A stretch of 43,215 nucleotides of DNA from a virus: the UHGV virus genome UHGV-0324072. One strand, written 5' to 3'. A program made the position numbers and the translations under genes. Positions 1 through 43,215 of the stretch are shown in pieces. The notes under the pieces are model-generated. The model did no database searches, was not told the origin of the DNA, and saw only the letters and a list, made by a program, of their open reading frames with translations. How positions within the stretch are numbered: position 1 is the stretch's first letter; each line of letters starts with the position of its first letter.

Positions 1-612
1 ACCGAGAGCGTAAAGCATAAGCTGCTTGTTTTCTTTCGCTTCGACGCGATGCCGTCCTGTTTTAAGGTCGCCGATAATGAGCATCGCGGAGTTACTTTCA
101 CCTGTAAAGCCTTCTATAACCGCCACTAAGTCGGCTGTCCCGAATGTCTCTAAATCATCCTCCTTACCTTCTTCACTCTCAGCAGGTACTTTGTAGCCCG
201 GATGCAATACCTCAGTAAGATTGACACGCATTTCCAGCTTGGCGTAAGTCGCTACATCGATAATCGCTTTGCAGTAGTCGGTGTACTTGCGAACCTGTTC
301 AATCATGTCAGCCGTAATCAGTACCGCGCCTTTCATAGGGCTGATTAACGCCTTAATCTGGCCTTTTCCTTCGTCCAGTACATAAGCGCCGACTTCACGT
401 TCTAATGGCAACGCAGTGCCTTTGATGTACTGGTTAAGGTGTATCTCGGCTATGGTGTGCATTGCCGTGCCTAATATCGCAGCTTTACCGGACGTGTCAG
501 GAATATCCTTTTCACAGGCCAGTGATGCGGCGCAGGTTAACCACTTTTTAGCACCTGACGGTGACAGTAAGGCGTGTACGTCGTTATTGCCGCCGCGTTC
601 TTTTAGAATCAT
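1..612 (-). CDS. DUF2800-family PD-(D/E)xK (Cas4/RecB-like) nuclease, N-terminal part; ORF runs off window start and continues in frame at 42547..43215
   Basis: ATG at 612 (RBS GGAGAG upstream); translation MILKERGGNNDVHALLSPSGAKKWLTCAASLACE...; no stop before position 1; family call from motif memory. Confidence 0.6.
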   Translation of the reverse strand, partial: MILKERGGNNDVHALLSPSGAKKWLTCAASLACEKDIPDTSGKAAILGTAMHTIAEIHLNQYIKGTALPLEREVGAYVLDEGKGQIKALISPMKGAVLITADMIEQVRKYTDYCKAIIDVATYAKLEMRVNLTEVLHPGYKVPAESEEGKEDDLETFGTADLVAVIEGFTGESNSAMLIIGDLKTGRHRVEAKENKQLMLYALG

Positions 613-956
613 CGTAAACTCTCCAAATACAAGTTTAATGCCTGTAGCTGTTCTTCTGTGGGGATGAAAGAATCATCACGATGTAAGTCGCTTAACTGTT
701 GCAGCATTCCTGCGAACTTACGTCTTGCGTCAACAGTGGCCATGTGATGCTTTTCGCTTTTGTATATTAATGTTTTCGGGTAATCCTCAAGTCTTCCAGA
801 CGATTTATTCACGCGGAGTGCTCGAGCTTCATGCGCAATGTGGATGTACTTTTTGCCGTTTTGTAGCACAGTAGCTACGCCGCTGTTCTTTCTGCGGTCA
901 CCGACGGTGTAAACCTTGTCACCACTACGCAGATTAAGCCACCATTTATCCGTCAT
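609..956 (-). CDS. hypothetical protein (115 aa)
   Basis: ORF track 609..971; ATG at 956 overlaps upstream stop (ATGA); stop overlaps start of nuclease gene. Confidence 0.5.
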   Translation of the reverse strand: MTDKWWLNLRSGDKVYTVGDRRKNSGVATVLQNGKKYIHIAHEARALRVNKSSGRLEDYPKTLIYKSEKHHMATVDARRKFAGMLQQLSDLHRDDSFIPTEEQLQALNLYLESLR

Positions 957-1225
957 ACCCGGTTCTCCCACTGGTCAATTAAATGTCGTGTCTTGTGGTC
1001 ACAATGCATCGCCCAGCTATACATCGACTCGAAGACATAAAAGTCACTTTTAACGAATGTCGTGCGCTTAATCTGCGACAGGTGACGGCCTATATCTTTC
1101 GGCTTCGGTACTTTGCCGAGGTAGGCCATCTCTTCCATCTGGTGCGCGCCGGACGGCGCACGCAACAGCCACAACGCCTCTGTGTTACCCCGTCGGTCAA
1201 TACCTCGGTAGAGTTGGTAAATCAT
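953..1225 (-). CDS. hypothetical protein (90 aa)
   Basis: ORF track; ATG at 1225 with GAGGG RBS; coupled to downstream gene. Confidence 0.5.
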   Translation of the reverse strand: MIYQLYRGIDRRGNTEALWLLRAPSGAHQMEEMAYLGKVPKPKDIGRHLSQIKRTTFVKSDFYVFESMYSWAMHCDHKTRHLIDQWENRV

Positions 1226-1268
1226 ATTACGACCCTCTGTTAAAGCGGCCCGGAGGCCGCCAGATAAA

Positions 1269-1769
1269 TTATTCTTCTTCGAAATACTTGTTCTTAATCG
1301 CCGTCAGGCGTTTCAGGTATTCAGCCAGGTCTTCGTCTTTAATCGCGGCAATCTTCATTTTCTTACCGGTGAACTCCTCCAGCAGTTCATCGGAATCGTC
1401 GCACGCAGCATCGCTAGGACCCTCGTTAATTGCATCGTCGATAGTCTGAATCTGGTCACGAAGAGACTGGTAATCGACCTCTTCTTTCTCTTCTTCTGGT
1501 TCTGGAGTCGGCTCCTCTACTTTAGCTTTACGCGGCTTGCGTTTCGGCTTCTCTTCTTCTGCTGGTTTAGCGTCAACGATGTCTTCACCTTCAACAGGGA
1601 TTTCTTTTGTTGCTTCTTTTTCGCACTCAGCTACCGCTTCTTTGGTATACACTACCGTCTCTACTTCTAACGGCGCTGCAACTTGTGCTGACTGTTTCGC
1701 ACTGTTCGCAGCAATCAGTTCATGTGCAACTACGAAACGTTCCAGTAATTTTAAGAATTGTTCTAACAT
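1269..1769 (-). CDS. acidic hypothetical protein (166 aa), first gene behind promoter at 1801..1829
   Basis: ORF track; ATG at 1769 with strong RBS (rc GAGAGGAGAGAAACAA); Glu/Asp-rich. Confidence 0.55.
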   Translation of the reverse strand: MLEQFLKLLERFVVAHELIAANSAKQSAQVAAPLEVETVVYTKEAVAECEKEATKEIPVEGEDIVDAKPAEEEKPKRKPRKAKVEEPTPEPEEEKEEVDYQSLRDQIQTIDDAINEGPSDAACDDSDELLEEFTGKKMKIAAIKDEDLAEYLKRLTAIKNKYFEEE

Positions 1770-1800
1770 TTGTTTCTCTCCTCTCGTTTGGTATGGGCTA

Positions 1801-1829
1801 ACTATAATAGCGAACTATTCACATGTCAA
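1801..1829 (-). promoter_or_regulatory. sigma70-like promoter (minus strand): -35 TTGACA, 17-bp spacer with ATAGTTCGCTAT palindrome, -10 TATAGT
   Basis: rc of 1801..1829 reads TTGACA-N17-TATAGT; same architecture at 38774..38802 and 42333..42361. Confidence 0.55.
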
Positions 1830-1893
1830 TGGGCTTTTCTAAAATAATTAATATGGTACTATTCACATATCAACTGACTAAGGAGTAATTGAC

Positions 1894-2109
1894 ATGCAAC
1901 CATCTGAACTAGGCATCCGTGTAGAACAACGCCGCAAAGAACTCGGCATCTCCCAGCGCCGTTTGGCGGCCCTGACCGGCGTTTCCCAGGGCGCGATTAA
2001 CCAACTGGCACTTGGAGTAACTCAGGACGTCCGCCCGGCAACGCTGTTCAAACTGGCGGAAGTTCTGGAAGTAGACGCCAAGTGGCTGGCGTTAGGTGAA
2101 GGGGCTTAA
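1894..2109 (+). CDS. XRE/Cro-type helix-turn-helix transcriptional regulator (71 aa)
   Basis: ORF track; ELGISQRRLAALTGVSQGAINQL HTH-like segment; RBS AAGGAG 9 nt upstream. Confidence 0.6.
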   Translation: MQPSELGIRVEQRRKELGISQRRLAALTGVSQGAINQLALGVTQDVRPATLFKLAEVLEVDAKWLALGEGA

Positions 2110-2124
2110 AGCCCCTTTCTTTTT
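2101..2124 (+). terminator. rho-independent terminator after XRE gene
   Basis: GGGGCT-taa-AGCCCC hairpin followed by TTTCTTTTT. Confidence 0.55.
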
Positions 2125-2126
2125 AC

Positions 2127-4361
2127 CTATTCCAAATCCTCCTCTGTCACCACCAGCATCTCATTTGGTTCGTATAGTGTCTTCGGCCTTAATCTATCCC
2201 CTATTCTTTCGGGTATACGATATGTTCTCGGTACTACTTCGCCGTTAGCATCGCAACCAAGCATTAGTTCTCCATCTTTCAACATTTTATCAAGATGGGT
2301 GTTAGTCACAGAGAAGTCACCGGAACGAGCCACTATCTGCTGCTGAGTAAAACCGCGACCTGTGTCATCTGACTGTTGCAGGTCTTCCAGTGCCGAAAGT
2401 ATTGACTCCTTCCTTACTTCATCCCTGCCGCGTTTAACTTCTTCCTTTACTTTTTGCTTACCTTCTTTCGTCAACCCTTCTTCCCGCTCTTTCTCCTCGT
2501 CAGTTTTGAACGGCTCGAAACCCCACGGCATCAACACAAGCGCCTTGTGTGGTTCAGGAAGGTCCAGGTTTACGATTGTGCCGTATTCTTCTGTGCCCCC
2601 CAGGAACTCAACCGCACGGTACTCTTTCGGCGGCGGAGCTTCGCGGAACTGCACAGACTCCAGCACCATGCCAACCGTTTTCTGTTGAGGACCGTGCTTA
2701 AATTTCGAGTGGTATACGTTTATTTGACGGTCGGTTGCACGTTCGATTGTCAGTTCCACGTCAACACCCGCATACAGCGCCCCACTGCCGCGTGCTTTCT
2801 TTCCGCCCTTCTGCGTATGGTGGACAACGCCTACTGCGGCTTTAGTTGCATCGCGTACTTCTTTCAGAATGGCGATAACTTTACCCATGCCGATTGCTGT
2901 TGATGAACTGTTCTCGTCGAACTTATCAATCGTCAGTGCCAGGGTCTGGTTAAGGGTGTCGAACGCAACCATGCCAATTGGCTCGTCGCCAGCAGTTTCG
3001 CGCATTAACTTAATCAGGCTTTTAAGTTTGCCGACTTCGCCCATATCGATGACGTGTACATAATCTTTACCTTCCCCGCCATATTTAGCCGCTAGTGCAT
3101 CAATACGGGTGCGTGTAGCTGCGCCACCCTCACCATCAATATAGAAATGGTGGCAACGCTGGGTATCCGCCCCCGCAAACCTGTACCCGGCGGCGCTGAG
3201 GTACATCATCCCCAGCGTATAGAACGATTTGTACGTGCCAGATTCCCCGACGATATCCCAGATACAATCCGACGGCATGTACCCCTCAACGACGAAATCA
3301 GCCTTTACCGGCTCCGGTAACTCGTCCCCCTCTGAGTCCTCCTCTGAGTCCTCGTCGTCTTCCAGGTCGTCGAGGCTGCAAGTTACTGGGTCCTCGTTCT
3401 CTGTGCGGTGTAGTTCTTCAATCTCTTCTTCCGGTAAATCAGGCAGAGCCGCACGAATGCTGTTAATGCTGATAGGTTGCTTGTCTACGTTAAGCTCGTC
3501 TGGCAGGCCGCACATACGCAGGGCCAAATGCTGTCGGCGGTTAAGCTCGGTGCAAGCGCCGTTGTTTGTATGCTGGCAGACAAAGCGCACTTCTTTACCG
3601 TCGAGCATTATGCTGGTGGAGCCCTTGCCTGTATGCAGATGTTCGTTAGGGCATGGCACTTCGTACCCGCGCCCGGAAGATAAAGCGTCAAGGCCAAGCT
3701 CGGCTTCGCAGAAGTGTGCTATATCCGCGTTAAGCCCATGCTCATCAGCGGCAAGTGTTTTAGCCTCACGCTTACGCAACCCCATCTCTTCGGCTTTCTT
3801 GATGTACCGCTCGGCACGGATAACACGCCCTTCTGTAACCGTTATCTTCGACTCTTTGTGCGGCAGGTAGATAAGGCGGTTGCCATCTTCCGTGCAGTGG
3901 TCGCGCAACGCTTCGTCTATTTCTAACTCTGCACAAATAGCACGTTGCACCATCCACGCGTCGTTAGAGTTAAACGGCGTGCGAGCTGGAACCAGAACGC
4001 GGAAAGCGTAATCTCCGTTTTTACACACATGCTGATGCGATGCCGTTGTATGCAGAATATTGAAGAACGGTGCGTTCTTGAATTTGCGGGTAAGGTCGCG
4101 GTACTGAGTACGGTTGAGATGGTCAAAATCGAACTTAACCACACTGTCTTCCAGAATAGCGTTCTTACGGCGACCGCCAACAGGCGCAATAGCTTTCTGT
4201 TTAATCTTGGCCGCGTCGTACTCTTCCTTAGTCCATGACGGGTCCACGGATAAACGCTTCGATGTATCGCAGACATACTCCACAAACTGCTCGAGCGGCA
4301 TCTCACGCGCTACAGGGTTTTTATCGAATGTGTTACGCAGCGTTGCAAAAACAATATTCAT
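2127..4361 (-). CDS. DNA primase/helicase fusion (N-terminal primase-polymerase-like region, C-terminal RecA-fold replicative helicase)
   Basis: 744-aa ORF; Walker A-like GESGTYKSF, RecA/DnaB-like helicase segment; Cys/His-rich zinc-binding-like central region; C-terminus VVTEEDLE. Confidence 0.7.
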   Translation of the reverse strand: MNIVFATLRNTFDKNPVAREMPLEQFVEYVCDTSKRLSVDPSWTKEEYDAAKIKQKAIAPVGGRRKNAILEDSVVKFDFDHLNRTQYRDLTRKFKNAPFFNILHTTASHQHVCKNGDYAFRVLVPARTPFNSNDAWMVQRAICAELEIDEALRDHCTEDGNRLIYLPHKESKITVTEGRVIRAERYIKKAEEMGLRKREAKTLAADEHGLNADIAHFCEAELGLDALSSGRGYEVPCPNEHLHTGKGSTSIMLDGKEVRFVCQHTNNGACTELNRRQHLALRMCGLPDELNVDKQPISINSIRAALPDLPEEEIEELHRTENEDPVTCSLDDLEDDEDSEEDSEGDELPEPVKADFVVEGYMPSDCIWDIVGESGTYKSFYTLGMMYLSAAGYRFAGADTQRCHHFYIDGEGGAATRTRIDALAAKYGGEGKDYVHVIDMGEVGKLKSLIKLMRETAGDEPIGMVAFDTLNQTLALTIDKFDENSSSTAIGMGKVIAILKEVRDATKAAVGVVHHTQKGGKKARGSGALYAGVDVELTIERATDRQINVYHSKFKHGPQQKTVGMVLESVQFREAPPPKEYRAVEFLGGTEEYGTIVNLDLPEPHKALVLMPWGFEPFKTDEEKEREEGLTKEGKQKVKEEVKRGRDEVRKESILSALEDLQQSDDTGRGFTQQQIVARSGDFSVTNTHLDKMLKDGELMLGCDANGEVVPRTYRIPERIGDRLRPKTLYEPNEMLVVTEEDLE
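2130..2147. repeat. 18-bp exact repeat TTCCAAATCCTCCTCTGT (second copy 42550..42567), encoding C-terminal TEEDLE of two replication proteins
   Basis: identical nucleotide strings at both gene 3' ends. Confidence 0.8.
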
Positions 4362-4486
4362 TTCTTTTTCTCCGCACGTTCTAAGGCTTCCTGCATACGG
4401 CGCATTGCGCGGTTCATCTTTACCGGTGCGAAGAAGTCAGCGCCGTGTTTCTGGCGGCGTAGCTGTGGAACTATTAACTTTGTCAT
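4358..4486 (-). CDS. small basic protein (42 aa) translationally coupled to primase/helicase start
   Basis: ATG at 4486 with AAGGA RBS; stop overlaps primase ATG (ATGA); below the 60-aa track cutoff. Confidence 0.35.
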   Translation of the reverse strand: MTKLIVPQLRRQKHGADFFAPVKMNRAMRRMQEALERAEKKK

Positions 4487-4526
4487 TGTATAATCCTTAT
4501 GCTTACTTTGATGATTTGTACTTTAG

Positions 4527-4558
4527 CCCCGACGTTCTGGCGTTGGGGTTTCTTTTTA
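4527..4558 (+). terminator. plus-strand hairpin plus T-run inside a minus-strand gene block
   Basis: CCCCGACG-ttctgg-CGTTGGGG then TTTCTTTTT; T-run only on plus strand. Confidence 0.3.
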
Positions 4559-4846
4559 CCGTTTAGCCAACCCTTCCAGCAAATTTTTATACTCTTCAAA
4601 ATATTCCTCGACCAAATCATCGCCGAAATAGAAGTCGATATACTCGAGATTATCTCTTACGTTAAGCGATGCCGACATGGTGCTTAGTTGGCGTAAGCTA
4701 ATTAGCTTCATTTCTGTTTCTACGCAGAAAGGCCGGTAGGTATCAAGATGGCAAGAGATATTGAAGCATAAAGCGAACTCTCCGGCCACGGAGTGAACCA
4801 TATACACTTCGTTTTCTGCTTTATTGTGGAAAATTACGCCTTTCAT
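4556..4846 (-). CDS. hypothetical protein (96 aa), coupled to AlpA-like regulator gene
   Basis: ORF track; ATG 4846 overlaps stop of upstream gene (ATGA). Confidence 0.5.
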   Translation of the reverse strand: MKGVIFHNKAENEVYMVHSVAGEFALCFNISCHLDTYRPFCVETEMKLISLRQLSTMSASLNVRDNLEYIDFYFGDDLVEEYFEEYKNLLEGLAKR

Positions 4847-5025
4847 TTCACGTTCTCCTTAATCCATGCTTCGACTTTATTACGGTCAAATGTTCCCGGT
4901 AAACGGCGGCCCATAACCTTAATACAGCAGTCAGGGAATTTGCCGCTGCGCAACCAGTTATTAATGGTCTGACGTGTCACCCCGATACGCTCGGCTACCT
5001 CATTCTGTGTCATGTAATGTTGCAT
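4843..5025 (-). CDS. AlpA/excisionase-family HTH DNA-binding protein (60 aa)
   Basis: ATG at 5025 (RBS AGGGGA); MTQNEVAERIGVTRQTINNWLRSGKFP typical AlpA-type HTH; track start is an upstream alternative codon. Confidence 0.55.
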   Translation of the reverse strand: MQHYMTQNEVAERIGVTRQTINNWLRSGKFPDCCIKVMGRRLPGTFDRNKVEAWIKENVK

Positions 5026-5056
5026 TTTTATATCCCCTGTTTGTTTAGTGAAACCG

Positions 5057-5085
5057 AGTATAGGATAGCGGGAATGTAAAAGCAA
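5057..5085 (-). promoter_or_regulatory. candidate sigma70 promoter for AlpA-like operon (TTGCTT-N17-TATACT, minus strand)
   Basis: rc of 5057..5085. Confidence 0.4.
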
Positions 5086-5122
5086 CCAATCCCTGCAATA
5101 TTTAATCTTTACAAAAAAGTTA

Positions 5123-5152
5123 TTGAAAGTTCTTGACACATGTTTGTATAAT
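5123..5152 (+). promoter_or_regulatory. candidate sigma70 promoter (TTGAAA-N18-TATAAT) facing a 350-bp ORF-free region
   Basis: TTGAAA 5123..5128, TATAAT 5147..5152. Confidence 0.45.
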
Positions 5153-5159
5153 GGTTTTG

Positions 5160-5380
5160 GGACTTGTATATATTACGGAGTTGACGAACCCTCCCCGAGG
5201 GATTCGTCAACCCCTCCCAGACAGCTGAGATGCTTGCCTTGTGGTTTAAGGATAAGTGTATCTAAATCTCATTTAAAGAAGTAACCCGCTGAAATATCTA
5301 CTGTTTCTTAATGTGCCGTAGATTCGCAACCGTAAAAATGTAACGATTATTGGGCAGGCCCTAAGCCTGCCCTTTAGTTA
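5160..5380 (+). ncRNA. candidate small non-coding RNA between promoter 5123..5152 and terminator 5353..5380
   Basis: no ORF over 11 codons on plus strand; 13-bp stem-loop 5181..5210 near the 5' end; GGGCAGGC-ctaa-GCCTGCCC plus TTTAGTT terminator at 3' end. Confidence 0.25.
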
Positions 5381-5444
5381 CCAAGTAATAAGAATAAAGG
5401 CACAACAGTTTCGAAAGAATCACAACGGCAACGTAACTATTCTC

Positions 5445-5473
5445 TTGCACACCACAACATAATAGGATACTAT
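5445..5473 (+). promoter_or_regulatory. early promoter, class TTGCAC-N17-TACTATTCA
   Basis: TTGCAC 5445..5450, TACTAT 5468..5473. Confidence 0.5.
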
Positions 5474-5507
5474 TCACTTATCGAAACGAGACAGAGGAGT
5501 GAGGGTT

Positions 5508-5699
5508 ATGTTTAAGAAGGGTCAGTTGGTTAAAACTAAACGCGGATGGCAATATGTATTAGTGTTGCAGGACGAGAGCGAGTATGACGAGGATAATCTG
5601 GTTGACGTATGGGGTCTGGTAAGAAAGAAAACTGGGTTCGCCTCCCGCGATAATTTAGAACTCATCGGCAACAATTTTAAATTCAAAGGGGCGAAGTGA
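5508..5699 (+). CDS. hypothetical protein (63 aa)
   Basis: ATG 5508 behind GAGGAGTGAGGG RBS; track start at 5499 is GTG. Confidence 0.45.
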   Translation: MFKKGQLVKTKRGWQYVLVLQDESEYDEDNLVDVWGLVRKKTGFASRDNLELIGNNFKFKGAK

Positions 5700-5935
5700 T
5701 GCAAATCATAATTACGGATAACACAGTTGCCTACGAAAAAGGTGGCGACAATACTCTGGAAAGAATAGGCGTAAATATAGGTGACGTTTTTGATGTGCTT
5801 GGTACTGTATCAGGCGGTTGGTGGATTAAGGTTGGACACAACAAAGTGCCAGTAACTAAGGCCGAAGCGGAAATATACACAACGGCATCGAATCATGATG
5901 CTCGTGCCAACGACTCTGAGGGAGGTTGCCGTTAA
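5699..5935 (+). CDS. hypothetical protein (78 aa)
   Basis: ATG 5699 overlaps upstream stop (TGATG). Confidence 0.45.
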   Translation: MQIIITDNTVAYEKGGDNTLERIGVNIGDVFDVLGTVSGGWWIKVGHNKVPVTKAEAEIYTTASNHDARANDSEGGCR

Positions 5936-6126
5936 TGAGAATTCGTATAACTGATGTTGATTATGTGGACCCGCGCGATGGTGACGATTTGCCGCTTAGT
6001 TACTGGGGCGTTGCAGTAGGAGATGAGTTTGAGGTTACACACGCCGGTTCCGCTATGTTCATTATTGAACGTGACGCGGGGTATGTAGTTGTGTATGCAA
6101 GTGAATGCGAAGTTCTGGAGGACTAA
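5935..6126 (+). CDS. hypothetical protein (63 aa)
   Basis: ATG 5935 overlaps upstream stop (TAATG); RBS GAGGGAGG. Confidence 0.45.
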   Translation: MRIRITDVDYVDPRDGDDLPLSYWGVAVGDEFEVTHAGSAMFIIERDAGYVVVYASECEVLED

Positions 6127-6129
6127 GTT

Positions 6130-6273
6130 ATGAGAGAAGCATTCGAACGATGGGCCGTAGTCGAGGGTCTGCCGGTTAACAAGGGTTCGAAGAAAGAGTA
6201 CCTGAACGTTAAGACGCGTCTTGCGTGGCGGGCGTGGAAAGCTGGTGCGCAAGCTGTGATGAATAAGGGGTGA
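6130..6273 (+). CDS. small hypothetical protein (47 aa)
   Basis: ATG 6130, GGAGGA RBS about 10 nt upstream; fills gap between tracked ORFs. Confidence 0.35.
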   Translation: MREAFERWAVVEGLPVNKGSKKEYLNVKTRLAWRAWKAGAQAVMNKG

Positions 6274-6276
6274 TTT

Positions 6277-6516
6277 ATGGGCGAGTGGATTAAGTGTAGT
6301 GAGATGCTGCCAGGTAATGGGTATACAGATAAAGAGTTCCTGGTGTATGAAACGTTAAATAACGCAGTTCAACACGATTATTACATCGTTCCTGATGACG
6401 GGAGAAAGCCTTTCTGGAATAACTACGATAAGTACGTGACGCACTGGATGCCGTTACCCGAGCCGCCAGAAGTGTTATGTTATACTGTAACAATAGTTTG
6501 GGATTTTACTGAGTGA
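6277..6516 (+). CDS. DUF551-like phage protein (79 aa)
   Basis: ORF track; C-terminal THWMPLPEPP motif recalled as DUF551 signature. Confidence 0.45.
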   Translation: MGEWIKCSEMLPGNGYTDKEFLVYETLNNAVQHDYYIVPDDGRKPFWNNYDKYVTHWMPLPEPPEVLCYTVTIVWDFTE

Positions 6517-6518
6517 CC

Positions 6519-6555
6519 TACGCTGCTACACAGCAGCGTATCATTTTTCTCATTT
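6519..6555 (+). terminator. rho-independent terminator
   Basis: TACGCTGCT-acac-AGCAGCGTA then TCATTTTTCTCATTTTTG. Confidence 0.55.
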
Positions 6556-6633
6556 TTGTTCTATTTCACCAAACGCAACAATCGAAGCGACTATTGCGGG
6601 AGACGCAACAATACAAACACCAATAAAATTTAC

Positions 6634-6662
6634 TTGCACGCTGGGATAGAATAGGCTACTAT
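6634..6662 (+). promoter_or_regulatory. early promoter, class TTGCAC-N17-TACTATTCA
   Basis: TTGCAC 6634..6639, TACTAT 6657..6662. Confidence 0.5.
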
Positions 6663-6691
6663 TCATTTACACAAACGAGAGGAGAGATAAT

Positions 6692-6961
6692 ATGGTACAG
6701 AGATATGAGGTAAAAGCGTGGGGCCTGCCAGAGCCTGAGATGGCTGAGTACGCATACGGCGATTATGTAGAGTACGACAGCTATAAGGAACTGGACGACT
6801 ATTACCAGGAACGTCTAGCCGACGCCGACAAGGAAATAGAAGGGCTTGTGTCGAGACTGGCAGAAGTAAACGCCGAGCTACAGAAATACAAAGACCAGTA
6901 CCCTGATTACGTCGAGTGCGCGAACTGCGGGTCGGTTACACATGTGGAGGGGGTGGAGTGA
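6692..6961 (+). CDS. hypothetical protein (89 aa)
   Basis: ORF track; RBS GAGGAGAG. Confidence 0.5.
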   Translation: MVQRYEVKAWGLPEPEMAEYAYGDYVEYDSYKELDDYYQERLADADKEIEGLVSRLAEVNAELQKYKDQYPDYVECANCGSVTHVEGVE

Positions 6962-7254
6962 TGTCGTTAGCAACTGACATCCTGAAACGAAGCGGCCTTG
7001 CGCCGCTGTCACCGAGAGCGAAGACACGTATACACAAGCGTCGCCGTAACGTGCTGTACCCAGAGATACAAGAACGGCGTAAAGCTATCCGCGCCTGTGG
7101 ATTCCAGAACGGAAAGGCCGTGAATCTCGGTGAGTTTAAAACAAAGGAACGCGCAGCTATCGCGAACCGGCTATTTAATTACTGGAAATCGCTGGGGTAC
7201 GATGATATTCCGACGAAACCACAGAGACGACAATACATCTGGAGACATAAATGA
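6961..7254 (+). CDS. basic hypothetical protein (97 aa)
   Basis: ATG 6961 overlapping upstream stop; track start 6916 is an alternative codon. Confidence 0.45.
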   Translation: MSLATDILKRSGLAPLSPRAKTRIHKRRRNVLYPEIQERRKAIRACGFQNGKAVNLGEFKTKERAAIANRLFNYWKSLGYDDIPTKPQRRQYIWRHK

Positions 7255-7691
7255 CTACTATCGCGTTTGACGGAAAGACAATGGCCTGTGATACCCGTGT
7301 TGTGTGCGGGAGTAACTGTTACAACACAGACACAAAGATATACGAGAACGAATTTGTTGTTATTGGGGCGGCTGGCGATGCAGGGGTTGGTATCCTTTTA
7401 GTGGAGGACGATAGTATTTTAGTGCCTAAGCACTACGATTTTGATTTCTCTGCCTTGGTGTGGGTTAAAGACATCGAAACGTTGTGTAGGGTGGAGTTCT
7501 ATAAATCTTGGGATTGTGCTCTTAGTTTGGTTATTCAGATTGCGGACAGCTTTTCCGCCGTTGGTTCAGGCGCCCCTTATGCCCTAGCGGCTATGGAATG
7601 TGGGTATTCGGCGCAAGGTGGTGTAGCAGTTGCATCGAAGTTCTACCCTGACACCGGCGGCAAGATTATTACCAAACAACTATTAGGATAA
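7251..7691 (+). CDS. HslV/proteasome-beta-like N-terminal nucleophile (Ntn) hydrolase (146 aa)
   Basis: N-terminus MTTIAF (Thr directly after Met) and AVGSGAPYALAAM resemble HslV TTIV and IGSGGPYAQAAA; ATGA coupling to upstream gene. Confidence 0.45.
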   Translation: MTTIAFDGKTMACDTRVVCGSNCYNTDTKIYENEFVVIGAAGDAGVGILLVEDDSILVPKHYDFDFSALVWVKDIETLCRVEFYKSWDCALSLVIQIADSFSAVGSGAPYALAAMECGYSAQGGVAVASKFYPDTGGKIITKQLLG

Positions 7692-7750
7692 TTCCTAACC
7701 GTGCTATCCTCCAGTTACTGCATACTTAATACGCACCTGGAGGGTTCATC

Positions 7751-8059
7751 TTGGATAAATTTACTGAAACAGTGACTGGGTGGCTTCTGGCAGCCGCACT
7801 AGCTGGTGGGGTAATCGGACTACGACAACATAAGTCCGCTATTTCCGGCCCTATCGACGGATTCTGCTTTATTGCAACTGGCTTCACTTGCGCCGTATTT
7901 GGCGCGCCTCTCGCCGCTCAATGGTTCGGTATTACCGGAGAGCGCGAGATAGCTGGCCTCGGATTCATCATCGCAATTCTCTGGATGCCCATCTATTCCC
8001 GTCTCTCCGGTATCGTCGCCGGAGAATACATCGCACGTCGAGGAGGCACAGATGAATGA
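7751..8059 (+). CDS. putative holin (three predicted transmembrane segments)
   Basis: TTG start 7 nt after GGAGGG; hydrophobic stretches GWLLAAALAGGVIGL, FCFIATGFTCAVFGAPLAA, IAGLGFIIAILWMPIY; sits upstream of endolysin. Confidence 0.45.
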   Translation: MDKFTETVTGWLLAAALAGGVIGLRQHKSAISGPIDGFCFIATGFTCAVFGAPLAAQWFGITGEREIAGLGFIIAILWMPIYSRLSGIVAGEYIARRGGTDE

Positions 8060-8324
8060 ATTATTCTGGTTCGGCGGTATGCTGGCAATCGGAGGCACAT
8101 CGCTGTTTAATGTATATCACCCCAGCGTGGATGACGGATTATTTGGCCGTGTGCTATATATCCTGACCGCTATTGTCTGCGCCGCAGGATGTATCCACCT
8201 GTTACAGGGCAGCATGTCTCCGACGCTGCCTGAGACATTAATCACATTAGTTGCGCTGCGCCAGATTCGTCAGACGTGGCTGTCATACGGAGGACATAAG
8301 CGTGTCTCGAAATATTTCAGATAA
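8052..8324 (+). CDS. membrane protein, putative second holin/antiholin (two transmembrane segments)
   Basis: ORF track; ATG overlaps end of holin gene. Confidence 0.4.
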   Translation: MNELFWFGGMLAIGGTSLFNVYHPSVDDGLFGRVLYILTAIVCAAGCIHLLQGSMSPTLPETLITLVALRQIRQTWLSYGGHKRVSKYFR

Positions 8325-8414
8325 TGGACTTACCGCAGATAAGCTGCGCGAGGTTTTACACTACGACCCCGATACCGGAGTTTTCGCGAACCATAAATTA
8401 CGGGAAGGTGCTTT

Positions 8415-8900
8415 ATGAGAAACATTAGCAACAATGGCATCAAATTCACCGCCGCGTTCGAGGGATTCCGCGGAACTGCGTATCGTGCTACGCCAAATGA
8501 GAAGTACCTGACTATTGGGTACGGTCATTATGGGCCAGACGTAACGCCAGGCAAGACCATCACCCCGGGACAAGGCCTCCTGTTACTGAATCGTGATATG
8601 GCTAAGGCCGTAGCTGCGGTTGACGCAGCAGCACACCATTCATTGACACAGGCACAGTTCGATGCAGTGTGCGACCTGGTATACAACGCAGGTGCTGGTG
8701 TGATTGCTGCTACTACCGGCACGGGTAAGGCACTGCGTTCTGGTGATATTGCAACGCTGCGGGCTAAGCTGACACTGTTCATCAACCAGAACGGCAGACC
8801 GTTACTTGGTCTGCGCCGCCGTACTGCCGGTCGTCTGGCGCTGTTCGACGGTAAACCGTGGCAAGAGGCAGAGGCTATCGGGCGCGCGGTGAAAGGTTGA
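8415..8900 (+). CDS. endolysin, GH24 phage lysozyme
   Basis: FEGFRGTAYRATPNEKYLTIGYGH catalytic Glu-Asp-Thr lysozyme motif; RBS GGAAGG. Confidence 0.85.
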   Translation: MRNISNNGIKFTAAFEGFRGTAYRATPNEKYLTIGYGHYGPDVTPGKTITPGQGLLLLNRDMAKAVAAVDAAAHHSLTQAQFDAVCDLVYNAGAGVIAATTGTGKALRSGDIATLRAKLTLFINQNGRPLLGLRRRTAGRLALFDGKPWQEAEAIGRAVKG

Positions 8901-8964
8901 CACCTGAGACTAATCCGACGATACTTAAATCACCTCCTGTTCCATACCTCTGCTCTCCAGTTTT

Positions 8965-8998
8965 ATCCCGGCCCTGACCCAGCCGGGATTTTTTTTAT
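8965..8998 (+). terminator. rho-independent terminator after endolysin
   Basis: TCCCGG...CCGGGA hairpin followed by TTTTTTTT. Confidence 0.65.
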
Positions 8999-9018
8999 CT
9001 ATTTTCTGCAATGACTAG

Positions 9019-9047
9019 TTGACTATTACCTACGACCCTATTATATT
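9019..9047 (+). promoter_or_regulatory. sigma70-like promoter TTGACT-N17-TATATT
   Basis: TTGACT 9019..9024, TATATT 9042..9047. Confidence 0.45.
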
Positions 9048-9080
9048 TACTCCATCGACAACGAGAACGGAGTAGAGAAG

Positions 9081-9278
9081 ATGAGTAACGTACAGACAAT
9101 CGCAATAACCGAGGAACTTGAAGCCAAATGTATCGCATCAGTTATAGGGAATGGTTCGGTGGAAAAACTACAGATGAGGGCCGCTGCGGGCTACATACGC
9201 AGGGCTAATAGTGCGATGAATGATTCCTTACGTAAACGTTACCTCATGAAAGCGTTAGAAATTCTGGAGAATAAGTAA
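9081..9278 (+). CDS. hypothetical protein (65 aa)
   Basis: ORF track. Confidence 0.45.
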   Translation: MSNVQTIAITEELEAKCIASVIGNGSVEKLQMRAAAGYIRRANSAMNDSLRKRYLMKALEILENK

Positions 9279-9427
9279 TGAAAATCACAGATATTGAGGC
9301 ATTCAAAGACGCACAACTGATGGCACGTATCGCCGTTAGTAACCTTAGCAACAGCATCCCGGCAGACGCGTTCTGGTTCGCTGCGATGCAGACACTTAAA
9401 GCAGCATATGCAGGAGAGAAGAAATGA
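9278..9427 (+). CDS. small hypothetical protein (49 aa)
   Basis: ATG overlaps upstream stop (TAATG) and downstream start (ATGA). Confidence 0.35.
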   Translation: MKITDIEAFKDAQLMARIAVSNLSNSIPADAFWFAAMQTLKAAYAGEKK

Positions 9428-9621
9428 AAGTTAAAGCAGCTAAAATTCTCTGGTTACCCGCCCTTGACTATGTCACAGAGGGTAAAGTGTATGATGTATA
9501 CAACCCGACAGCTACTGGTTTCGGTTATATAGACTCCGACGACGACTGCCATATTTTCATAGACTTTGGTAACGATGACGGTGATGGTTTCCACGGCGTT
9601 AAATGGGAGGTTGTAGAATGA
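9424..9621 (+). CDS. hypothetical protein (65 aa)
   Basis: ORF track. Confidence 0.45.
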   Translation: MKVKAAKILWLPALDYVTEGKVYDVYNPTATGFGYIDSDDDCHIFIDFGNDDGDGFHGVKWEVVE

Positions 9622-9776
9622 GCGAACAAGGTCAAGTAAGCCAACCACTACTGGTAGGCCGTAAAGTCAGCCACACCCCGTTCCCGACACGCGAGGAACT
9701 GATGAAACGTAACAGTTTCCCTGGGCCGGACAAGAACAAGTATCTCAATCGCATGTGGGGAGAGCGTAAAGTATGA
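9618..9776 (+). CDS. small hypothetical protein (52 aa)
   Basis: ATGA overlaps at both ends. Confidence 0.35.
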   Translation: MSEQGQVSQPLLVGRKVSHTPFPTREELMKRNSFPGPDKNKYLNRMWGERKV

Positions 9777-9997
9777 CTAATAACGAATATGAAAAAGCAT
9801 GCGTCGAATCCGCGACCGGTGAATCTGAAATAGCGTGGATTGACACCCACATCGAACACCACTTACGGCAGGTGGATAATCTTATGGAACGCCGCCGTGA
9901 GCTGATTAGCCGCTTCAACATGAACAAGGGGCGCGCTATTTCTGACGATTTCGATGGGGATTACCGAAATGGCGATTTTTATGAGGGAGCCGAATAA
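9773..9997 (+). CDS. hypothetical protein (74 aa)
   Basis: ORF track. Confidence 0.45.
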   Translation: MTNNEYEKACVESATGESEIAWIDTHIEHHLRQVDNLMERRRELISRFNMNKGRAISDDFDGDYRNGDFYEGAE

Positions 9998-10296
9998 TGC
10001 CTAAAATCACAATTGCATCGCTCGAGCGCCGTATTATGGTGCTTGAGTCGGAGAAACAGACGTTAGGCGGGCAACTGTCAATTAACGGTGAGTTTCAACT
10101 GGAGGCGTATAAAGAACTTCTAGAGGCGTTTAAAGAGCTACAAGCCATCGCGTCTGACATAGAAAATATGATTGGATTGTTGCAATCCGGGGAGTGGGCC
10201 GAACACTGCACTAAATCGGCGTTAGGAAAACGGCTTGAGACGGAGATTACTGACATGCTGAGTTGTCTTGTTGAGGCGCCAGATGAGCACGCCTGA
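9997..10296 (+). CDS. hypothetical protein (99 aa), coiled-coil-like
   Basis: ORF track. Confidence 0.45.
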   Translation: MPKITIASLERRIMVLESEKQTLGGQLSINGEFQLEAYKELLEAFKELQAIASDIENMIGLLQSGEWAEHCTKSALGKRLETEITDMLSCLVEAPDEHA

Positions 10297-10465
10297 GCCG
10301 GTAGTTATCGATGGCGTCCTGTGGAAACCTTACTCGGTTAACCACATCGACGCCGATGGGAAGAAGTTCAGTTTCTACATTTTTGCGATTAGCCGCGAGC
10401 ACGCTGCGTGTGTAGTAGACGATATACGAGAAACGGCGTGGCTTGGCGATGAGATAGTGGTGTGA
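10283..10465 (+). CDS. hypothetical protein (60 aa)
   Basis: ATG 10283 in frame of track ORF 10268..10465. Confidence 0.4.
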   Translation: MSTPEPVVIDGVLWKPYSVNHIDADGKKFSFYIFAISREHAACVVDDIRETAWLGDEIVV

Positions 10466-10552
10466 GAGCATGAGTCTTGAGGTTGTTATAAGTCTGGTTG
10501 GTCTTAGTTACTTCATTGGGCTATTGGTCGGTTTTCTGTGGGGTAGATACTA

Positions 10553-10723
10553 ATGTTCAGCGACATCAACGCAGCAATCGAAGAAGCAATCTGGCGCCGT
10601 TACAACGGCGAGCAACAGCGTCACTTCTGCCTGGTGCAACGTGGTAACATGGTCGCCGTGGTGCAGGACCGCGATAACAAATATCCGAATGCGATGTGGA
10701 CAACGAGGAATTTCTTAGGATGA
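10553..10723 (+). CDS. small hypothetical protein (56 aa)
   Basis: ATG 10553; plus-strand frame in gap between tracked ORFs; ATGA coupling to next gene. Confidence 0.35.
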   Translation: MFSDINAAIEEAIWRRYNGEQQRHFCLVQRGNMVAVVQDRDNKYPNAMWTTRNFLG

Positions 10724-10956
10724 TTACCAGCATTCCTAACCTGATTAAAGAATATGGCACGATGGCCGAGACATGCCGACAAACCGGCATCAACGAAATG
10801 ACTATTGCTAAGTACAGCAAAGATGTTAACTGCGATCGCCACGTAATTTTTAACAACCGTCTGATGACGCACGTTAAGACAAGCCCGGTGTTATTCACGC
10901 GCCGGGGTATCACTAAAACAGAGCAACGCATTGCTAAAGAGGAGAGTGGGGAATGA
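10720..10956 (+). CDS. hypothetical protein (78 aa)
   Basis: ATG 10720 in frame of track ORF 10696..10956. Confidence 0.4.
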   Translation: MITSIPNLIKEYGTMAETCRQTGINEMTIAKYSKDVNCDRHVIFNNRLMTHVKTSPVLFTRRGITKTEQRIAKEESGE

Positions 10957-10982
10957 GACTACTAGTCTTTCCGAATTCCTGG

Positions 10983-11010
10983 GCTATCGCCGTAGCTATC
11001 GCCGTAGCTA
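10983..11010. repeat. tandem direct repeat GCTATCGCCGTA x2 plus partial third copy
   Basis: copies at 10983..10994 and 10995..11006, then GCTA. Confidence 0.7.
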
Positions 11011-11070
11011 ACGACCATTACGGCGGCGACGGTAAACGAGCGCCACGCCACGGCCTATATAACTGATACA

Positions 11071-11094
11071 AGCCCTCTACGGAGGGCTTTTCTG
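11071..11094 (+). terminator. rho-independent terminator upstream of terminase genes
   Basis: AGCCCTC-tacg-GAGGGCT then TTTCTGT. Confidence 0.5.
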
Positions 11095-11187
11095 TACATC
11101 CCGCCCAATCCCCTTATATAATCCCTTTAGACGCGTAGGGCGCGTCTGGTGCGCTCTGATGGTCAGACGCATATGCAAGGGGATTCT

Positions 11188-11733
11188 ATGAAGCTGAAAC
11201 TTAAGCAGCCATCGCCAGAGGTGGTACAAGCTGCACATGAAGAAGCTGTTAGCGCAAACCGTCGCCGTAAACGACCGCGCGGTAAACAGAGCATTTATCA
11301 ATCATCCCGTAATTCCGCCGCGTTGTGGGACCCGGACTATTGCGATGCATTGATTCGTTTCTTCGACCGCACGTCGTGGGAGCTTGTGCCAACGTCTAAG
11401 GGTGACGAACGCCCACTGATTCAGGATAAACCACCGTCACTGGCCCGCTTCGCCTTACACATCGGAGTCACTATCCCGATTATTAAGCTTTGGCTGCGTG
11501 AGATTCCCGCATTTGCAGAAGCCTGGGAGACAGCACAGGCGCTGGAAGATGCTTATTTCACTGAGACAGGGGCCGCCGGTATCTCGGCTACGTTTGCTGC
11601 CGCTAAGCTGGGCCTCGGCAAAGAGAAACCAGTCGAATCCGCCGAAGAAACAGCACCGACTGAGATTATTTTCAGTGTTGCAGAGCCTGTAGGTAAAATC
11701 GTAACAACGAATATGGGCGAGGCAGAGGAATGA
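11188..11733 (+). CDS. putative terminase small subunit
   Basis: ATG 11188 (RBS AAGGGGA); basic N-terminal region; immediately upstream of and overlapping terL; called by position. Confidence 0.45.
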   Translation: MKLKLKQPSPEVVQAAHEEAVSANRRRKRPRGKQSIYQSSRNSAALWDPDYCDALIRFFDRTSWELVPTSKGDERPLIQDKPPSLARFALHIGVTIPIIKLWLREIPAFAEAWETAQALEDAYFTETGAAGISATFAAAKLGLGKEKPVESAEETAPTEIIFSVAEPVGKIVTTNMGEAEE

Positions 11734-12980
11734 GTATTCAGCTATCCGCACCACAGGCGCTGTTCCTGAATTGTGATAACAAGTACAAAGCTTATGTCGG
11801 TGGGTTCGGCAGCGGAAAGACATTCGTAGGCTGCCTTGACCTGCTTACGTTTATGCTCAAGCACCCTGGTACGCGCCTGGGCTACTTCGGCCCGACATAC
11901 CCGGCCATACGTGACATCTTCTACCCGACATTCGAGGAAGCGGCTAACCTCCTCGGCCTCGATGTGCTGGTTAAATCCGGCGACAAAGAGGTCGTTGTTA
12001 CGCGAGGCAAGACGGTGCTCGGTACGGTTATCTGCCGTTCAATGGATAACCCCGGCTCGATAGTTGGTTTCAAAATCGCTGCGGCGGTCGTGGATGAACT
12101 GGACGTATTGAGCCGTGAGAAAGCCGAGCTGGCGTGGAACAAAATCGTCGCCCGTATGCGTCTGGTTATCCCGGGCGTAATTAACCACATCTCCGTCACC
12201 ACGACACCGGAAGGGTTCAAGTTCGTCTACTCCAAGTTCAAGGAGAACCCGACACCGAGTTACTCTATGGTGCAGGCATCAACTCATGAGAATGCGAGGT
12301 TCCTGCCGCCGGATTACATTAGCTCGCTAACAGAGACTTACCCGGCGCAACTGATTAACGCGTATCTGAATGGTGAGTTCGTCAACCTGACATCCGGCAG
12401 CGTGTATTACGCCTATGACCGCCGTAAGCACCGCAGCAAAGAGACAATTCAACCAGGCGACACTTTGTACATCGGGCAGGACTTCAACGTTACGAAGAAC
12501 GCAAGCGCCGTGTATGTACAACGTAAAGACGGCTGGCACGCGGTAGCAGAACTGAAGGGCCTGTTCGATACGCCGGACACCGTGCGCGTAATCACCGAGA
12601 AATGGAAGTCGCAAGGCCACCGCATCGTCGTTTACCCCGACGCCAGCGGCAAGAACCGAAAAACCAACTCAGCGTCAATCTCTGATATTGCATTACTCCA
12701 GCAGGCTGGGTTCGATGTTCGCGCTAAATCAGCCAACCCCCCGGTTAAAGACCGTGTTTTAGCCGTGAATACCGCGCTGGAAAAAGGTAAGCTGTGGATT
12801 AACGACCACTTATGCCCTGAGATAGCGAAGACGCTGGAGCAGCAGGCATATGACGATAACGGAGAGCCAGCTAAAGACGGCATCATTGACCATATGGCAG
12901 ATGCGCTCGGCTATCCTGTAGTTTACGAGATGCCGGTGGTTAAACCCGTAATCAACATCCCGGTGACTTTCGCACTTTAA
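11730..12980 (+). CDS. terminase large subunit
   Basis: Walker A GGFGSGKT near N-terminus; 416 aa; ATGA overlap with upstream gene. Confidence 0.8.
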   Translation: MSIQLSAPQALFLNCDNKYKAYVGGFGSGKTFVGCLDLLTFMLKHPGTRLGYFGPTYPAIRDIFYPTFEEAANLLGLDVLVKSGDKEVVVTRGKTVLGTVICRSMDNPGSIVGFKIAAAVVDELDVLSREKAELAWNKIVARMRLVIPGVINHISVTTTPEGFKFVYSKFKENPTPSYSMVQASTHENARFLPPDYISSLTETYPAQLINAYLNGEFVNLTSGSVYYAYDRRKHRSKETIQPGDTLYIGQDFNVTKNASAVYVQRKDGWHAVAELKGLFDTPDTVRVITEKWKSQGHRIVVYPDASGKNRKTNSASISDIALLQQAGFDVRAKSANPPVKDRVLAVNTALEKGKLWINDHLCPEIAKTLEQQAYDDNGEPAKDGIIDHMADALGYPVVYEMPVVKPVINIPVTFAL

Positions 12981-12992
12981 GAGGATTATTCA

Positions 12993-14462
12993 ATGTTAAC
13001 TATGCACGGTCAGAATCAGGGTGTTAAGACAAAACACCGGGAATGGCTGCATCACTTCGATAAATGGCAGAAGGTGCGCCACGCACTGGAAGGCGACCTT
13101 ATTCGCTACCTCCGTAATGTAGGGAAGAACGAGCCAGACCCTACCTACGCAGCCCAGCGCCAGGAAGAATACGAGAACGGTGCTATCTGCTACAACTTCA
13201 CAAAACGTACCCTGGCCGGGATGGTGGGGTCGGTGATGCGCAAAGACCCTGAGCAGATTATCCCGCCTGAACTGGAGTACCTGTTACGCAATGCTGACGG
13301 TTCCGGTGTCGGGCTGTGGCAGCACGCGCAGGACACTTTGATGGAGATTGATTCTGTGGGTCGTGGCGGGTTGCTGGTGGACGCCCCGGAGACAGCCGCG
13401 GCAACGGCGGCAGAACAGAACGCGGGGTTATTAAACCCGGTCATAGCATTCTACACCGCTGAGAACATCATCAACTGGCGACTGACTCGCATCGGTTCTG
13501 TTAACCGTGTGACGATGGTTGTGTTGCGCGAGGTATGGGAATACTCGGAACCGGGCGCAGAGTTCGAAACAAAGTTCGGGGAACAGTATCGTGTTCTTGA
13601 CCTGATTGAGGGCCGCTACCGCCAGCGCATTTACCGCTTCGATGCCGAAGGTGGCGCTCAGGACGAAGTAATCGAAATCTTCCCGGAACTTGGCGAACAG
13701 TTACGCGGCAAAATCCCGTTCACATTCATCGGGGCAAGCAACAACGATGCGACCATCGACGATGCTCCTTTGCTGCCGTTGGCTGAGCTTAATATCGGGC
13801 ATTTCCGCAACAGCGCGGACAATGAGGAGTCGAGCTTCGTTGTAGGCCAGCCCACGCTGTTTATCGCCCCCGGCGAGAACATGAGCATGGAACAGTGGAA
13901 AGAGGCCAACCCTCACGGTGTGCGCATGGGGTCGCGCTCAGGCCATAACATCGGTTACGGAGGTAATGCGTTTCTTGTCCAGGCGGGGGAGAATAACCTT
14001 GCCAAGCAGAACATGCTGGATAAAGAGAATCAGGCAATCCAGATTGGCGCACAGCTTATCACCCCGACGCAGCAAATCACCGCAGAATCGGCCCGCCTGC
14101 AACGCGGCGCTGATACTTCAGTTATGGCGACAATCGCGCGTAACGTAAGCATGGCGTATACAGACGCGTTGCTCTGGGTAGCTGCGATGCTCGGATTGCG
14201 TGAAGGCACAGAGGTTGATTTCAAACTGAATATGGAGTTCTTCCTGCAACCGATGACCGCTCAGGACCGTGCACAGTGGATGGCGGACATTAACGCCGGT
14301 TTGCTACCCGCCACTGCTTACTATGCTGCGTTGCGTAAGGCGGGTGTAACTGACTGGACTGACGAGGATATTCAGAACGCTATCGAGGATGCGCCTCTGC
14401 CGTTAGGTGCTGTTACTCAGGTGGCAGGGGAGATTCCGCAGTCGGTGCAGCAGCAGGAGTAA
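12993..14462 (+). CDS. portal protein
   Basis: 489-aa ORF directly after terL; RBS AAGAGGA; called by position and size. Confidence 0.65.
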   Translation: MLTMHGQNQGVKTKHREWLHHFDKWQKVRHALEGDLIRYLRNVGKNEPDPTYAAQRQEEYENGAICYNFTKRTLAGMVGSVMRKDPEQIIPPELEYLLRNADGSGVGLWQHAQDTLMEIDSVGRGGLLVDAPETAAATAAEQNAGLLNPVIAFYTAENIINWRLTRIGSVNRVTMVVLREVWEYSEPGAEFETKFGEQYRVLDLIEGRYRQRIYRFDAEGGAQDEVIEIFPELGEQLRGKIPFTFIGASNNDATIDDAPLLPLAELNIGHFRNSADNEESSFVVGQPTLFIAPGENMSMEQWKEANPHGVRMGSRSGHNIGYGGNAFLVQAGENNLAKQNMLDKENQAIQIGAQLITPTQQITAESARLQRGADTSVMATIARNVSMAYTDALLWVAAMLGLREGTEVDFKLNMEFFLQPMTAQDRAQWMADINAGLLPATAYYAALRKAGVTDWTDEDIQNAIEDAPLPLGAVTQVAGEIPQSVQQQE

Positions 14463-14467
14463 AGAAA

Positions 14468-14487
14468 AAGGCCCCGCTAGGGGCCTT
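14468..14487. terminator. bidirectional hairpin terminator AAGGCCCC-gcta-GGGGCCTT
   Basis: perfect 8-bp GC-rich stem between convergent genes. Confidence 0.6.
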
Positions 14488-14491
14488 AGCT

Positions 14492-15145
14492 TTAACGTAT
14501 ATTAGCCGCACATTTACGCACAACCCGAGGTATCGCCTCTTTCAGTTCACCCCATGTATTAACGGCCTCCATGTCAAGAAGTGTCACCAGAGCTTTCTGG
14601 ATGTCACTTCGCAACTGATTGGTCTTCGCATCCTGAGAGTCCCATGTATCGAAACCCGTTACGTCGCGGATATCTACGGATTCCTTTACCGCTTTAGCCA
14701 CCTGTATGAAGTGTCCACTGTGGCCAATTCTTCCCTCCGTGCGCTCAATCATTCGACTAACGGCAGCGTTAAGCTCGACAAAGCTCACCGCGCCAATGTT
14801 TCGTAGTTCTACCTGCCGTTGTGTGATAAAGCGGTCGATAACGAGGAAATGGAAATAGGCGCTGTATTGCTCAGCAATATATACTGCCAGATGGAGACAT
14901 GCAAAGGTGCGACCGTTTCGGCCTTTCGTCGCCCTTATGGCATTCTCGATTCCGAGTTGTTTTTCGCATTCCTCCTTGAAAATCTTGAAGCCATCCGTTG
15001 CCATGACCTGGCGAAGCTCTCTTGCCCCCATGCCGTTGTCTAAACGCCAACGGTTCATCTGGTCAACCAGCTCGTTTACGTTAATAAAGTTTTCACGGTC
15101 AAAAGTGATTTCTCCATAAGGGAACTCTAATGTTTGCAGTTTCAT
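14492..15145 (-). CDS. KilA-N domain protein (217 aa), reverse-oriented insertion
   Basis: KGRNGRTFACLHLAVYIAEQYSAYFHFLVIDRF resembles the KilA-N core; ATG 15145 with AGGAG RBS. Confidence 0.5.
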   Translation of the reverse strand: MKLQTLEFPYGEITFDRENFINVNELVDQMNRWRLDNGMGARELRQVMATDGFKIFKEECEKQLGIENAIRATKGRNGRTFACLHLAVYIAEQYSAYFHFLVIDRFITQRQVELRNIGAVSFVELNAAVSRMIERTEGRIGHSGHFIQVAKAVKESVDIRDVTGFDTWDSQDAKTNQLRSDIQKALVTLLDMEAVNTWGELKEAIPRVVRKCAANIR

Positions 15146-15172
15146 GCGTATTTCTCCTGTTTAAGTGTACGT

Positions 15173-15202
15173 TTAAATTCTACATTTGAATGTAGAATTT
15201 AA
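15173..15202. promoter_or_regulatory. perfect 13-bp-arm palindrome (candidate operator) upstream of KilA-N gene
   Basis: TTAAATTCTACAT-ttga-ATGTAGAATTTAA; overlaps candidate minus-strand promoter TTGATT-N18-TAGAAT (15177..15206). Confidence 0.5.
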
Positions 15203-15287
15203 TCAAGCTCTTTTTAACCTTAAATGTGTATGATTATGCCAATACGTTACCGACTGATATGATTGTCATATCGAAACAGGAGGGTAT

Positions 15288-16331
15288 ATGAGCTTACTGA
15301 CATCTCTAATCAGCCACCAGATTTGGCTGCAACGCGCCGCATCCGGTGAAGTAAAAGACCTCGCACCATTCATTCAGGAAATGCGGGACGAAATCAAACG
15401 GCAGGTGCTGTTATTCGGTGACGACGGTCGCAGCACTGCGCGACTGAATAAACTGTTACGCGACCTGGAAGAAGCACTAACCGGTATTACGGGTGGCTGG
15501 CAAACAAAGCTAACAGACGACCTTAAGGAACTGGCGGCGTACGAGGCTGAGTGGAACGTAAAGACACTGACCGCCAACGTAGACGCGGAATTTGTTACGC
15601 CTACCGCTGAGCAGGTATGGGCCGCTGCCGAGTTTCAACCATTATCATTGAGCGACAAGCCCGTTGATTTCACCAAGCTGATGTCTGGATGGGGCGAAAC
15701 GGAAGTAGCACGTCTTGTAACTGGAGTTAAGATGGGCTTTGTGCAAGGTCAAACCACACGGCAGATTGTTAAGAATGTTGTTGGCGCTGGTGGACTAGCC
15801 GACATCTCAGAACGTAACGCGACTACGGTAATCCGCACCGCGCTGTCCCACGTATCCAACGAGGCCCGTAACGAGACGTACCGCCAGAACGACGACATCA
15901 TCGAGAAATATGAGTGGGTGTCAACTTTGGACAGCCGTACCAGCACGATTTGCAGGGCCAGAGACGGAATGACGTGGGAAATCGGTAAAGGCCCGATGCC
16001 ACCAGCCCATCCTAATTGCCGAAGTACCACTGCACCGGTAATCAGTTCAGAGTTCGACTTCCTTGATAAAGGCGCAAAACGTGCGGCTAAGGGTGCGGAC
16101 GGCGGTACTCAGGTAAGCGCAGACACCACCTATTACGAGTTCCTGAAACAACAACCAGCATGGTTTCAGGACCAGGCGCTCGGTCCTGTTCGCGGTAAGA
16201 TTTTCCGTAACAGCGGTATATCGCCGGAAGAGTTTCGCGTAATATCTGTAGATGGTTTCGGGAATCCGCTCACGCTTAAGCAGATGGCGGAACTCGATAA
16301 ACGTGTTGCTGATTATCTGAAAGGGGATTAA
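15288..16331 (+). CDS. head morphogenesis / minor head protein
   Basis: 347-aa ORF after portal; RBS AGGAGGG; called by position. Confidence 0.55.
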   Translation: MSLLTSLISHQIWLQRAASGEVKDLAPFIQEMRDEIKRQVLLFGDDGRSTARLNKLLRDLEEALTGITGGWQTKLTDDLKELAAYEAEWNVKTLTANVDAEFVTPTAEQVWAAAEFQPLSLSDKPVDFTKLMSGWGETEVARLVTGVKMGFVQGQTTRQIVKNVVGAGGLADISERNATTVIRTALSHVSNEARNETYRQNDDIIEKYEWVSTLDSRTSTICRARDGMTWEIGKGPMPPAHPNCRSTTAPVISSEFDFLDKGAKRAAKGADGGTQVSADTTYYEFLKQQPAWFQDQALGPVRGKIFRNSGISPEEFRVISVDGFGNPLTLKQMAELDKRVADYLKGD

Positions 16332-16792
16332 TGACGGGCTTTTTCAAAGTAACTGATGTGCCGTCACGTCGCGTAGTCCAGTACGCTCGTGTGTCTGGCT
16401 CCGGTGAGAACGTAACCTACGTTGAGGATGAAAGTGTACTAGGTACACCTGTAGACGAGATGCCGTACGCAGACAAGACAGGTATCGCACTCTCTGCTGC
16501 TGGTATGCTTTATGAAATTCCGTATCTGGCTGACGCAGGCGATGTGTATTTCTCTGTACAACCGCAGGACGTTGAACTGGCAGATGGCAGCGCAACTATC
16601 ACTGTCGAAGTTAAGGCGGGTAAATCCCCCTATGCACTGGCCTGGTACAAAGACGGCAAGGAAGTAGTAAACGCGCCCGAAGAGGCTTTGTCTCTGACGG
16701 TTAACGCGGTCGGTGAATACTTCGTTAAAGTTACCGATTCCGATGGTGTAGCGGCCGTCAGTAAAGCAGCGAAGGTCACTAAGCCAGACTGA
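16331..16792 (+). CDS. Ig-like domain protein (153 aa)
   Basis: ALAWYKDGKEVV...GEYFVKVTDSDG Ig-like strand pattern. Confidence 0.45.
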   Translation: MTGFFKVTDVPSRRVVQYARVSGSGENVTYVEDESVLGTPVDEMPYADKTGIALSAAGMLYEIPYLADAGDVYFSVQPQDVELADGSATITVEVKAGKSPYALAWYKDGKEVVNAPEEALSLTVNAVGEYFVKVTDSDGVAAVSKAAKVTKPD

Positions 16793-16795
16793 TAA

Positions 16796-16816
16796 AAGGC
16801 CCCATTACGGGGCCTT
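16796..16816. terminator. bidirectional hairpin terminator AAGGCCCC-attac-GGGGCCTT
   Basis: between convergent genes 16331..16792 and 16822..17025. Confidence 0.6.
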
Positions 16817-16821
16817 AGTTT

Positions 16822-17025
16822 TCAACGGAATTTTGTGTTTAAATCCTGCTCATGGACAACCCTCAGAACAGTGTCATAATCCCCGTATCTTCCAGGTTCA
16901 AATATATCTAATGCCTTGTAAGCAGACATTGCGTCAGGGAAAACCTGCAGAACCTTTTTAACCCGGCACAAGTCACCGTCGAACTCTTCATCGAACTCTT
17001 GAACTACTTCGCAAATTGCATACAT
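16822..17025 (-). CDS. hypothetical protein (67 aa), reverse-oriented insertion with own promoter
   Basis: ATG 17025, RBS AGGAGG; promoter 17053..17081. Confidence 0.5.
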   Translation of the reverse strand: MYAICEVVQEFDEEFDGDLCRVKKVLQVFPDAMSAYKALDIFEPGRYGDYDTVLRVVHEQDLNTKFR

Positions 17026-17052
17026 TTTTCACCTCCTGTTTAAGTTAACTGA

Positions 17053-17081
17053 ATAGTACCCTATTATATTGGGGTGTGCAA
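17053..17081 (-). promoter_or_regulatory. promoter TTGCAC-N17-TACTATTCA (minus strand)
   Basis: rc of 17053..17081; 31-bp core almost identical to 26174..26204. Confidence 0.5.
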
Positions 17082-17133
17082 ACTATTTATTTACGTATTC
17101 CAGTTATTCCTCCGAATTGTAAATGTTGGAATA

Positions 17134-17149
17134 AACTATTCGAATAGTT
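17134..17149. promoter_or_regulatory. perfect 16-bp palindrome AACTATTCGAATAGTT (candidate operator)
   Basis: self-complementary; overlaps TTGACT (17148..17153) of a candidate plus-strand promoter. Confidence 0.45.
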
Positions 17150-17182
17150 GACTTTTCACTAAAAATATGATAAGCTCCACCT

Positions 17183-17383
17183 GAGCTTGTGAAGTATGAA
17201 CAAGCGACCGCGGCGCGGGCAGGTAACGGAGCGGGACGTAAGTCCTGAGTGTAGTTACGCTGACGCGTTCGGAAGGGCCATACTCTATTGCTTGTGTAAA
17301 AAGTAACTGGTTTACTGAGATTACGCCGTTTCTATGTTTAAATGATAAGGACTAGCGCCCCGCTTTATGGCGGGGCTTTACTT
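17183..17383 (+). ncRNA. candidate small RNA or leader transcript, ending at terminator 17357..17383
   Basis: about 200 bp with no ORF over 37 codons, between candidate promoter (TTGACT 17148 / TAAGCT 17171) and GCCCCGC-tttatg-GCGGGGC plus TTTACTT. Confidence 0.2.
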
Positions 17384-17400
17384 ATCGAGAAAGGGGAAAC

Positions 17401-17787
17401 ATGAATCTTAAAGCAACTGTCGTAGCAGGAGCATGTTTCATCATCCTGGTTTACACACACGGCATCTACCAGTATCGCAGCGGATGGAACGAAGGCCGGG
17501 CTAATCTCGTTTCGCAGCAACAGCAGAAAGCACAGGCTGAGTTAGCGAAGAAAACACAACGGCAGCAGCAGGATGAATCGAAGGCCGCCGCCGCTGACAA
17601 CGAAGGCAAGACGAAATCAGAGGTGATTACCCGTGAAGTCGTTAAGTACATTAAAACGCCTGGTCGCAGCGTGTGCACTTTTGACCCTGAGCGCGTGCAG
17701 CTCAAGTCCCGCGCCGTCGCCAACGCCAATTCCATCCCCGGATACGACGATGATGCAGCCGCCGTGCAAACTGGCGCAGCCAAGTAG
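17401..17787 (+). CDS. i-spanin (Rz-like)
   Basis: N-terminal transmembrane segment TVVAGACFIILVYTHGIY then Gln/Ala-rich coiled-coil region; contains the embedded o-spanin ORF. Confidence 0.55.
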   Translation: MNLKATVVAGACFIILVYTHGIYQYRSGWNEGRANLVSQQQQKAQAELAKKTQRQQQDESKAAAADNEGKTKSEVITREVVKYIKTPGRSVCTFDPERVQLKSRAVANANSIPGYDDDAAAVQTGAAK

Positions 17788-17896
17788 CGACGCTGATGAG
17801 GATTTGGCCGTCGACGTTCAGAATGCTGAATGCGTACGGCAACTGAGACTGAAAGTGTTCATGTTGCAGGATTACGTGAGGAATATTCTGGAATAG
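17633..17896 (+). CDS. o-spanin (Rz1-like lipoprotein), +1 frame, overlapping 3' end of i-spanin
   Basis: signal peptide with lipobox LTLSAC, proline-rich PAPSPTPIPSPD, Cys residues. Confidence 0.55.
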   Translation: MKSLSTLKRLVAACALLTLSACSSSPAPSPTPIPSPDTTMMQPPCKLAQPSSDADEDLAVDVQNAECVRQLRLKVFMLQDYVRNILE

Positions 17897-17978
17897 TTGC
17901 CTTGCATGTTGGAATAATTTATTCTTGACATGTAAATCCGGGTGGCCCGGGTTCCAACGTCCAGGGGACATACTGACT

Positions 17979-18680
17979 ATGAATCGTTTTTTACGTTATC
18001 CGTTCCAGGAAGAAGCTGGGGCAGAAGATAAAGCTGGTGGCGGTGACGCGCCGAAAATGTTCACCGCTGAAGAAGTTCAGGCGCTGATTGAGAAAGAAGT
18101 TGCCGGGCTTAAGGCTAATCAGGAAGCATTGTTGGCGGAGAAGAAAGAAGCCGCTCGCAAAGCAAAAGAGGCCGAAGAAGAACGGCAGCGCGCGCACCAG
18201 GAGGCGTTAAAAGCCGCTGGTAAGATGGATGAGTTCGAAAAGACGATTCGTAGCCAGTACGACCCTGTGTTAGCCGAGAAAGACGGTCGCATCTCCAGAA
18301 TGGCAGAGCGTATCCTCGGCAGCGAACGTAAAGCGGTGCTAGGCTCTTTCGCGGGTGACTTTATTACCCCAGAAGCAGTGGACATTCTTGCGCCGTTCGT
18401 TAAGACTGAGTTCGAAGGCGATGATGTGGTTACTAAGTTTGTTGGTGCAGACGGTAACGTAATCACGACTGACCCGGAACAGTTCCGCAAATACCTGCGC
18501 GAACACAAGGCGTTTTCGCATTTGATCAAAGCAAATGCAGCTTCCGGCGGCGGGGCTTCCGGTAGCAAAGGCGGCGGGGCCGCACCAGCATTTAAAGACA
18601 TGAGTGAAGCAGAGCGTTTAGCCCTGTATAAATCGAACCCTGCCGAATTTGAACGGCAACTTAAAGCCCTGAGGAAATAA
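17979..18680 (+). CDS. putative scaffolding protein
   Basis: ATG 17979; Ala/Glu/Lys-rich helical protein directly upstream of capsid gene; called by position. Confidence 0.5.
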   Translation: MNRFLRYPFQEEAGAEDKAGGGDAPKMFTAEEVQALIEKEVAGLKANQEALLAEKKEAARKAKEAEEERQRAHQEALKAAGKMDEFEKTIRSQYDPVLAEKDGRISRMAERILGSERKAVLGSFAGDFITPEAVDILAPFVKTEFEGDDVVTKFVGADGNVITTDPEQFRKYLREHKAFSHLIKANAASGGGASGSKGGGAAPAFKDMSEAERLALYKSNPAEFERQLKALRK

Positions 18681-18682
18681 TA

Positions 18683-19732
18683 ATGGCAATTACCACTATC
18701 GGCGATATCGTAACTGGCAACATCCCGGTCCTGGCGTCTTATATGACCGAGGACCCGGTAGAAAAAACCGCGTTCTTCCAGTCTGGTATTCTGACCCCGA
18801 CCCCATACGCCGCCGAGATTGCCCGCGGCCCGTCCAACGTCGCTAATATTCCTTTCTGGAAAGCGATTGATACCTCTATCGAGCCGAACTACTCGAACGA
18901 CGTATACCAGGACATCGCCACCCCGCGTAACGTGCAGACCGGCGAGATGATGGCGCGCGTTGCGTACCTGAACGAATGTTTCGGTCAGGCGGATTTGACC
19001 GTTGAACTGACCAGCCAGAACCCGCTGCAATCCGTAGCGTCACGTCTGGATAACTTCTGGCAGCGTCAGGCACAACGCCGTCTGATTGCTACCGCGCTCG
19101 GGCTGTACAATGACAACGTAGCCGCTACCGACGCATACCACGAGCAGAATGACATGGTAATCGACGTGTCTGCTACTCTGGGCTTCGATGCGGGCGCGTT
19201 CATCGACGCTACCCAGACTATGGGCGATGCTCTGATGGGCAACGGCGGTGAAGTGCTGGGGGCTATCGCGATGCATAGCTTCGTTTATGCGCAGGCACGT
19301 AAGCAGCAGCTTATCGACTTCATCCGTGACGCGGACAACAACACCATGTTCGCCACCTACCAGGGCTACCGCGTGATTGTTGACGACAGCATGACCGTAG
19401 TCGGCACTGGCCCGACCAGTAAGTTCATCTCCATCATCTTCGGCAACGGCGCTATCGGTTACGGTGAAGGTTCTCCGTCCAACCCGCTGGAATACGAGCG
19501 CGAAGCGTCCCGCGGCAACGGCGGCGGCGTTGAAACCCTGTGGACCCGTAAGACCTGGTTGCTACATCCGTTTGGTTACAGCTTCACCAGCGCAGTAATC
19601 ACCGGTAACGGCACCGAGACTGTCGCACGTTCTGCTTCCTGGCAGGACCTGGCGAACGCCTCCAACTGGAACCGTGTGGTTGACCGCAAGCACGTACCGA
19701 TTGCCTTCCTGGTAACTGGTGTCGGTGCTTAA
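18683..19732 (+). CDS. major capsid protein
   Basis: 349-aa ORF after scaffold; strong RBS; followed by a terminator; called by position. Confidence 0.65.
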   Translation: MAITTIGDIVTGNIPVLASYMTEDPVEKTAFFQSGILTPTPYAAEIARGPSNVANIPFWKAIDTSIEPNYSNDVYQDIATPRNVQTGEMMARVAYLNECFGQADLTVELTSQNPLQSVASRLDNFWQRQAQRRLIATALGLYNDNVAATDAYHEQNDMVIDVSATLGFDAGAFIDATQTMGDALMGNGGEVLGAIAMHSFVYAQARKQQLIDFIRDADNNTMFATYQGYRVIVDDSMTVVGTGPTSKFISIIFGNGAIGYGEGSPSNPLEYEREASRGNGGGVETLWTRKTWLLHPFGYSFTSAVITGNGTETVARSASWQDLANASNWNRVVDRKHVPIAFLVTGVGA

Positions 19733-19746
19733 GGTTAAGCTATAAT

Positions 19747-19776
19747 CGAGAGGGACTTCGGTCCCTCTTTTCATTT
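19747..19776 (+). terminator. rho-independent terminator after capsid gene
   Basis: GAGAGGGAC-ttcg-GTCCCTCTT then TTCATTT. Confidence 0.6.
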
Positions 19777-19791
19777 ACTAAGAGGTAAATT

Positions 19792-20091
19792 ATGGTCAAG
19801 ACCGGAAAAGGCTTGCCGCGCAGCCTTCAGAATGTCGATTTCGGCGACTTTGATATCCCAGTCACGCCTGCTACTACCAGCGTAGTTGGTGGGGTTAAAA
19901 AGTCAGCTACTGTAGCCGCACCTGCGGCGGTTACCGCTGGTAAAGGAGCGCAGTCCGCCGCGGCACCGACTAAGGGAGAGTTCGACGCCCTTGTAGCGGA
20001 GTACAACAAACTCCGAACCGATGTTACCGCGCTGCGCACTACCGTAGCAAATCTGTTGACTGCGCTTAAAAACGCAGGAACCGTAAGCTAA
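19792..20091 (+). CDS. hypothetical structural protein (99 aa)
   Basis: ORF track; RBS AGAGG. Confidence 0.45.
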   Translation: MVKTGKGLPRSLQNVDFGDFDIPVTPATTSVVGGVKKSATVAAPAAVTAGKGAQSAAAPTKGEFDALVAEYNKLRTDVTALRTTVANLLTALKNAGTVS

Positions 20092-20103
20092 AGGAGCTTA
20101 AAA

Positions 20104-20454
20104 ATGGTTGATGTAATCAAACGTCGTATTACCGGTGTTTCTGATGATTCTCCTGCCGATGGTCAGGTTGAAATCGATATGGCGAATATCTCGCCAGCGT
20201 CTTTTTCTACCGCGCTTGCGGCTACCACCGTAACTGCGGTGGGGCATACTATGACTCTTACCGTAGTGGTAACTGGCGGTCTGGAGCCGTATTCCTACCA
20301 GTGGTACAAAGATAACAACGCCATCGACGGAGCCACCGCAGCTACCTATGCGAAGGCGTCCACTACTACCGCAGATTCAGGCACGTATAAAGTGGTTGTT
20401 CACGATGTGTATGGTAATATTATCTCCAGCAGCACCGTAGCAACTGTGTCTTAA
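20104..20454 (+). CDS. Ig-like domain protein, candidate capsid decoration protein
   Basis: YQWYKDNNAIDGATAATYAKASTTTADSGTYKVVV Ig-like pattern. Confidence 0.45.
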   Translation: MVDVIKRRITGVSDDSPADGQVEIDMANISPASFSTALAATTVTAVGHTMTLTVVVTGGLEPYSYQWYKDNNAIDGATAATYAKASTTTADSGTYKVVVHDVYGNIISSSTVATVS

Positions 20455-20490
20455 TACAACGGCCCTTCGGGGCCGTAATAAGGAAAGGTC

Positions 20491-20670
20491 ATGGCAGATA
20501 ATTACGTAATCCGCGAAAAGTATACCCACGTTGATATCGTTGACGGACAGGTGATGCCTGTTCGCGGTGTGGTAGAAGCGGATGAACTGGTTGCAACCCA
20601 ACCAGACAATGAAGAAGCGCACAACAACGGCGGTGGTACTAAGCGTCGTCGCCGTAAGTCAGAGGAATAA
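20491..20670 (+). CDS. small hypothetical protein (59 aa)
   Basis: ATG 20491 behind AAGGAAAGG; below track cutoff. Confidence 0.35.
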   Translation: MADNYVIREKYTHVDIVDGQVMPVRGVVEADELVATQPDNEEAHNNGGGTKRRRRKSEE

Positions 20671-20673
20671 TTT

Positions 20674-21186
20674 ATGCCGCTAATCGTGGAAACTGGGGTG
20701 ATCGTCCCAAATGCCGACAGTTACATTAGTCTGGCTGACGCCCGCGCGTTAGCGGCTAATTATGGCCTTGAGCTGCCGGAAGACGATACCGCAGCAGAGG
20801 TGGCCTTACGCAACGGTGCTACTTATGTAGGGCTTGCAGAACCGCAGATGTGCGGTCGTCGAGTATCCGCCGAACAGTCTCTTGCATACCCCCGCACCGG
20901 CGTTACGTTAAACGGGTTCCCTGTCGCGAACAATGTAATCCCGAAACAGGTTATTCTTGCGCAGGTAATCGCTGCCGCTACATATGGCGATGGCACCGAA
21001 GTCCGGGCTAACTCAGACGGTCGCGCCGTGCAGACTGAGCGTGTCGAGGGTGCGGTAACAGTGACCTACTTCAACAATGGCAACAGTGGCGCTACGACCG
21101 CGGTTACCGCTGCTGACGACGCTTTACGCCCGTTATTGTGTGGCGGTCTTAACAATGGTTTCTCGTTTAACGTGTACCGGGGTTAA
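20674..21186 (+). CDS. putative head-tail connector/adaptor protein
   Basis: position between head and tail genes. Confidence 0.35.
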   Translation: MPLIVETGVIVPNADSYISLADARALAANYGLELPEDDTAAEVALRNGATYVGLAEPQMCGRRVSAEQSLAYPRTGVTLNGFPVANNVIPKQVILAQVIAAATYGDGTEVRANSDGRAVQTERVEGAVTVTYFNNGNSGATTAVTAADDALRPLLCGGLNNGFSFNVYRG

Positions 21187-21188
21187 AA

Positions 21189-21803
21189 ATGGCGAAGACT
21201 AAATCAGAGATATTCACGCTAATCGGTTCCGAGCTACCGGACAACACGACCGGACTTATTACGCCTGCGAAGTTGCGCGGGGTATTAACCCAGATGGCTG
21301 ACTCACCTATTTACGCCACTCCGGGTGTTAAAGAGGTTGAAGTTCTCCGCGCTGCGTCGACAGTAGCGCAAGCGCCTACCGCAGTAGATACGGCGTTGCA
21401 GGTATCGTTCGGCTCTGCTCAGGGTAGTGCATCTGACCCGGTAATGATTAATGCTGCGGGGCTGGTTACATTCAACACCGCGGGTAACTACGCCGTTCGC
21501 ATCAAGTTACAGGCGGGGCGCACAGGGGCCAGCGGCACGTCCATCCTGTTATCGCGCATTCTTCTTAACGGAGCTCAATACGGCTCACCAGCTGCCACGA
21601 AACTGGTAAGCGCCGATGTAACAATCCCGATTGAATCCCGCGTCGTTATTAACCCGACCGCAGGCCAGACGTTTGCCGTTCAGATTATGCGGGATAGCGC
21701 CGGGAGTAACTTCGGCGGCGTATACCCGCAAGCGGCTACGGTAACTGCAGGGGGCACAGCACCATCTGCGCTACTGGTTATTTCGAGACTGGAGGCTGCG
21801 TAA
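21189..21803 (+). CDS. hypothetical structural protein (204 aa)
   Basis: ORF track. Confidence 0.4.
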   Translation: MAKTKSEIFTLIGSELPDNTTGLITPAKLRGVLTQMADSPIYATPGVKEVEVLRAASTVAQAPTAVDTALQVSFGSAQGSASDPVMINAAGLVTFNTAGNYAVRIKLQAGRTGASGTSILLSRILLNGAQYGSPAATKLVSADVTIPIESRVVINPTAGQTFAVQIMRDSAGSNFGGVYPQAATVTAGGTAPSALLVISRLEAA

Positions 21804-21934
21804 TGCGTAAAATAATTAATATGTGGATTAACTCTGATTTTTTGTGGAAGTACGAATTTTTGGTATCAGTGTTTGCGCTGGTATCAACAACAGCTCTAAT
21901 TATATTTTTAGCGGTTTGCGGGGAGTCAACATGA
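21803..21934 (+). CDS. small hydrophobic protein (43 aa)
   Basis: TAATG start overlap and ATGA stop overlap with neighbours; LVSVFALVSTTALIIFLAV hydrophobic segment; AT-rich region. Confidence 0.3.
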   Translation: MRKIINMWINSDFLWKYEFLVSVFALVSTTALIIFLAVCGEST

Positions 21935-22290
21935 GCACCGCTTTCAGCAAACGTATGCAGGGCGTGGGTACACGCCTGCTAACCAAATTCGGTAGCACGG
22001 TAGCTCTGGTTCGCGCTGGCTCGAAAGTGTGGGATGAAGTTCTCGGTGAATACGTCTGGTCTGCGGATGAAGCGCTGCCGTTGAAGGCCGTTCCGGTTCC
22101 GGTAAACGCTGGACTGGTAAACGGTACGACGATTCAGGCCGGTGATGTGATTGTTAAAGCCGATTGCAGTGTCGTTCCGAAGATGGAAGACAAGGTGCAA
22201 TTCGACGGCGGGCAATGGTCTGTCGTAGCCATCGAGAAGAAGATGGTTAATGGTGATGTCGTGGCATACTTTATTCAGGTGAGAAAATGA
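21931..22290 (+). CDS. putative head-tail joining protein (119 aa)
   Basis: ATG 21931 in frame of track ORF 21844..22290. Confidence 0.4.
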   Translation: MSTAFSKRMQGVGTRLLTKFGSTVALVRAGSKVWDEVLGEYVWSADEALPLKAVPVPVNAGLVNGTTIQAGDVIVKADCSVVPKMEDKVQFDGGQWSVVAIEKKMVNGDVVAYFIQVRK

Positions 22291-22787
22291 GTTTCGCGCT
22301 TGATGTCTCTAAGTTCGTGGAAAAGGCGAAGAAGAACCCCGAGAAGGTGATGCGTCAGGTGTCTATCAAGCTGTTTTCCGCTATTATAAAGGCGAGTCCG
22401 GTAGATACAGGCCGGTTCCGAATGAACTGGATGGCCTCTGGCAGTACCCCCGCTTCCGGTACAAGCCGCGGTACTGACCCTAGCGGGGCGAACGCAATAA
22501 GTGCCATGGTTTCTACCGTGTCTGGTTTACCCGACTGGAGCGAGTTCACCTTGACAAATAATCTGCCGTATGCGGAAGTTATAGAGTTCGGGGGTTACGC
22601 TACCGGCTTCCATGGCCCTAAGCGTCCTTCTAACTTAGGCTCTAAATTTGTTGGGCCATTGAGGCCGAAAGCACCCAGCAGAACAACCACAGACGGGTAT
22701 TCCCTTCAGGCCCCGCAAGGTGTTGTCCGGGTTAACGTTCAGCGGTTCAATAAACTGCTGGAAGAAGAAGCGAGGAAGTATAAATAA
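22287..22787 (+). CDS. HK97 gp10-like neck/tail-completion protein
   Basis: DTGRFRMNW motif resembles HK97 gp10 family. Confidence 0.45.
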   Translation: MSFALDVSKFVEKAKKNPEKVMRQVSIKLFSAIIKASPVDTGRFRMNWMASGSTPASGTSRGTDPSGANAISAMVSTVSGLPDWSEFTLTNNLPYAEVIEFGGYATGFHGPKRPSNLGSKFVGPLRPKAPSRTTTDGYSLQAPQGVVRVNVQRFNKLLEEEARKYK

Positions 22788-23200
22788 TGGGCTACTTTGA
22801 GGACTTAACCAAAGCGTTTGATGTGCCGCTGGTGGCCTTCGGAACCACCAACGGCATCAAAGTCGCGCTTGAAAACATCGACGCGCCGACGTCAACCGAT
22901 ACGCCGTATCTTGCAAGTTACATGTTACTGGCGGATACCGAGCAGGCGGATTTGTTCTTCACGGAACAACGCTCTGGTATTTATCAGGTCGACATTAACT
23001 ACGCATCGGCGAAAGGTAGCGCGGAAATCAATAAAATGGCAGACTTACTTAACACGGCGTTTAAAGCAGGTAAGTCATTTTCACGTAACGACATCTGCGC
23101 CGAGGTTCAATCGGTTAGCCTGGGGCCGCTGATTGTAGAAAACGGATGGGCCAAACGGCCATTGTCAATTAACTTTATAGCATTCACCAAGAGGCTGTGA
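22787..23200 (+). CDS. putative tail completion protein (137 aa)
   Basis: position. Confidence 0.35.
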   Translation: MGYFEDLTKAFDVPLVAFGTTNGIKVALENIDAPTSTDTPYLASYMLLADTEQADLFFTEQRSGIYQVDINYASAKGSAEINKMADLLNTAFKAGKSFSRNDICAEVQSVSLGPLIVENGWAKRPLSINFIAFTKRL

Positions 23201-23202
23201 AT

Positions 23203-24369
23203 ATGGCTACAACTCCTTTTAAGGGCGCGAATACCGCGCAATTCTATGTGGCGGAAGTGACCCCGGGTGTAACACCGACTAACCCGGTCTGGTCACCATT
23301 ACGTAACACGGGCGGTGTTCCTGCCATTACCCGTGACACACTGACCTCCAACGAACTCGACGGCAGCCGTGAAACTACATCCATCCGCACCGGTAACAAA
23401 CAGGTTAGCGGTGAATACGCAATTGAGCTTAGCTCTAAAAGCCAGGATGACTGGTTGGCAGGTGCTTTAGGCTCTACGTGGCGATCCGGTGTTTCTCTGC
23501 CAGGACTATCGATCACCGTCGCACCCGCGGGCAAGACGTTCACACGCGCTACCGGCAGTTTTATCACTGACGGAGTTGGGGTAGGCGACCTGATTGCGTT
23601 TACCGACTTAACAGGCGATAACGCAAAACCATTTATTGTTACCGCAGTAACGGCTACCGTTGTTACTGGTGCAGGCATCCAACACACCCTGACCACCGAG
23701 ACAAAAACTAGTAAGGCTAAAACTGGCGACACGCTGGAAACCGGTAACACATGTAAGACGTTCTCTATTCTCACCTGGTACAAAGGACAGTGCGGCGGGA
23801 CTTACGCATACACACTAACCAAAGGTGTGGAAGTTTCCGGTTTCACCGTTGAGCAGGCCGTTAACGCGATGGTTACAGGTAGCTTCCCGTTCATCGGGCG
23901 CAGCCAGGAGATTCTTACTACGCCGCCGTCTGGTTCCAACTTCTCCTCTGTCACGTTTGGTGATGAGCCATTCTCCTCGGTTGACGTTTCTGTGTTTGAC
24001 GGCTATACGCCGTTGCGTTGCGACAGCCTGACCATCACCAACGACAACAGCGCATCCGCGCAGTTCGAACTCGGCAACACTAACGTAGCGTTTGTAGAAC
24101 GTAACCGCGCGGCTAACACCTTCTCCATCTCCGGCAAGCTGTATGACATGGCGATGATTCAGAAGTTTATCAACGAGCAGCAGGTAGAGATTAACTCTAT
24201 TCTGGCGGGGGTAAACGGGGCTATGTCTTTCAGTTTGAAACGTGCGGAGCTTACGGCAGTTACCCCAGAGATTGGCGGACCTGAGTCAATCACTCAGTCC
24301 ATTGAAGGCCAGGCTACTGGCAACCAGTACCAGTCGTCTATTGTTATTCAGCGTATCACCTACGCATAA
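23203..24369 (+). CDS. major tail protein (tail tube)
   Basis: ATG 23203 (RBS AGAGG); about 390 aa, Thr/Gly-rich; followed by a strong terminator; called by position. Confidence 0.55.
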   Translation: MATTPFKGANTAQFYVAEVTPGVTPTNPVWSPLRNTGGVPAITRDTLTSNELDGSRETTSIRTGNKQVSGEYAIELSSKSQDDWLAGALGSTWRSGVSLPGLSITVAPAGKTFTRATGSFITDGVGVGDLIAFTDLTGDNAKPFIVTAVTATVVTGAGIQHTLTTETKTSKAKTGDTLETGNTCKTFSILTWYKGQCGGTYAYTLTKGVEVSGFTVEQAVNAMVTGSFPFIGRSQEILTTPPSGSNFSSVTFGDEPFSSVDVSVFDGYTPLRCDSLTITNDNSASAQFELGNTNVAFVERNRAANTFSISGKLYDMAMIQKFINEQQVEINSILAGVNGAMSFSLKRAELTAVTPEIGGPESITQSIEGQATGNQYQSSIVIQRITYA

Positions 24370-24373
24370 AACT

Positions 24374-24398
24374 AAGGCCCCGAAAGGGGCCTTTTTTA
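24374..24398. terminator. bidirectional terminator AAGGCCCC-gaaa-GGGGCCTT plus T-run
   Basis: perfect 8-bp stem followed by TTTTTATT. Confidence 0.65.
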
Positions 24399-24629
24399 TT
24401 ACTCATCAATGTTACTCCTGTACTCCCGTAACTTTTCCAGACTTTCAATTGCTTCCGCTAAGTCGGTTCCGGTGTCCTTGTGTCCACGTAAACCCATGCA
24501 CAATAGCTTCTTCAATGCGTGCTGTAACGCCGGGTCGCGGATGTCGAAAGCGCGGAGCACATCATAAACGTCTACTGTCATAGTGCTGCCGTGAGTATTT
24601 GTCATTGTGCGGTTGTATTTTGAAGTCAT
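24399..24629 (-). CDS. small protein (76 aa), possibly DUF3310-like; third gene of reverse cassette
   Basis: ATG 24629 overlaps stop of upstream gene (ATGA); VYDVLRAF...QHALKKLL motif recalled from DUF3310. Confidence 0.4.
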   Translation of the reverse strand: MTSKYNRTMTNTHGSTMTVDVYDVLRAFDIRDPALQHALKKLLCMGLRGHKDTGTDLAEAIESLEKLREYRSNIDE

Positions 24630-25756
24630 CCCAGCATCTCCGGTGAAATAGTTAAACGTGCGACCTCGCCATATTCGGCGCTATAAGTAATTACGTTTGC
24701 GCTACGCCCAGACATCCATCCGCCGCGCGAGGCGTAGGCGTCTTTCGCCGCTAAGGTGCGGTGTTGCTCAACAATCATGTTACGGCTTTCTACAATCTTC
24801 TGGTGGTGCAGGTGGCCTACGTGGGCGTAGCTGTAAACACTCTCGCCGAACGCTTTACGGAACTTGGCAATCATAACCGGTTCGATAGCGTAGAATCGTG
24901 CTTTATGCCCGTGATGGAAGAACAGCGTCGTTTTGCCGTGTTGCACCATCTTGTAAACATCCGGCGACGTATCAACAATCACTCGGCTGTCGTTTGAGTA
25001 TAAAACCGTGAACATTTCGGCAAGCCATACGGAGCCAACAGGGTCGTGGTTACCTTGAACGATTAAAAGTTTTACTGTGTGATGCTTAACCAGCGCCATA
25101 TCAACAACACGGCGGACCATACGAATCATGTAACGTACCAGTTTCTGATAGCGAGTATCCGCATCTAATACATGGCGCGACTCGGGGGTAACGGCATCAA
25201 GACTATCGAAGTGTGCGAAGTCCCCAAGCAGGTTAATAACTCCTGTTCCTGCATCCGGTGCTTTCTGAAACGCCGCGTCGAACCACCGAGAGAACAGGTC
25301 TTCTGCAATCTTCATGTCCCAGTCGTCGCCGCTCTCATCGGCCCATGCCAGCATACCGAGATGGAAATCAGATACAGTGTAAAGATTGAGTAGCTTGTCG
25401 TCACGTTTGGCGCGCGCCGCTTTAACAGGCGCAACGGGCGTAATCTCTGACTTCATGCCCTCTATTACGGCTTTCATCAATTCAACCTGACGTTCGGCGT
25501 CGGTATCAGTCTTAACCCATTGCAACTTAGTGTTGCCGAACTCGTCCACAAGTGACGACGTTCCTTTAATCTTGTAGCCGTCTGGCACAAGGTGGCTAAC
25601 GTCGCGCCCGTGGCCCACGCCTTTCTTAGCCAGCTTCGCTTTACGGATACGAATTACGCGGTCTGAGATGCCGTATTTACGGGCGATATCTACATTCTTC
25701 ATACCGGCGTTCAATTCTTCCTGCAACTGTTCGTCGGTTATTTTCTTCCGGGCCAT
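24626..25756 (-). CDS. N-terminal HTH fused to calcineurin-like (Mre11/SbcD-type) metallophosphoesterase
   Basis: phosphoesterase motifs in order: SDFHLG, LGDFAHFD, QGNHD, FFHHGHK, GHLHH; N-terminal KNVDIARKYGISDRVIRIR HTH-like segment; RBS GAGGA. Confidence 0.6.
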   Translation of the reverse strand: MARKKITDEQLQEELNAGMKNVDIARKYGISDRVIRIRKAKLAKKGVGHGRDVSHLVPDGYKIKGTSSLVDEFGNTKLQWVKTDTDAERQVELMKAVIEGMKSEITPVAPVKAARAKRDDKLLNLYTVSDFHLGMLAWADESGDDWDMKIAEDLFSRWFDAAFQKAPDAGTGVINLLGDFAHFDSLDAVTPESRHVLDADTRYQKLVRYMIRMVRRVVDMALVKHHTVKLLIVQGNHDPVGSVWLAEMFTVLYSNDSRVIVDTSPDVYKMVQHGKTTLFFHHGHKARFYAIEPVMIAKFRKAFGESVYSYAHVGHLHHQKIVESRNMIVEQHRTLAAKDAYASRGGWMSGRSANVITYSAEYGEVARLTISPEMLG

Positions 25757-25820
25757 GCTTATTCCTCGTGCTTAGGATTTGTCCTATTTAACCACAGTGG
25801 ATTCCTTTAAATAAAGGCAA

Positions 25821-26147
25821 CTATTTACTTTCTGCGCCTATCGCCCACCCTGTCATTACCATTTGCAGACGGGTGGCTGTCAGTAGGCTATAGAAAGCAT
25901 CTCCGTTTTTCTCTACCGAACGTATCACTGTGTAGGTTACGGCCTGCGGGGGTAGGTCCGATTTACCAACCTCTACAGCGGCCTCACACTCGCGAACCGT
26001 AGAGTCCTTAAATGCCTTTACGATAGTAGGGTCAGCTTTCTCAAGCACACCAGAAGTCATAAGAACAGATTCAGTAAATACCTGTTCGCACGGGGACCCA
26101 AAAGTAGCAAAAGGCATAAACCCCAGAGCTAATACTAATTTACGCAT
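25821..26147 (-). CDS. secreted/periplasmic protein (108 aa) with N-terminal signal peptide; first gene of reverse cassette
   Basis: MRKLVLALGFMPFATFG signal-like N-terminus, two Cys; RBS GAGGA; promoter at 26176..26204. Confidence 0.5.
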   Translation of the reverse strand: MRKLVLALGFMPFATFGSPCEQVFTESVLMTSGVLEKADPTIVKAFKDSTVRECEAAVEVGKSDLPPQAVTYTVIRSVEKNGDAFYSLLTATRLQMVMTGWAIGAESK

Positions 26148-26175
26148 AATTATTTCCTCAGTAAGTTACAGGTGA

Positions 26176-26204
26176 ATAGTACACTATTATATTGGGGTGT
26201 GCAA
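26176..26204 (-). promoter_or_regulatory. promoter TTGCAC-N17-TACTATTCA (minus strand) driving reverse cassette
   Basis: rc of 26176..26204; near-identical to 17053..17081. Confidence 0.5.
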
Positions 26205-26271
26205 GTAATGTGATAGAATAATTTTGCGCCTAGTGTCGCACACGAAAAGCGGGTGGTTCCCGTCTGGCGCA

Positions 26272-26298
26272 TTAACCTTAACCCGTAACCTCTTAACC
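26272..26298 (+). repeat. four closely spaced (T)TAACC direct repeats in leader of tail chaperone gene
   Basis: TTAACC TTAACC cg TAACC tc TTAACC. Confidence 0.6.
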
Positions 26299-26311
26299 AA
26301 AGGATTAAAGA

Positions 26312-26728
26312 ATGAAACTTTCTGATTTTTATTTTGCCGACCGCCACGCCGCCGGTACTAAAATGCCTATCCTTCTGCCCAGTGGTAAAGATTCCGGTGA
26401 ATGGTTGCAGGTCATCGGCCCCGATTGTGACGCTGGTGTTCGTGCGGGCCGTGCCTACACAACGGCAATTCGACGCCTTACGGAAGAACTTGCGCCATTA
26501 GATAAAGAGTGCGAGGCGCTGAATAACTGGGCGCGCTATAATGATGAGAAGGGCTGGCGGGTGATGGACCTGAACAAGCAGCTTGCCGTGGAAATCGTCA
26601 CCGGTTGGTCATTCGACGAACCATTCAGCAAAGAGGCGCTTGCTAACCTGTTAGACCAGTACAGTGGGTTGGCAGAGGCCGTAGTTAAGCATCACACCGA
26701 TAGCCGTGAGAAACTCTCGGAAAAGTAA
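26312..26728 (+). CDS. tail assembly chaperone (lambda gpG-like)
   Basis: 138-aa ORF directly upstream of tape measure gene; RBS AAAGGA. Confidence 0.5.
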   Translation: MKLSDFYFADRHAAGTKMPILLPSGKDSGEWLQVIGPDCDAGVRAGRAYTTAIRRLTEELAPLDKECEALNNWARYNDEKGWRVMDLNKQLAVEIVTGWSFDEPFSKEALANLLDQYSGLAEAVVKHHTDSREKLSEK

Positions 26729-27090
26729 AAGCGCTGTATGAATTTGCGCAATGGTGCTTTGTCGACCGCCACAAACGTAAGCAATTCGACGACATCGCGG
26801 CGGGCCACCAGGCGGCTTTGATTGCAATGGGCGTGATTAAAGAACCGCAGATGAAAGAAGCGACGGGGCCGGAATGCCCCGTTTCTCTTATCGACGTGTT
26901 CGAGAAATACCGTGCCATTAAATTCCTACAGCGCGAAACAGATGATACTATCGTTATAATCCCGCGCGATGCGCTCAAATGGCAAGATTTGGTAGCGTTT
27001 CGTTATGTCGCCGGTTACGGCATAAGTTTGTTCGAAGCCGAGGTTATCATGGGCTTAGACGGAATATTTGAGGGCAGAGAAGATGGCTGA
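26710..27090 (+). CDS. -1 frame extension of chaperone (candidate gpGT-like frameshift product)
   Basis: -1 frame opens at 26710 and runs to 27090; GGAAAAG slip-like heptamer (26719..26725) directly before the G stop codon; T-frame stop overlaps tape measure start. Confidence 0.4.
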   Translation, partial: ETLGKVKALYEFAQWCFVDRHKRKQFDDIAAGHQAALIAMGVIKEPQMKEATGPECPVSLIDVFEKYRAIKFLQRETDDTIVIIPRDALKWQDLVAFRYVAGYGISLFEAEVIMGLDGIFEGREDG

Positions 27091-29395
27091 TACGGCTTCC
27101 CTAATTGCCAGAGTAAAAACAGAAGGCGCTGATGTAGCCGCTAAACAGCTTGACGCTATGGCGGCATCCGCAGACCGTGCGGACACATCCGTAAACAAAC
27201 TAACGCCGGATGTTAATAAAGTAAACTCCGCTACGTCTAAAGCGGCTTCTGACGGTTTCGCTAAATTCCGTAACGCCGCCGGGCAGGTAGGCTTCCAGGT
27301 GCAGGACATGGTCGTCCAGTTGCAGTCCGGCACGTCTGCATTCGTAGCAATCGGGCAACAAGGCTCTCAGCTTGCGGGTGCTTTCGGCCCTGGTGGCGCG
27401 GTGCTTGGGGCCGTAATTGCTCTTGCGTCAGCAATCGGTGGTGTCCTGTATAAATCGTTAACCGAAGCAGAAGGCAGTTCAAAAGACCTCGAAGCCGCGC
27501 AGAAACAGTTAAAAGATACTTTCCAGCAAACGGCATCTGGCTCTCTCGAGCTGACAGACGGCCTTATCCAGCTTACCCAAATCAGCAGAGAGGCGGCAGA
27601 GACTCAGCTTGCTCTGGCTAAGGCCAACGCGGACCTTATCGCGCAGCAAACAGCTAAAGCCGTTCGTGAGGACGCAGAATCGTGGGAAACATGGAAAGCA
27701 TCCACGGCATCGGCGATTAGCCAGTACGATGCACTGACCTCTAAGGGTGCTGATGTAGGTGACACGTTAGAAAAACTCGGTGGTACTTACGAGGGTAACA
27801 TCGTAGGCGTCAACATGCTGGCGCAGAATATCGCGGAGCTTAGCAGTAAGTTCGGAGTTAACCGTGACCAGGCGCTGGAGATGATAGCGGCGCAGAGTGC
27901 GTTTAACAAAGAGCCAACCGCCGAGAATGCCCGTCGCATCGCCGATGTGTTTACCGACTGGCTCGGTAACACAAAACAGTTGAACCCGGAACTTATCCGC
28001 CTGACGGACAACGCCAACAAGAACGCCACGGCACTGGAGAACGCGGAGAAGTCAGCAAACGCGGCGGCAGAGGCCCAAAAGAATCTTGGTCGCAACGTCA
28101 ACTCAACCACGCAGAGATTCCAGGAACAGAACGAAGCTATCGTCAAAAACCAGCAAATCGCCATCTTAAGCGACCGTGAGCGTATCCGGGCGCAAGCTGA
28201 ACTTGATAAACAGGCGTTCGCTAAACGTGAAGCCGTCACCAAAGAACAGATAGCCGCGTATAATGCGGCCCGCGACGCGGAAGCGCAGCAAGACATCGCC
28301 CGCATTGACAAGACCGAGAAAGAGAAGGCCGACCGCGAGGCTAAATCGAACGAGGAACGTCTGGCGGCACAAGCCAAACGCGAAGAAACAGCGGCACAAC
28401 GTCAGAAAAAAGCGGCGGAAGATTTCCTGGCTACTGTCGACCGCACAACCGGAGACGAAATTTCACGTATCACAGCGGCAGAAGAACAGAAACTGGCGAA
28501 ACTTGAAGAGTTCAACCGCGCCGGAACGATAAGCCAGCAGCAGTACGAAAACGCCAAAACTCAAATTATGCTCACCGCCGAGCAGGCCAGACAGGAAGAA
28601 CTGGATAAGAAAAGAAAAGAGCAGCAGGAAAAGCAGCAGAAAGGCGACGACTTCATGGCCCAGATTATAGGTCAGAACGCCGCTGAGCTTGAGCTTCTCG
28701 ACATCCAGGAACAGCAGAAACTGTCGGTAGCAGATAAGTACCGCGAGCAGGGTTTGATTAGTGAGAAGCAGTACCAGGCGGCGCTTAACGCCATCAATGA
28801 GCAGTATGCTACGAAGCGTGCCGACGCAACGGCAACGGCCTTCGGTAACATGGCTTCAAACATCGGTTCGGCTTTGGGCGAGGCTTCTGGCGCGTATAAG
28901 GCATTCGCTATCGTACAGGCCACTATCGCCACGTACACCGCGGCTATCGAGGCGTACAAGTCCACAGCGGCTATCCCTGTAGTTGGTCCGTTCCTGGCTC
29001 CTGTAGCTGCCGCCGCTGCCGTTGGGGCGGGTATGGCGCAGATTTCCGCTATCAGGTCCGCACGTGAACAGGGCGGACAGTTATCAGCCGGGCAGGCTTC
29101 CACCATCGCTGAACGTGGTAAACCAGAAGTTATCATGCCCGCTGGTGCGTCACGTGTACGCACCGCACAGCAGATGAAAGAGATTATGGGACAAAACGGG
29201 TCTTCTTCCGGCCCATCTAATGTTACCATTGTAAATAATACATCGAGTCAGATTGGCAACGTATCCACCGAGCAGGATGATGAAGGCCGTCTGCGTATCA
29301 TCATAGAAGAGCAAGTTGCTGCATCTTTGCAGAACAGCAACAGTAAGATTAGCAAGGCCCGCAAGGCCACAAGAAACGCGCCGGGGTTTAAATAA
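27083..29395 (+). CDS. tail tape measure protein
   Basis: 770 aa, Ala/Gln/Glu-rich helical; ATG 27083; longest tail-module ORF. Confidence 0.8.
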   Translation: MADTASLIARVKTEGADVAAKQLDAMAASADRADTSVNKLTPDVNKVNSATSKAASDGFAKFRNAAGQVGFQVQDMVVQLQSGTSAFVAIGQQGSQLAGAFGPGGAVLGAVIALASAIGGVLYKSLTEAEGSSKDLEAAQKQLKDTFQQTASGSLELTDGLIQLTQISREAAETQLALAKANADLIAQQTAKAVREDAESWETWKASTASAISQYDALTSKGADVGDTLEKLGGTYEGNIVGVNMLAQNIAELSSKFGVNRDQALEMIAAQSAFNKEPTAENARRIADVFTDWLGNTKQLNPELIRLTDNANKNATALENAEKSANAAAEAQKNLGRNVNSTTQRFQEQNEAIVKNQQIAILSDRERIRAQAELDKQAFAKREAVTKEQIAAYNAARDAEAQQDIARIDKTEKEKADREAKSNEERLAAQAKREETAAQRQKKAAEDFLATVDRTTGDEISRITAAEEQKLAKLEEFNRAGTISQQQYENAKTQIMLTAEQARQEELDKKRKEQQEKQQKGDDFMAQIIGQNAAELELLDIQEQQKLSVADKYREQGLISEKQYQAALNAINEQYATKRADATATAFGNMASNIGSALGEASGAYKAFAIVQATIATYTAAIEAYKSTAAIPVVGPFLAPVAAAAAVGAGMAQISAIRSAREQGGQLSAGQASTIAERGKPEVIMPAGASRVRTAQQMKEIMGQNGSSSGPSNVTIVNNTSSQIGNVSTEQDDEGRLRIIIEEQVAASLQNSNSKISKARKATRNAPGFK

Positions 29396-30795
29396 TGAGC
29401 GACTTATATTTCCCACGTAGCCTTAAGCCGGTGGTATCGAAAGGCTACTCAATGACCAGACGCAACAACGTCTGGAGTGTAGATTTAGCCGGTGGCGGAG
29501 TGCGTCAAGGCCGTGACACGTATTATGATGTGTTCCCAATAAGCGTAACCCTGATTACATCTGCACTAGGGCGACAGGCGTTCCTGTCGTTCCTTGAGAA
29601 AGTGGACGGCGGCGCGTCAAGTTTCTGGATGGCGCATGACTTCGGCATGGGTATTGAAGATTATCAGGTAACCATCACGTCCACCATCGCGGAGTCCACC
29701 GAAGACGGCATTAACTGGACGATTACTTTCACGGCAACCGCCGAGAAATCCCCGTTCCAGGACCAAGAGAACCAGTGCCTGATTAACAATCTTCCAGATT
29801 TGTACGGTTGTTACGGGGATTGTCTGGGTAGTTTCCTGAAAATATACGCGAACTACGAGACTACGTTCCCGCGCATCTGGAGCAATGAAGGGCCTGCCGG
29901 GCATCCACCGATTAACCTTCTGGCGTCGACTCTTGATAGCCGCATTGTTTACGACGGGCCACAGGTTTACTACATCAACCGAAATGGCAATCTTGTGCAG
30001 TCCGCCACTAATGAATGGCCTCTTACGTTTATCGATGGAGTTGCTGTTGGGCGTGTACCACCGGAAAAGGCGGCTACCAATGTGGTAGAACATTCTAACA
30101 ACTTACTATCTACATCATTTTCACGTACCAGAACAACAACTACGGCGAGTTCTTTGAAGTTATCCCAAGAAACTTATGCCGCTAAATTAACCGCAACGTC
30201 GGTATCAGATAACCATTATATAAACAAGAGGGTGGCTCCCGCACCGGGAACAAGGTATTCTCTTAGCGTTATCATGAAAGCAGATGAGTACCAGTCGGCA
30301 GCGGTAGTCATCGGCAACCGAGCCGCTTTAGATAATTTCCAGTATGCCTATGTTGACTTAGCCTCCGGCTATTTGATATCAGGCGACACCTCAAGGTCGT
30401 TCGTAAGCAATCTTGGTGGTGGGTGGTATCACGTTTCAATGTCAGCGGACACTAACGACTCCGGCGGATTGATTTATTCGCAGATAAACATGTTGTCGCC
30501 GTCTAACTCCCTCACCTTCATGGGGGATGGTGTCAGCGGCTTCAATGTGGCTCTAATTCAATTGGAGGCATCGCCATTTGCCACATCGCCAATAGTAACC
30601 GATGCGTCACCGGTAACCAGACACACGGCATCGGCAAAAGTAGCAATGAATGGCGCAACAAGCATCGACATTATGTATTCCGACGGCTCTGTGGTAACTG
30701 TTCCGGCAGTTGGCGATTACGCCTCCATACCCCAAGCGGATTCGGCGTGGGGTAGTAAGTACATCACTCGTATTGATTTTAATGTGGACGGTTAA
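29395..30795 (+). CDS. distal tail protein with C-terminal extension (candidate carbohydrate-binding module)
   Basis: first gene after tape measure; C-terminal half has lower-GC, Ser/Thr-rich composition. Confidence 0.45.
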   Translation: MSDLYFPRSLKPVVSKGYSMTRRNNVWSVDLAGGGVRQGRDTYYDVFPISVTLITSALGRQAFLSFLEKVDGGASSFWMAHDFGMGIEDYQVTITSTIAESTEDGINWTITFTATAEKSPFQDQENQCLINNLPDLYGCYGDCLGSFLKIYANYETTFPRIWSNEGPAGHPPINLLASTLDSRIVYDGPQVYYINRNGNLVQSATNEWPLTFIDGVAVGRVPPEKAATNVVEHSNNLLSTSFSRTRTTTTASSLKLSQETYAAKLTATSVSDNHYINKRVAPAPGTRYSLSVIMKADEYQSAAVVIGNRAALDNFQYAYVDLASGYLISGDTSRSFVSNLGGGWYHVSMSADTNDSGGLIYSQINMLSPSNSLTFMGDGVSGFNVALIQLEASPFATSPIVTDASPVTRHTASAKVAMNGATSIDIMYSDGSVVTVPAVGDYASIPQADSAWGSKYITRIDFNVDG

Positions 30796-30798
30796 TTT

Positions 30799-31314
30799 AT
30801 GAGCCAGGAATCTGTAGAAGCCGCCTATCGCCGTAAGCTGGCCTCAAATCCCGACGGCGAGATGGACTACATCACGTTGCAAATCAGCCACCCGTTGTTG
30901 TCAAAGACGTACTATCTTGTTCGTGGGCTACAGGAACTCACGGCAACACTGGAGACAGGCGAAATTATCACGTTCGAGCCAACCCCGATGGAGGCGTCGG
31001 GGGCGGCTAACAACAGTGATATGGACCAGACGACTACGTTTACTTTACCGGATATTCTCAATCAACTTGACGATGAGATGGATAAAATCCCGATGAGTAA
31101 CACCGAGTTGCCGAAATTCCTCTTCCGCCGTTACGTCAGCACTGACCTGTCTTATCCGGCTGACGGTCCTGTCGTGTACGAGTTACAGGCCATCAACCAG
31201 GAGAAGGGCGAGTTCTCCGCGGATGTCGGTACACCTATGCTGAACCAACGAAGCACTGGTATACTGATGACACCTAAAGAGATACCGTTATTACGCGGCC
31301 TGTTGACCACATGA
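30799..31314 (+). CDS. minor tail protein (lambda gpL-like position)
   Basis: position. Confidence 0.4.
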   Translation: MSQESVEAAYRRKLASNPDGEMDYITLQISHPLLSKTYYLVRGLQELTATLETGEIITFEPTPMEASGAANNSDMDQTTTFTLPDILNQLDDEMDKIPMSNTELPKFLFRRYVSTDLSYPADGPVVYELQAINQEKGEFSADVGTPMLNQRSTGILMTPKEIPLLRGLLTT

Positions 31315-31676
31315 ATATTAACGACTACACGGGAATACCTTACGACTTTCGCAAACGCAATTGCTGGCACCACGTTCGCATTGTCCGCGCGGATGCGGGG
31401 TTAGAAACTCCGGCGTTCGACGTTACAAGCCCGACTGCAATTAACGAAGCGTTTGACGAAGGCCACCGTGACACGAAGGGGCTTACTAAAATAGATATGC
31501 CTGAAAACTTCTGTGCGGTGCTTATGGGGTATCGCCGCGGTGGTCGTATCGTGTGGCACGCTGGAGTTTACTTCGACGGGATGGTCAGCCATTGCGAGCT
31601 TGCCTCACGTCAGGTACGGCTCGACAGGCTGGCGGACCTCAGAGACACGTACACGGAGATTGAATTTTGGCGATAA
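31311..31676 (+). CDS. NlpC/P60-family tail assembly protein (lambda gpK-like)
   Basis: Cys...His...His pattern NCWHHVRIV, HAGVYFDGMVSHCE. Confidence 0.55.
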   Translation: MNINDYTGIPYDFRKRNCWHHVRIVRADAGLETPAFDVTSPTAINEAFDEGHRDTKGLTKIDMPENFCAVLMGYRRGGRIVWHAGVYFDGMVSHCELASRQVRLDRLADLRDTYTEIEFWR

Positions 31677-34234
31677 TCCTGCACTACACGCGAAACGCTG
31701 ATGGCGCTTTCAACCGTACAAAACACGTCGGGATGCCGATGGAGTTTGTCGTTAACCGTATCCCGGACGGCGTTCCGGTACGCGTCTATCTTGGCGAGAT
31801 TGGTGATGATACTGATGTTACAGACGACTTCGACGCGCTCAAAGACGAGGACGCCGTGTACCACATTATTGAGGGCGCTGGCGGCGGCATTGGCGACGCC
31901 ATCGGGAGTGTATTCAGTTTCATCCTTAAGCCAATCGCCAAATTGTTCGGGCTAAACACAGCGGCTAACGCTAATTATTCCGCTACCAACAATCAGGCTA
32001 CGTCGCCTAACAACAGTCTCACCGACCGCTCAAACAAGCCACGACCTTATGAGCGTTCCTATGATATCTGCGGGACAGTGCAGACCATCCCCAATGACCT
32101 GATGCAGACATATAAGGTGTTTAATGCCGCGGGTGCGCTTATTGAATATGCGTACTATGACGCCGGTCGAGGGTATCTGCATATTGAGGAAGACGGTGTA
32201 ACTGAGGCAGATACCCGAATCAGCGAGATAACTGGCTCGTCGGTGACGGTGTATTCTCCTTACACTTCGCCGAATAACACCAGCACACCACAATTGCATA
32301 TCGGCGACCCTATAGACCAGAAATTGTACGTTACATTTAAAAACGCCGATGTCGATGGCGCTGTTCTTCCCGCCCCTAATGATATCGCTATAGACGTGCA
32401 GGACTACACTGTCCAGCGGCAGGGAACAACCGGCGTTGTAGTAGGCGATGACGCTGGTTTCGATGAGTTTTTGGCGGTCGGGGACCTGGCATACTTCGAT
32501 AACGTATATGCAGATACAACCCCAGGGTCTTTGGGTAATGAGGTTAACCTGGACGGGAGGTACACGGTTCTTTCGGTTAGTGAAACCACCCTTATTGTGG
32601 ACGTCAGTACAAATCAATCAGTATGGAACCAGCTAGGGGCGTCTGTGTGGTTTATAGGTGAAGAGGGTAACCATCTTATAGGCCCGGCGGACACTTACGC
32701 GGCTTCTCTCTCTGAATGGGCGTACATCACCCGCGGTACTGTCGACCGTGTTGTAGCCAATGTCGCCGCCAGCAACGGCATGTATAAATACAACGGCGAC
32801 TATAACCGCGCTTCAGTGACAGTCGAACTGCAATACCAGATGGTTGATGAGTTGAAACGGCCCGTAGGTGATATATTCACCGTACAAGGAACTTTAACAG
32901 GCAGGAACACGGATTACACTGGGATAACTCTTTACGGAAGTTTACCAACTGCTTCCAGATTCCGCGCCCGTATGCGTCGTGTTTCTGACACCGATAAAGA
33001 TTTTGAGGGTACTGTTAGCGACGAGGTTACTTTCACTAACCTGTACGGACAGTCTCTGGACACAACACCGCACTACGGCAACCGCACTACGGTGCACTGT
33101 GCCCGTAAACAAACCCCACGTGCAGCCGAGGTGTCAGAACCGGAACTGCGCATGATTGCTACCGAGATGTGCTACAAATACTTAGGTAACGGCGTATTCG
33201 ATACGGTAATGACACCGAACACTCAGGCCGTGCAGTCGCTAATCAGGCTGGCGCGTGACCCTGTGGTGGGTAATCTGGAACTGACAACGGCAAATATGGA
33301 CAAGTTACTTGCCGTGCAGGAAGAAATTGAGTCGTATTTTGACAGTGAATTAGCCGGGCAGTTCTGCTACACATTCGACGACTACGACACAACCATGCAA
33401 GACATCGTTCAGACCATCGCGGAAGCCGTGTTTTGTACGGCATACCGTAAAGGTGCTGATATTATGCTGCGATTCGACCGTCCTGTTGCGGGGCCTGAGA
33501 TGGTTTTCACCCACCGCAGCAAAACGACCGGTACGGAGAAATGGACGCGCACGTTCAACGATTCGACAACCTACGATAGCCTGTCGTTCTCGTACATTGA
33601 CCCGGATACAAACGTACAGGAGACGATTTATATCCCGGAAGAACTCGGCGCGAACACCGAGGAGTACGAATCGAAGGGTGTACGTAACTATCAGCAAGCG
33701 TACTGGCTGGCGTGGCGTCGCTACCAGCGCAATGCGTTAAGTAAAGTTGTCGTAGAGTTCGAAGCTACCGAAGAAGGCGCTCTAGCTACTCCCGGCGGCG
33801 TAATCAGCGTGGTTAAAGGCTCCCGCATCGCGCCGCAGGATGGTTATGTTGTCGCCGTTAATGGGCTTACGCTTACGCTGTCGCAGCCGGTTACGTTTAC
33901 TCCTGGTGATGACCATTCCATCATTCTTAAGAAGCGCGACGGCTCTGTGCAGAGTATTTCTGTTATCAAAGGAAGCCACGACCGCGAAGTGATTATGCTC
34001 TCCGCGCCGGAGGAGGCAATCTACACGGGGAATAGTGCGCTAAAAACTGAGTTTTCATTCGGCAACGAAGCAAGGCATAATGCTCAGAAGATAGTTGTTT
34101 CTTCAATCGACCCCGGCGACGACCGCACGGTCAAGATTACGGGCTACAACTATGATGACGGATTCTATAAATACGACGGCGTCGCGCCATACGGCAGCGG
34201 TTTCTCCGACGGATTCAGCAATGGTTTTAATTAA
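31667..34234 (+). CDS. central tail tip / host specificity protein (lambda gpJ-like)
   Basis: 855 aa; position after gpK-like gene; start codon uncertain (TTG 31667, or ATG near 31733). Confidence 0.55.
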   Translation: MAIILHYTRNADGAFNRTKHVGMPMEFVVNRIPDGVPVRVYLGEIGDDTDVTDDFDALKDEDAVYHIIEGAGGGIGDAIGSVFSFILKPIAKLFGLNTAANANYSATNNQATSPNNSLTDRSNKPRPYERSYDICGTVQTIPNDLMQTYKVFNAAGALIEYAYYDAGRGYLHIEEDGVTEADTRISEITGSSVTVYSPYTSPNNTSTPQLHIGDPIDQKLYVTFKNADVDGAVLPAPNDIAIDVQDYTVQRQGTTGVVVGDDAGFDEFLAVGDLAYFDNVYADTTPGSLGNEVNLDGRYTVLSVSETTLIVDVSTNQSVWNQLGASVWFIGEEGNHLIGPADTYAASLSEWAYITRGTVDRVVANVAASNGMYKYNGDYNRASVTVELQYQMVDELKRPVGDIFTVQGTLTGRNTDYTGITLYGSLPTASRFRARMRRVSDTDKDFEGTVSDEVTFTNLYGQSLDTTPHYGNRTTVHCARKQTPRAAEVSEPELRMIATEMCYKYLGNGVFDTVMTPNTQAVQSLIRLARDPVVGNLELTTANMDKLLAVQEEIESYFDSELAGQFCYTFDDYDTTMQDIVQTIAEAVFCTAYRKGADIMLRFDRPVAGPEMVFTHRSKTTGTEKWTRTFNDSTTYDSLSFSYIDPDTNVQETIYIPEELGANTEEYESKGVRNYQQAYWLAWRRYQRNALSKVVVEFEATEEGALATPGGVISVVKGSRIAPQDGYVVAVNGLTLTLSQPVTFTPGDDHSIILKKRDGSVQSISVIKGSHDREVIMLSAPEEAIYTGNSALKTEFSFGNEARHNAQKIVVSSIDPGDDRTVKITGYNYDDGFYKYDGVAPYGSGFSDGFSNGFN

Positions 34235-34246
34235 AGAGGACTCTAT

Positions 34247-36178
34247 ATGTCAAGCGGATGCGGTGACGTTTTAAGCCTGGCGGATTTACAAACCGCCAAG
34301 AAACACCAAATTTTTGAAGCCGAGGTTATCACCGGTAAAGCTGGCGGTGTAGCTACGGGTGCTGATATCGATTACGCGACAAATCAGGTTACAGGGCAGA
34401 CTCAGAAGACGCTCCAGGCCGTGTTGCGTGACGCCGGGTTCAGACCTGCGCCATTCACATTCGAAACAGGTGGGACTTTGGGCGTTAACGACGCTGACCT
34501 GGCGGTGTTGTGGCCAGGGCCATCAGGCGACGGCAACTATTATGCATGGAAAGGCGCCCTGCCAAAAACCATCCCGGCATCTTCAACCCCGGCGTCTACG
34601 GGCGGAGTAGGCCAGACCGCATGGGTTGCCGTTAGTGAAGCTGCATTGCGCCGTGATTTGGCCCTAAGCACTGGCGCAGGGCTAGTCGGTACGTCTTCGG
34701 GTCGCACAGTGCAAGGCGAGGTTGACCATTTCAAAATAGGGTATATGACACCCGATGATTTCGGCGCGGTGGGTGATGGTGTTACCGACGACACCGCGCC
34801 TTTGCAACAGGCTATTGACTATTGCTCAAGCAACGGTATCGCGTTAAGAATCCCCGCAAAATCTTATGTTTGGAATGGCGGTATTATAACTTCACCCGTA
34901 ACAATAATCGGTGACAGACGTCCTGATTACAATCTTAGCTCCAATTCTATGTCTAACGGGTCTGTTATAATTGGCAATTTAAGATTTTCCGCAAGCCAGG
35001 TGATTATTAAGTCACTTGGTGTGCGTAGGCCTACAGGCTCCCCCGGAGATTGTCTGGTGTTATCGACCGATAACTATGCTGGTGGGTCTTGTATTGTTCA
35101 AGATGTAGTTGCCGCGGGCCTTTCCGGTTCGGACACGTACCACAGCGTTCTTGTTGAAGGCTACGATTCCGCGCATGTATCTCAAATAACTGGCGGTTAT
35201 AATCTTTTTGGCCTCGCGATTAAGTCAAGAAACGTTGTTGCCAGAGGCGTAATAACCGTAAGCTGTGATACTGGCGTTATCATTAAATCTGATAGTGAGT
35301 TCAGCACGGCAAAAAATGTGGTGCTGGACGGGCACATTAATGTCGGTAATGGTGTTTCTAGTCAAGGTGTTTGGATTCACAGCACAACCGCACAACTTGA
35401 GCGTATTACCTGCGCAAACTTACAAAGCATCGATTCCGCTATACATATGCGGATTAAGTCCGAAAACGTAGCTAATGACGTGCAAATTGTTGGGGCAAAT
35501 TATTCAGGATCTACTTATGCGGATGTGCTCGTCGAAGGCACTTCGGCTGGCACGTTGTACAATGTTAGTTTAGATAGTATAACCGCAGTAAATAGCCAGA
35601 AATTTATGGCTGCAGGTTTCTGTGAACAACTGATGGTAACAGGATTCTATGGGTCCCTGAAACCTGGCGCTCCCGCCGATACTGCGTTTGAGGTTAGCGC
35701 CGCCGTAGGGCTTTTTAGCGGGTCAAATATCCAACTAGTCCGTCAATACCGCAGTGACCTAATGACAATGAATCTCGGTAACAGTTATCTTAATAATAGA
35801 TTATCATCTGTTAAGGCGAAAGTAATAGGAAACGGCAAACCTAGGCCGGGGTATAAAGAACAGAATCTTAGCGGCGCTGCGGCTACAATGATTGTTGGCG
35901 ACAGTTTGGGGCCCTCTGGTGTTGTGTCTGTCACCGCGATATCCGCCGGCATGTCATTCAGCAGTATTGCTATTAATGACGACTATGGTCAGCCGGTTAA
36001 GCCAGGTTTTCTTCTAATAATCCGAAACGCATCCGCTATCTCGTTCGTTATGAACCATAATCCAGGGTCTGGTGGAATCGCAAATAACGGGGCGGTTGGT
36101 AAGACCATTGCGGGCGGAGACACTATAATGTACGTTTTTGACGGGGCGAATTGGCGTCAGACTCCATCAATAACATAA
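34247..36178 (+). CDS. tailspike protein with pectate-lyase-type right-handed beta-helix
   Basis: MTPDDFGAVGDGVTDDTAPLQQAIDY beta-helix entry motif; 643 aa; RBS AAGAGGA. Confidence 0.7.
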   Translation: MSSGCGDVLSLADLQTAKKHQIFEAEVITGKAGGVATGADIDYATNQVTGQTQKTLQAVLRDAGFRPAPFTFETGGTLGVNDADLAVLWPGPSGDGNYYAWKGALPKTIPASSTPASTGGVGQTAWVAVSEAALRRDLALSTGAGLVGTSSGRTVQGEVDHFKIGYMTPDDFGAVGDGVTDDTAPLQQAIDYCSSNGIALRIPAKSYVWNGGIITSPVTIIGDRRPDYNLSSNSMSNGSVIIGNLRFSASQVIIKSLGVRRPTGSPGDCLVLSTDNYAGGSCIVQDVVAAGLSGSDTYHSVLVEGYDSAHVSQITGGYNLFGLAIKSRNVVARGVITVSCDTGVIIKSDSEFSTAKNVVLDGHINVGNGVSSQGVWIHSTTAQLERITCANLQSIDSAIHMRIKSENVANDVQIVGANYSGSTYADVLVEGTSAGTLYNVSLDSITAVNSQKFMAAGFCEQLMVTGFYGSLKPGAPADTAFEVSAAVGLFSGSNIQLVRQYRSDLMTMNLGNSYLNNRLSSVKAKVIGNGKPRPGYKEQNLSGAAATMIVGDSLGPSGVVSVTAISAGMSFSSIAINDDYGQPVKPGFLLIIRNASAISFVMNHNPGSGGIANNGAVGKTIAGGDTIMYVFDGANWRQTPSIT

Positions 36179-36182
36179 AACT

Positions 36183-36205
36183 AAGGCCCCGTTTGGGGCC
36201 TTTTC
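36183..36205. terminator. bidirectional terminator AAGGCCCC-gttt-GGGGCCTT between tailspike and replication module
   Basis: perfect 8-bp stem flanked by T-rich tracts. Confidence 0.65.
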
Positions 36206-36206
36206 T

Positions 36207-36344
36207 CTACTCTTCCGATAACTTCTCCAGCACAAACGCCAGTTGCGCATTAGCGGCATCTCTCTGTTGCCGTAGGCGTAGAACCTCCTCTTCGAGTTCC
36301 TTGATACGTTTTTGCAATGCTGGAATCGGGGCTATGATGTTCAT
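36207..36344 (-). CDS. small coiled-coil protein (45 aa) coupled to end of SNF2 helicase gene
   Basis: ATG 36344 overlaps helicase stop (ATGA); MNIIAPIPALQKRIKELEEEVLRLRQQRDAANAQLAFVLEKLSEE. Confidence 0.35.
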   Translation of the reverse strand: MNIIAPIPALQKRIKELEEEVLRLRQQRDAANAQLAFVLEKLSEE

Positions 36345-37765
36345 TTCTTACCTCGTCTCTTCATGTAGTTAAGCAACTCTTCCTGTACCGATTTCTTCTC
36401 GTCGGTACGCGCGGCAACAACCTCGTCCAGCGTGTCTTTAGCGACTATGTGATAAAGGAACACCGGGCGCTCGTGCCCAGCTTGTTTCTGGCGAACAGGG
36501 CCGATGCGCTCGACAACCTGCAAATAGTGCTCAAGATTCCAGCCTTGTGAAATAAACGCCAGATGATGGCCGCCGTCCTGTAAATTCAAACCATGCCCGG
36601 CTGACGCAGGGTGTACGCATAAGATTTCTATTTCGCCGCGGTTCCACGCTTCCATCTGCTTATTACCCTTCGCGCCTTTGGAAAACGCCTGCGCCTGTGG
36701 GAATCGCTTAAGGATGCGCTCAAGTTCGTGCTTGAACTGATAGGCGACCAGCAACGGCGCGCCCTGCAACTCCTCCACAATTGACTCCAGCGCATCCAGT
36801 TTCGTATCGTGCACTTTCTCCCAGTCTTTCGTTGCTTCTCCGTCTGGTCCGGATACATACACGGCACCGGATGCAATCTGCAAACACTTCGACGTCTTCG
36901 CCGCCGCGTTAGCCGCTTCGACTTCCCCGCTCTCCAGTTCCGCAAATAACTTCTCCTCCATATCTATGTACGCCTGACGCGCTTTCTTCGGCAGGTCGAT
37001 TTCAACAGGTACGATAACCGGCGCTTCGCATCCGAACCACTCAGCGGCGTCAATCGTGAGACTGATGTCCTTCATCTTCTGGTGGATTTCAGTATCCGCA
37101 CCCGGGCGGGCGTGGTATTCGCGCGCCATAGCAGATTTGCCTTTCTGCACCGAGTTAAACCAGCGGTCGGTGAATGCCGTGTACGAAGAACCGAGGCGCT
37201 CGCCCGCGTCGATAAACCAGTTCTGTCCCCACAAGTCCTTGAGGCCGTTAGGCGATGGTGTACCTGTCAGGTTGATAAAACGCTTAACCTTTCCGAACGC
37301 CACTCTACTAAGCGCCTTCGCCCGCTTGCTGCCGCCTGAACGGCTGCGGAATGACTTCAGTTTCGTGCTTTCATCGGCAACGATAACGGTAAAAGGCCAG
37401 TCGTCTTTGCCGTAGTAGTCAATCAACCACTCTATTACCTCATAGTTCGTGCACACCACGTTAGCGTCCGACTCCAGCGCCGCGATGCGGCGCTTCTCTG
37501 AACCGGTCGCGTCTACGACACGCAGACATGGGAAATTCCACTTAGTTTGTTCCGCCGGCCATGTGCCTGATGCAACGCGCAACGGGGCGAGGATTAACAC
37601 GCGGTCCTCTTCTGTAAGCTGCCCGTTGCGGAACAGTCGGTTTAATGTCCACAGTACGCTGCCAGTCTTCCCGGCGCCCATGCTCGCCCAAATATTACAG
37701 CGATGGTGCCGCAACATGAACGAAGTCATTAGCTTCTGGTATTCGCGCCTTTGAAACTTACTCAT
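36341..37765 (-). CDS. SNF2/DEAD-box superfamily II helicase
   Basis: Walker A-like SMGAGKTG, DEAD-like VIVADESTKL, helicase C-terminal domain segment. Confidence 0.75.
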   Translation of the reverse strand: MSKFQRREYQKLMTSFMLRHHRCNIWASMGAGKTGSVLWTLNRLFRNGQLTEEDRVLILAPLRVASGTWPAEQTKWNFPCLRVVDATGSEKRRIAALESDANVVCTNYEVIEWLIDYYGKDDWPFTVIVADESTKLKSFRSRSGGSKRAKALSRVAFGKVKRFINLTGTPSPNGLKDLWGQNWFIDAGERLGSSYTAFTDRWFNSVQKGKSAMAREYHARPGADTEIHQKMKDISLTIDAAEWFGCEAPVIVPVEIDLPKKARQAYIDMEEKLFAELESGEVEAANAAAKTSKCLQIASGAVYVSGPDGEATKDWEKVHDTKLDALESIVEELQGAPLLVAYQFKHELERILKRFPQAQAFSKGAKGNKQMEAWNRGEIEILCVHPASAGHGLNLQDGGHHLAFISQGWNLEHYLQVVERIGPVRQKQAGHERPVFLYHIVAKDTLDEVVAARTDEKKSVQEELLNYMKRRGKK

Positions 37766-38552
37766 TTACGGCCCCCATGAACGCCTTTATAAATTCAGCG
37801 GCTACTTGCGGGACGATAGCATTGCCGTAACCGCGCAATCGTCCCACTCTGGCGGGTACCCCATTAGCCAGCGGGAATGTGCTGGGTTCAACTGGCCTGA
37901 ATTTTCCATCCCGGCATCCGAGCCAGTCAGCATCTGACCAGAACCCGTTAGGCGGATTGGCTGTGTCAGAGATGCCTCTGTTTGCAGATTGTGGCCCCCG
38001 TTCCTGCCCTGATGGCCTGCTCCCGCCGAGTTGTTCGCACACGGTGTTGGCCAGTTGCTGCGCTCCGAAGAACAATCGATTCCTTTTGTGCGGTGCGCCG
38101 ACGCTACAAGCTGGGAGTACGGCAAACCCGACGGCGTAGTCTTCTCTTTCCAGGTGAGTTTGTAAATCGCACATCCACGATTTTGCAATTGCTGCCGCAA
38201 CCTGCTCCCCAAAGATGACTGGAGGGTGGCACTCGCTGATGAGGTCGAGGAGCACAGGTGCGAGGTGTCTCTGGTCGAACTGTCCGAGTTGCTTTCCTGC
38301 CGTGCTAAACGGTTGGCAAGGCGGACTTCCCGTCCATATAGGCGTATCTTCAGAAACTCCCGCAAGTCTGAGCGCGAGAGGCCAGCCGCCGATACCCGCG
38401 AAAAAATGACACTGGGTGAACCCGTCAAGGTCTTCTGGTCTAACTTCGGTAATGCTTCTTTCATCTACAACTCCAAAAGGTATGTGACCCTGTTTTATTA
38501 ATTCACGCAGCCACGCGGCTGCGCCTTTATCCCATTCGTTGTAATAGTTCAT
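37758..38552 (-). CDS. DNA (cytosine-5)-methyltransferase, compact; conserved motifs split between two frames
   Basis: motifs [34 protein letters not shown] and X GNAIVPQV in this frame; motif IX-like [10 protein letters not shown] lies in overlapping ORF 37802..38464. Confidence 0.55.
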
Positions 38553-38740
38553 TTTGCCACCAGAACTAACTCTTTACGCCCGAACGCCGTAATATTGCCG
38601 GTTACATCTTCGATAACCAGTTTACCGTTCGACTCGACGAACACTGTATCAACGGCAACAGGACGACGGGTCTTAACGTTGAAAATCATGTCGCCTGGTA
38701 CGATGTCACGTGCAGGTTTGCGGTCATATTCGTGTTTCAT
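38549..38740 (-). CDS. hypothetical protein (63 aa)
   Basis: ORF track; ATGA coupling to methyltransferase gene. Confidence 0.45.
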   Translation of the reverse strand: MKHEYDRKPARDIVPGDMIFNVKTRRPVAVDTVFVESNGKLVIEDVTGNITAFGRKELVLVAK

Positions 38741-38770
38741 TTCTCAATTCCTTATATTGTTGGTGTAGGA

Positions 38771-39058
38771 CTAACTATAATAGTTCGCTATTAGGTCGTC
38801 AACCTGTTTAAACGAACCAACGACAAAAACATTTGCACCACGTTTACGCATCCGCTCGTGCTCTCGTATCTGGTGCGGGTCTGGCTTCGTGTTTTCGTCT
38901 TTCTTAACCTCGACGAACCAGACGATGCCGCCTGGGAGAATTACCAGCAGGTCGGGGGCGCCGGAGCGCCCCTCATAAGACAGCTTACGAACGAGGCCAC
39001 CAATGGCCTCGAATCGCTCTTTTGCGTATTTCTGGATGCACCCCTCAGGCGTACTCAT
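38771..39058 (-). CDS. VRR-NUC domain nuclease (PD-(D/E)xK)
   Basis: GAPDLLVILPGGIVWFVEVKK motif. Confidence 0.7.
   Translation of the reverse strand: MSTPEGCIQKYAKERFEAIGGLVRKLSYEGRSGAPDLLVILPGGIVWFVEVKKDENTKPDPHQIREHERMRKRGANVFVVGSFKQVDDLIANYYS
38774..38802 (-). promoter_or_regulatory. sigma70-like promoter TTGACG-N17-TATAGT with palindromic spacer (minus strand), embedded in 3' end of VRR-NUC gene
   Basis: rc of 38774..38802; spacer contains AATAGCGAACTAT. Confidence 0.5.
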
Positions 39059-39139
39059 CTACGCACCCCTATCGTTTCGTGTGCTCAATCCCGCAGCGTG
39101 GACAGATTCGGCAGTCTTCTTCATAAAACCAGTAAATTT

Positions 39140-39271
39140 TCATTCCAGCACCCACATATAAATTGCGATGAATATACCCAATACGGCAACCATCATGCCG
39201 TACTGACCCTCATGACAGTAAACACCGGCGGCGAATCCAGCCAGTACCGCGATAATCAGTTTACTTGGCAT
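39140..39271 (-). CDS. small hydrophobic membrane protein (43 aa) overlapping 3' end of polymerase gene
   Basis: ATG 39271; MPSKLIIAVLAGFAAGVYCHEGQYGMMVAVLGIFIAIYMWVLE. Confidence 0.3.
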   Translation of the reverse strand: MPSKLIIAVLAGFAAGVYCHEGQYGMMVAVLGIFIAIYMWVLE

Positions 39272-41441
39272 AACGCTTCATCTCCGCACCTTCTGCTACA
39301 AGAGGGAACCCCTCAGCCCACTCCGGTAATTCGCACATCAACCGCTCAAGCTCTGCAACATTGTATTCTGGCGTATCTGGTGTTTCGCAGATAATTTCGT
39401 CGTGTACGTGAAGCACAATAGGATAGCCGTTTGCTTCAACGTTCAGCAGTGCATTGGCCAGCAAATCACGGCACAGCGCCTGAGTACAGTTTTCCACGAG
39501 TTTACCAGAGTAGGTGTACTGGAAGCCCCACTGACGGGTTAACTGGTTCTCCCCCTGGTACTTGATGCGTACGTTAGTAGACACTTTTCCATCTTCGTCT
39601 GTTTCTTTCGACACGCTTAACCCGACGCCCGGATAAGACATAACGCGACCCGACGGCAACGTCATGCGCAACCACCAGCCGGCGACTTTGTTGCCGTTGT
39701 TGTCTGTCTCTACGTTGCGCGAAAACTTAACCCCCCTAGGCCCCGCGGTGAACTCTTTACCTGGATTGCGGATAGCGGCCATAGCTGCGTCTTCAATATC
39801 TCGCCAGAAAGCTACTGTTTCAGGGTGTGACTCTCGCCACATACGCTTGATAGCGTCACAGGTACGCCACACTTTCTTATCAAGAATATACGATGGTCGG
39901 TCATCCTTCTCCCCGGGTCGCGGCGGTCGCTTGGCTTCCTGAATACGTGCCCATTCATAGCCGCGTGCAGTAGCCGCCCAGATGTGGTCCGGGAAAGTAC
40001 CGTCCATTGTTTTTGACATATCAACAAGGTCAAGTCCGAGGTTCTTAGCAAACTGAACGAAAGCGCCAACACCACCAGCGTAGCCGAGGCCAAGCTCGCA
40101 GGCTTTACCAATCTGGCGCAAGTCTTTGCGTTCCTTCTTAATGTAATCCGGCTCCATGCCGAACATCTTACCCGCGGTTACACAGTAAATGTCCAGCCCG
40201 GCGCGGAACGTATCTAGCGCGGTTTCTTCGCCTGCCAGCCACGCAAGCCCCCGACCTTCAACGTTAGAGTAATCGGCGACGACAAACTTTTTTCCGGCTT
40301 CCGTGATAATGCAGCTACGCACCGTCGATGCCGTTAGCTTAGCGACATCGAAACGGCGATGCGCGCGGCCCTTAAGTAACGCTGAAATACCTTTATCCAG
40401 TTCATCATCGTGATAGTACCCACGCGCGAGGTTCTGCGGCTGAAATCCTTTACCGGCAAATCGTAATGTACGCTTGGCTCCGCCGTACTGAATGCAACCA
40501 CGACGGCGGTCGTCCGACGAGCGCCCTAACAGCAGCGGGTTATATTTCGTTGACGCTGTGGACGCGGCCCCGAGGCGCATTTCGATAATCGTGCGTGCGT
40601 CGTCCGGTAAATCATCATCCGCCAACAGGTCGTTAAGCGTAGACTTCTGCGCGTTGTGGATGCGGTGCGCTGGTGCAAGTTCACGCAGAATCGGCAGGAA
40701 GTCTTTACCAGTAAGCGAGCCGCCGTATTTGCGCTGTGCTTCTTCCTGTAGCTGGGCCTTGTGTTTTTCCACGGCTTCAATCGCGGCTTCCGCCAGCGTC
40801 ACATCAACCTTAAACCCACGGTCGTTAATCAACTGGTCCAGTTCCAGTACACGGTCTTCGAACTCGGAGTTGCCCCAACGCGGCAGCTTATGGAAGACTT
40901 CACGCATCGCAGTGATGTCGCTCACGGCGTACCTGATGAACATCGCCCACTCGTCAGGGTGAGTTTCTGCGGTGTAGCGGCGGATTTTGTAGTTCTTCGG
41001 CGTCGGTTTAGAGAAACGCTTAATCAGAGCCTTGCCGCGTTTATCTTTCGCGTTGTCTGCAGACACGCCCAGCACTTCGCACAGCGCATCAAGTGAACCC
41101 GGCAGCGCGTGACGAAACGCCCAAATCATCGTATCAATGGTGTTGCTTACGGGAATATCAAAGCCCCAGCAGTGTTTCATGATGAGCCTGTCGAACATTG
41201 AGCCGTTGTGCCACACCATCTTAATACGACTGTTCGGCTTAACCAGGCGGCGCAGTGCGCGGTGCAAATCACCCGGCATGTCGCTGCCGTCGGTGCAATC
41301 CCATACCCGCACAGGCTCGTCGTCAAAAGCATATGTGCAGATAAGCACTTCGGTAGTCGGGTGTTCGGCGTAAGCGTAGGAGCCGACTTTCTTTAAATCG
41401 GCTTCGGAGAATGTTTCAAAGTCCAGGTATAAGTAGCTCAT
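39261..41441 (-). CDS. DNA polymerase I-like (family A) with 3'-5' exonuclease domain
   Basis: Exo I LYLDFETFS; Pol A motifs DYSNVEGR (A), RQIGKACELGLGYAGG (B), VLHVHDEIICE (C); ATG 41441 with AAGGAAAAAG RBS; track start 41495 is TTG. Confidence 0.85.
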   Translation of the reverse strand: MSYLYLDFETFSEADLKKVGSYAYAEHPTTEVLICTYAFDDEPVRVWDCTDGSDMPGDLHRALRRLVKPNSRIKMVWHNGSMFDRLIMKHCWGFDIPVSNTIDTMIWAFRHALPGSLDALCEVLGVSADNAKDKRGKALIKRFSKPTPKNYKIRRYTAETHPDEWAMFIRYAVSDITAMREVFHKLPRWGNSEFEDRVLELDQLINDRGFKVDVTLAEAAIEAVEKHKAQLQEEAQRKYGGSLTGKDFLPILRELAPAHRIHNAQKSTLNDLLADDDLPDDARTIIEMRLGAASTASTKYNPLLLGRSSDDRRRGCIQYGGAKRTLRFAGKGFQPQNLARGYYHDDELDKGISALLKGRAHRRFDVAKLTASTVRSCIITEAGKKFVVADYSNVEGRGLAWLAGEETALDTFRAGLDIYCVTAGKMFGMEPDYIKKERKDLRQIGKACELGLGYAGGVGAFVQFAKNLGLDLVDMSKTMDGTFPDHIWAATARGYEWARIQEAKRPPRPGEKDDRPSYILDKKVWRTCDAIKRMWRESHPETVAFWRDIEDAAMAAIRNPGKEFTAGPRGVKFSRNVETDNNGNKVAGWWLRMTLPSGRVMSYPGVGLSVSKETDEDGKVSTNVRIKYQGENQLTRQWGFQYTYSGKLVENCTQALCRDLLANALLNVEANGYPIVLHVHDEIICETPDTPEYNVAELERLMCELPEWAEGFPLVAEGAEMKRYAK

Positions 41442-41593
41442 TTCTTTTTCCTTAAATCCAGTGCCTTCGTTTCGCTGAGTCTTATTTTCATACAATCACG
41501 GCAAATCCACACATGCCTGTACCCGGCGCGGTACTCATCCGCGTACCACGGAAGCGGTTTCATATATCGGTATACGTGCTTACAGAAAAACAT
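41438..41593 (-). CDS. small Cys-rich protein (51 aa) coupled to polymerase start
   Basis: ATG 41593; stop overlaps polymerase ATG (ATGA); C-x3-H...C-x2-C pattern. Confidence 0.3.
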   Translation of the reverse strand: MFFCKHVYRYMKPLPWYADEYRAGYRHVWICRDCMKIRLSETKALDLRKKK

Positions 41594-41613
41594 GATTTTC
41601 GACCCTTAGTAAA

Positions 41614-41633
41614 AAGGCCCAATGAAGGGCCTT
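41614..41633 (-). terminator. hairpin AAGGCCC-aatgaa-GGGCCTT, candidate attenuator between SSB-like and polymerase genes
   Basis: followed on minus strand by a T-run (rc of AAAAA 41609..41613). Confidence 0.4.
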
Positions 41634-41652
41634 AGTTAAATTGATTCAGATA

Positions 41653-42279
41653 TTAACGGCGGCGACGTTCGCGGCGCGGTGCTTCATCTTCTTCGTCGTC
41701 TTCCAGGTCGTCGACGCTTGCAGCAACTTTAGAGCCTCCAAACGCTTTACCTTCGCCAACGTACTTAATTGCCAGCAGGTTAACGCCGAGTACTTTATAT
41801 TTCTGGCTGAACCAGATTTCAACGCTTACGTTAGCGACGCAGCCACTGTACACCTGTTCACCTTCAATCTGTTCGCCTTCTACATTGAAGTCTGGTTCTA
41901 CCTGAGTTTCGCCTTTTTTAGATGTTACAATCAGAGGTTGTTTCTGCGCTTTCGCTTTGAAGTAGAAACCTTCCGGGAAGTCTTCAAACGGATTGTCGCG
42001 CTCGGCGATGTCCTTAATCGCGCATTTATCCATGTGCTTGCCTTCGCCGTAGTTTGACTTCATCCATTTCTCTGCGGCGGCTGCACCCAACGCTTCTTCA
42101 ACCACAGCGTAAACGGTGTCGTAGAGCGCGTCGATTTGAGCATGGTCAGACGGCAGGATGATAGTTGCGCTGTACTGGCCTTTAGTGATTGAGCCGTCGT
42201 CGTTTTCACGGTCTTTTTCGCGTTCGAATACGTTAACCCATGCAGTGTTTACTTTACGCAGATTCAGTTTAATGCCCAT
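41653..42279 (-). CDS. putative ssDNA-binding protein (DUF2815-like)
   Basis: 208 aa; acidic DDLEDDEEDE tract near C-terminus; first gene behind promoter 42333..42361; family call from memory. Confidence 0.4.
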   Translation of the reverse strand: MGIKLNLRKVNTAWVNVFEREKDRENDDGSITKGQYSATIILPSDHAQIDALYDTVYAVVEEALGAAAAEKWMKSNYGEGKHMDKCAIKDIAERDNPFEDFPEGFYFKAKAQKQPLIVTSKKGETQVEPDFNVEGEQIEGEQVYSGCVANVSVEIWFSQKYKVLGVNLLAIKYVGEGKAFGGSKVAASVDDLEDDEEDEAPRRERRRR

Positions 42280-42332
42280 CTTGATTTCTCGCTTTTAAGT
42301 TTACTCCGGGAGCTGCCCGGCCAGTGATTAGA

Positions 42333-42361
42333 ACTATAATAGCTAACTATTCAGGTGTCAA
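42333..42361 (-). promoter_or_regulatory. sigma70-like promoter TTGACA-N17-TATAGT with palindromic spacer (minus strand)
   Basis: rc of 42333..42361; spacer contains AATAGTTAGCTAT. Confidence 0.5.
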
Positions 42362-42550
42362 ATAAAATTTCGCAATACGGACTATGTTCTCGAAATCATT
42401 CATATCAACGGGTTCGAATTCATCCTCCACATGGTTGTATCGCACCATCGTGCCGTTCAGGAACGTAAACGATTCCGAATGGATATAACCGCCCCAGCGC
42501 CATATCATCACAAAATCTTTATCTGTGGGCATTTCATTTACTTGAATCAT
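42347..42550 (-). CDS. hypothetical protein (67 aa)
   Basis: ATG 42550 (RBS AGGA) overlaps stop of nuclease gene (ATGA); track start is an upstream alternative codon. Confidence 0.4.
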   Translation of the reverse strand: MIQVNEMPTDKDFVMIWRWGGYIHSESFTFLNGTMVRYNHVEDEFEPVDMNDFENIVRIAKFYLTPE

Positions 42551-43215
42551 TCCAAATCCTCCTCTGTTACCTGATTCCACTCAGGACGTTTGTCGTCTGC
42601 CGTTGCGACACATGGTGCGCCTGGCTTACGGGTAATGAAGTCTTTCAGTTCTTCTTCCGGTATGACTTTAACAGCTTCGGTAGGTGACATGAGCACTTCT
42701 TTAGTCAGCTTGTCGCCGTAGAGTTCTGTTACTTTCTCCGCGTCTTTCCATGCACGATTACCCGGGCGGCCTTCAACCAACTTGTAACCAGGAACTTTCT
42801 TACCTGAATGCAACGCGGCCGCCATAGCTTTCTCAACCTTGTCGATGTGCTGGCGCAACAGCGGCAACTTCTCATACTCAGCTACGAGTTGCTCCGGCGT
42901 CAGTTCCAGCACAAAGTCGTCTTCCAGTTCTTCCGCCAGTACAGAATTAACCGTCTTTGTACGCGCAGCGCATTGTTCAGAGAACCGGCACCACTGACAA
43001 CCATCTACCGATGGCTTGAAGTCCGACGCTTTCAGGTTCTTCTTGCCACGGAAATACGCATCAAGCGCTAACAGCGCGCGTTTCTGTGCGAACTTAGCGA
43101 ACAGTTCCAGTCCTTCAACCGAGATGTCCCACTCTGTCGCGCCCCCAGCGTAAGGCTGGAAGATGACCAGACGAACGGTTGTTATGTTATAACGTCTCTT
43201 GAGTCGACGATAAAC
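42547..43215 (-). CDS. DUF2800-family nuclease, C-terminal part; ORF enters from beyond window end and is in frame with 1..612
   Basis: open frame from 43215 to stop at 42547; Cys cluster CQWCRFSEQC (Cas4-like Fe-S motif); ends VTEEDLE. Confidence 0.6.
   Translation of the reverse strand, partial: VYRRLKRRYNITTVRLVIFQPYAGGATEWDISVEGLELFAKFAQKRALLALDAYFRGKKNLKASDFKPSVDGCQWCRFSEQCAARTKTVNSVLAEELEDDFVLELTPEQLVAEYEKLPLLRQHIDKVEKAMAAALHSGKKVPGYKLVEGRPGNRAWKDAEKVTELYGDKLTKEVLMSPTEAVKVIPEEELKDFITRKPGAPCVATADDKRPEWNQVTEEDLE

Follow-up and report, generated by a model that had tools for sequence, protein, structure and literature searches.

Genes at the ends of the window

The DNA analysed here, referred to as the window, is the whole 43,215-nt stretch of the virus genome UHGV-0324072, and its two ends lie within a run of minus-strand genes (Table 1). 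The order on this strand is helicase-primase, three small genes, a nuclease, a 67-aa gene, a Gp2.5-like protein and a family A DNA polymerase, with a C-5 cytosine methylase and an SNF2 helicase further along. The combination duf2800-gp2.5-polA has been published as a phage replication module (PMC8093625). The start codon of the nuclease (612..610) overlaps the stop codon of the upstream gene (ATGA), which itself gave a weak match to Phage_ProQ_C_like, just under the Pfam cutoff. At the other side, the 67-aa gene overlaps the nuclease stop codon, the same arrangement as for Bas72_0045 in Escherichia phage NicoleGrasset_Bas72 (Bas72; PQ850621.1).

Table 1. Positions of the genes discussed in the text, in window coordinates
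Feature	Position	Strand	Remarks
Nuclease gene, 5' half	1..612	-	Codons 1-204; translation, alignment, Pfam DUF2800 and PDDEXK_1
Nuclease gene, 3' half	42547..43215	-	Codons 205-426 and stop; translation, alignment, structure model
Upstream gene, same operon	609..971	-	120 aa (ORF listing), 115 aa (Logan contig calls)
Helicase-primase, replicative	2127..4361	-	Heads the replication module spanning the window boundary
Small terminase subunit, 194 aa	11149..11733	+	Conventional record start of Bas72 and many relatives
Large terminase (TerL)	11730..12980	+	Terminase_6N / Terminase_6C (Pfam)
Portal	12993..14462		
Phosphoesterase / 'DNA repair exonuclease'	24626..25756	-	Contains the opening point of SRR5239747_4344
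Family A DNA polymerase, 726 aa	39261..41441	-	Third member of the duf2800-gp2.5-polA module
Gp2.5-like ssDNA-binding/annealing protein	41653..42279	-	Pfam Enc34_ssDNA-bd (formerly DUF2815), Bas72 annotation
Small downstream gene, 67 aa	42347..42550	-	Gene call on SRR5239737_766 18101..18304

A near-consensus sigma-70-like site (TTGACA-17-TATAGT, 11/12) is located on the minus strand at 1829..1801, upstream of an ORF at 1769..1269, and judged by its sequence it could act as the driver of the sub-operon that contains the nuclease. The number of sigma-70-like sites in 1-6500 was not above the shuffled expectation, and in the vicinity of the boundary neither promoter-like nor terminator-like sites exceeded their frequency in shuffled sequence. 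Scans of the whole window for tRNAs and Rfam families were empty.

One nuclease gene across the window ends

The minus-strand reading frame at 612..1 is exactly 204 codons long (translated as MILKERGG...KQLMLYALG), and the one at 43215..42547 has 223 codons including the stop (222 plus stop; VYRRLKRR...EEDLE). When base 43215 is placed next to base 1, the two form an uninterrupted frame of 426 aa without a frameshift, opened between codons 204 and 205, as the sequence-only reading had claimed from the phase of the codons. On the circularised sequence, the frame crossing the junction stays open for 446 codons from stop to stop, compared with 90 and 48 codons for the other frames.

Agreement in phase has by itself a 1-in-3 chance, therefore the stronger support for a single gene has to come from external evidence. 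The same modest odds would suit a different explanation, in which the window ends are physical, or sequence is missing between them, and the two ORFs are separate or truncated genes that are in phase by chance. It would also suit this explanation that, when the window ends were compared, no terminal overlap of at least 10 nt was found that could prove closure. External evidence for a single gene was found among the homologs. Near-identical intact proteins of 426 aa, with 1 residue different in each, are encoded on independent contigs of ~44 kb, and an exhaustive search retrieved 10,911 homologs at E <= 0.001, which are single proteins of ~370-450 aa and many of which align as one stretch through residues 204/205. 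The two end ORFs are one gene of 426 aa.

Family, motifs and predicted fold of the nuclease

Compared with Pfam, the joined protein aligned to DUF2800 (PF10926) in one stretch, with residues 13-415 on positions 1-368 of the 368 of the profile (E = 8.6e-65), and its score of 219.7 bits against a gathering cutoff of 21 places it within the family. Matches were also obtained to PDDEXK_1 (E = 2.4e-8) and to PHROG 69 'exonuclease' (E = 3e-119). The proposal that the joined ORFs encode a DUF2800-like PD-(D/E)xK nuclease is confirmed by this continuous match of the full-length translation. DUF2800 was listed as RecB-like in a survey of PD-(D/E)XK proteins (PMC3424549).

Invariant residues were determined from an alignment of 63 diverse homologs with 28-59% identity. 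C27, H52, E127, D161, D182, K184, Q197 and Y201 are encoded at 612..1, while C277, C280, C286 and K349 are encoded at 43215..42547. The catalytic PD-(D/E)XK residues (D161 and D182-x-K184, here D182-L-K184, with Q197xxxY201) are all in the 612..1 half. The nuclease domain is closed by the triad C277-X2-C280-X5-C286 and the fourth cysteine, C27, comes from the opposite half of the gene, giving in the alignment the four-cysteine pattern C-Xn-C-X2-C-X5-C of the Cas4/AddB type. C27 and the triad presumably hold a 4Fe-4S cluster, as this pattern suggests. The division of the catalytic residues and the cysteine set between the two window ends argues against two separate genes whose phase agrees by chance.

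The sequence-only reading had placed the cysteine cluster at the C-terminus, which needs correction, as it lies at residues 277-286 of 426, with C27 beyond the boundary, and is followed by a further domain of ~125 aa (residues ~300-426; window 42550-42930, minus strand). This C-terminal domain was confidently modelled and is conserved, with the invariant K349, a near-invariant G342...W360 and a DKRP-like tail; no function could be assigned to it from the top fold matches inspected.

The AlphaFold2 model built from the alignment had a pLDDT of 92.3 and a pTM of 0.83. The window boundary falls inside helix 196-209 of this model, and a boundary inside a confidently modelled helix is again difficult to reconcile with physical ends. 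A Foldseek search of PDB returned the nuclease domains of AdnAB, AddAB, Dna2, MGME1, Exo5, Cas4 and RecE, with a probability of 1.00 to those of AdnAB, AddAB, MGME1, Dna2 and Cas4, which gives the protein a restriction-endonuclease-like fold. By sequence, the family profile reaches the nuclease domain of AdnAB in an alignment that takes in the C-x2-C-x5-C region; a search of PDB sequences with the joined nuclease as a single sequence found nothing. By predicted fold and motifs, the protein has a RecB-family PD-(D/E)XK nuclease domain.

The PD-(D/E)XK fold, the D...D-x-K...QxxxY residues and the C...C-X2-C-X5-C pattern are shared with AddB/AdnAB, Dna2, Exo5 and Cas4, although the likeness is remote (12-19% identity, Foldseek E ~1e-4, TM ~0.2-0.4). 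Unlike these proteins, the window nuclease stands alone, without a helicase domain or a CRISPR context, and has the extra C-terminal domain. Within DUF2800 it is a typical member, with the profile span of the Pfam family and the gene order of the duf2800-gp2.5-polA module, and no differences from them were found.

Cas4 proper was considered as an identity for the nuclease and rejected. Neither cas1/cas2 nor a CRISPR array accompanies the gene, whose neighbours are the helicase-primase, the Gp2.5-like SSB, PolA, the SNF2 helicase and the methylase. The window nuclease resembles Cas4 in its fold and is not a Cas4.

The window as a complete genome

An artificial junction query of 1,400 nt was made from the last 700 nt and the first 700 nt of the window. 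It matched positions 31429-32828 of Bas72 as a single ungapped alignment with 100% identity, and in 133 phage records one location covered at least 80% of the query. Bas72 carries the gene intact as Bas72_0046 'exonuclease' (XPK42623.1; 31460..32740). DNA identity to the window is 100% through the gene and for 60-90 nt beyond it on either side, and the gene has the same neighbours and lies at the same place in the module. The Bas72 record starts at the small terminase gene, which is why the nuclease is intact there; elsewhere the two genomes diverge and their TerL alleles differ. Window 1..11148 corresponds to Bas72 32129..43746, and window 11149..43215 to Bas72 1..32128, with 93.6% of the window aligned and collinear, and the bases 43215|1 correspond to the adjacent Bas72 bases 32128|32129.

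Independent assemblies gave the same result. Over the 21,547 bp retrieved, Logan contig SRR5239737_766 agrees exactly with the circularised window; it encodes an identical 426-aa protein and crosses the junction (window 43215 is record position 40667 and window 1 is 40668). A second Logan contig, SRR5239747_4344, is exact to the window over 21,251 bp. Both contigs are 43,245 bp long, that is 43,215 + 30, and 30 nt is the k-1 overlap that a k=31 assembler would be expected to leave on a circular contig, the overlap here being derived from the length and the mapped offsets. For SRR5239737_766 the ends lie in the helicase-primase gene (window 2549/2578), and for SRR5239747_4344 in the phosphoesterase gene (window 25203/25232). 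One circle has therefore been opened in three different genes by three assemblies, indicating that the break points are choices of the assembler and not physical ends. The exact 40-nt junction is also internal to two IMG/VR contigs. Both GC and AT skew are below zero at the two window ends and above zero between them, a pattern which fits a single minus-strand replication module crossing the boundary.

Extra sequence between 43215 and 1 was looked for, and there was none in Bas72 or in the Logan assembly; no base is missing or extra at this point. Physical ends, missing junction sequence and two genes in phase by chance are refuted by the ungapped junction in Bas72, the collinearity and the identical independent contig that reads through the junction, with two other assemblies opening elsewhere, and the chance that we would still allow them is negligible. 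The window is almost certainly a whole phage genome of 43,215 bp, that of an E. coli siphophage of the Kagunavirus type (Guernseyvirinae), obtained as a circular assembly which was opened arbitrarily inside the nuclease gene. The suggestion of a complete genome linearised arbitrarily within a gene is therefore upheld by the Bas72 collinearity and the junction-crossing Logan contig. The split gene is a product of linearisation and not a biological feature.

Nothing about the boundary is new. It is a linearisation artefact of a known kind, in a known gene of a known family and module and in a phage of a known genus; the observation is real and ordinary. A Kagunavirus genome and a DUF2800 nuclease are both in public databases already. 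The use of the observation is mainly practical: in annotation the window has to be handled as a circle, since a linear annotation would miss the nuclease or call it as two pieces, and would make the conserved nuclease - Gp2.5 - PolA module look interrupted. A second gene split by linearisation was seen in the genus, in the K1H RefSeq record NC_027994.1, where the small-terminase CDS (41049..4) crosses the record origin.

Relatives and mosaic structure

The nearest GenBank relative is Bas72, to which the window is ~89% similar genome-wide (identity x aligned fraction). K1H was 90% identical over 78% of an 18-kb window query, and nucleotide matches were mostly to Kagunavirus and Jerseyvirus records. 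With genome-wide similarity beyond the level of about 70% or more that is used for Kagunavirus, and the common architecture, the window belongs to this genus. A search of the phage collection found no record at least 99% identical to the window genome. On these comparisons the genome may represent a new species-level Kagunavirus, which would be a routine finding.

The terminase-portal region of the window (11613-14458) is mosaic, being unalignable or only 82% identical to Bas72, whereas its flanks are 95-99% identical. Two TerL alleles are present in Guernseyvirinae: 74 records are at least 95% identical to the window allele and most other matching records are at ~54%.

Two further differences from Bas72 were observed. 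Window 14459-15286 is an insert between the portal and head-morphogenesis genes that is absent from Bas72, and its ORF (14492..15145, minus strand, 217 aa) gave a sub-threshold match to KilA-N (E = 4.6e-4; 20.4 bits against a cutoff of 23.8). From its sequence and placement, this ORF may be a mobile or moron gene. In Bas72, an 'endonuclease VII' gene (27401-28174) adjoins the DNA polymerase gene, and the window is without it (at ~39262-39271), which looks like the presence or absence of a homing-endonuclease-like gene.

DNA packaging

A gene that runs across contig ends is a sign of a closed, circular assembly only, which cos and terminal-repeat phages produce too, and is uninformative on the packaging mechanism; packaging therefore needs independent evidence. 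De Bruijn assemblers close cos and terminal-repeat genomes into circles as well. Genes spanning contig ends were found in two cos phages (PMC9409062), and in BASEL circular contigs were explained in general by the fusion of repeats at the genome ends (PMC11990801). The window could, along these lines, be an arbitrarily opened circular assembly of a phage whose virion DNA has fixed ends elsewhere, either cos or short direct terminal repeats, and is not headful-packaged and permuted. One Kagunavirus paper has the terminase recognise a cos site, in a general phrase for which it gives no data (PMC9825357); this would agree with fixed ends, and so would a small terminase that had no match in Pfam and hence gave no packaging clue.

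The large terminase and the data from relatives point the other way. TerL of the window is of the Terminase_6N/6C type, which is common to T4-like headful enzymes, and is 99% identical (413/416) to TerL of K1H and P AB-2017. The terminases of these two phages are close to those of phages with a headful strategy (PMC5582158), and through this placement the window TerL falls into the headful cluster. A search of PDB sequences with TerL as a single sequence found nothing. The TerL for which there is experimental packaging evidence is that of the Jersey type, to which the window TerL is only ~54-55% identical (55% to the Bas72 / Jersey allele). For phage K47 of the sister genus Jerseyvirus, headful packaging was concluded from PhageTerm, from an EcoRV digest with a circular-like pattern and from a broad band in PFGE (PMC10783031), and Jerseyvirus Se_F1 was scored as redundant and permuted (PMC9409062). 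In Kagunavirus fBC-Eco01, PhageTerm found no termini at 651x coverage.

The K1H/K1G-type Kagunavirus and Jerseyvirus phages are like the window in their size of ~41-45 kb and in architecture, and it is to relatives of the window phage that the packaging evidence belongs. Judged by TerL and these relatives, headful packaging with permuted virion DNA is probable for the window phage, and fixed ends are unlikely. The sequence-only reading had taken the split gene to fit a headful-packaged, circularly permuted genome; this mode of packaging stands as likely on the evidence of TerL and the relatives, while the split gene itself cannot show it.

Proposed role of the nuclease

The Gp2.5-like protein encoded downstream is the likely partner of the nuclease. 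By analogy with known systems, the nuclease would resect DNA ends for the Gp2.5-like annealing protein, and resection and annealing together could support recombination-dependent replication and the formation of concatemers. A headful (pac) terminase would then cut the concatemers into terminally redundant, circularly permuted virion DNA, and virion DNA of this kind would account for the closing of assemblies into circles without fixed ends.

In lambda Exo/Beta, RecE/RecT and T7 gp6/gp2.5, the nuclease gene likewise adjoins a gene for an ssDNA annealing protein, and RecE and lambda Exo were weak fold matches of the window nuclease in Foldseek. The likeness to these three pairs is functional only, as the window nuclease belongs to the Fe-S RecB-like group and not to the toroid group of lambda Exo. 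In the literature, no experiment was found on any DUF2800 protein that addressed nuclease activity, polarity or Fe-S binding.

We tentatively suggest, as a reading which is open to considerable doubt, that the DUF2800 Fe-S nuclease and the Gp2.5-like protein could be a widespread two-component recombinase making concatemers for headful packaging and that, separately, the genome could be that of a new Kagunavirus species with a swapped K1H-type terminase-portal module.

Related contigs in bacterial assemblies

Four nucleases 90-92% identical to that of the window are encoded on contigs of ~43-45 kb in NCBI Escherichia coli records, one of which is labelled as a plasmid. It seems that bacterial assemblies can contain Kagunavirus genomes as extrachromosomal contigs, either via carry-over or via a carrier state. 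Near-identical nucleases in such a setting could also mean that the window is a circular extrachromosomal replicon, plasmid-like or a carrier-state phage, and not packaged linear DNA. Carry-over is a common source of phage contigs in bacterial assemblies. In the window, the virion, terminase and lysis genes form a full set, the genome is collinear with lytic phage isolates, and among the genes scanned there were no partition, plasmid-replication or integrase genes. For relatives, among them the BASEL isolates, linear virion DNA has already been demonstrated. A replicon of this kind is therefore very improbable compared with the genome of a packaged phage.

The same phage genome was found in three SRA runs of a consecutive series, whose run numbers gave no match in the literature searched, as contigs SRR5239737_766, SRR5239747_4344 and SRR5239738_4081, which were 100% identical over the stretches retrieved.

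Follow-up and report, generated by a model that had tools for sequence, protein, structure and literature searches.

The 14-bp palindrome AATAG-N4-CTATT occurs in seven exact copies in the 43,215-nucleotide viral genome analysed here (UHGV-0324072, whose full length we call the window), and all seven copies sit in sigma70-type promoters of two architectures. We propose that the element, which lies over the cores of seven promoters for the host polymerase, serves as operator for a dimeric helix-turn-helix repressor encoded by the phage, and that its likeliest binder would be the 71-aa XRE protein encoded at 1894..2109, a relative of 434 Cro. We give this reading as a whole roughly even chances; binding of a protein, repression by it and its identity as XRE are what we infer from the sites, their context, their conservation and the gene content of the phage.

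The first 6 kb of the window are 99.7% identical to Escherichia phage NicoleGrasset_Bas72 (PQ850621), a Kagunavirus of the BASEL collection in the subfamily Guernseyvirinae. The window is a Kagunavirus, a virulent E. coli phage whose relatives comprise hundreds of E. coli and Salmonella phages. The Bas72 annotation lists no integrase, no CI-type maintenance repressor and no RNA polymerase. To our knowledge, gene regulation in Kagunavirus and Jerseyvirus is essentially unstudied; promoters of the Jersey-like Salmonella phage MB78 reportedly interact with phage or host factors.

The repeated motif is already in print, under another interpretation. Seven copies with the consensus tgAATAGTa-ccTATTat-T were found in phage fBC-Eco01 by PHIRE as a 'phage promoter' and assigned to a phage-encoded RNA polymerase (PMC9825357), and seven PHIRE promoters were likewise described for phage Golestan (PMC7203180). 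The fBC-Eco01 motif (PMC9825357) is the same as ours, which we read instead as sigma70 promoters with a putative operator. The available portions of the two papers contain neither the sigma70 -35/-10 framing and the two architectures nor the operator reading, the half-site switch in phage AH01 and the regulator assignment presented below (PMC9825357, PMC7203180).

Seven promoters in two architectures

A sequence-only reading of the window had pointed to three minus-strand 29-mers, each a promoter with a palindrome in its spacer. All three are present, as TTGACATGTGAATAGTTCGCTATTATAGT (1829..1801), TTGACGACCTAATAGCGAACTATTATAGT (38802..38774) and TTGACACCTGAATAGTTAGCTATTATAGT (42361..42333), and 0.00 matches to the degenerate 29-mer pattern are expected from 100 shuffles. 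Scored against TTGACA/TATAAT, with spacers of 17 bp at each site, they match the consensus at 11, 10 and 11 of 12 positions, and not at the 11 or 12 claimed for them. They are among the best promoter-like sites in the window, other such matches occurring at about chance level. Their description as near-consensus sigma70-type promoters heading leftward replication and recombination operons holds up: in the Bas72 annotation the genes behind them are leftward replication and recombination genes (Gp2.5-like SSB, DNA polymerase, exonuclease, methyltransferase and helicase). In addition, the Jersey record marks the orthologues of sites 2 and 3 as sigma70-like promoters, and the SETP3 record annotates the site 3 orthologue as 'promoter' and the orthologue of P7 (see below) as a minus-strand promoter.

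The spacer palindrome is equally real, but it had been drawn too narrowly. It extends over 14 bp and has seven exact copies, not three, compared with 0 in 30 shuffles. An unbiased census covering all 5-Nk-5 palindromes (k = 2-8) puts AATAG-N4-CTATT at the top: it has 7 copies, where the shuffles reach 3 at most. The runners-up are G+C-rich and resemble terminator stems. The same element tops the census in every Kagunavirus and Jerseyvirus examined (4-8 copies). Nor is it confined to three replication promoters, for the seven-promoter set also includes rightward small-gene operons and two short leftward units within the structural region.

Each of the seven has recognizable -35 and -10 hexamers at a spacing within the 16-18 bp typical of sigma70 promoters (17 bp in 7/7) and a gene downstream, with a Shine-Dalgarno sequence and an ATG start codon within 20-50 nt. 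The palindrome abuts or contains the -10 hexamer in all seven, so that overlap with core promoter elements, as expected of an operator, is seen in 7/7.

In the class 1 layout, TTGACR-N4-AATAG-N4-CTAT-TATAGT, the putative operator fills the spacer, and its final T doubles as the first base of the -10 hexamer. P1 (1801..1829, minus strand; TTGACA-N17-TATAGT) holds the operator AATAGTTCGCTATT at 1806..1819 in its spacer and has ORF 1269..1769 and further leftward genes downstream. P2 (38774..38802, minus strand; TTGACG-N17-TATAGT; operator 38779..38792) precedes the 63-aa ORF 38549..38740, the methyltransferase and the helicase, and P3 (42333..42361, minus strand; TTGACA-N17-TATAGT; operator 42338..42351) precedes the genes for the Gp2.5-like SSB (41653..42279) and DNA polymerase. 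As the first reading had it, two of these three sites lie in the 3' ends of upstream genes, P2 within ORF 38771..39058 and P3 in ORF 42347..42580.

Two features downstream of these promoters deserve mention in their own right. The transcript from P3 would open with a conserved hairpin, CCGGGCAGCTCCCGG (about 42301..42315, minus strand), which carries no U-tract; its loop varies among relatives and its stem is kept even in the distant Salmonella phage vB_STM-ZS (ZS). Lying ahead of the SSB gene, the hairpin may stabilise the 5' end or have a regulatory role. The 63-aa protein directly after P2 (38549..38740, minus strand) shows 95-97% identity across Kagunavirus and Jerseyvirus, a conservation well above that of its neighbours, and is absent from ZS, a phyletic pattern like that of the HTH_17 protein discussed below. 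It gave no Pfam or PDB match and no DNA-binding signal.

In the class 2 layout, TTGCAC-N10-AATAG-NN-TACTAT-T, the -10 hexamer occupies palindrome positions 8-13, and all four members read TTGCAC-N17-TACTAT. P4 (5445..5474, plus strand) has the operator AATAGGATACTATT (5461..5474) over its -10 and heads a rightward small-gene operon with a start codon at about 5509. P5 (6634..6663, plus strand; operator 6650..6663) is followed by ORF 6692..6961 and further rightward genes. On the minus strand, P6 (17052..17081; operator 17052..17065) faces the 67-aa ORF 16822..17025, and P7 (26175..26204; operator 26175..26188) faces ORF 25821..26147 and the phosphoesterase gene 24626..25756. Plus-strand readings at 17039 and 26165 had suggested a third class, late promoters with poor -35 boxes, but they turned out to be class 2 promoters on the other strand driving short leftward genes; the reading at 26165..26193 is the mirror image of P7. 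We also discarded an activator at -41.5 for the rightward tail-gene promoter (26211..26219), as the position is about -44.5 and is not repeated at the other site.

Promoter-like sites that lack the full palindrome lie at about 5092..5064 (ahead of the HTH_17 and helicase-primase genes), at 5123..5152 (plus strand) and at 9019..9047 (plus strand). The last, TTGACT-17-TATATT with a spacer ending in CCCTAT-TATATT, has the right half-site only, which indicates that the CTAT-T/-10 junction is possible without the left half-site.

Two non-coding stretches were also noted. The first, 5123..5380 (plus strand), lies between the HTH_17 operon and P4; it opens with a promoter, TTGAAA-18-TATAAT (11/12, no palindrome), continues for about 220 nt without a convincing ORF and ends in a strong intrinsic terminator at 5352..5372. 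Its RNA fold has an energy of -70.4 kcal/mol (z = -4.84 against shuffles), and Rfam gave no match anywhere in the window, this stretch included; it is a candidate phage small RNA or leader. The second, 17066..17400 (plus strand), is a long non-coding stretch before the head-gene block. A promoter-like site, TTGACT-17-TAAGCT, is found there at about 17147..17175, and its -35 shares bases with a perfect palindrome of 16 bp, AACTATT-CG-AATAGTT (about 17135..17150), in which the half-sites stand in opposite order. An intrinsic terminator at 17357..17376 closely precedes the first ORF, at 17401. In its arrangement the stretch recalls a late promoter followed by a leader terminator.

Conservation of the half-sites among relatives

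Exact copies of AATAG-N4-CTATT are found at syntenic places in Bas72, Bas71, AV104 and phiEc3 (7 each), LM02P1 (8), SETP3 (5) and Jersey (4). When the class 1 orthologues and paralogues are aligned, the invariant columns are TTGA, AATAG and CTATTAT-A-T, while the central 4 bp vary (TTCG, TTAG, CGAA, CAGA, AACA, TTAA, TACT) and the four bases beside the -35 also drift. Half-sites that stay fixed while the centre and flanks drift rule out simple inheritance of a duplicated spacer. The earlier remark that the core of site 1 is the reverse complement of that of site 2 describes a coincidence of the window genome, as the two read TTCG/TTAG and CAGA elsewhere (Bas71, AV104, LM02P1). Site 1 of AV104 and LM02P1 carries a 1-bp insertion between the -35 and the palindrome, giving an 18-bp spacer, yet the junction of palindrome and -10 is intact, so the palindrome is anchored to the -10. 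LM02P1 also has an eighth exact palindrome, AATAGCTTACTATT (36765..36778), without a counterpart in the window, so that close relatives have gained or lost operators.

Pantoea phage AH01, an unclassified member of the subfamily, provides what we regard as the strongest single result in favour of a binding site. Its P1 orthologue reads TTGCAA-N5-AATAC-CGAC-GTATT-ATAGT, and AATAC-N4-GTATT is present in five exact copies (the P1 orthologue and four more), along with two hybrid sites (AATAC..CTATT) and an imperfect copy adjoining the XRE gene. The G to C change in one half is therefore matched by a C to G change in the other, repeatedly across sites, as expected if a two-fold symmetric dimer were to read the element. 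The half-sites are accordingly two-fold symmetric, conserved and covarying, and this conservation pattern together with the AH01 switch is, as judged from the alignments, the signature of a dimeric DNA-binding protein.

ZS and TS33 have no palindrome family and carry only asymmetric copies near XRE. In the P3 orthologue of ZS the -35, CTAT-TATATT, the 17-bp spacing and the downstream hairpin are all retained, and ATTAT stands in place of AATAG. This promoter is complete without the left half-site, which makes the palindrome look like an addition to a full promoter.

The position of the palindrome bears on what a bound protein would do. The -10 starts at palindrome position 14 in class 1, at position 8 in class 2 and at position 11 in the P7 orthologue of Jersey and SETP3 and in two AH01 promoters. 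Register shifts of 3 and 6 bp would place the protein on different faces of the helix, which steric repression could tolerate but position-dependent activators or loading of the Q/AlpA type could not, and promoters this near to consensus need no activator. The variable register over the -10 thus argues for repression by the putative binder. The first reading's view of the palindrome as a repressor-type control element is in keeping with all of this: invariant half-sites, a free centre, the symmetric AH01 switch and a site that abuts or overlaps the -10.

Candidate binders and competing readings

The sequence-only reading had named two possible binders, an XRE-type and an 'AlpA-like' protein. 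We favour XRE, which is common to all palindrome-bearing lineages; the other is missing from AH01. The XRE gene (1894..2109, plus strand; 71 aa) is a single-gene unit closed by a terminator at 2098..2118. Its product matches Pfam HTH_3 (E=3.9e-13), and its best solved relatives in the PDB are 434 Cro and the DNA-binding domain of the 434 repressor (E ~1e-5). Both of these proteins recognise operators of 14 bp in which the outer bases are conserved and the centre is free. In the window ORF screen, XRE was the only protein with a DNA-binding domain among the small proteins common to Jersey, LM02P1 and AH01, and its gene adjoins P1 in every lineage. Moreover, an imperfect operator copy with one mismatch, AATATGGTACTATT (1850..1863, plus strand), overlaps the likely -10 (TACTAT, 1857..1862) of the XRE gene's own promoter and may serve autoregulation. 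Five lineages have such an imperfect copy over the XRE promoter -10, although its conservation could simply reflect the -10 within it. As the sole shared small protein with a DNA-binding domain, encoded beside P1 and with an imperfect copy at its own promoter, XRE would be the most parsimonious binder.

Two observations, both from sequence comparison, count against XRE. Its recognition helix reads SQGAINQL in Kagunavirus and SQSLITHL in Jerseyvirus, the proteins being 49% identical between the genera, yet both genera use AATAG/CTATT. In addition, ZS and TS33 encode XRE without having dispersed sites, and the ZS helix, TQSAISHL, is close to that of Jersey.

If XRE is the repressor, host RNA polymerase would fire the near-consensus class 1 and class 2 promoters at infection. 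As XRE accumulates, its dimers would fill the operators, which lie at about -25..-12 in class 1 promoters and at about -19..-6 in those of class 2, and polymerase would be blocked. Replication, recombination and small-gene operons would then be turned down together, and the imperfect copy over the -10 of the XRE promoter would give weaker negative autoregulation.

Some further details of the XRE locus were noted. At 1818..1829 the -35 of P1 (minus strand) and the predicted -35 of XRE (TTCACA, plus strand) abut back to back and form a near-palindrome, TTCACATGTCAA; the counterpart in AH01, TS33 and ZS, (C)TTGCAA(G) or TTGCAT, can be read as a -35 box in either direction. Phage Bas71 was considered as a natural XRE deletion and rejected, as the gene is present and identical at 32649..32861. 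It is missing from the GenBank annotation, which lists a 96-nt ORF on the opposite strand instead.

The other named candidate is the HTH_17 protein (4843..5025, minus strand; 60 aa), the first gene product of the helicase-primase operon. The label 'AlpA-like' did not survive closer comparison: the protein is a winged helix of the BldC/Xis type, and neither its sequence nor its fold reveals a relation to AlpA. Pseudomonas aeruginosa AlpA was found neither by a PDB sequence search at E<=10 nor among the 50 Foldseek matches listed, and the best matches listed for the predicted fold (pLDDT 86) were BldC (TM-score ~0.67), RacA, MerR N-terminal domains and phage Xis. Conceivably, HTH_17 is made early from its palindrome-free likely promoter (about 5092..5064) and then represses or modulates the seven promoters. 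Its distribution speaks for this: it is a clade-specific core gene found in 443 phage records, all of the Kagunavirus or Jerseyvirus type, forms only 16 clusters at a threshold of at least 68% identity among 5.8 billion proteins, and occupies the same clade as AATAG-N4-CTATT, being absent from the palindrome-free ZS and TS33. Identity between Kagunavirus and Jerseyvirus is also higher for HTH_17 (80%) than for XRE (49%), and in a coarse time-course RNA-seq of the Kagunavirus K1B4 an HTH gene, probably HTH_17 to judge from the gene numbering, is among only 4 'early' genes.

AH01, however, has the full operator family in orthologous promoters and encodes neither HTH_17 nor any other credible HTH protein besides XRE, so that HTH_17 is, on this genome comparison, dispensable for the operator family there. 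The LM02P1 variant has the helix SPMTLNRW in place of TRQTINNW, yet LM02P1 has eight exact palindromes. The fold also counts against it. Proteins such as BldC, Xis and the MerR N-terminal domains either recognise direct repeats or depend on an additional domain for dimerisation; HTH_17 shares their predicted minimal winged-helix fold and lacks such a domain, and the site here is palindromic, unlike the direct repeats bound by BldC. We therefore consider HTH_17 an unlikely binder.

A conserved transcription factor of the host (Enterobacterales), or else some phage protein that has no known DNA-binding domain and has escaped recognition, would explain why neither phage HTH protein covaries cleanly with the motif, and why E. 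coli and Salmonella phages share one form of the motif and a Pantoea phage has a slightly altered one. We know of no host factor with a 5-4-5 site. The OxyR and MntR motifs contain ATAG..CTAT with a different spacing, and both proteins were set aside for this reason. ZS infects Salmonella like Jersey and yet has no sites, and a host factor would turn the persistent linkage of the sites to the XRE gene into a coincidence; as with HTH_17, we think it improbable that the binder is to be found here.

It is very unlikely, in our judgement, that the palindrome has no factor at all, whether as an inherited duplicated spacer, as a sequence favouring sigma70 function or, in the published variant, as the promoter of a phage RNA polymerase. 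The right half (CTAT-T) does run into the -10 and persists even in ZS and TS33, the promoters within each class are clearly paralogous, and PHIRE flagged the motif as a 'phage promoter' (PMC9825357). Against this, the same 14-mer occurs in two unrelated promoter architectures and in different registers, its half-sites are invariant while the flanks drift, and AH01 changes both halves symmetrically. An RNA polymerase gene is not found among the ORFs of at least 600 aa, which match by position the Bas72 helicase-primase, DNA polymerase, tape measure, tail protein and tailspike. The phage-polymerase assignment made for fBC-Eco01, as worded in the available part of that paper, thus fails for want of an encoded polymerase (PMC9825357).

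Finally, an antiterminator loading site, where a winged helix would bind between -35 and -10, move to RNA polymerase and allow terminator read-through, resembles the class 1 sites in that the P. aeruginosa AlpA and lambda Q elements also lie in the spacer (PMC7969949), that annotators call the nearby winged helix AlpA- or PrtN-like and that intrinsic terminators lie inside the long rightward operons (for example 6519, 17357 and 19748), but it is barely credible here: HTH_17 has no sequence or structural likeness to AlpA and no N-terminal extension, its HTH beginning at residue 4-7, no terminator stands between promoter and first gene at any of the seven promoters (20-50 nt leaders), no consistent -10-like pause element was seen in their initially transcribed regions, the element is palindromic and not asymmetric, and its register against the -10 varies by 3 and 6 bp, which antiterminator loading should not tolerate.

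Relation to known systems and meaning

The proposed repressor-operator arrangement is most like the Cro/CI systems of phage 434 (and of P22 and lambda). In both, a small HTH_3/XRE protein, here nearest to 434 Cro and the 434 repressor, is paired (here putatively) with a 14-bp palindromic operator that has conserved outer half-sites and a free centre and lies over core promoter elements, and a weaker copy is found at the regulator's own divergently placed promoter. There are differences as well. The phage here is virulent, with no annotated integrase or CI-type maintenance repressor; its operators are single and dispersed over seven promoters instead of being clustered in one or two control regions; and the half-site is unrelated to ACAA/TTGT, with binding by XRE being a prediction. 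MerR-type regulators also bind within promoter spacers. Such an activator, which works on a 19-20 bp spacer, fails here, where spacers have the optimal 17 bp (18 bp at site 1 of AV104 and LM02P1) and HTH_17 has no coiled-coil dimerisation helix.

Taken together, the arrangement appears to be a standard phage repressor-operator regulon of a familiar kind in a virulent phage, with XRE as the putative binder. It gives a map of seven putatively co-regulated host-type promoters with a defined 14-bp candidate operator and narrows the candidate regulators to two. It also corrects the published claim of phage-RNA-polymerase promoters, as stated in the available part of that report (PMC9825357). Kagunaviruses and Jerseyviruses, often isolated with a view to therapy or biocontrol of E. 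coli and Salmonella, have hundreds of records and are represented in the BASEL collection, and the promoters described here are compact, strong and probably repressible ones for phage engineering.

A bolder version, which we hold to be distinctly unlikely, is that a virulent phage runs most of its non-structural transcription as one regulon, with a small Cro-like dimer acting on a single-copy operator in seven dispersed consensus promoters, and that between genera the half-site was altered symmetrically from AATAG to AATAC while the recognition helix drifted without an obvious code, or else that a clade-specific BldC-like HTH_17 cooperates as a new promoter-embedded factor. If this were true, the subfamily would be a natural series for the co-evolution of operator and repressor specificity.

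Follow-up and report, generated by a model that had tools for sequence, protein, structure and literature searches.

A short acidic motif recurring in three replication proteins of a Kagunavirus genome coincides with ribosome-binding codons at gene ends

[quoted passage not shown] One study describes this tip as an interaction hub (PMC5686142). In phage T7, the tail of gp2.5 anchors on the front basic patch of the polymerase, and a peptide from the tail of gp4 binds there too (PMC12339929). Another T7 gp2.5-type SSB with an acidic tail is DUF2815/Enc34 ORF6, whose acidic, unstructured C-terminal segment directly follows the conserved ...FG(G/E) with which the fold ends (PMC5686142).

The replication module and its closest analogues

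We analysed a stretch of 43,215 nucleotides (virus genome UHGV-0324072; henceforth the window), which is a circularly permuted Kagunavirus genome with a 99.8% identical relative, Escherichia phage NicoleGrasset_Bas72, in which the DUF2800 and helicase-primase genes are annotated likewise. Because of the permutation, the gene for a DUF2800 / PD-(D/E)XK exonuclease is cut by the window ends (minus strand, 612..1 + 43215..42547; 426 aa in total), with its 5′ part at 1..612 (residues 1-204) and its 3′ part at 42547..43215 (residues 205-426), and the two tail sites discussed below therefore lie just ~2.8 kb apart on the genome. Its product has a full-length match to PF10926 (residues 13-415, E=8.6e-65, 219.7 bits against a gathering cut-off of 21) and also matches PDDEXK_1; the tail (416-426) falls outside the Pfam model, whose match stops at residue 415 of 426. 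The replicative helicase-primase gene (2127..4361, minus strand; 744 aa) matches AAA_25 and, over its full length, PHROG 3228 ‘replicative helicase-primase’. The gene for a T7 gp2.5-type ssDNA-binding protein (41653..42279, minus strand; 208 aa) matches PF10991 Enc34_ssDNA-bd (E=2.2e-15), phrog_112 ‘Gp2.5-like’ (E=1.8e-42) and PDB entry 4jg2, and a family-A DNA polymerase gene lies at 39261..41441 (minus strand). Sequence searches of the PDB found no relative of the AAA_25/RepA-type helicase-primase, and a Foldseek search of the PDB with the DUF2800 C-terminal model found nothing. GenBank contains roughly 400 relatives of the window. DUF2800 homologues were sought with the 222-aa C-terminal half as query; word-indexed protein searches for the helicase-primase gave only 8 and 4 matches, and its distant homologues were drawn from retrieved loci.

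The closest analogue of this module is the pair of gp4 and gp2.5 tails acting on gp5 in T7, a comparison already drawn in the earlier note and an apt one, as the window SSB is of the gp2.5 type. As in T7, an OB-fold SSB of this type and a helicase-primase, both with a similar acidic tail (SVDDLEDD and VTEEDLE, respectively), are encoded beside a family-A polymerase, and the acidic block of the SSB follows FGG. Unlike T7, the shared segment here is a motif, [ST][DE][DE]DL, with a conserved Leu; it has a third carrier, the DUF2800 nuclease, and extra internal copies; the SSB runs past it into a basic, Arg-rich end; and the helicase is of the AAA_25/RepA type. T7 tails also end in an essential aromatic residue, whereas no terminal Phe or other aromatic tip was found on the window tails, which end in Glu, or on those of relatives, which end in D, S, E or A. 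The sole case with such a tip was a distant contig (L082), in which, as in T7, acidic tails end in Phe on both DUF2800 (DTSADDLF) and the SSB (DTGADDSSDLF). Because the window polymerase shows weak, local and distant similarity to solved family-A polymerases in the PDB, with T7 polymerase absent among its matches, we take the likeness to T7 as a functional analogy only, and it is purely by this analogy that the polymerase becomes a candidate receptor for the motif.

The other two systems are similar in narrower respects. The window SSB belongs to PF10991, as does Enc34 ORF6, but the Enc34 tail, judged from cloning primers (PMC5686142), ends in ...WDEDEV and has neither the DL motif nor the basic extension. 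With the bacterial SSB tip the module would share the use of a short acidic linear motif as a common handle. The sequence differs, and in bacteria the motif is on SSB only and the pockets are on the enzymes, while here the enzymes carry the motif of the SSB, which would therefore imply competition or mimicry. Literature searches found no replisome biochemistry for this module and no description of the motif.

A recurring acidic motif and its conservation

Both the helicase-primase (4361..2127, minus strand) and the DUF2800 exonuclease (612..1 + 43215..42547, minus strand) end in VTEEDLE, at 2127..2150 with a TAG stop and at 42547..42570 with a TGA stop. Codon by codon, the former end (2150..2127) reads GTG ACA GAG GAG GAT TTG GAA TAG and the latter (42570..42547) GTA ACA GAG GAG GAT TTG GAA TGA, so that the 18-mer TTCCAAATCCTCCTCTGT is identical at 2130-2147 and 42550-42567. 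The earlier note had reported both the common TEEDLE tail and coding DNA alike at 18 of 18 positions; both statements hold, and exact identity in fact reaches 19/19 (2129..2147, ATTCCAAATCCTCCTCTGT on the plus strand, and 42549..42567), or 21/22 with the flank, which makes it the third-longest exact repeat of the genome. With up to two mismatches the 18-mer occurs 3 times in the window, compared with 0.01 expected from shuffles; we attribute the third, near-matching site (23934-23951, 16/18), antisense within a minor tail protein gene (phrog_290), to chance. Shuffles of each protein's own residues rarely put [ST][DE][DE]DL among the final 8 residues: P was ~1e-4 for the helicase-primase, and for DUF2800 this happened in 0 of 20,000 shuffles. 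We also considered and rejected, as the source of the identity, a longer repeat, which the earlier note had named as grounds for abandoning its reading, or a mobile element: the exact repeat spans just 19 nt between unrelated flanks, and the cassettes 3′ of the two sites are mutually unrelated and lack a duplicated tail flanking them.

As judged from sequence, TEEDLE exemplifies a short, conserved acidic motif, [ST][DE][DE]DL, that recurs in three replication proteins: in an inter-domain linker and at the C-terminus of the helicase-primase, at the C-terminus of DUF2800, and in the SSB directly after the OB fold. In every lineage, most loci keep the linker copy (C-SLDDLEDD-EDSEED; 3354..3377, minus strand) as C[STD]x[DEAF]DL[DEA][DN]; it is missing from 5 of 39 loci in Kagunavirus and from 2 of 9 in Jerseyvirus. 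The SSB copy (FGGSKVAA-SVDDLEDD-EEDE; 41695..41718, minus strand) is followed by the basic end APRRERRRR, and the linker and SSB copies share the longest exact repeat of the genome, 22 nt (3352-3373 / 41693-41714). A degenerate internal copy in DUF2800 (AEELEDD; 42916..42936, minus strand) lies after a Cys cluster; it takes the form ATD[DE]DL[GA]D in all 15 Dhillonvirus loci, in a further contig (L072) and in 1 of 7 VLCpiS11a-like loci. Six-frame scans of three genomes (the window, EK99P-1 and VLCpiS11a) found the strict motif limited to the three proteins with one exception, a small, unrelated VLCpiS11a protein of 62 aa that ends in ATDEDLE and whose TGA stop overlaps the ATG of the polymerase gene. 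The motif peptides are KTLYEPNEMLVVTEEDLE, KRPEWNQVTEEDLE, AASVDDLEDDEEDE and VTCSLDDLEDDED.

Motif positions are largely kept in Kagunavirus, Jerseyvirus, VLCpiS11a-like Klebsiella phages, Dhillonvirus and more distant contigs. The helicase-primase and DUF2800 tails read, respectively, VTEEDLE and V[TS]EEDLE in Kagunavirus, TEGDLE and TEDDLEA or TEEDL in Jerseyvirus, ASDEDLNS and ASDEDLS in VLCpiS11a-like phages, ATDDDLKD and ATDEDLSNE in Dhillonvirus, and ATDDDLAD and ATDEDLE in L072, where the SSB has TDDDLGD beside the helicase-primase ATDDDLAD. Positions 2-3 tolerate change, as TERDLE and TAEDLE in phage Jersey itself show. Another distant contig (L076) pairs a DUF2800 protein ending in SDDDLND with an SSB carrying DDDDLADDDED, and [DE]DL[ILFV] terminates many DUF2800 representatives. 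The comparison of orthologues that the earlier note had proposed therefore shows that, in at least five lineages, both proteins keep the tail and the two tails co-vary within each lineage, contrary to one part of the outcome that would have undone its reading, a tail conserved in no homologue.

The codons behind these peptides differ. For Ser, one protein uses AGT and the other TCC; Leu of the motif is encoded by TTA, TTG, CTT or CTG, and Dhillonvirus helicase-primase tails (GATGACGACCTG) retain the peptide with neither a Shine-Dalgarno (SD) sequence nor an annotated or conserved downstream gene. The tails change together from lineage to lineage although their Ser and Leu codons come from different families, and this indicates selection on the tail peptide. 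Within the helicase-primase, the last 18 aa are 91% conserved against an average of 53% over the 117 aa upstream, and the domain adjoining the tail has been swapped for alleles at most 41% identical in 22 of 35 genomes.

Ribosome-binding codons at the gene ends

The DNA identity reported in the earlier note stands, but the note overlooked the main DNA-level explanation, a strong embedded SD sequence with an ATGA overlap. The Glu-Glu-Asp codons of the DUF2800 tail contain the SD sequence GAGGAGGA (42557..42564, minus strand) 6 nt before the next ATG, and this ATG (42550..42548) overlaps the DUF2800 TGA (42549..42547) as ATGA. It opens a coupled 67-aa gene (MIQVNEMPTDKDF...; 42347..42550, minus strand), annotated Bas72_0045, that matches phrog_6314 from profile position 1 (E=1.9e-23). 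We considered two genes coupled when an SD sequence lay 5-9 nt before a start codon overlapping the upstream stop codon and the downstream ORF was conserved; the site at 42547 has all of these features (GAGGAGGA, 6 nt, ATGA and a conserved downstream ORF), unlike the site at 2127, with its TAG stop, no start and an empty slot. There, the same GAGGAGGA in the helicase-primase tail (2137..2144, minus strand; GGAATAG, without a start codon) bounds an empty cassette slot on the left; on the right, the slot is bounded by a terminator hairpin (2098..2118, detected on the plus strand) common to the converging helicase-primase and HTH regulator genes.

Relatives show how variable the occupancy of both sites is, with counts that come from phylogenetically related loci and do not represent independent events: the helicase-primase slot is occupied via ATGA in 15 of 47 relatives (about a third); among 73 DUF2800 loci, 46 have the SD codons together with a coupled gene, 25 have GAA-GAA/GAA-GAC and no coupled gene, and 2 are exceptions; and at the helicase-primase site a perfect GAGGAGGAT is lost in 9 of 23 empty slots versus 1 of 13 filled ones. 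Genes found in the slot encode 36, 65 or 104 aa, or 135 and 191 aa in Jerseyvirus-type loci. In those uncoupled DUF2800 loci of Kagunavirus and Jerseyvirus that were inspected, TTGACA...TATTAT follows, which resembles a promoter, and the association of SD codons with a coupled gene is replicated in Jerseyvirus. Internal copies of the motif encode Leu almost only by CTN, mostly CTG, while TTR is used in copies at gene ends that lead into a downstream start. Within Kagunavirus the peptide and ribosome-binding-site (RBS) constraints are partly confounded, and SD is present in most gene-end copies. At 42557-42565, GAGGAGGAT has a synonymous alternative, GAAGAAGAC.

Translational coupling via ATGA with the SD in the upstream gene is exactly the arrangement found at 42547-42564, and the arrangement recurs at further junctions of this operon, at 609-612, at 41438-41441 and at the VLCpiS11a gp23/polymerase junction. 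Two features differ from ordinary ATGA coupling: the RBS codons here coincide with an apparently selected peptide motif (i.e., dual coding), and the RBS persists in the helicase-primase copy although no gene follows. Unless the RBS is restored, any mutation or tag placed on the tail at these gene ends would be expected to alter how strongly the next gene is expressed.

Candidate roles of the tails and competing readings

We consider it fairly probable that a single conserved motif is reused in three proteins, most likely for docking, and that RBS codons rather than copying explain the DNA identity. Under this explanation, flexible parts of the helicase-primase, of the Cas4-like DUF2800 exonuclease and of the SSB (at the start of its acidic tail) would bear the motif, and all copies would be recognised by one common partner, which by analogy is their most likely function; the helicase-primase and exonuclease would thereby mimic the SSB tail. 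Candidate partners are the family-A polymerase, the SSB OB groove and the DUF2800 C-terminal domain. At gene ends, the Glu-Glu-Asp codons would be fixed as GAG-GAG-GAT, giving GAGGAGGA, and the A/T-rich Leu codon (TTR) would be kept, so that the tail would also serve as the RBS of a small downstream gene whose ATG overlaps the stop. Such coupling would be active at 42547, while the slot at 2127, empty here (TAG, then the terminator), is filled in relatives. The same peptide under the same RBS constraint would then yield near-identical DNA without copying. The shared interaction tag suggested in the earlier note thus gains comparative support as a shared element (at least five lineages, co-variation, differing codons, SSB and linker copies), with docking suggested by analogy. 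Should the motif prove to be a docking handle common to these proteins, it would supply a concrete, testable rule for how this replication and recombination module is wired. The module occurs in hundreds of Escherichia, Salmonella and Klebsiella siphoviruses, among them therapy candidates and BASEL phages. The rule would also be the first mechanistic feature for the DUF2800 family and would extend the acidic-tail principle of T7 to a nuclease.

Alternatively, the tails may be independent structural elements or autoregulatory cis-contacts (e.g., an acidic DNA mimic folding back) with no common partner, which we regard as rather unlikely. The DUF2800 tail was modelled by AF2 as a short helix at EEDL with a pLDDT of 90-94, a high confidence on account of which it may pack on its own C-terminal domain instead of docking in trans; the sole low-confidence stretch of that model is the degenerate internal copy. 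Acidic SSB tails, moreover, are known to fold back onto their own OB groove (Marintcheva 2008, as cited in PMC5686142). By contrast, the last 15 residues of the helicase-primase had a pLDDT below 50 (from a shallow alignment) and are predicted to form a flexible extension beyond a winged-helix-like domain, and this tail stays conserved next to a frequently swapped domain. Moreover, tails on two unrelated folds co-vary by lineage, which would be difficult to account for if they had no reader in common.

A more specific form of the docking explanation, which we put forward as speculative and unlikely in its entirety, would make the motif an undescribed interaction code of the widespread DUF2800 / gp2.5-like SSB / family-A polymerase module, in which the exonuclease and helicase-primase imitate the SSB tail and compete for a single receptor. 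That receptor could be the DUF2800 C-terminal domain, on which the protein's own tail is docked in the AF2 model; the nuclease would then be a tail-gated hub opened in trans by the SSB or the helicase-primase.

It is quite improbable, in our view, that TEEDLE is simply what a portable SD-spacer-ATGA cassette encodes upstream, the peptide having no role at the protein level. The SD and ATGA at 42547, the variable downstream cassettes fed by both sites and the ending of the unrelated VLCpiS11a protein across the polymerase start are what such a cassette would produce. It would not produce Kagunavirus tails that keep SEEDLE via GAAGAA, with a TAA stop, a promoter-like sequence and neither SD nor downstream gene, nor the Jerseyvirus TEDDLEA and Dhillonvirus helicase-primase TDDDLKD that persist in the same circumstances. 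The internal copies (linker, SSB and mid-DUF2800) cannot act as gene-end RBSs, Leu and Ser are retained across codon families, and distant DUF2800/SSB pairs share tails of other sequence.

Gene conversion or recent duplication, which the earlier note had invoked, would mean that a small piece of DNA had been copied from one gene end to the other and that the peptide identity is its by-product; this now appears very improbable. The 19/19 identity in the window, synonymous sites included, is suggestive of copying, as are the 22 exact nt shared by the second pair of motifs (helicase-primase linker and SSB) and, in some Dhillonviruses, an SSB variant ‘DLDN’ that matches the helicase-primase linker over 15 nt. 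However, among 32 Kagunavirus genomes the two tails were no more alike within genomes (15.25/18) than in between-genome, shuffled pairings (15.29/18; permutation p=0.69), and exact pairs showed no excess (4 of 32 genomes versus 3.2 expected, p=0.40). The TTA/TTG states of Leu at the two sites show no concordance within genomes, other lineages encode the same peptide with different codon families, and homology does not extend beyond the constrained codons into the flanks. For the linker/SSB pair, the length of the shared run varies among relatives (3 to 22 nt), and its codons are the most frequent ones (GAC/CTG/GAA).

Finally, a C-terminal degradation or turnover tag read by a host protease or adaptor, proposed in the earlier note and in keeping with the position at the extreme C-terminus of two proteins, is exceedingly unlikely, as the tail is unlike the C-terminal classes known for ClpX (LAA-like or basic) and the internal and SSB copies are non-terminal.

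Identical ends of the helicase-primase and DUF2800 nuclease genes

The window is a circularly permuted Kagunavirus genome, 99.8% identical to Escherichia phage NicoleGrasset_Bas72. The two genes had been correctly assigned in the earlier note as a primase-helicase and a DUF2800 nuclease: the 744-aa ORF at 4361..2127 has an AAA_25 match and is covered along its full length by PHROG 3228 ('replicative helicase-primase'), and the 426-aa DUF2800/PD-(D/E)XK nuclease ORF matches PF10926 (E=8.6e-65). Because of the permutation, the DUF2800 gene is split across the window ends (612..1 + 43215..42547, minus strand), which leaves just a 121-aa fragment of it in ORF listings at the right end; since it wraps around, the two gene ends are only about 2.8 kb apart.

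Both gene ends read V-T-E-E-D-L-E-stop, encoded on the minus strand by GTG ACA GAG GAG GAT TTG GAA TAG (helicase-primase, 2150..2127) and GTA ACA GAG GAG GAT TTG GAA TGA (DUF2800, 42570..42547). The common peptide and its identical 18-bp DNA, as first noticed, are thus real: the 18-mer is perfect at both sites, with 0.01 matches expected in shuffles even when 2 mismatches are permitted, and exhaustive k-mer comparison extends it to a 19-nt exact repeat (2129-2147 and 42549-42567; coding-strand form ACAGAGGAGGATTTGGAAT), which ranks third among exact repeats genome-wide. A 16/18 match at 23934-23951, antisense within the minor tail protein gene (23197..24369, phrog_290) and reading NVTEEKLEP in that frame, is probably due to chance. 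Other long exact repeats pair 17061-17081 with 26184-26204 and 24365-24382 with 36174-36191 (the latter also inverted at 16807); the exact repeat CTATTATATTGGGGTGTGCAA looks like a promoter -10 region common to its copies, and CATAAAACTAAGGCCCCG like a shared terminator stem.

The nucleotide identity had been taken to point to gene conversion or recent duplication of the tail. When the two 18-mers of 32 Kagunavirus genomes were paired within genomes or randomly between them, mean identity was 15.25 versus 15.29 (p=0.69), and exact 18/18 pairs were observed in 4 genomes versus 3.2 expected (p=0.40). Across these genomes there was therefore no sign of copying between the two tail sites, and we rejected gene conversion as the cause of the identity. 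The window pair combines the commonest helicase-primase variant (13/32) with a common DUF2800 variant (5/32).

Selection on the tail peptide and its co-variation between the two proteins

We compared 74 IMG/VR loci encoding DUF2800 homologues (44-93% identity), grouped by their GenBank matches into Kagunavirus, Jerseyvirus, Klebsiella VLCpiS11a-like and Dhillonvirus (EK99P-1-like) loci and the unassigned contig L072. Both tails are kept in all of these groups, well outside Kagunavirus, and co-vary between the two proteins by lineage: helicase-primase and DUF2800 end, respectively, in VVTEEDLE and QV(T/S)EEDLE in Kagunavirus, TTEGDLE and VTEDDLEA or VTEEDL in Jerseyvirus, VASDEDLNS and (A/V)SDEDLS in VLCpiS11a-like loci, SATDDDLKD and EATDEDLSNE in Dhillonvirus, and VATDDDLAD and EATDEDLE in L072. 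Change is tolerated at motif positions 2-3, as phage Jersey has the tails TERDLE and TAEDLE. Codons differ between the two proteins: VLCpiS11a-like loci encode Ser as AGT or AGC in one of them and mainly as TCC in its counterpart. Dhillonvirus helicase-primase tails use TTA, CTT or CTG for Leu and carry no Shine-Dalgarno (SD) sequence, and no partner gene, annotated or conserved, lies downstream. It is thus the amino acid sequence that selection maintains.

In Kagunavirus helicase-primases the last 18 residues are 91% conserved, and the 117 residues adjoining them are swapped for alleles of at most 41% identity in 22 of 35 genomes. The winged-helix-like domain there (2184-2534, residues ~610-726) is mosaic among Kagunaviruses, with at least three allele classes (identity about 35%, 40% and above 83%) next to a constant 18-residue tail. 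A set of 150 sequences representing DUF2800 more broadly showed [DE]DDL followed by one or two further residues at the C-terminus of the closest members, and [DE]DL[ILFV] at that of many remote ones. In residue shuffles of each protein, the strict motif [ST][DE][DE]DL fell within the last 8 residues with P ~1e-4 or less.

[quoted passage not shown] On a contig carrying baseplate genes (L076/L077), DUF2800 ends in SDDDLND and the neighbouring Enc34-type SSB carries ATADDDDLADDDED; on another (L082), DUF2800 ends in DTSADDLF and the SSB in DTGADDSSDLF, both acidic with a terminal Phe like the T7 tails. As a general rule, the nuclease appears to bear the tail of the SSB.

Tail codons also serve as the ribosome-binding site of coupled downstream genes

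Within the tail repeat lies GAGGAGGA, a strong SD sequence. At 42547 it is followed by six bases and an ATG overlapping the TGA stop (ATGA), the start of a 67-aa coupled gene (42550..42347, minus strand); its match to phrog_6314 begins at position 1 of the profile, and Bas72 carries it as an annotated gene. At 2127 GGAATAG stands in place of GGAATGA, and a hairpin terminator, shared with a converging HTH regulator gene, comes 11 nt further on.

Among relatives, DUF2800 ends with a coupled downstream gene (46 loci) use SD-type codons, e.g., ACA GAG GAG GAT TTR GAA TGA, whereas those without one (25 loci) use non-SD codons, e.g., AGT GAA GAA GAT TTR GAA TAA or ACT GAA GAC GAT TTA GAG GCT TGA. 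This contrast has only two exceptions and recurs independently in Jerseyvirus. In inspected examples, uncoupled ends are followed by a promoter-like TTGACA...TATTAT. At the helicase-primase end, a gene is coupled via ATGA in 15 of 47 loci: in Kagunavirus it is one of three mutually unrelated cassettes (36, 65 or 104 aa), which where inspected lie exactly between ...GGAAT and the terminator, and Jerseyvirus-type loci have 135- and 191-aa genes. The slot is empty in the other 32, as in the window. Perfect GAGGAGGAT has been lost at 9/23 empty versus 1/13 filled Kagunavirus sites, a drift that fits relaxed constraint on the ribosome-binding site with the peptide unchanged. Leu is TTR in gene-end copies feeding a downstream start, which keeps the SD-ATG spacer A/T-rich, and almost only CTN, mostly CTG, in internal copies of the motif.

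No cassette was common to the two gene ends in the fetched relatives. In loci L001-L049 both ends act as hot spots where small genes alternate, with at least five cassettes after DUF2800 (several being predicted membrane proteins) and three after the Kagunavirus helicase-primase; the alternative to a cassette after the DUF2800 stop is a strong sigma-70-like promoter directly adjoining it.

Further motif copies and a possible common partner

When the whole window was scanned in six frames, strict matches were the two tails themselves, and the motif family was almost confined to three proteins. The helicase-primase has a further copy in its inter-domain linker (3377, CSLDDLEDDED), the SSB (41653..42279, minus strand) one directly after the OB fold (41718, ASVDDLEDDEEDE), and DUF2800 two more (162, KEDDLE; 42936, the degenerate AEELEDD). 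The single exception was KDEDLAEY at 1337, a loose-pattern hit in a very acidic 166-aa protein of unknown function (1269-1769, phrog_3127) encoded upstream in the same operon. Lineage alignment showed these positions to be largely conserved: within each lineage the linker fits C[STD]x[DEAF]DL[DEA][DN] in the majority of loci, and in the SSB the residues after ...FGG fit [STN]x[DEN]DL[DEG][DN]. The internal DUF2800 site is AEELEDD in most Kagunavirus loci and ATD[DE]DL[GA]D in L072 and every Dhillonvirus locus; it was undetected in most VLCpiS11a-like and about half of Jerseyvirus loci. The SSB and internal linkers are thus marked by the same motif as the tails. Whole-genome six-frame scans of EK99P-1 and VLCpiS11a limited the strict motif to the same three proteins with one exception, the 62-aa hypothetical protein gp23 of VLCpiS11a (12447-12635), which ends in ATDEDLE, its TGA overlapping the polymerase ATG; either gp23 is a fourth protein with this tail, or its ending is purely a by-product of the ribosome-binding site.

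The longest exact repeat of the genome, 22 nt, joins the helicase-primase linker (3352-3373) and the SSB (41693-41714; + strand TCGTCGTCTTCCAGGTCGTCGA), encoding (S)xDDLEDDE in both. The motif has here a second pair of copies with identical nucleotides, one that the earlier note does not list. In relatives, exact runs between these sites are 3-22 nt long and built of the most frequent codons (GAC, CTG, GAA), and the identity looks like a shared peptide combined with codon preference.

By structure the SSB is of the T7 gp2.5 class, whose members carry past the fold an acidic, unstructured segment that mediates protein contacts (PMC5686142). Its end (41653-41694) is a conserved basic tip, APRRERRRR, past the acidic block, and Dhillonvirus and VLCpiS11a-like SSBs (L050-L073) repeat the acidic-then-basic unit DDEDEDD..PRKRR two to four times, an arrangement unusual among SSB tails. 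One SSB ORF (L068) ends in ...AVSYTHLRAHET, a translated Illumina Nextera adapter, so this IMG/VR contig ends in untrimmed adapter.

In T7, the gp2.5 tail anchors on a basic patch at the front of the polymerase, and a gp4-tail peptide takes the same site (PMC12339929), which is the precedent for a shared partner here. Probably one partner reads all motif copies, so that the helicase-primase and nuclease would mimic the SSB tail; candidate receptors are the family-A polymerase (39261..41441, minus strand), the OB groove of the SSB and the C-terminal domain of DUF2800. Unlike the T7 tails, the motif conserves a Leu and lacks an aromatic residue at its end, and is therefore likened to that system in its working only, not as a member. 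Replisome hubs built on acidic tails are well known, as is ATGA coupling; the motif itself, the fact that a DUF2800 nuclease carries it, its occurrence in several copies, its co-variation by lineage and its overlap with the ribosome-binding site appear to be new, as our literature search for these five features found no description.

AlphaFold2 (AF2) models of the last 200 helicase-primase residues, from a shallow 9-sequence alignment, gave pLDDT 75-88 for a winged-helix-like domain and values below 50 for the tail, which is thus predicted to be flexible. The DUF2800 C-terminal half (61 sequences) reached a mean pLDDT of 92.6, its sole weak stretch being the internal AEELEDD insert; Foldseek found no solved relative of it. 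Since its tail was modelled at pLDDT 90-94 with a short helix over EEDL, this tail may dock in cis onto the C-terminal domain that bears it. The DNA polymerase also contains a motif-like LNDLLADDDLPDDAR at ~40600 (residues ~285-300), probably inside a folded region, whose counterpart in phage Jersey (L085, 31212) is TDEDLPDD.

Follow-up and report, generated by a model that had tools for sequence, protein, structure and literature searches.

A promoter-to-terminator unit in a Kagunavirus genome as a candidate source of a structured non-coding RNA, with a related cassette before the late genes

In phage lambda, the strong promoter pR' is followed by an ORF-free RNA of about 200 nt (the 194-nt "6S" RNA) and by the terminator tR', which precedes the lysis and morphogenesis genes, and the Q protein acts there via DNA and a sigma-dependent pause. 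The put elements of HK022, whose RNAs are paired stem-loops, and the N/nut system of lambda are promoter-proximal RNA hairpins that lie before terminators and long operons and occur in exchangeable variants. Trans-acting small RNAs of phages, among them lambda OOP and PreS, P22 Sar, P1/P7 C4, P4 CI, and T4 species 1/2, are made by host polymerase from free-standing, ORF-free promoter-to-terminator units and measure about 80-250 nt. The early leader of T7, with its RNase III site R0.3, is an ORF-free stretch after strong host promoters that carries an irregular double-stranded hairpin, the structure of which is conserved with an apical sequence that is free to vary. In transcription-primed origins (the T7 primary origin, T4 oriF, ColE1 RNA II), a promoter leads into sequence that is first structured and then A/T-rich, with replication genes adjacent. 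Apart from the action of Q and the paired stem-loops of put, these are the features in which each system resembles the unit described here, which occupies positions 5123-5379 of the window (UHGV-0324072, the whole 43,215-nt stretch of DNA analyzed).

The window is the genome of an E. coli phage of the genus Kagunavirus (Guernseyvirinae) and is approximately 99% identical to phage Bas71. Members of the Guernseyvirinae (Kagunavirus, Jerseyvirus) are common candidates for therapy and biocontrol against E. coli and Salmonella and rely on host RNA polymerase only; our literature search found no paper on a non-coding RNA in this subfamily. The unit is the "type A" allele of a mosaic slot (locus 1) between a leftward HTH/helicase-primase operon and the rightward genes, with variable accessory genes on its flanks. 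The leftward operon begins with an HTH_17 (AlpA/Xis-like) gene at 4843-5025 on the minus strand, divergent from the unit, and its putative promoter P_L (5057-5085, minus strand), which lies outside the RNA and back to back with the promoter of the unit, reads as a -35 hexamer TTGCTT (reverse complement of 5080-5085), a 17-nt spacer, and a -10 hexamer TATACT (reverse complement of 5057-5062). With a consensus match of 8/12, P_L was not listed in the promoter scan; its -10 (AGTATA) is kept in types A, B, and C and in Jerseyvirus.

The promoter of the unit, P1 (TTGAAA-N18-TATAAT, 5123-5152, plus strand), matches the sigma-70 consensus at 11 of 12 positions. Only two other sites in the 43-kb genome match as well (1829 and 42361, both on the minus strand), and shuffled sequence gave an expectation of 0.5. 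Judged by its letters, the predicted promoter has the near-consensus hexamers and the 16-18 nt spacer that define a sigma-70 site; an A/T-rich tract (5100-5122) lies directly upstream, the hexamers are invariant in 12 aligned type-A copies, and the authors of the fBC-Eco01 genome annotated a host promoter and a terminator at homologous positions. Transcription would start 7-8 nt past the -10 hexamer (about 5159/5160) and end within the terminator U-tract, giving a predicted primary transcript of about 220 nt (5159-5379, plus strand). The predicted RNA (5159-5380) folds with a z-score of -4.84 against shuffles, and its G and C are balanced with no G-rich run.

The first structure in this RNA, stem-loop 1 (5177-5214, core 5181-5210, plus strand), is a stem of 13 bp in which A5202 is bulged, capped by a CCC loop; the core reads TTGACGAACCCTC / ccc / GAGGG-a-TTCGTCAA and is extended by the pair G5180-C5211 plus a GG/CC clamp. 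With a dG of -23.2 kcal/mol for 5177-5214, it is among the top four most stable of 43,178 stretches of 38 nt, both strands scored, against a background with a mean of -6.1 and a standard deviation of 3.4. A C-rich tract (CCCCTCCC, 5211-5218, plus strand) follows, predicted to be largely single-stranded with some bases in the clamp of stem-loop 1, and in types B, C, and D, too, the sequence past the long hairpin has C/U-rich stretches; as speculation, the tract could be a seed or a rut-like site. A tentative second hairpin (5233-5250, plus strand; CTTGCC / loop / GG-tt-TAAG) is weak and has a hypervariable loop (TTGT, TTGG, TTAG, CAAC) that is among the few polymorphic spots of the type-A 5' module; a CC-to-TT change there preserves G·U pairing on the plus strand. 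The A/U-rich linker beyond it (5255-5351, plus strand; 33% GC over 5256-5351) includes the start of the 3' module "T1" (TGCCGTAGATTCGCAACCGTAAAAATGTAACGATTATT), of which type-A and type-C Kagunaviruses and Salmonella Jerseyviruses have nearly identical copies.

The unit ends in a predicted intrinsic terminator (5352-5379, plus strand), the stem of which (5352-5372; GGGCAGGC/GCCTGCCC) has 8 bp, 7 of them G-C, closes on a CCTAA loop, has a dG of -16.2 kcal/mol, and is among the most stable local structures of the genome. The tail, TTTAGTT (5373-5379), provides a short U-tract of three U followed by A, G, and two U, and may stop the polymerase only in part. Among 10 variants, the loop differs in sequence and the stem has one swap of C-G to U-A, one change of A-U to G·U, and one break; the covariation amounts to one compensatory pair, and 50 of 500 shuffles were as good, so that upkeep of the stem is weakly supported. 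Approximately 70 nt past the terminator lies a second promoter, P2 (TTGCAC-N17-TACTAT, 5445-5473, plus strand), which serves the first rightward gene (ATG at 5508), marks the downstream boundary of the unit, and is conserved in nearly all relatives. P2 belongs to a class of conserved 29-mers, four of which occur in the window where 0.71 would be expected. As the terminator is followed at this distance by a conserved promoter, the downstream genes appear independent of P1. A first-pass annotation made from the sequence had described the promoter at 5123-5152, the 13-bp one-bulge stem-loop at 5181-5210, a further promoter after the terminator, and the divergence from an AlpA-like operon, and all four are exactly as it gave them; its terminator is also present with the TTTAGTT tail, but the stem begins at 5352 rather than 5353 and the loop has 5 nt rather than 4.

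A small protein gene was considered as the content of the unit and is disfavored. Past the predicted start site, the longest ORFs with an ATG start have 11 and 10 codons and lack a Shine-Dalgarno sequence, in agreement with the earlier statement that no ORF exceeds 11 codons, and ORFs with TTG starts reach 15-16 codons without a properly spaced one. Two longer ORFs (53 and 31 aa) start within the promoter, upstream of the predicted start site. Neither start codons nor reading frames are conserved across copies: the 11-codon ORF runs across the hypervariable spot, and several T1 variants have lost ATG 5311, which opens the 10-codon ORF. On the nine contigs where the 482-nt spacer was readable, independent gene callers left it empty, and the ORF calls of GenBank records in this spacer differ from one record to the next. 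Several of these records put "hypothetical proteins" on these RNAs, an annotation that is corrected here. The only Kagunavirus transcriptome paper (PMC12645636, phage vB_Eco_K1B4) counted annotated ORFs alone; this phage carries type A, with the spacer at 6491-6972 in the coordinates of that paper, between genes _008 and _009, and its time-resolved RNA-seq data are public (PRJCA028359 / PRJNA939978).

Comparison with relatives showed that the layout of the slot is retained where its sequence is not. Each relative presents, in order, a strong sigma-70 promoter, 200-330 nt without a conserved ORF, usually a terminator, and a conserved second promoter. Of 50 relatives collected, 49 were scanned, and in all 49 the strong promoter lies at a distance of 62-107 nt from the leftward gene that comes first, measured to its start codon; this gene encodes the HTH protein save at two loci with an extra ORF. 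The 5' and 3' modules reassort between phages, natural swap variants combining the 5' modules A, B, B', B'', C, and D with the 3' modules T1-T4, and the unrelated 5' modules A, B, C, and D are interchangeable before the same downstream genes. The type-B RNA family defined in this analysis (model R1) has members at locus 1 of some Kagunaviruses and at a second site, locus 2, of many Kagunaviruses and Jerseyviruses. Type A resembles it in layout and genomic slot, and the 3' halves of the two share a similar motif order (AAGTAAC, YGCCGT, AAATG, hairpin, TTTA(G/C)TTA(C/T)C); in place of the type-B long hairpin of 70 nt, type A has the simple 13-bp hairpin. At the sequence level, the best hit of type A to the type-B covariance model R1 (5233-5294, 7.1 bits, E = 3.5) was not significant, and nhmmer profiles of types B and C gave no significant match to it.

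Evidence that RNA structure is under selection in this slot comes from types B and C. In the type C/Jerseyvirus alignment 99.5% of cells are paired, compared to 31-52% with slid partners, and in type B 96.9% are paired, compared to 30-45%. Type C/Jerseyvirus has double changes at three pairs (UA/CG; AU/GU/GC; GC/AU/UA), with a covariation score that none of 500 shuffles reached, and type B has them at four, including AU/UA/CG; these three and four pairs represent few independent events among related sequences. Tallied from the per-pair tables, G·U cells make up approximately 10% in type C/Jerseyvirus and 18% in type B. As each G·U pair would be an A·C mismatch on the other strand, the pattern fits the transcribed strand only. 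The covariance analysis across related phages that the first-pass annotation had proposed as a check thus gave, for types B and C, pairs with compensatory or G·U changes, while the type-A stem is invariant and gives no covariation signal.

Type A itself is nearly uniform. BLAST of its 5' half returned only 21 phage records, with identities of at least 97% throughout, and the 13-bp stem is invariant in 26 of 26 copies examined, the sole change within stem-loop 1 among the aligned copies being C5196T in the loop. Beyond the aligned copies, the stem is exact in 12 metagenomic and Logan contigs, namely the two matches that a gapped anchor pattern found in JGI metagenomes and all ten contigs found through a linked 96-aa protein. 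With almost no variation, the stem and its closing helices carry no covariation support of their own, and this uniformity could be due to a recent spread and not to selection. Type A may work as types B and C do; with no detectable homology to either, applying their covariation to it is an analogy. A search of the whole window against Rfam 15 gave no match at the gathering threshold (best E-values within 4900-5600 at permissive settings, 1.7-9, with scores far short of gathering), Rfam likewise returned nothing for five other module types, types B, C, and D included, or for locus 2, and ARAGORN found no tRNA or tmRNA.

A second cassette of this kind, found with the type-B profile, lies in the same genome directly before the late genes. 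This paralogous locus 2 (17148-17385, plus strand) has its own promoter (TTGACT-N17-TAAGCT with a TGn extension, 17148-17176), a type-B-like long hairpin RNA at 17175-17312 (R1 score 105.8 bits, E = 2.5e-26; nhmmer E = 6.9e-27), and a closing hairpin (GCCCCGCT/GGCGGGGC, 17357-17376) followed by TTTACTTATC, a tail that resembles the TTTAGTTACC of locus 1. At least 80% of the locus 2 query is covered in 179 phage records, and the copy is 96-98% identical in two Salmonella Jerseyviruses in which the adjacent spanin gene is only 82-83% identical. The cassette thus behaves as a mobile gene, with modules that reassort and a second copy that has its own promoter and hairpin. Both cassettes were compared by BLAST with 5,426 E. 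coli genomes, and the type-A cassette with PLSDB plasmids, with no match, which argues against a host or plasmid derivation.

With this layout present in every relative, a second site in the genome, and the strand-specific covariation of types B and C, an RNA-level element is the best reading of the unit, and we consider it probable that the element is both expressed and selected. In the reading that we prefer, 5123-5379 is an autonomous, protein-free unit that releases a structured non-coding RNA early in infection. Host sigma-70 RNA polymerase would start at P1 (about 5159/5160), transcribe the hairpin-rich RNA, and mostly stop at the intrinsic terminator (about 5376-5379), and the freed RNA of about 220 nt would itself have the function, with a partner in the host or the phage on which it acts in trans. 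Its contact surfaces might be the C-rich tract and the A/U-rich single strands of T1, or the hairpins might serve as a protein decoy. We give this trans-acting RNA a rough probability of 0.45 (0.4-0.45 within the odds for any RNA-level element), the rest of those odds falling to an element acting in cis, which is considered below. The earlier proposal of a regulatory RNA of about 220 nt accordingly keeps its RNA-level part, while no target in trans was found in the phage. Target prediction, also proposed earlier, did not favor it: RNAduplex against 145 phage translation-initiation regions scored the RNA no better than shuffled RNA, and the longest exact complement in the phage genome is 11 nt, where shuffles reach 10-13. 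Measured against what is expected of Hfq-dependent sRNAs, for which a short U-tail is atypical, the unit has a short U-tail, a conserved single-stranded T1 segment, and no phage target above chance. It differs from the known phage sRNAs in having no antisense partner or complementary phage target and no Rfam match, C4 and the other phage RNA families included.

The position of locus 2 directly before the late genes makes a cis-acting leader or attenuator a serious rival, one that is absent from the first-pass annotation. Under this explanation, which we hold to be possible but the less favored of the two RNA-level readings, the cassettes exert promoter-proximal control of the rightward operons, the short RNA is a terminated by-product, and a phage or host factor switches read-through; possible modes are attenuation, antitermination of the lambda pR'-6S RNA-tR', N-nut, or HK022 put type, or a T7-like RNase III or stability element. 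The locus 2 hairpin runs straight into the spanin gene, whose start codon at 17401 lies 24 nt beyond it, and on into the scaffold and major-head genes with no promoter between, and a rightward terminator (16797-16816) lies upstream of the cassette, so the late genes appear to depend on read-through of the locus 2 leader. This is exactly the position of the lambda late leader. A rightward gene cluster of about 31 kb falls into two parts, each with one of the cassettes, in the same orientation, at its head; the hairpin tails of the two are alike, and SETP3-type phages have no clear U-tract at either locus and no canonical terminator at locus 1. A pairing of GCUUGCC (5232-5238) with the complementary 5' arm of the terminator, GGCAGGC (5353-5359), could form a possible antiterminator. 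In addition, promoters of the P2 class match sigma-70 poorly (7/12 by our own count) and yet are conserved over 29 nt; they may therefore need a phage factor, in which case P1 would be the only strong immediate rightward promoter.

Against this, the terminator of locus 1 is followed by a conserved promoter, so that read-through is not needed for the early genes, a point in which the locus also departs from lambda; in T7, neither a terminator nor a new promoter stands between the leader and the first gene. Further sigma-70-like promoters and terminator/promoter pairs occur along the rightward cluster (8897, 9019, 11093), and a processive complex from P1 is thus not required. No boxA-like sequence (YGCTCTTTA-like, up to 3 mismatches) was found in 5100-5400 or 17140-17400, and no N-like, Q-like, or other antiterminator gene is among the annotations of the window; no N-like protein is known here. 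Unlike the paired stem-loops of put, type A has one bulged 13-bp hairpin and a weak second one, and in relatives of types B and C selection acts on the structure of the RNA, in contrast to the lambda late leader. RNase III sites usually span about two helical turns, and the type-A stem, at about 16 bp, is shorter than usual. That unrelated 5' modules swap before the same genes also speaks against a cis-acting leader.

The trans-acting RNA was further weighed against readings in which the DNA itself is the functional element. The first-pass annotation had offered an origin-like structured region as its alternative, and the position of the unit, at the divergence point of the genome beside the replication genes and with a 33%-GC stretch after a strong promoter, would suit an origin opened or primed by transcription from P1, as in T7, T4 oriF, or ColE1 RNA II. 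Cumulative GC skew also has its minimum at about 5 kb, but the gene-orientation switch lies at the same place, and the minimum therefore carries no independent information. Most relatives of types B, C, and D have an exact IHF consensus where their 5' and 3' modules join, whereas all four exact matches to it (WATCARNNNNTTR) in the window lie outside 5026-5507. There are no iterons and no cluster of DnaA boxes, the interval holding a single 1-mismatch box that overlaps the P1 -10 and occurs at chance frequency. Modules vary without a matching change in helicase-primase: between phages with the unrelated type A and B modules, identity is at least 97.5% over the N-terminal 330 aa of this protein and up to 100% for the HTH protein. 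The one-strand covariation with its G·U pairs, the paralogous cassette in the late region, and the lack of any G-rich RNA run that would favor an R-loop or of an antisense RNA promoter all count against the origin, which we regard as very unlikely.

Equally improbable, in our view, is a DNA-level site in which the 30-bp palindrome is an operator for the HTH protein or the 96-aa protein and controls the divergent promoters. The palindrome is near-perfect, lies 29 bp past the P1 -10, and adjoins the HTH_17 regulator gene; it is also palindromic throughout, including its center with a 3-nt loop, which fits a hairpin better than two half-sites, and phages with an identical HTH protein have type-B modules without it. 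Of the 21 type-A phage records, 20 carry a variant of the 96-aa protein (4556-4846, minus strand) with at least 94% identity that is absent from all other records, and this variant accompanies type A on 10 of 10 extra contigs checked. This co-occurrence is explicable by physical linkage, as the two lie within 300 bp of each other, and type B is found beside two different neighboring genes. The protein is acidic by eye, has no match in Pfam or PHROG and only close homologues, and gave no significant fold match with a poor AlphaFold model (pLDDT 62).

A mosaic leftover, in which a promoter and a terminator were joined at a recombination hotspot and the structure arose by chance with no function of its own, is unlikely, though a little less so than the two DNA-level readings. 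The slot is highly mosaic between variable accessory genes, and the almost unchanged spread of type A is compatible with recent transfer. On the other side, relatives from two genera all retain the layout and this genome has it twice, base pairs of types B and C have changed in a compensatory manner, the locus 2 RNA is more conserved than the adjacent coding sequence, and both promoter and hairpin of the unit are extreme outliers.

If the RNA is trans-acting, as we prefer, it would add a family to the few small RNAs listed for virulent phages; if the cassettes serve as leaders, the missing early/late switch probably lies in them. The analysis points to a class of conserved, unannotated RNA elements downstream of strong promoters and in front of the late genes. 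A bolder proposal, to which we attach a rather low probability, is that the Guernseyvirinae carry a two-locus RNA-cassette system whose direct target is the host machinery for transcription or RNA decay, or a defense system. Such a system would pair strong sigma-70 promoters with fast-diverging, exchangeable hairpins at the early locus and a near-invariant copy at the late one, for example as put-like, protein-independent modification of RNA polymerase that times the late genes or as decoy RNAs in an arms race; type A would in that case meet the same need with a new structure. As a minor observation, the conserved TGCCGTAG resembles the RfaH ops element by eye at 7 of 12 positions, a likeness too weak to be retained.

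The window holds the whole, or nearly the whole, genome of a Kagunavirus, a virulent siphophage of E. coli in the Guernseyvirinae, with ~99% identity over the region to phage LotteLoewe_Bas71. A leftward replication block, spanning ~36.3 kb to 5.0 kb across the window ends, encodes a helicase-primase (AAA_25 domain), a family A DNA polymerase and an Enc34-type SSB, while the rightward block (5.5-36.2 kb) carries small early genes and then lysis, terminase, head and tail genes; the annotation of the window contains no phage RNA polymerase and no antiterminator. The rightward cluster is split into several promoter/terminator units, as an ordinary terminator 3' of the endolysin gene (CCCGGC...GCCGGG then T8) is followed, within 8960-9047, by a new promoter (TTGACT-N17-TATATT) and then a gene at 9082. 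Between the first leftward gene (HTH_17/AlpA-Xis-like, 4843-5025, minus strand) and the first rightward gene (ATG at 5508) lies a 482-nt spacer, which holds the unit described here (locus 1, 5123-5379, plus strand).

The rightward promoter of this unit, P1 (TTGAAA-N18-TATAAT, 5123-5152), is present as described in the first-pass annotation and matches the sigma-70 consensus at 11 of 12 positions, one of only three such sites genome-wide (0.5 expected). The other two, at 1829 and 42361 on the minus strand (both TTGACA-N17-TATAGT), are leftward sites within the replication block and precede a 166-aa ORF (1269-1769) and the SSB gene (41653-42279), respectively. The proposed stem-loop at 5181-5210 was also found as written and extends to 5177-5214 (dG -23.2 kcal/mol), which ranks in the top four for stability of all 38-nt stretches on both strands (mean -6.1, s.d. 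3.4). An intrinsic terminator does follow (GGGCAGGC-CCTAA-GCCTGCCC at 5352-5372, then TTTAGTT, a short U-tract), but it had been placed one base too late and its loop is 5 nt rather than 4. Downstream of the inferred transcription start (~5159/5160), the longest ATG ORFs have 11 and 10 codons, in agreement with the earlier description of the unit as ORF-free; TTG-start ORFs there have at most 16 codons and no properly spaced Shine-Dalgarno sequence, and the two larger entries of a mechanical ORF list start within the promoter. A gene caller left the spacer empty on the nine metagenomic/Logan contigs with a readable spacer. In the record of phage fBC-Eco01, the corresponding positions carry a host promoter and a terminator annotated by its authors, and other records place mutually inconsistent minus-strand "hypothetical proteins" in the homologous spacer. 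A small protein is disfavoured, as the candidate ORFs are not conserved. The predicted RNA fold outperformed all 200 shuffled sequences (z = -4.84).

Homologous spacers were gathered from IMG/VR contigs (35 of Kagunavirus and 12 of Jerseyvirus) and ~15 GenBank phages, and module types were assigned by eye (5' modules A, B, B', B'', C and D; 3' modules T1-T4). The spacer is a mosaic, with varied 5' and 3' combinations among relatives. A conserved leftward promoter, P_L (5057-5085, minus strand; -10 TATACT, the reverse complement of 5057-5062), adjoins the HTH gene and is followed in 49 of 49 relatives scanned by a strong rightward sigma-70 promoter whose hexamers vary by module type: TTGAAA/TATAAT in type A, TTGACT/TAAGCT in types B, B' and B'', TTGACA with TAAGGT or TAAGTT in type C and Jerseyviruses, and TTGACA/TAAAAT in type D. 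Next come 200-330 nt without a conserved ORF and then one of the 3' modules, and conserved promoter P2 (TTGCAC-N17-TACTAT) ends the layout. Module T1 carries the GGGCAGGC terminator, T2 a compound hairpin with TTTT, and T3 a (CTCA)n repeat with a GGTGCC hairpin; T4, from SETP3-type phages, has no clear U-tract. The window combines a type-A 5' module with T1. Of 50,697 phage records, just 21 carry the 5' half of type A, each with an identity of 97% or more, and T1 differs very little between phages of E. coli and those of Salmonella.

Several smaller features of the spacer were also recorded. The T3 repeat, a microsatellite within a non-coding unit, lies between a conserved TGCCGTAG motif and the GGTGCC/GGCACC hairpin in relatives L004 (~1130-1190, minus strand), L007, L008, L012, L015 and L021, with a variable copy number (~6 in L004, 3 in L007). 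At the junction of 5' and 3' modules, the majority of spacers of types B, C and D and of Jerseyviruses (loci L003-L092, e.g. L004:1218-1230) carry an exact IHF consensus, WATCARNNNNTTR (YAAnnnnYTGATW on the other strand); none occurs in window 5026-5507, and type A has a degenerate version, ATCTACTGTTT. The replication module is also mosaic, since the spacer-adjacent replication protein begins MSDVILSYSW... in type C/D Kagunaviruses and Jerseyviruses and MNIVFATLRN... in types A and B (relatives L024 and L035 compared with window 2127-4361).

Among 12 aligned type-A copies the variable spots are few, namely C5196T in the loop of the big stem, a hotspot at 5237-5242, isolated changes at 5224 and 5278-5288, and the terminator loop; the big stem is identical in 12 additional metagenomic/Logan type-A contigs. 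The hotspot fits a weak second hairpin with a variable loop (TTGT, TTGG, TTAG or CAAC), in which the pairing that survives a CC-to-TT change is G·U and exists on the plus strand only. As type A alone cannot settle whether the element is an RNA, the answer comes from the more variable relatives. In type C and Jerseyviruses (26 distinct sequences), 99.5% of cells are paired in a long, irregular hairpin whose tip is hypervariable, compared to 31-52% with slid partners; the hairpin shows double-sided changes at three pairs (UA/CG; AU/GU/GC; GC/AU/UA), and its covariation score was reached by none of 500 shuffles. Type B (13 sequences) has 96.9% of cells paired, compared to 30-45% with slid partners, and four pairs changed on both sides, one through three Watson-Crick types. 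Counted over the per-pair tables, G·U accounts for between about a tenth and a fifth of the paired cells in types C and B; on the opposite strand these would be A·C mismatches, indicating that the folding strand is the one transcribed from P1. The covariation in types C and B is good but not overwhelming support for an RNA, given few independent events among related sequences. Across ten variants, the T1 terminator stem is broken once, changes once from C-G to U-A and once from A-U to G·U, and has a freely varying loop.

A search with the type B alignment profile matched the window itself at a second site, 17175-17292 (nhmmer E = 6.9e-27), and R1, a covariance model of the type B RNA, scored 105.8 bits at 17175-17312 (E = 2.5e-26). 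This locus 2 (17148-17385, plus strand) opens with a type B promoter (TTGACT-N17-TAAGCT with a TGn extension, 17148-17176), followed by a type-B-like long hairpin, the motifs TCTATTG and AAGTAACTGG, and a hairpin at 17357-17376 (GCCCCGCT/GGCGGGGC, tail TTTACTTATC). Directly after it are the Shine-Dalgarno sequence and ATG (17401) of an Rz-like spanin, with the scaffold and major head genes beyond. In both genera together, 179 phage records cover at least 80% of the locus-2 query; GenBank records leave the cassette unannotated or place a spurious ORF such as Bas71_0007 over it. Between the window and the Jerseyviruses S103 and LSPA1, which infect Salmonella, the RNA unit is 96-98% identical, against 82-83% for the spanin gene next to it over its first 300 nt. 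The SETP3 member has diverged (24 bits, E = 1e-4), with compensatory stem changes visible by eye and no U-tract. Type A showed no detectable membership in the type B model (7.1 bits, E = 3.5) and resembles that family only in the motif order of its 3' half. Judging from these comparisons, the unit of promoter, structured RNA and hairpin behaves as a self-contained, gene-like cassette, found twice per genome, whose parts recombine. Two features lie upstream of locus 2: a rightward terminator 3' of a Hoc-like gene, and a small gene read leftward from a P2-class promoter. This slot (16797-17081; L107, L108, L110 and L111 among relatives) is a hotspot at which leftward accessory genes are inserted: the window has a 67-aa ORF there, S103 an adenine methyltransferase, LSPA1 an endonuclease VII, and K1G no gene; its terminator at 16797-16816 looks bidirectional.

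We place the probability that the locus-1 unit is an expressed RNA-level element under selection at roughly three in four, a prediction from sequence. A chance or leftover structure is unlikely given the layout conserved across two genera, the covariation, and a conservation at locus 2 exceeding that of neighbouring coding sequence. A replication origin is unlikely as well, with iterons and a DnaA-box cluster absent, an identity of at least 97.5% between the helicase-primase N-termini of type A and type B phages, and a GC-skew minimum at 5 kb coinciding with the switch in gene orientation. An operator for the HTH protein likewise shows no co-variation with module type, the protein of several type B phages being identical to that of the window.

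The element might act in trans as a free-standing early RNA of ~220 nt, a tentative reading to which we give somewhat less than even odds. Its conserved unpaired stretches could provide contact surfaces, module swapping and hypervariable tips look like the marks of an accessory, arms-race element, and at locus 1 the unit looks insulated because a separate promoter follows the terminator in nearly all relatives; the short U-tail counts against trans action, and no target was found in the phage genome. A cis-acting leader is the competing, somewhat less likely reading. Against it, a promoter is present after the locus-1 terminator, additional sigma-70-like promoters line the rightward cluster, and neither a boxA nor a known antiterminator was found. 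It gains from SETP3-type phages without U-tracts and from locus 2, where late genes lie behind the hairpin without another obvious promoter, much like the lambda pR'-6S RNA-tR' arrangement. It would also gain if P2-class promoters needed a phage factor, which they may, as their sigma-70 match is poor (7/12 by count) yet 29 nt are conserved at four sites: 5445-5473 and 6634-6662 on the plus strand, and 17053-17081 and 26176-26204 on the minus strand (0.71 copies of TTGCAC-N17-TACTAT expected). The spacer of these sites (about ACCCCAAYATAATAGNN) is largely conserved too, and their poor sigma-70 match points to a phage-specific class of promoter or to a site bound by a regulator. The trans-acting RNA and the leader are compatible, since a terminated leader can double as a functional RNA. 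In a more novel and less probable reading, such cassettes would act on the transcription machinery or on defences.

A 96-aa orphan protein is encoded nearby (4556-4846, minus strand), with no match to Pfam, PHROG or a known fold. A variant at least 94% identical occurs in 20 of the 21 type-A phage records and in no other record, and accompanies type A on 10 of 10 extra contigs. With other module types, the same position is taken by a homologue of 59% identity, a protein of 70/77 aa, or proteins of 77/91 aa with a winged-helix look by eye, and type B occurs with two different neighbour genes. As the gene lies within 300 bp and has no recognisable family or fold, this co-occurrence is treated as linkage and as a lead only.

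No Rfam family matched any module, E. coli genomes held no homologue, plasmids held none of the type-A cassette, and no paper on non-coding RNA in Guernseyvirinae was found. In kind it is similar to phage leaders and small RNAs already known, and as a family it is undescribed. The only Kagunavirus transcriptome study found, of vB_Eco_K1B4 (44,581 bp, public reads), quantified 57 annotated ORFs, gave its 482-nt spacer (6491-6972) no annotation and assigned the neighbouring HTH gene to the early class (PMC12645636). GenBank record OQ696342.1 is of type A.

Follow-up and report, generated by a model that had tools for sequence, protein, structure and literature searches.

The question raised by this locus is why a set of promoter-like elements in a phage genome, each with a TTGCAC −35 hexamer and a 17-bp spacer, should be conserved beyond the positions contacted by sigma70. 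A preliminary description of four such elements had suggested that either a phage-encoded factor binds there or the elements form a distinct temporal class of promoters. We addressed this in the complete stretch of 43,215 nucleotides to which they belong (virus genome UHGV-0324072, hereafter the window). The first 20 kb of the window show 91–93% identity to Kagunavirus genomes of the Guernseyvirinae (the E. coli phages NTEC3, vB_Eco_ORH_001 and others), with Salmonella Jerseyviruses as more distant matches, and the window is a Kagunavirus, that is, a lytic E. coli phage. Its gene content is the usual set for 41–45 kb siphophages of Kagunavirus/Guernseyvirinae: a leftward replication and recombination block (Gp2.5-like SSB, family A DNA polymerase, endonuclease, methyltransferase and helicase), a helicase-primase operon that is also leftward and, in the rightward direction, small ORFs, lysis genes, packaging genes, and head and tail genes, with a few inverted genes inside the structural block. 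We found in the literature neither a transcriptomic or transcription start site (TSS) study of Guernseyvirinae phages nor a description of their transcription programme.

The pattern TTGCAC-N17-TACTATTCA has four exact matches in the window, where 0.09 are expected and none of 100 shuffles reaches four, and no further site appears in the window even at two mismatches. The matches coincide with the four elements described previously, whose coordinates (e.g. 5445..5473) correctly run from the −35 through the −10 and whose quoted spacer 3′ halves check out at every site. We call them class A promoters, and list each with the proposed operator discussed below.

5445–5476, plus strand: class A promoter A1, with the −35 TTGCAC at 5445–5450, the −10 TACTAT at 5468–5473 and the operator AATAGGATACTATT at 5461–5474
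6634–6665, plus strand: class A promoter A2, with the −35 at 6634–6639, the −10 at 6657–6662 and the operator AATAGGCTACTATT at 6650–6663
17050–17081, minus strand: class A promoter A3, with the −35 at 17081–17076, the −10 at 17058–17053 and the operator at 17052–17065
26173–26204, minus strand: class A promoter A4, with the −35 at 26204–26199, the −10 at 26181–26176 and the operator at 26175–26188

As had been proposed, each site lies closely upstream of a gene with a good ribosome binding site (RBS): the distances from the end of the −10 to the ATG are 35, 29, 27 and 28 nt, with the ATGs at 5509, 6692, 17025 and 26147 and a GGAG-type RBS before each. A1, with a predicted TSS at ∼5480, heads the small ORFs that begin at ATG 5509. 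A2 sits after a terminator (6519–6540) between two plus strand genes and heads 6692–8900, a stretch encoding, among other products, an HslV-like peptidase, two holins and the endolysin, while A3 heads a lone 67-aa gene (17025–16822) embedded in the head-gene cluster, and A4 heads a 108-aa gene (26147–25821) followed by an SbcD-like exonuclease (25756–24626). The sites have the properties of sigma70-type promoters, with a spacer fixed at 17 bp, TTG at the −35, T−12, A−11 and T−7 in the TACTAT, and promoter positions in the genome; measured against the consensus, TTGCAC matches at three of six positions (the TTG) and TACTAT at four of six (T−12, A−11 and T−7 among them).

We take the class A sites to be promoters in the direction given above because the bottom strand of A2 lacks a usable −10, the distance to the ATG is short and constant, and the TTG is kept at 17 bp. 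Jerseyvirus orthologues of class A also keep the TTG at 17 bp (TTGTGT, TTGTAT or TTGCAG), or have TTGACG with 18 bp. Two other ways of reading the element were discarded. The reverse orientation, in which a published PHIRE motif was written (see below), fails at A2, where the bottom strand offers TCTATC, with neither A−11 nor T−7, and there is no leftward gene; at A1 and A4, a reverse reading is possible as a second, divergent promoter. The TATAAT found inside the class A spacer was rejected as the real −10 since it stands 7 bp from TTGCAC and has a matching −35 at A4 only. On the opposite strand at A4, GTTACA-N17-TATATT (26165–26193) is directed toward the tail genes and scores as a promoter, and a single operator may serve two back-to-back promoters there.

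An extended −10 (TGn), as the preliminary description had called it, could have been the cause of the spacer conservation, but positions −15/−14 read GG, GG, GG and GT at the four sites rather than TG, which rules this out. The conserved half of the spacer (..AATAG) turns out to be the reverse complement of the supposed extended −10 (CTATT..), from which it is separated by 4 bp, and the two form a 14-bp dyad, AATAG-N4-CTATT. The window contains 7 perfect copies of this dyad against 0.03 expected, and 11 copies at up to one mismatch against 0.98 expected. In a de novo search for repeated 18-mers, the dyad family ranks top with eight members; the promoter family described earlier is therefore real as regards its four sites but was too small, having at least eight members. 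Promoter and intergenic DNA, which makes up ∼9% of the window, contains every one of the 7 perfect dyads and 10 of the 11 copies with up to one mismatch. The eleventh (site 4188, one mismatch) falls within the coding sequence of the helicase-primase, and we count it as the single chance match expected. In class A, the dyad spans −19 to −6 and is centred at −12.5, such that its left arm takes up the 3′ half of the spacer and its right arm contributes the CTAT of the TACTAT −10. Because the right arm supplies this CTAT, the −10 is fixed at a non-consensus sequence.

The dyad is also found at promoters of a different build. Class B promoters have the form TTGACA/TTGACG-N17-TATAGT, match the consensus at 10–11 of 12 positions and rank with the window's best sigma70 matches; all are on the minus strand, spaced along the leftward replication block, and their operator is contained entirely in the spacer, from −25 to −12. 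Besides these, there is a weakened operator at the promoter of a gene for a small XRE protein (described below), and there are near-dyads placed over a −35, which we call class C.

1801–1829, minus strand: class B promoter B1, with TTGACA at 1829–1824, TATAGT at 1806–1801 and the operator at 1806–1819
38774–38802, minus strand: class B promoter B2, TTGACG-N17-TATAGT, with the operator at 38779–38792
42333–42361, minus strand: class B promoter B3, TTGACA-N17-TATAGT, with the operator at 42338–42351
1850–1863, plus strand: weakened operator O2, AATATGGTACTATT, with one mismatch, at the XRE gene's own promoter
9014–9047, plus strand: class C site, with the near-dyad ACTAGTTGACTATT at 9014–9027 over the −35 (−40 to −27)
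17143–17176, plus strand: doubtful class C site, with AATAGTTGACTTTT at 17143–17156 over the −35 of TTGACT (17148–17153) / (TGa)TAAGCT (17171–17176)

B1 heads 1769–1269 and the replication and recombination genes downstream of it, wrapping round the window end, B2 heads 38740–38549, the DNA methyltransferase and the helicase, and B3 leads into the genes for the Gp2.5-like SSB, the family A DNA polymerase and the endonuclease. The promoter beneath the class C near-dyad (TTGACT at 9019–9024, N17, TATATT at 9042–9047) is preceded by the terminator that closes the stretch with the endolysin gene, and serves small ORFs and then the terminase and portal genes; Jerseyviruses have a near-dyad at the position of this 9019 promoter with the mismatch in the other arm (AATAGTTGACTAGT). 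Site 17143 is regarded as doubtful, as only part of the Kagunaviruses have its AATAG arm and many lack it. Two direct repeats, ACTATTCACAT(G/A)TCAA, had been described as flanking the start of the XRE gene. The repeats exist (AACTATTCACATGTCAA at 1813–1829 and TACTATTCACATATCAA at 1857–1873), but they do not flank the start: both are upstream of it (1894), within the 124 bp between 1769 and 1894 that separate the divergent genes. The first repeat consists of the B1 −35 plus one operator arm, and the pair is a minus-strand promoter with its operator and a degenerate copy of it. O2 overlaps a class-A-like −10 (TACTAT, 1857–1862) and also the start region of an alternative XRE promoter (TTCACA at 1818–1823, TAAAAT at 1840–1845), and its mismatch is conserved in all Kagunavirus loci examined.

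The register of the two arms is fixed at 9 bp in all three placements of the dyad, which overlaps the −10, the spacer or the −35 and has its centre at −12.5 in class A, at −18.5 in class B and at −33.5 in class C. Downstream of these promoters are genes of several kinds, namely small early ORFs, lysis genes, an exonuclease and replication genes, a mixture that speaks for a regulon extending over the genome and not for a single temporal class; with lysis genes in the regulon, an 'early promoter class' is too simple a label.

Such a pattern could arise without a dedicated factor, if promoter–leader cassettes had been duplicated and sigma70-related constraints, such as bidirectional −10s, had kept their sequence, in which case the palindrome would be incidental. 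The cassettes of promoter, leader and RBS do look paralogous, with a AAACGAGAGGAG leader and RBS downstream of several sites, so that the four sites owe some of their resemblance to common descent. The arms also resemble pieces of −10 elements (TACTAT, TATAGT, TATAAT), as a sigma70 constraint would have it, and bidirectional initiation is suggested by the location of A1, A3 and A4 in divergent intergenic regions, by the scoring promoter on each strand at A4, and by a site at 33752 in phage SE2 that reads as two back-to-back promoters. The dyad is, however, kept at A2, B2 and B3, which serve one direction only, and hence is not a reflection of bidirectional promoters; neither does an incidental palindrome fit with arms held in one register at three promoter positions, nor with the same kind of dyad beside homologous repressor genes elsewhere (see below).

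Common descent as the sole cause is further opposed by the evolutionary footprint of the sites. We compared loci around the XRE gene from 37 Kagunaviruses, 11 Jerseyviruses and 6 Cornellvirus-like phages, and collected 75 further stretches with the exact class A pattern. Against a chance expectation of ∼0.02, perfect dyads number 2–6 per ∼20-kb locus in Kagunavirus, 2–4 in Jerseyvirus and 0 in the Cornellvirus-like phages. At orthologous Kagunavirus and Jerseyvirus sites (∼100 distinct sequences), both 5-bp arms are invariant, whereas the central 4 bp and the adjacent spacer drift: the centre of B1 is TTCG, TTCA, TTAG or CTAG, and that of B2 is CGAA, CGAG, CACA, CGGA or CAGA. The class B arms are invariant too, although both fall within the spacer, which is not read by sigma70. 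Arms that stay fixed around a drifting centre even there are the mark of a protein site rather than of shared descent alone, and we regard an explanation by duplicated cassettes and sigma70 constraints as improbable. In the Cornellvirus-like loci, a de novo 16-mer repeat search was too noisy at three mismatches, and a degenerate dyad scan used in its place found three pseudo-dyads of the form A-W-T-A-S-N4-S-T-A-W-T at equivalent promoters (e.g. ATTAG-N4-GTAAT and AATAC-N4-CTAAT). In IMG/VR, 42 contigs together contain 102 exact matches to the class A pattern, with 2–4 matches per Kagunavirus-sized contig. Its 96 distinct versions head different downstream genes, so the cassette is conserved while its cargo is mosaic. 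In the same 96 sequences, the CAC of the TTGCAC −35 is also invariant, a feature for which an operator in the dyad does not account.

The repeat has been noticed before in Kagunavirus genome papers, under the label of a promoter for a phage-encoded RNA polymerase. PHIRE listed tgAATAGTa-ccTATTat-T at seven sites of the Kagunavirus fBC-Eco01 as a 'phage RNAP promoter' (PMC9825357, text and Supplementary Table S2), and seven PHIRE 'promoters' were given for phage Golestan (PMC7203180). This 20-mer is the reverse complement of the window's ATAATAGg-tACTATTCa, and the seven sites per genome are at equivalent positions; the two papers put forward no mechanism, and mention neither the dyad nor the sigma70 hexamers nor a link to XRE. 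The label would require a polymerase, and none was found among the ∼50 ORFs scanned in the window, the large ones of which encode the helicase-primase, the family A DNA polymerase, the tape measure, tail proteins, the tailspike, the portal, the terminase and the helicase; nor do SE2 and the close relatives have one annotated. Together with the canonical sigma70 −35 and −10 hexamers at 17-bp spacing, and with a motif that is palindromic and used in both orientations relative to transcription, this leaves the phage polymerase with next to no credibility, and we reject the label.

If the dyad is a protein site, the candidates within the window are few, as only two recognisable DNA-binding regulators are encoded there.

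1894–2109, plus strand: XRE/HTH_3 gene for a 71-aa (Cro-sized) protein, the proposed repressor; monocistronic, ending at a terminator (2098–2118)
4843–5025, minus strand: HTH_17 (excisionase/AlpA-like) gene, the rival candidate binder, with its true start probably at ATG 5025 (61 aa)

The XRE protein scores 49.7 bits against Pfam HTH_3, for which the cut-off is 23, and its closest solved relatives are 434 Cro (E 8.5e-6, 71 aa, 39% identity), the DNA-binding domain of the 434 repressor (1.1e-5) and P22 C2. Its AlphaFold (AF2) model (pLDDT 81) has an XRE fold, with TM-scores of 0.6–0.7 to 434 Cro, HipB and SinR. The divergent region upstream of its gene holds both a perfect (1806–1819) and an imperfect but conserved site (1850–1863), and from their positions these two sites would fit autoregulation; the gene on the other side encodes a 166-aa protein of unassigned function (phrog_3127).

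Homologues of XRE in other phages are accompanied by dyads of a similar kind. Two distant, full-length CI-type homologues from IMG/VR, L057 (230 aa) and L071 (220 aa), have S24-like C-terminal parts and recognition helices (GVSQGLIGQ and GVSQGTISQ, respectively) close to the GVSQGAINQ of the window's XRE, and genes of this type are flanked on both sides by clustered ATTAG/AATAG-N4-CTAAT/CTATT dyads, which for L057 are at −92, −68, −55, +733 and +758. Some of these dyads are arranged as TTGACA-N7-dyad-TAATAT, which is the class B layout. Other homologues have 5-N4-5 dyads of their own: ACAGT-N4-ACTGT in the temperate Hafnia phage Meifeng, where the XRE homologue is in the cro position opposite a CI-like gene, and three copies of TAAAG-N4-CTTTA beside the homologue L058; the record of phage D3 annotates three 14-bp operators of 5-N4-5 form beside a related cI. 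We did not obtain a clean covariation of recognition helix and half-site across genera. The XRE proteins of Kagunavirus and Jerseyvirus share ∼48% identity and differ in the recognition helix (SQGAINQ versus SQSLITH), yet their AATAG arms are identical, and Cornellvirus-like phages shift the half-sites to ATTAG/AATAC.

The dyad could also be the operator of the ∼61-aa HTH_17 product, in which case XRE would have another target. The HTH_17 protein is 82–84% identical between Kagunavirus and Jerseyvirus, the two genera with a perfect dyad, and was not found in the Cornellvirus-like loci, which have none, so that the distributions match; its gene is, moreover, in the same long intergenic neighbourhood as A1. 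We nevertheless favour XRE as the candidate binder because Cornellvirus-like and temperate CI-type loci have A-W-T-A-S dyads at their promoters and operators with no HTH_17 homologue, and because a palindromic 14-mer of 5-N4-5 form is the architecture of 434-type XRE sites. Small excisionase-type HTH proteins typically bind direct repeats, and the pair of sites adjoining the XRE gene also speaks against HTH_17, which seems to us an unlikely binder.

A third possibility is that the phage exploits a host factor at the dyad, for instance a transcription factor or a nucleoid protein of E. coli or Salmonella. A conserved enterobacterial protein would fit with the identical arms in phages of two host genera despite their diverged XRE proteins. 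Related dyads, however, track XRE homologues in unrelated prophages, including relatives of the Pseudomonas-type cI, and we know of no host factor site that matches the dyad (the ARG box, for example, has a different arm spacing). We therefore give a host factor very little weight.

Taken together, the class A and class B elements are probably host sigma70 promoters with an embedded operator for the phage's own Cro-like XRE repressor. The suggestion that conservation beyond the sigma70 contacts reflects a phage-encoded factor is in our judgement the best explanation of arms that are invariant around a free centre. Under the proposed mechanism, host RNA polymerase would initiate at the class A and class B promoters while XRE, made from its own weakly self-repressed, monocistronic unit, accumulates in the course of lytic infection. 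An XRE dimer on an operator dyad, e.g. AATAGGGTACTATT, would be the repressing complex, and would occlude polymerase at operators centred at −12.5 and −18.5; the imperfect sites at XRE's own promoter and at the 9019 promoter would be affected last. XRE would thereby act as a Cro-like, autoregulated protein that turns down early, middle and accessory transcription throughout the genome. Repressor sites at the promoters of lysis and late genes would need an escape mechanism.

Operators at essentially every early, replication and accessory promoter could alternatively be the relic, or a working part, of an immunity circuit that supports a non-integrated carrier or episomal state and superinfection immunity. 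There are two hints in this direction: the Jerseyvirus SGP-C is reported to form turbid plaques and immune 'lysogens', possibly with an episomal genome (PMC8790156), and a 44-kb Kagunavirus genome has been deposited as a 'plasmid' of a blood isolate of E. coli (CP088689.1). We consider a carrier state improbable since XRE has no C-terminal domain for cooperative, stable repression and since a search of 5,426 complete E. coli genomes revealed no integrated copy. No lambdoid lysis–lysogeny immunity region made up of a divergent S24-type CI, tandem triple operators and an integrase was found in the window: the scan of ∼50 ORFs found neither an integrase nor a CI-type repressor, an S24 domain or any further HTH or repressor match, and an Rfam scan of the window had no match.

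Few phages are isolated, or put forward for therapy and food biocontrol, as often as those of the Guernseyvirinae (Kagunavirus and Jerseyvirus). Reading the dyads as operators turns the repeat into a genome-wide wiring diagram, with one regulator, ∼8–10 promoters, three registers and a graded site quality. It also bears on safety annotation, as these genomes are variously termed 'free of lysogeny genes' or 'carrying a repressor', and if the carrier-state reading were true, therapy phages that are supposedly strictly lytic could have their whole genome silenced. If XRE does bind the dyad, the 32-bp cassettes, which come in two strengths, could furthermore be of use as orthogonal repressible promoters.

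Among known systems, the window resembles phage 434 in its parts. Dimers of 434 Cro and repressor bind 14-bp dyads whose outer bases are conserved and whose centre is uncontacted; the window's XRE has the same size (71 aa) and fold, and the dyads proposed as its operators are likewise 14 bp long, conserved in their outer bases and free in the centre, overlap core promoter elements and are also present at the regulator's own promoter. The differences are in the half-site, which is AATAG in the window and ACAA(G/T) in 434, in the three operator–promoter registers, and in the arrangement of the sites, which in 434 form two tandem triplets and in the window are single and dispersed over 8–10 promoters of a 43-kb lytic genome. 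The window also differs in that no partner CI with a C-terminal domain was found among the ∼50 ORFs scanned, nor an integrase.

The prophage CI proteins from IMG/VR (L057, L071–L073) have homologous DNA-binding domains and 14-bp A(A/T)TAG-N4-CTA(A/T)T operators, some of them in the order TTGACA, 7 nt, and a dyad merging into the −10, as in class B, and the related repressor of D3 likewise has 14-bp dyad operators (ATGGG-N4-CCCAT). Those repressors are full-length proteins with S24-type C-terminal domains that belong to classical immunity regions of temperate phages. In the window, by contrast, all that remains is the DNA-binding domain, and the phage shows no sign of integration.

In the layout of its sites, the window can be likened to the C1 regulon of phage P1, where one repressor serves many operators dispersed over the genome, each in a different promoter. 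P1 differs in that its operators are asymmetric 17-mers, its C1 bears no relation to XRE, and the phage is truly temperate, with a plasmid as its prophage. The repeat itself had already been published, and the operator reading reinterprets it as belonging to the Cro-type repressor–operator kind; its unusual feature is that single operators, in three registers, are distributed across nearly all promoters of a lytic phage.

The TTGCAC -35 element of the class A promoters (TTGCAC-N17-TACTAT, with the AATAG-N4-CTATT operator over the -10), found at 5445-5450 in promoter A1 and in its paralogues, shows no variation, CAC included, among 96 different class A sequences of Kagunaviruses, from loci that carry the exact class A pattern (L085-L159), and in Jerseyviruses only its TTG is kept. 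The promoter model does not account for the invariance of this non-consensus element, nor does the operator model. Further operator-like elements are present in the window:

5435-5442, extra single arm AACTATTC, directly 5' of the -35 of A1
17082-17089, extra single arm AAATAGTT, directly 5' of the -35 of A3, a minus-strand class A promoter
17134-17149, everted 16-bp palindrome AACTATTCGAATAGTT, adjoining the rightward promoter at 17148

These arms and the palindrome could be auxiliary half-sites or remnants. In some Kagunavirus loci (e.g. L008, L011, L013) a further perfect dyad, AATAGGTTACTATT, lies at the 3' end of the gene before the terminator equivalent to window 6519-6540, and the window itself lacks this dyad upstream of that terminator.

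Several operator-bearing promoters also have a leader, AAACGAGAGGAG(A), in common, which lies between promoter and start codon:

5481-5498, leader
6672-6686, leader
1772-1789, minus strand, leader
9058-9076, leader

The resulting promoter-leader-RBS units resemble duplicated cassettes, and the genes that they head differ among Kagunaviruses. The units may serve as recombination joints in module exchange.

In two plus-strand units a promoter is followed by some 200 nt that contain no convincing ORF, and then by an intrinsic terminator:

5123-5372, plus strand, unit with strong sigma70-like promoter TTGAAA-N18-TATAAT
17148-17376, plus strand, unit with strong sigma70-like promoter TTGACT-N17-TGaTAAGCT

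Neither matched Rfam, and both are candidate small RNAs or leaders. The second-ranking family of repeated 18-mers in the window is made up of near-identical, GC-rich AAGGCCCC-N4-GGGGCCTT hairpins, flanked by T-runs on either side:

14467-14487, hairpin
about 16795-16815, hairpin
24374-24393, hairpin
36183-36202, hairpin

Gene orientation flips at these sites, and the hairpins look like shared bidirectional terminators.

At the window ends, a minus-strand exonuclease gene (phrog_69), with parts at 42547-43215 and 1-about 600, appears to be split; the window is thus a circular permutation of the genome, and the leftward operon from B1, a minus-strand class B promoter, therefore continues across the boundary.

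Window 6129-19857 matches a complete Kagunavirus genome, PLSDB record CP088689.1 (44,086 bp), which was submitted as a 'plasmid' of E. coli isolated from blood. Among 5,426 complete E. coli genomes no integrated Kagunavirus copy was found; the record could stem from phage contamination or reflect a carrier state.

Directly upstream of the gene for HTH_17, the excisionase/AlpA-like rival candidate for binding the dyad, TTGCTT-N17-TATACT is a possible promoter, without the operator. The mechanically called HTH_17 ORF (4843-5139, minus strand, 98 aa, GTG start) is probably too long; an ATG at 5025 with a GGGGA RBS gives a 61-aa protein, in line with the 56-aa Jerseyvirus homologue.

Follow-up and report, generated by a model that had tools for sequence, protein, structure and literature searches.

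The locus and its neighbourhood

The genome analysed here is that of a Kagunavirus (Guernseyvirinae) coliphage; the whole stretch, 43,215 nt of UHGV virus genome UHGV-0324072, is referred to below as the window. The 2.3 kb around the gene of interest share 98.6% identity with phage 590B and 97% with the BASEL phage Bas73. The gene encodes a protein of 146 residues, and the features discussed in the following are collected in Table 1. Direct reading of the frame bears out the opening MTTIAF given in the preliminary description, and the translation likewise contains AVGSGAPYALAAM, as had been stated there. The start codon shares the tetranucleotide ATGA with the stop codon of the gene upstream, and its position is confirmed by the family: 143 of 146 aligned sequences begin with Met-Thr, and the homologues align from residue 1 to residue 1. 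Neither the gene nor its family is a new discovery. Of the near-identical deposited proteins, that of 590B (QVR48619.1) is annotated as "ATP-dependent protease" and that of Bas73 as "peptidase HslV family protein", gene 50L of phage Xp10 is labelled "putative peptidase of the HslV family" in AY299121.1, and the family, PPH, was described by Fuchs, Alva and Lupas in 2021 (PMC8665760).

Table 1. Positions in the window of the 146-aa gene, its upstream neighbour and the codons discussed in the text. Fractions out of 146 refer to the family alignment, those out of 122 to the close homologues.
Feature	Position	Strand	Remarks
97-aa gene (phrog_9632)	6961..7254	+	TGA stop overlaps PPH ATG
Shine-Dalgarno GGAGA	7241..7245	+	5 nt before ATG at 7251; read from sequence
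Gene for a probable PPH-family proteasome-like N-terminal-threonine hydrolase	7251..7691	+	146 aa + stop
Segment absent from PPH-less Bas74 and K1G	7253..7680	.	same deletion junction; last ~12 nt of ORF remain; BLAST
Codon 2, Thr	7254..7256	+	predicted N-terminal nucleophile (Thr1); Thr in 143/146 family, 120/122 close homologues
Codon 14, Asp	7290..7292	+	Asp/Glu17 equivalent; Asp 144/146; hhalign to Glu17 of T. acidophilum beta
Codon 29, Lys	7335..7337	+	Lys33 equivalent in both reference alignments; 146/146
Codon 42, Gly	7374..7376	+	probable oxyanion-hole glycine, Gly47 equivalent (T. acidophilum beta); 145/146
Codons 105-107, Gly-Ser-Gly	7563..7571	+	Ser129-equivalent loop, aligned to G128-S129-G130; G 146/146, S 137/146, G 146/146
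Codon 132, TAC (Tyr)	7644..7646	+	private D132Y at Asp166-equivalent; G>T at 7644
Codons 135-136, Thr-Gly	7653..7658	+	Ser169/Gly170 equivalents, motif F-D-x-x-T-G-G; T 106/146 (S 21, C 18), G 134/146

Regarding the gene order, Kagunavirus and Jerseyvirus share the succession of small accessory ORFs, 97-aa gene, PPH gene, holin, holin, endolysin, further small ORFs and terminase. The gene had been placed in an early gene array, which is roughly right; more precisely, it closes a rightward, early "nin-like" cluster of accessory genes and is directly followed by the lysis cassette. The statement that no HslU-like ATPase is encoded nearby holds for the entire window, where no HslU/Clp-like ORF was found and the only P-loop ORFs are the large terminase, a helicase and an AAA_25 primase-helicase. 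An AAA+ unfoldase was likewise found neither in Bas73 nor beside the homologues in 13 sampled relatives, and with no unfoldase gene in the window the label "orphan" is right. A scaffold protein and a major head protein are also present, and the annotation of the near-identical Bas73 contains no prohead protease, in agreement with what had been said of the head module.

The 97-aa protein is basic, has no Pfam hit and is conserved across Guernseyvirinae (481 phage records), including genomes that lack PPH; its C-terminal half, judged by eye, may resemble the AP2-like DNA-binding modules of homing endonucleases. Because deletions of PPH leave this gene in place, it is no obligate partner of PPH. 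A conserved two-gene module was considered and rejected: the upstream ORFs that overlap the PPH start in Kagunavirus, in Klebsiella phage IME346 and in a Variovorax prophage are not homologous to each other. PADLOC gave no match for the 146-aa protein nor for its 97-aa upstream neighbour.

Promoter and terminator scans around PPH did not exceed shuffled controls, and at this chance level we make no claim on the timing of expression. The scans, at chance level as they are, mark a terminator-like hairpin at 6519-6540 after the DUF551 gene and, behind it, a weak promoter-like site at 6666-6693; these signals could delimit a transcription unit that runs from the 89-aa and 97-aa genes via PPH into the lysis genes. 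Downstream, between the PPH stop and the TTG start of the holin at 7751, an inverted repeat CCTCCAG...CTGGAGG occupies 7706-7745 (MFE -19.7 kcal/mol, z = -2.3). Its 3' arm holds the GGAGG Shine-Dalgarno sequence of the holin and the hairpin is kept in Bas74 and K1G; it may control translation of the holin.

Two further observations concern the late genes. A 217-aa ORF on the minus strand (14492-15145), with a sub-threshold KilA-N match (20.4 vs 23.8 bits), lies between the portal gene and the Mu-F-like head morphogenesis gene; since these two genes are only 36 nt apart in Bas73, the ORF is a lineage-specific insertion or moron. Rz/Rz1-like spanin genes, according to the Bas73 annotation, are found at about 17401-17900 inside the head module, flanked by the decoration gene and the scaffold gene. 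The spanins are thus about 9 kb away from the holin-endolysin cassette, and the lysis genes are therefore split.

Fold and catalytic residues

Taken alone, the 146-aa sequence gave only sub-threshold matches against Pfam, NCBIfam and the PDB sequences. The Pfam Proteasome model PF00227 scored 14.9 bits, below its gathering score of 22.4, and the PDB sequence search yielded E values of 0.09-1 (BPH 0.09, HslV 0.6). With such weak single-sequence scores a profile or a structure model was needed. A precomputed PF00227 match is present for some other members of the PPH family, and phrog_1040, "peptidase HslV family", matches the protein with E = 4.8e-32. An exhaustive search of 1.84 billion representatives at 50% identity yielded 727 relatives, nearly all 135-155 aa in length and aligning residue 1 to residue 1, and a profile search gave 1221 clusters at 90% identity. 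Among solved structures, the family profile, built from 110 diverse PPH members, picks up HslV (3.5e-11), BPH (2e-10) and the proteasome beta subunits of archaea and eukaryotes (6e-11 to 2e-10) about equally well. The similarity of the protein to the proteasome/HslV type is far beyond chance.

An AlphaFold2 model based on the 110-member alignment (pLDDT 95.6, pTM 0.90) shows with high confidence the alpha-beta-beta-alpha Ntn fold of the proteasome type, and 39 viral structure clusters in BFVD have the same fold at E ≤ 0.001. An Ntn-hydrolase fold had been proposed in the preliminary description, and both the structure prediction and the profile matches support it. The model is compact. DSSP assigns helices only to residues 46-51, 108-116 and 121-131, and the final element is a strand at 139-143. 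Helix H1 is shortened to residues 46-51, an acidic loop (residues 52-65) replaces H2, and the C-terminal S12/H5 is absent.

For the catalytic residues we used a family alignment of 146 sequences (the query and 145 representatives of 50%-identity clusters) and a second set of 122 close homologues. Conservation of Thr2, of a lysine about 30 residues further on and of a Gly-Ser-Gly loop had been put forward as a check, and all three were found, as the counts in Table 1 show. The two results named beforehand as refuting the proposal, a missing fold match or absent Thr, Lys and Gly positions, did not occur. Among the 122 close homologues the catalytic residues are invariant or nearly so, and Ala103, Ala111, Met115, Gly118, Ala124 and Ala128 are also near-invariant in the family. 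The assignments rest on hhalign comparisons with two reference sequences, whose numbering was checked at E17, K33, G47, S129, D166, S169 and G170 for T. acidophilum beta, and by hand at F54, F57, A79, K80 and Q114 against the published numbering (PMC6429459) for E. coli HslV. The alignment to T. acidophilum beta (91% probability) pairs Thr2 with Thr1, Ser106 with Ser129, position 132 with Asp166, Thr135 with Ser169 and Gly136 with Gly170. In the alignment to E. coli HslV (97% probability) the Asp166-equivalent residue of HslV is a Cys, and HslV Gly45 is paired with Gly39 instead of Gly42, which we treated as a local shift of three residues. Gly42 was taken as the equivalent of Gly47 because it is the invariant glycine, is paired with that residue in the archaeal alignment and has the right spacing to the lysine (13 residues from Lys29, compared with 12-14 in HslV and the proteasome).

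In the second shell the window allele carries Ser106 and Thr135 and has Tyr132 where the family has Asp132. The earlier reading of an Ntn-hydrolase gene is supported by the fold and by the catalytic set, but it had passed over Tyr132, which sets the window allele apart.

Distribution, loss and a private substitution

PPH homologues at E ≤ 1e-5 were found in 298 phage records, besides prophage contexts and one housekeeping context. The Xp10 homologue lies in the leftward non-structural cluster together with the transcription inhibitor gene 45L, and the homologues of VpV262 and a phAPEC8-like phage are located among metabolic and accessory genes. Three prophage or phage contigs have the homologue at the end of a nin-like region, where the terminase follows directly or the neighbours are YbcO, RadC, Sequestin and faint Acb2/Tad1-like genes. 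No recurring neighbour gene was found across the sampled PPH contexts. Unlike most contexts, that of a Burkholderia vietnamiensis prophage (locus 8001-8435) is a morphogenesis module, with the homologue between capsid/HeH/DnaT_2-like genes and the tail terminator. In Falsiroseomonas sp. CW058 (locus 8001-8450) the homologue is surrounded by succinyl-CoA ligase, malate dehydrogenase, rpsA, cmk and aroA with no phage genes nearby; this context is bacterial and not that of a prophage. Fuchs et al. likewise noted a few genera with PPH in a genuine bacterial context (PMC8665760).

With the 97-aa gene as marker, PPH is carried by about 37 of 115 Kagunavirus-like records (~32%) and by 258 of 358 Salmonella (Jerseyvirus-like) records (72%). 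The deletion junction of Bas74 is identical to that of the type species K1G, and the lysis cassette of Bas74 is 99.6% identical to that of the window, yet PPH is deleted. Where the gene is present, pairwise dN/dS lies between 0.06 and 0.15. PPH is a dispensable accessory gene which is under purifying selection where present. The phages Bas70-76 behave very similarly towards the immunity systems tested in the BASEL study (PMC11990801), and neither HslV nor a protease comes up in that paper, which ties no phenotype to the PPH gene.

Of the 441 nucleotides of the window gene, a single one departs from the Bas73 gene, the G>T exchange that creates Tyr132; there is no synonymous change. The Tyr132 allele was found on Logan contigs of at least three sequencing runs (SRR5239737, SRR5239738 and SRR5239746) and is therefore a real variant, not an assembly error. 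The position is near-invariant otherwise, with Asp in 134/146 sequences of the family alignment and in 121/122 close homologues. In the proteasome Asp166 acts with Ser129 as a shuttle that brings a proton to the amine of Thr1; D166N drastically reduces the activity of yeast beta5, and the archaeal proteasome loses catalysis altogether with D166A (PMC4792962). Since the equivalent of this proton-shuttle residue is replaced, the window allele is probably impaired, and by analogy with the proteasome mutants it is probably attenuated or inactive.

Carried further, this leads to a reading in which the allele of the window lost its activity recently and is in the course of being lost itself, and in which no active enzyme is encoded. 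We regard it as a serious alternative, although we place it somewhat below an even chance. D132Y as the sole difference to Bas73, the conservation of Asp132, the proteasome mutants and the frequent deletion of a dispensable gene in Kagunavirus all point in this direction. The ORF is nevertheless intact, the occurrence in at least three runs indicates that short-term selection against the allele is not strong, and D132Y is not necessarily inactivating, because HslV is functional with Cys at the equivalent position. The natural D132Y allele is a ready-made test of the role of the Asp166 proton shuttle in a minimal scaffold.

Possible roles and comparison with known relatives

The product of the window gene is probably a compact, stand-alone N-terminal-threonine hydrolase of the proteasome/HslV-like kind that belongs to the phage family PPH, and the gene is accessory. 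A methionine in front of a threonine, a permissive second residue, is removed by methionine aminopeptidase, and E. coli HslV matures by the same removal. The host enzyme would thus take off Met1 and expose the alpha-amine of Thr2, which would act as the nucleophile in a predicted triad with Lys29 and Asp14, with Gly42 contributing the oxyanion hole. Peptide (amide) bonds would then be hydrolysed by the mechanism of the proteasome with no unfoldase involved; the substrates would probably be limited to certain peptides or unfolded proteins of the host or the phage, and their hydrolysis would tune the infection rather than be essential for it. A ring as in HslV and BPH or a monomer as in connectase are candidate assemblies. 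Peptidase activity of PPH is not guaranteed, since BPH, the closest characterised relative, was inactive in vitro towards the standard substrates (PMC5777263). The searchable literature holds no enzymatic, structural or genetic work on any PPH or phage HslV-like member.

The host-directed or regulatory role suggested in the preliminary description is a candidate. As to the target, PPH might be a threonine protease (or a peptide ligase) that works on specific substrates with no unfoldase and is aimed at one particular host factor, such as an immune effector or a ubiquitin-like conjugate. Such a role would account for the location in the variable nin-like accessory region near genes with Sequestin and faint Acb2/Tad1-like Pfam hits, for the presence/absence polymorphism, for the strong purifying selection where the gene is present and for its dispensability on laboratory hosts. 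This reading as a whole seems unlikely, if not negligibly so.

The enzyme might not be a degradative protease at all and might work instead as a connectase-like sequence-specific ligase or transpeptidase, or as an amidohydrolase on a non-protein amide. The lack of general protease activity in BPH is in line with such a role, which we judge to be unlikely.

A further reading takes the HslV resemblance literally: rings of the phage protein would dock onto the HslU of the host and redirect ATP-dependent proteolysis during infection. The GenBank annotation of the 590B protein, the higher hhalign probability for E. coli HslV than for T. acidophilum beta (97% vs 91%) and the essentially proteobacterial distribution of the PPH/RPC/DPH group (PMC8665760) would fit. 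In HslV, however, the pocket for the C-terminal tail of HslU is formed by Phe54 and Phe57 on H1, Ala79 and Lys80 on H2, and Gln114 (PMC6429459), and in the phage protein H1 is cut short and H2 missing, so that this pocket is not found in the model; HslV residues 59-86 lie mostly opposite gaps in the hhalign alignment. The protein also falls far short of the cutoffs of the HslV equivalog models TIGR03692 and NF003964 (11.6 vs 157.75 bits and 11.3 vs 137 bits), the D-x-x-T-G-G motif is proteasome-like where HslV has Cys first, and BPH, an equally close relative, has no unfoldase (PMC5777263). Docking onto HslU is accordingly improbable. Of the earlier description as HslV-like, the proteasome-like fold and residues remain, whereas membership in HslV proper does not: the protein is proteasome-like and not an HslV in the strict sense.

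Quite improbable is a link to lysis, in which PPH would process the holin, antiholin or spanin, or set the timing of lysis. The gene lies 59 nt before the holin-holin-endolysin genes in Kagunavirus and Jerseyvirus, and the upstream hairpin and promoter-like site could, weakly, suggest a shared transcription unit; these signals do not exceed shuffled controls, however, Bas74 and K1G keep the same lysis cassette with no PPH, and in distant relatives the homologues are found away from lysis genes. Linkage to lysis was rejected as a feature of the whole family in view of the distant contexts, and within the genus in view of Bas74 and K1G.

A maturation protease of the virion or prohead, filling the gap left by the lack of an annotated prohead protease in Bas73 and recalling the Burkholderia prophage homologue between capsid genes and tail terminator, is very improbable, as neither the window nor most relatives have PPH in the structural module, as viable phages with identical kinds of head genes do without it and as its fold is unrelated to known prohead proteases, and as phages with a separate scaffold, such as P22, T7 and SPP1, often need no protease.

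Proteasome-like enzymes are central to regulated proteolysis. With 727 clusters at 50% identity PPH is a large family that occurs in tractable coliphages, and it therefore offers a convenient entry to the role of a minimal, ATPase-free proteasome homologue in infection; Bas73, which carries the gene, and Bas74, which naturally lacks it, form a small and genetically tractable coliphage pair for this purpose.

In comparison with known systems, HslV (ClpQ) is about 30 residues longer than the phage protein, has the motif C-x-x-T-N in place of the proteasome-type D-x-x-T-G-G of the phage family and works with the HslU ATPase, of which the phage genome encodes none. The beta subunits of the 20S proteasome (MEROPS T1) are much larger and have a propeptide, H2, H5 and an alpha-ring partner, all of which the phage protein lacks. 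BPH (PDB 5ovs, 5ovu) comprises about 190-200 aa, has both H1 and H2 with a long acidic pore loop leading from H2 to S7, and assembles into a tetradecameric double ring (PMC5777263), in contrast to the 146 residues of the phage protein and its missing H2. Connectase (PDB 6zw0, 8jtu) is similar in that it has a proteasome-like fold, has lost the flanking helices and acts alone on specific substrates. The closest likeness is to PPH as published, with WP_042125023.1 / KEGG OC.1434257 as the representative: proteins of about 140 residues from Caudovirales and prophages, with neither H2 nor S12/H5 and no propeptide (PMC8665760). The window protein agrees with this in its size with no insertions, in the placement of Thr1, Asp17, Lys33 and Gly47 in the beta-sandwich core, and in the missing elements; judged by the published description there is no difference at the level of the family, and only the Tyr132 of this allele in place of Asp sets it apart.
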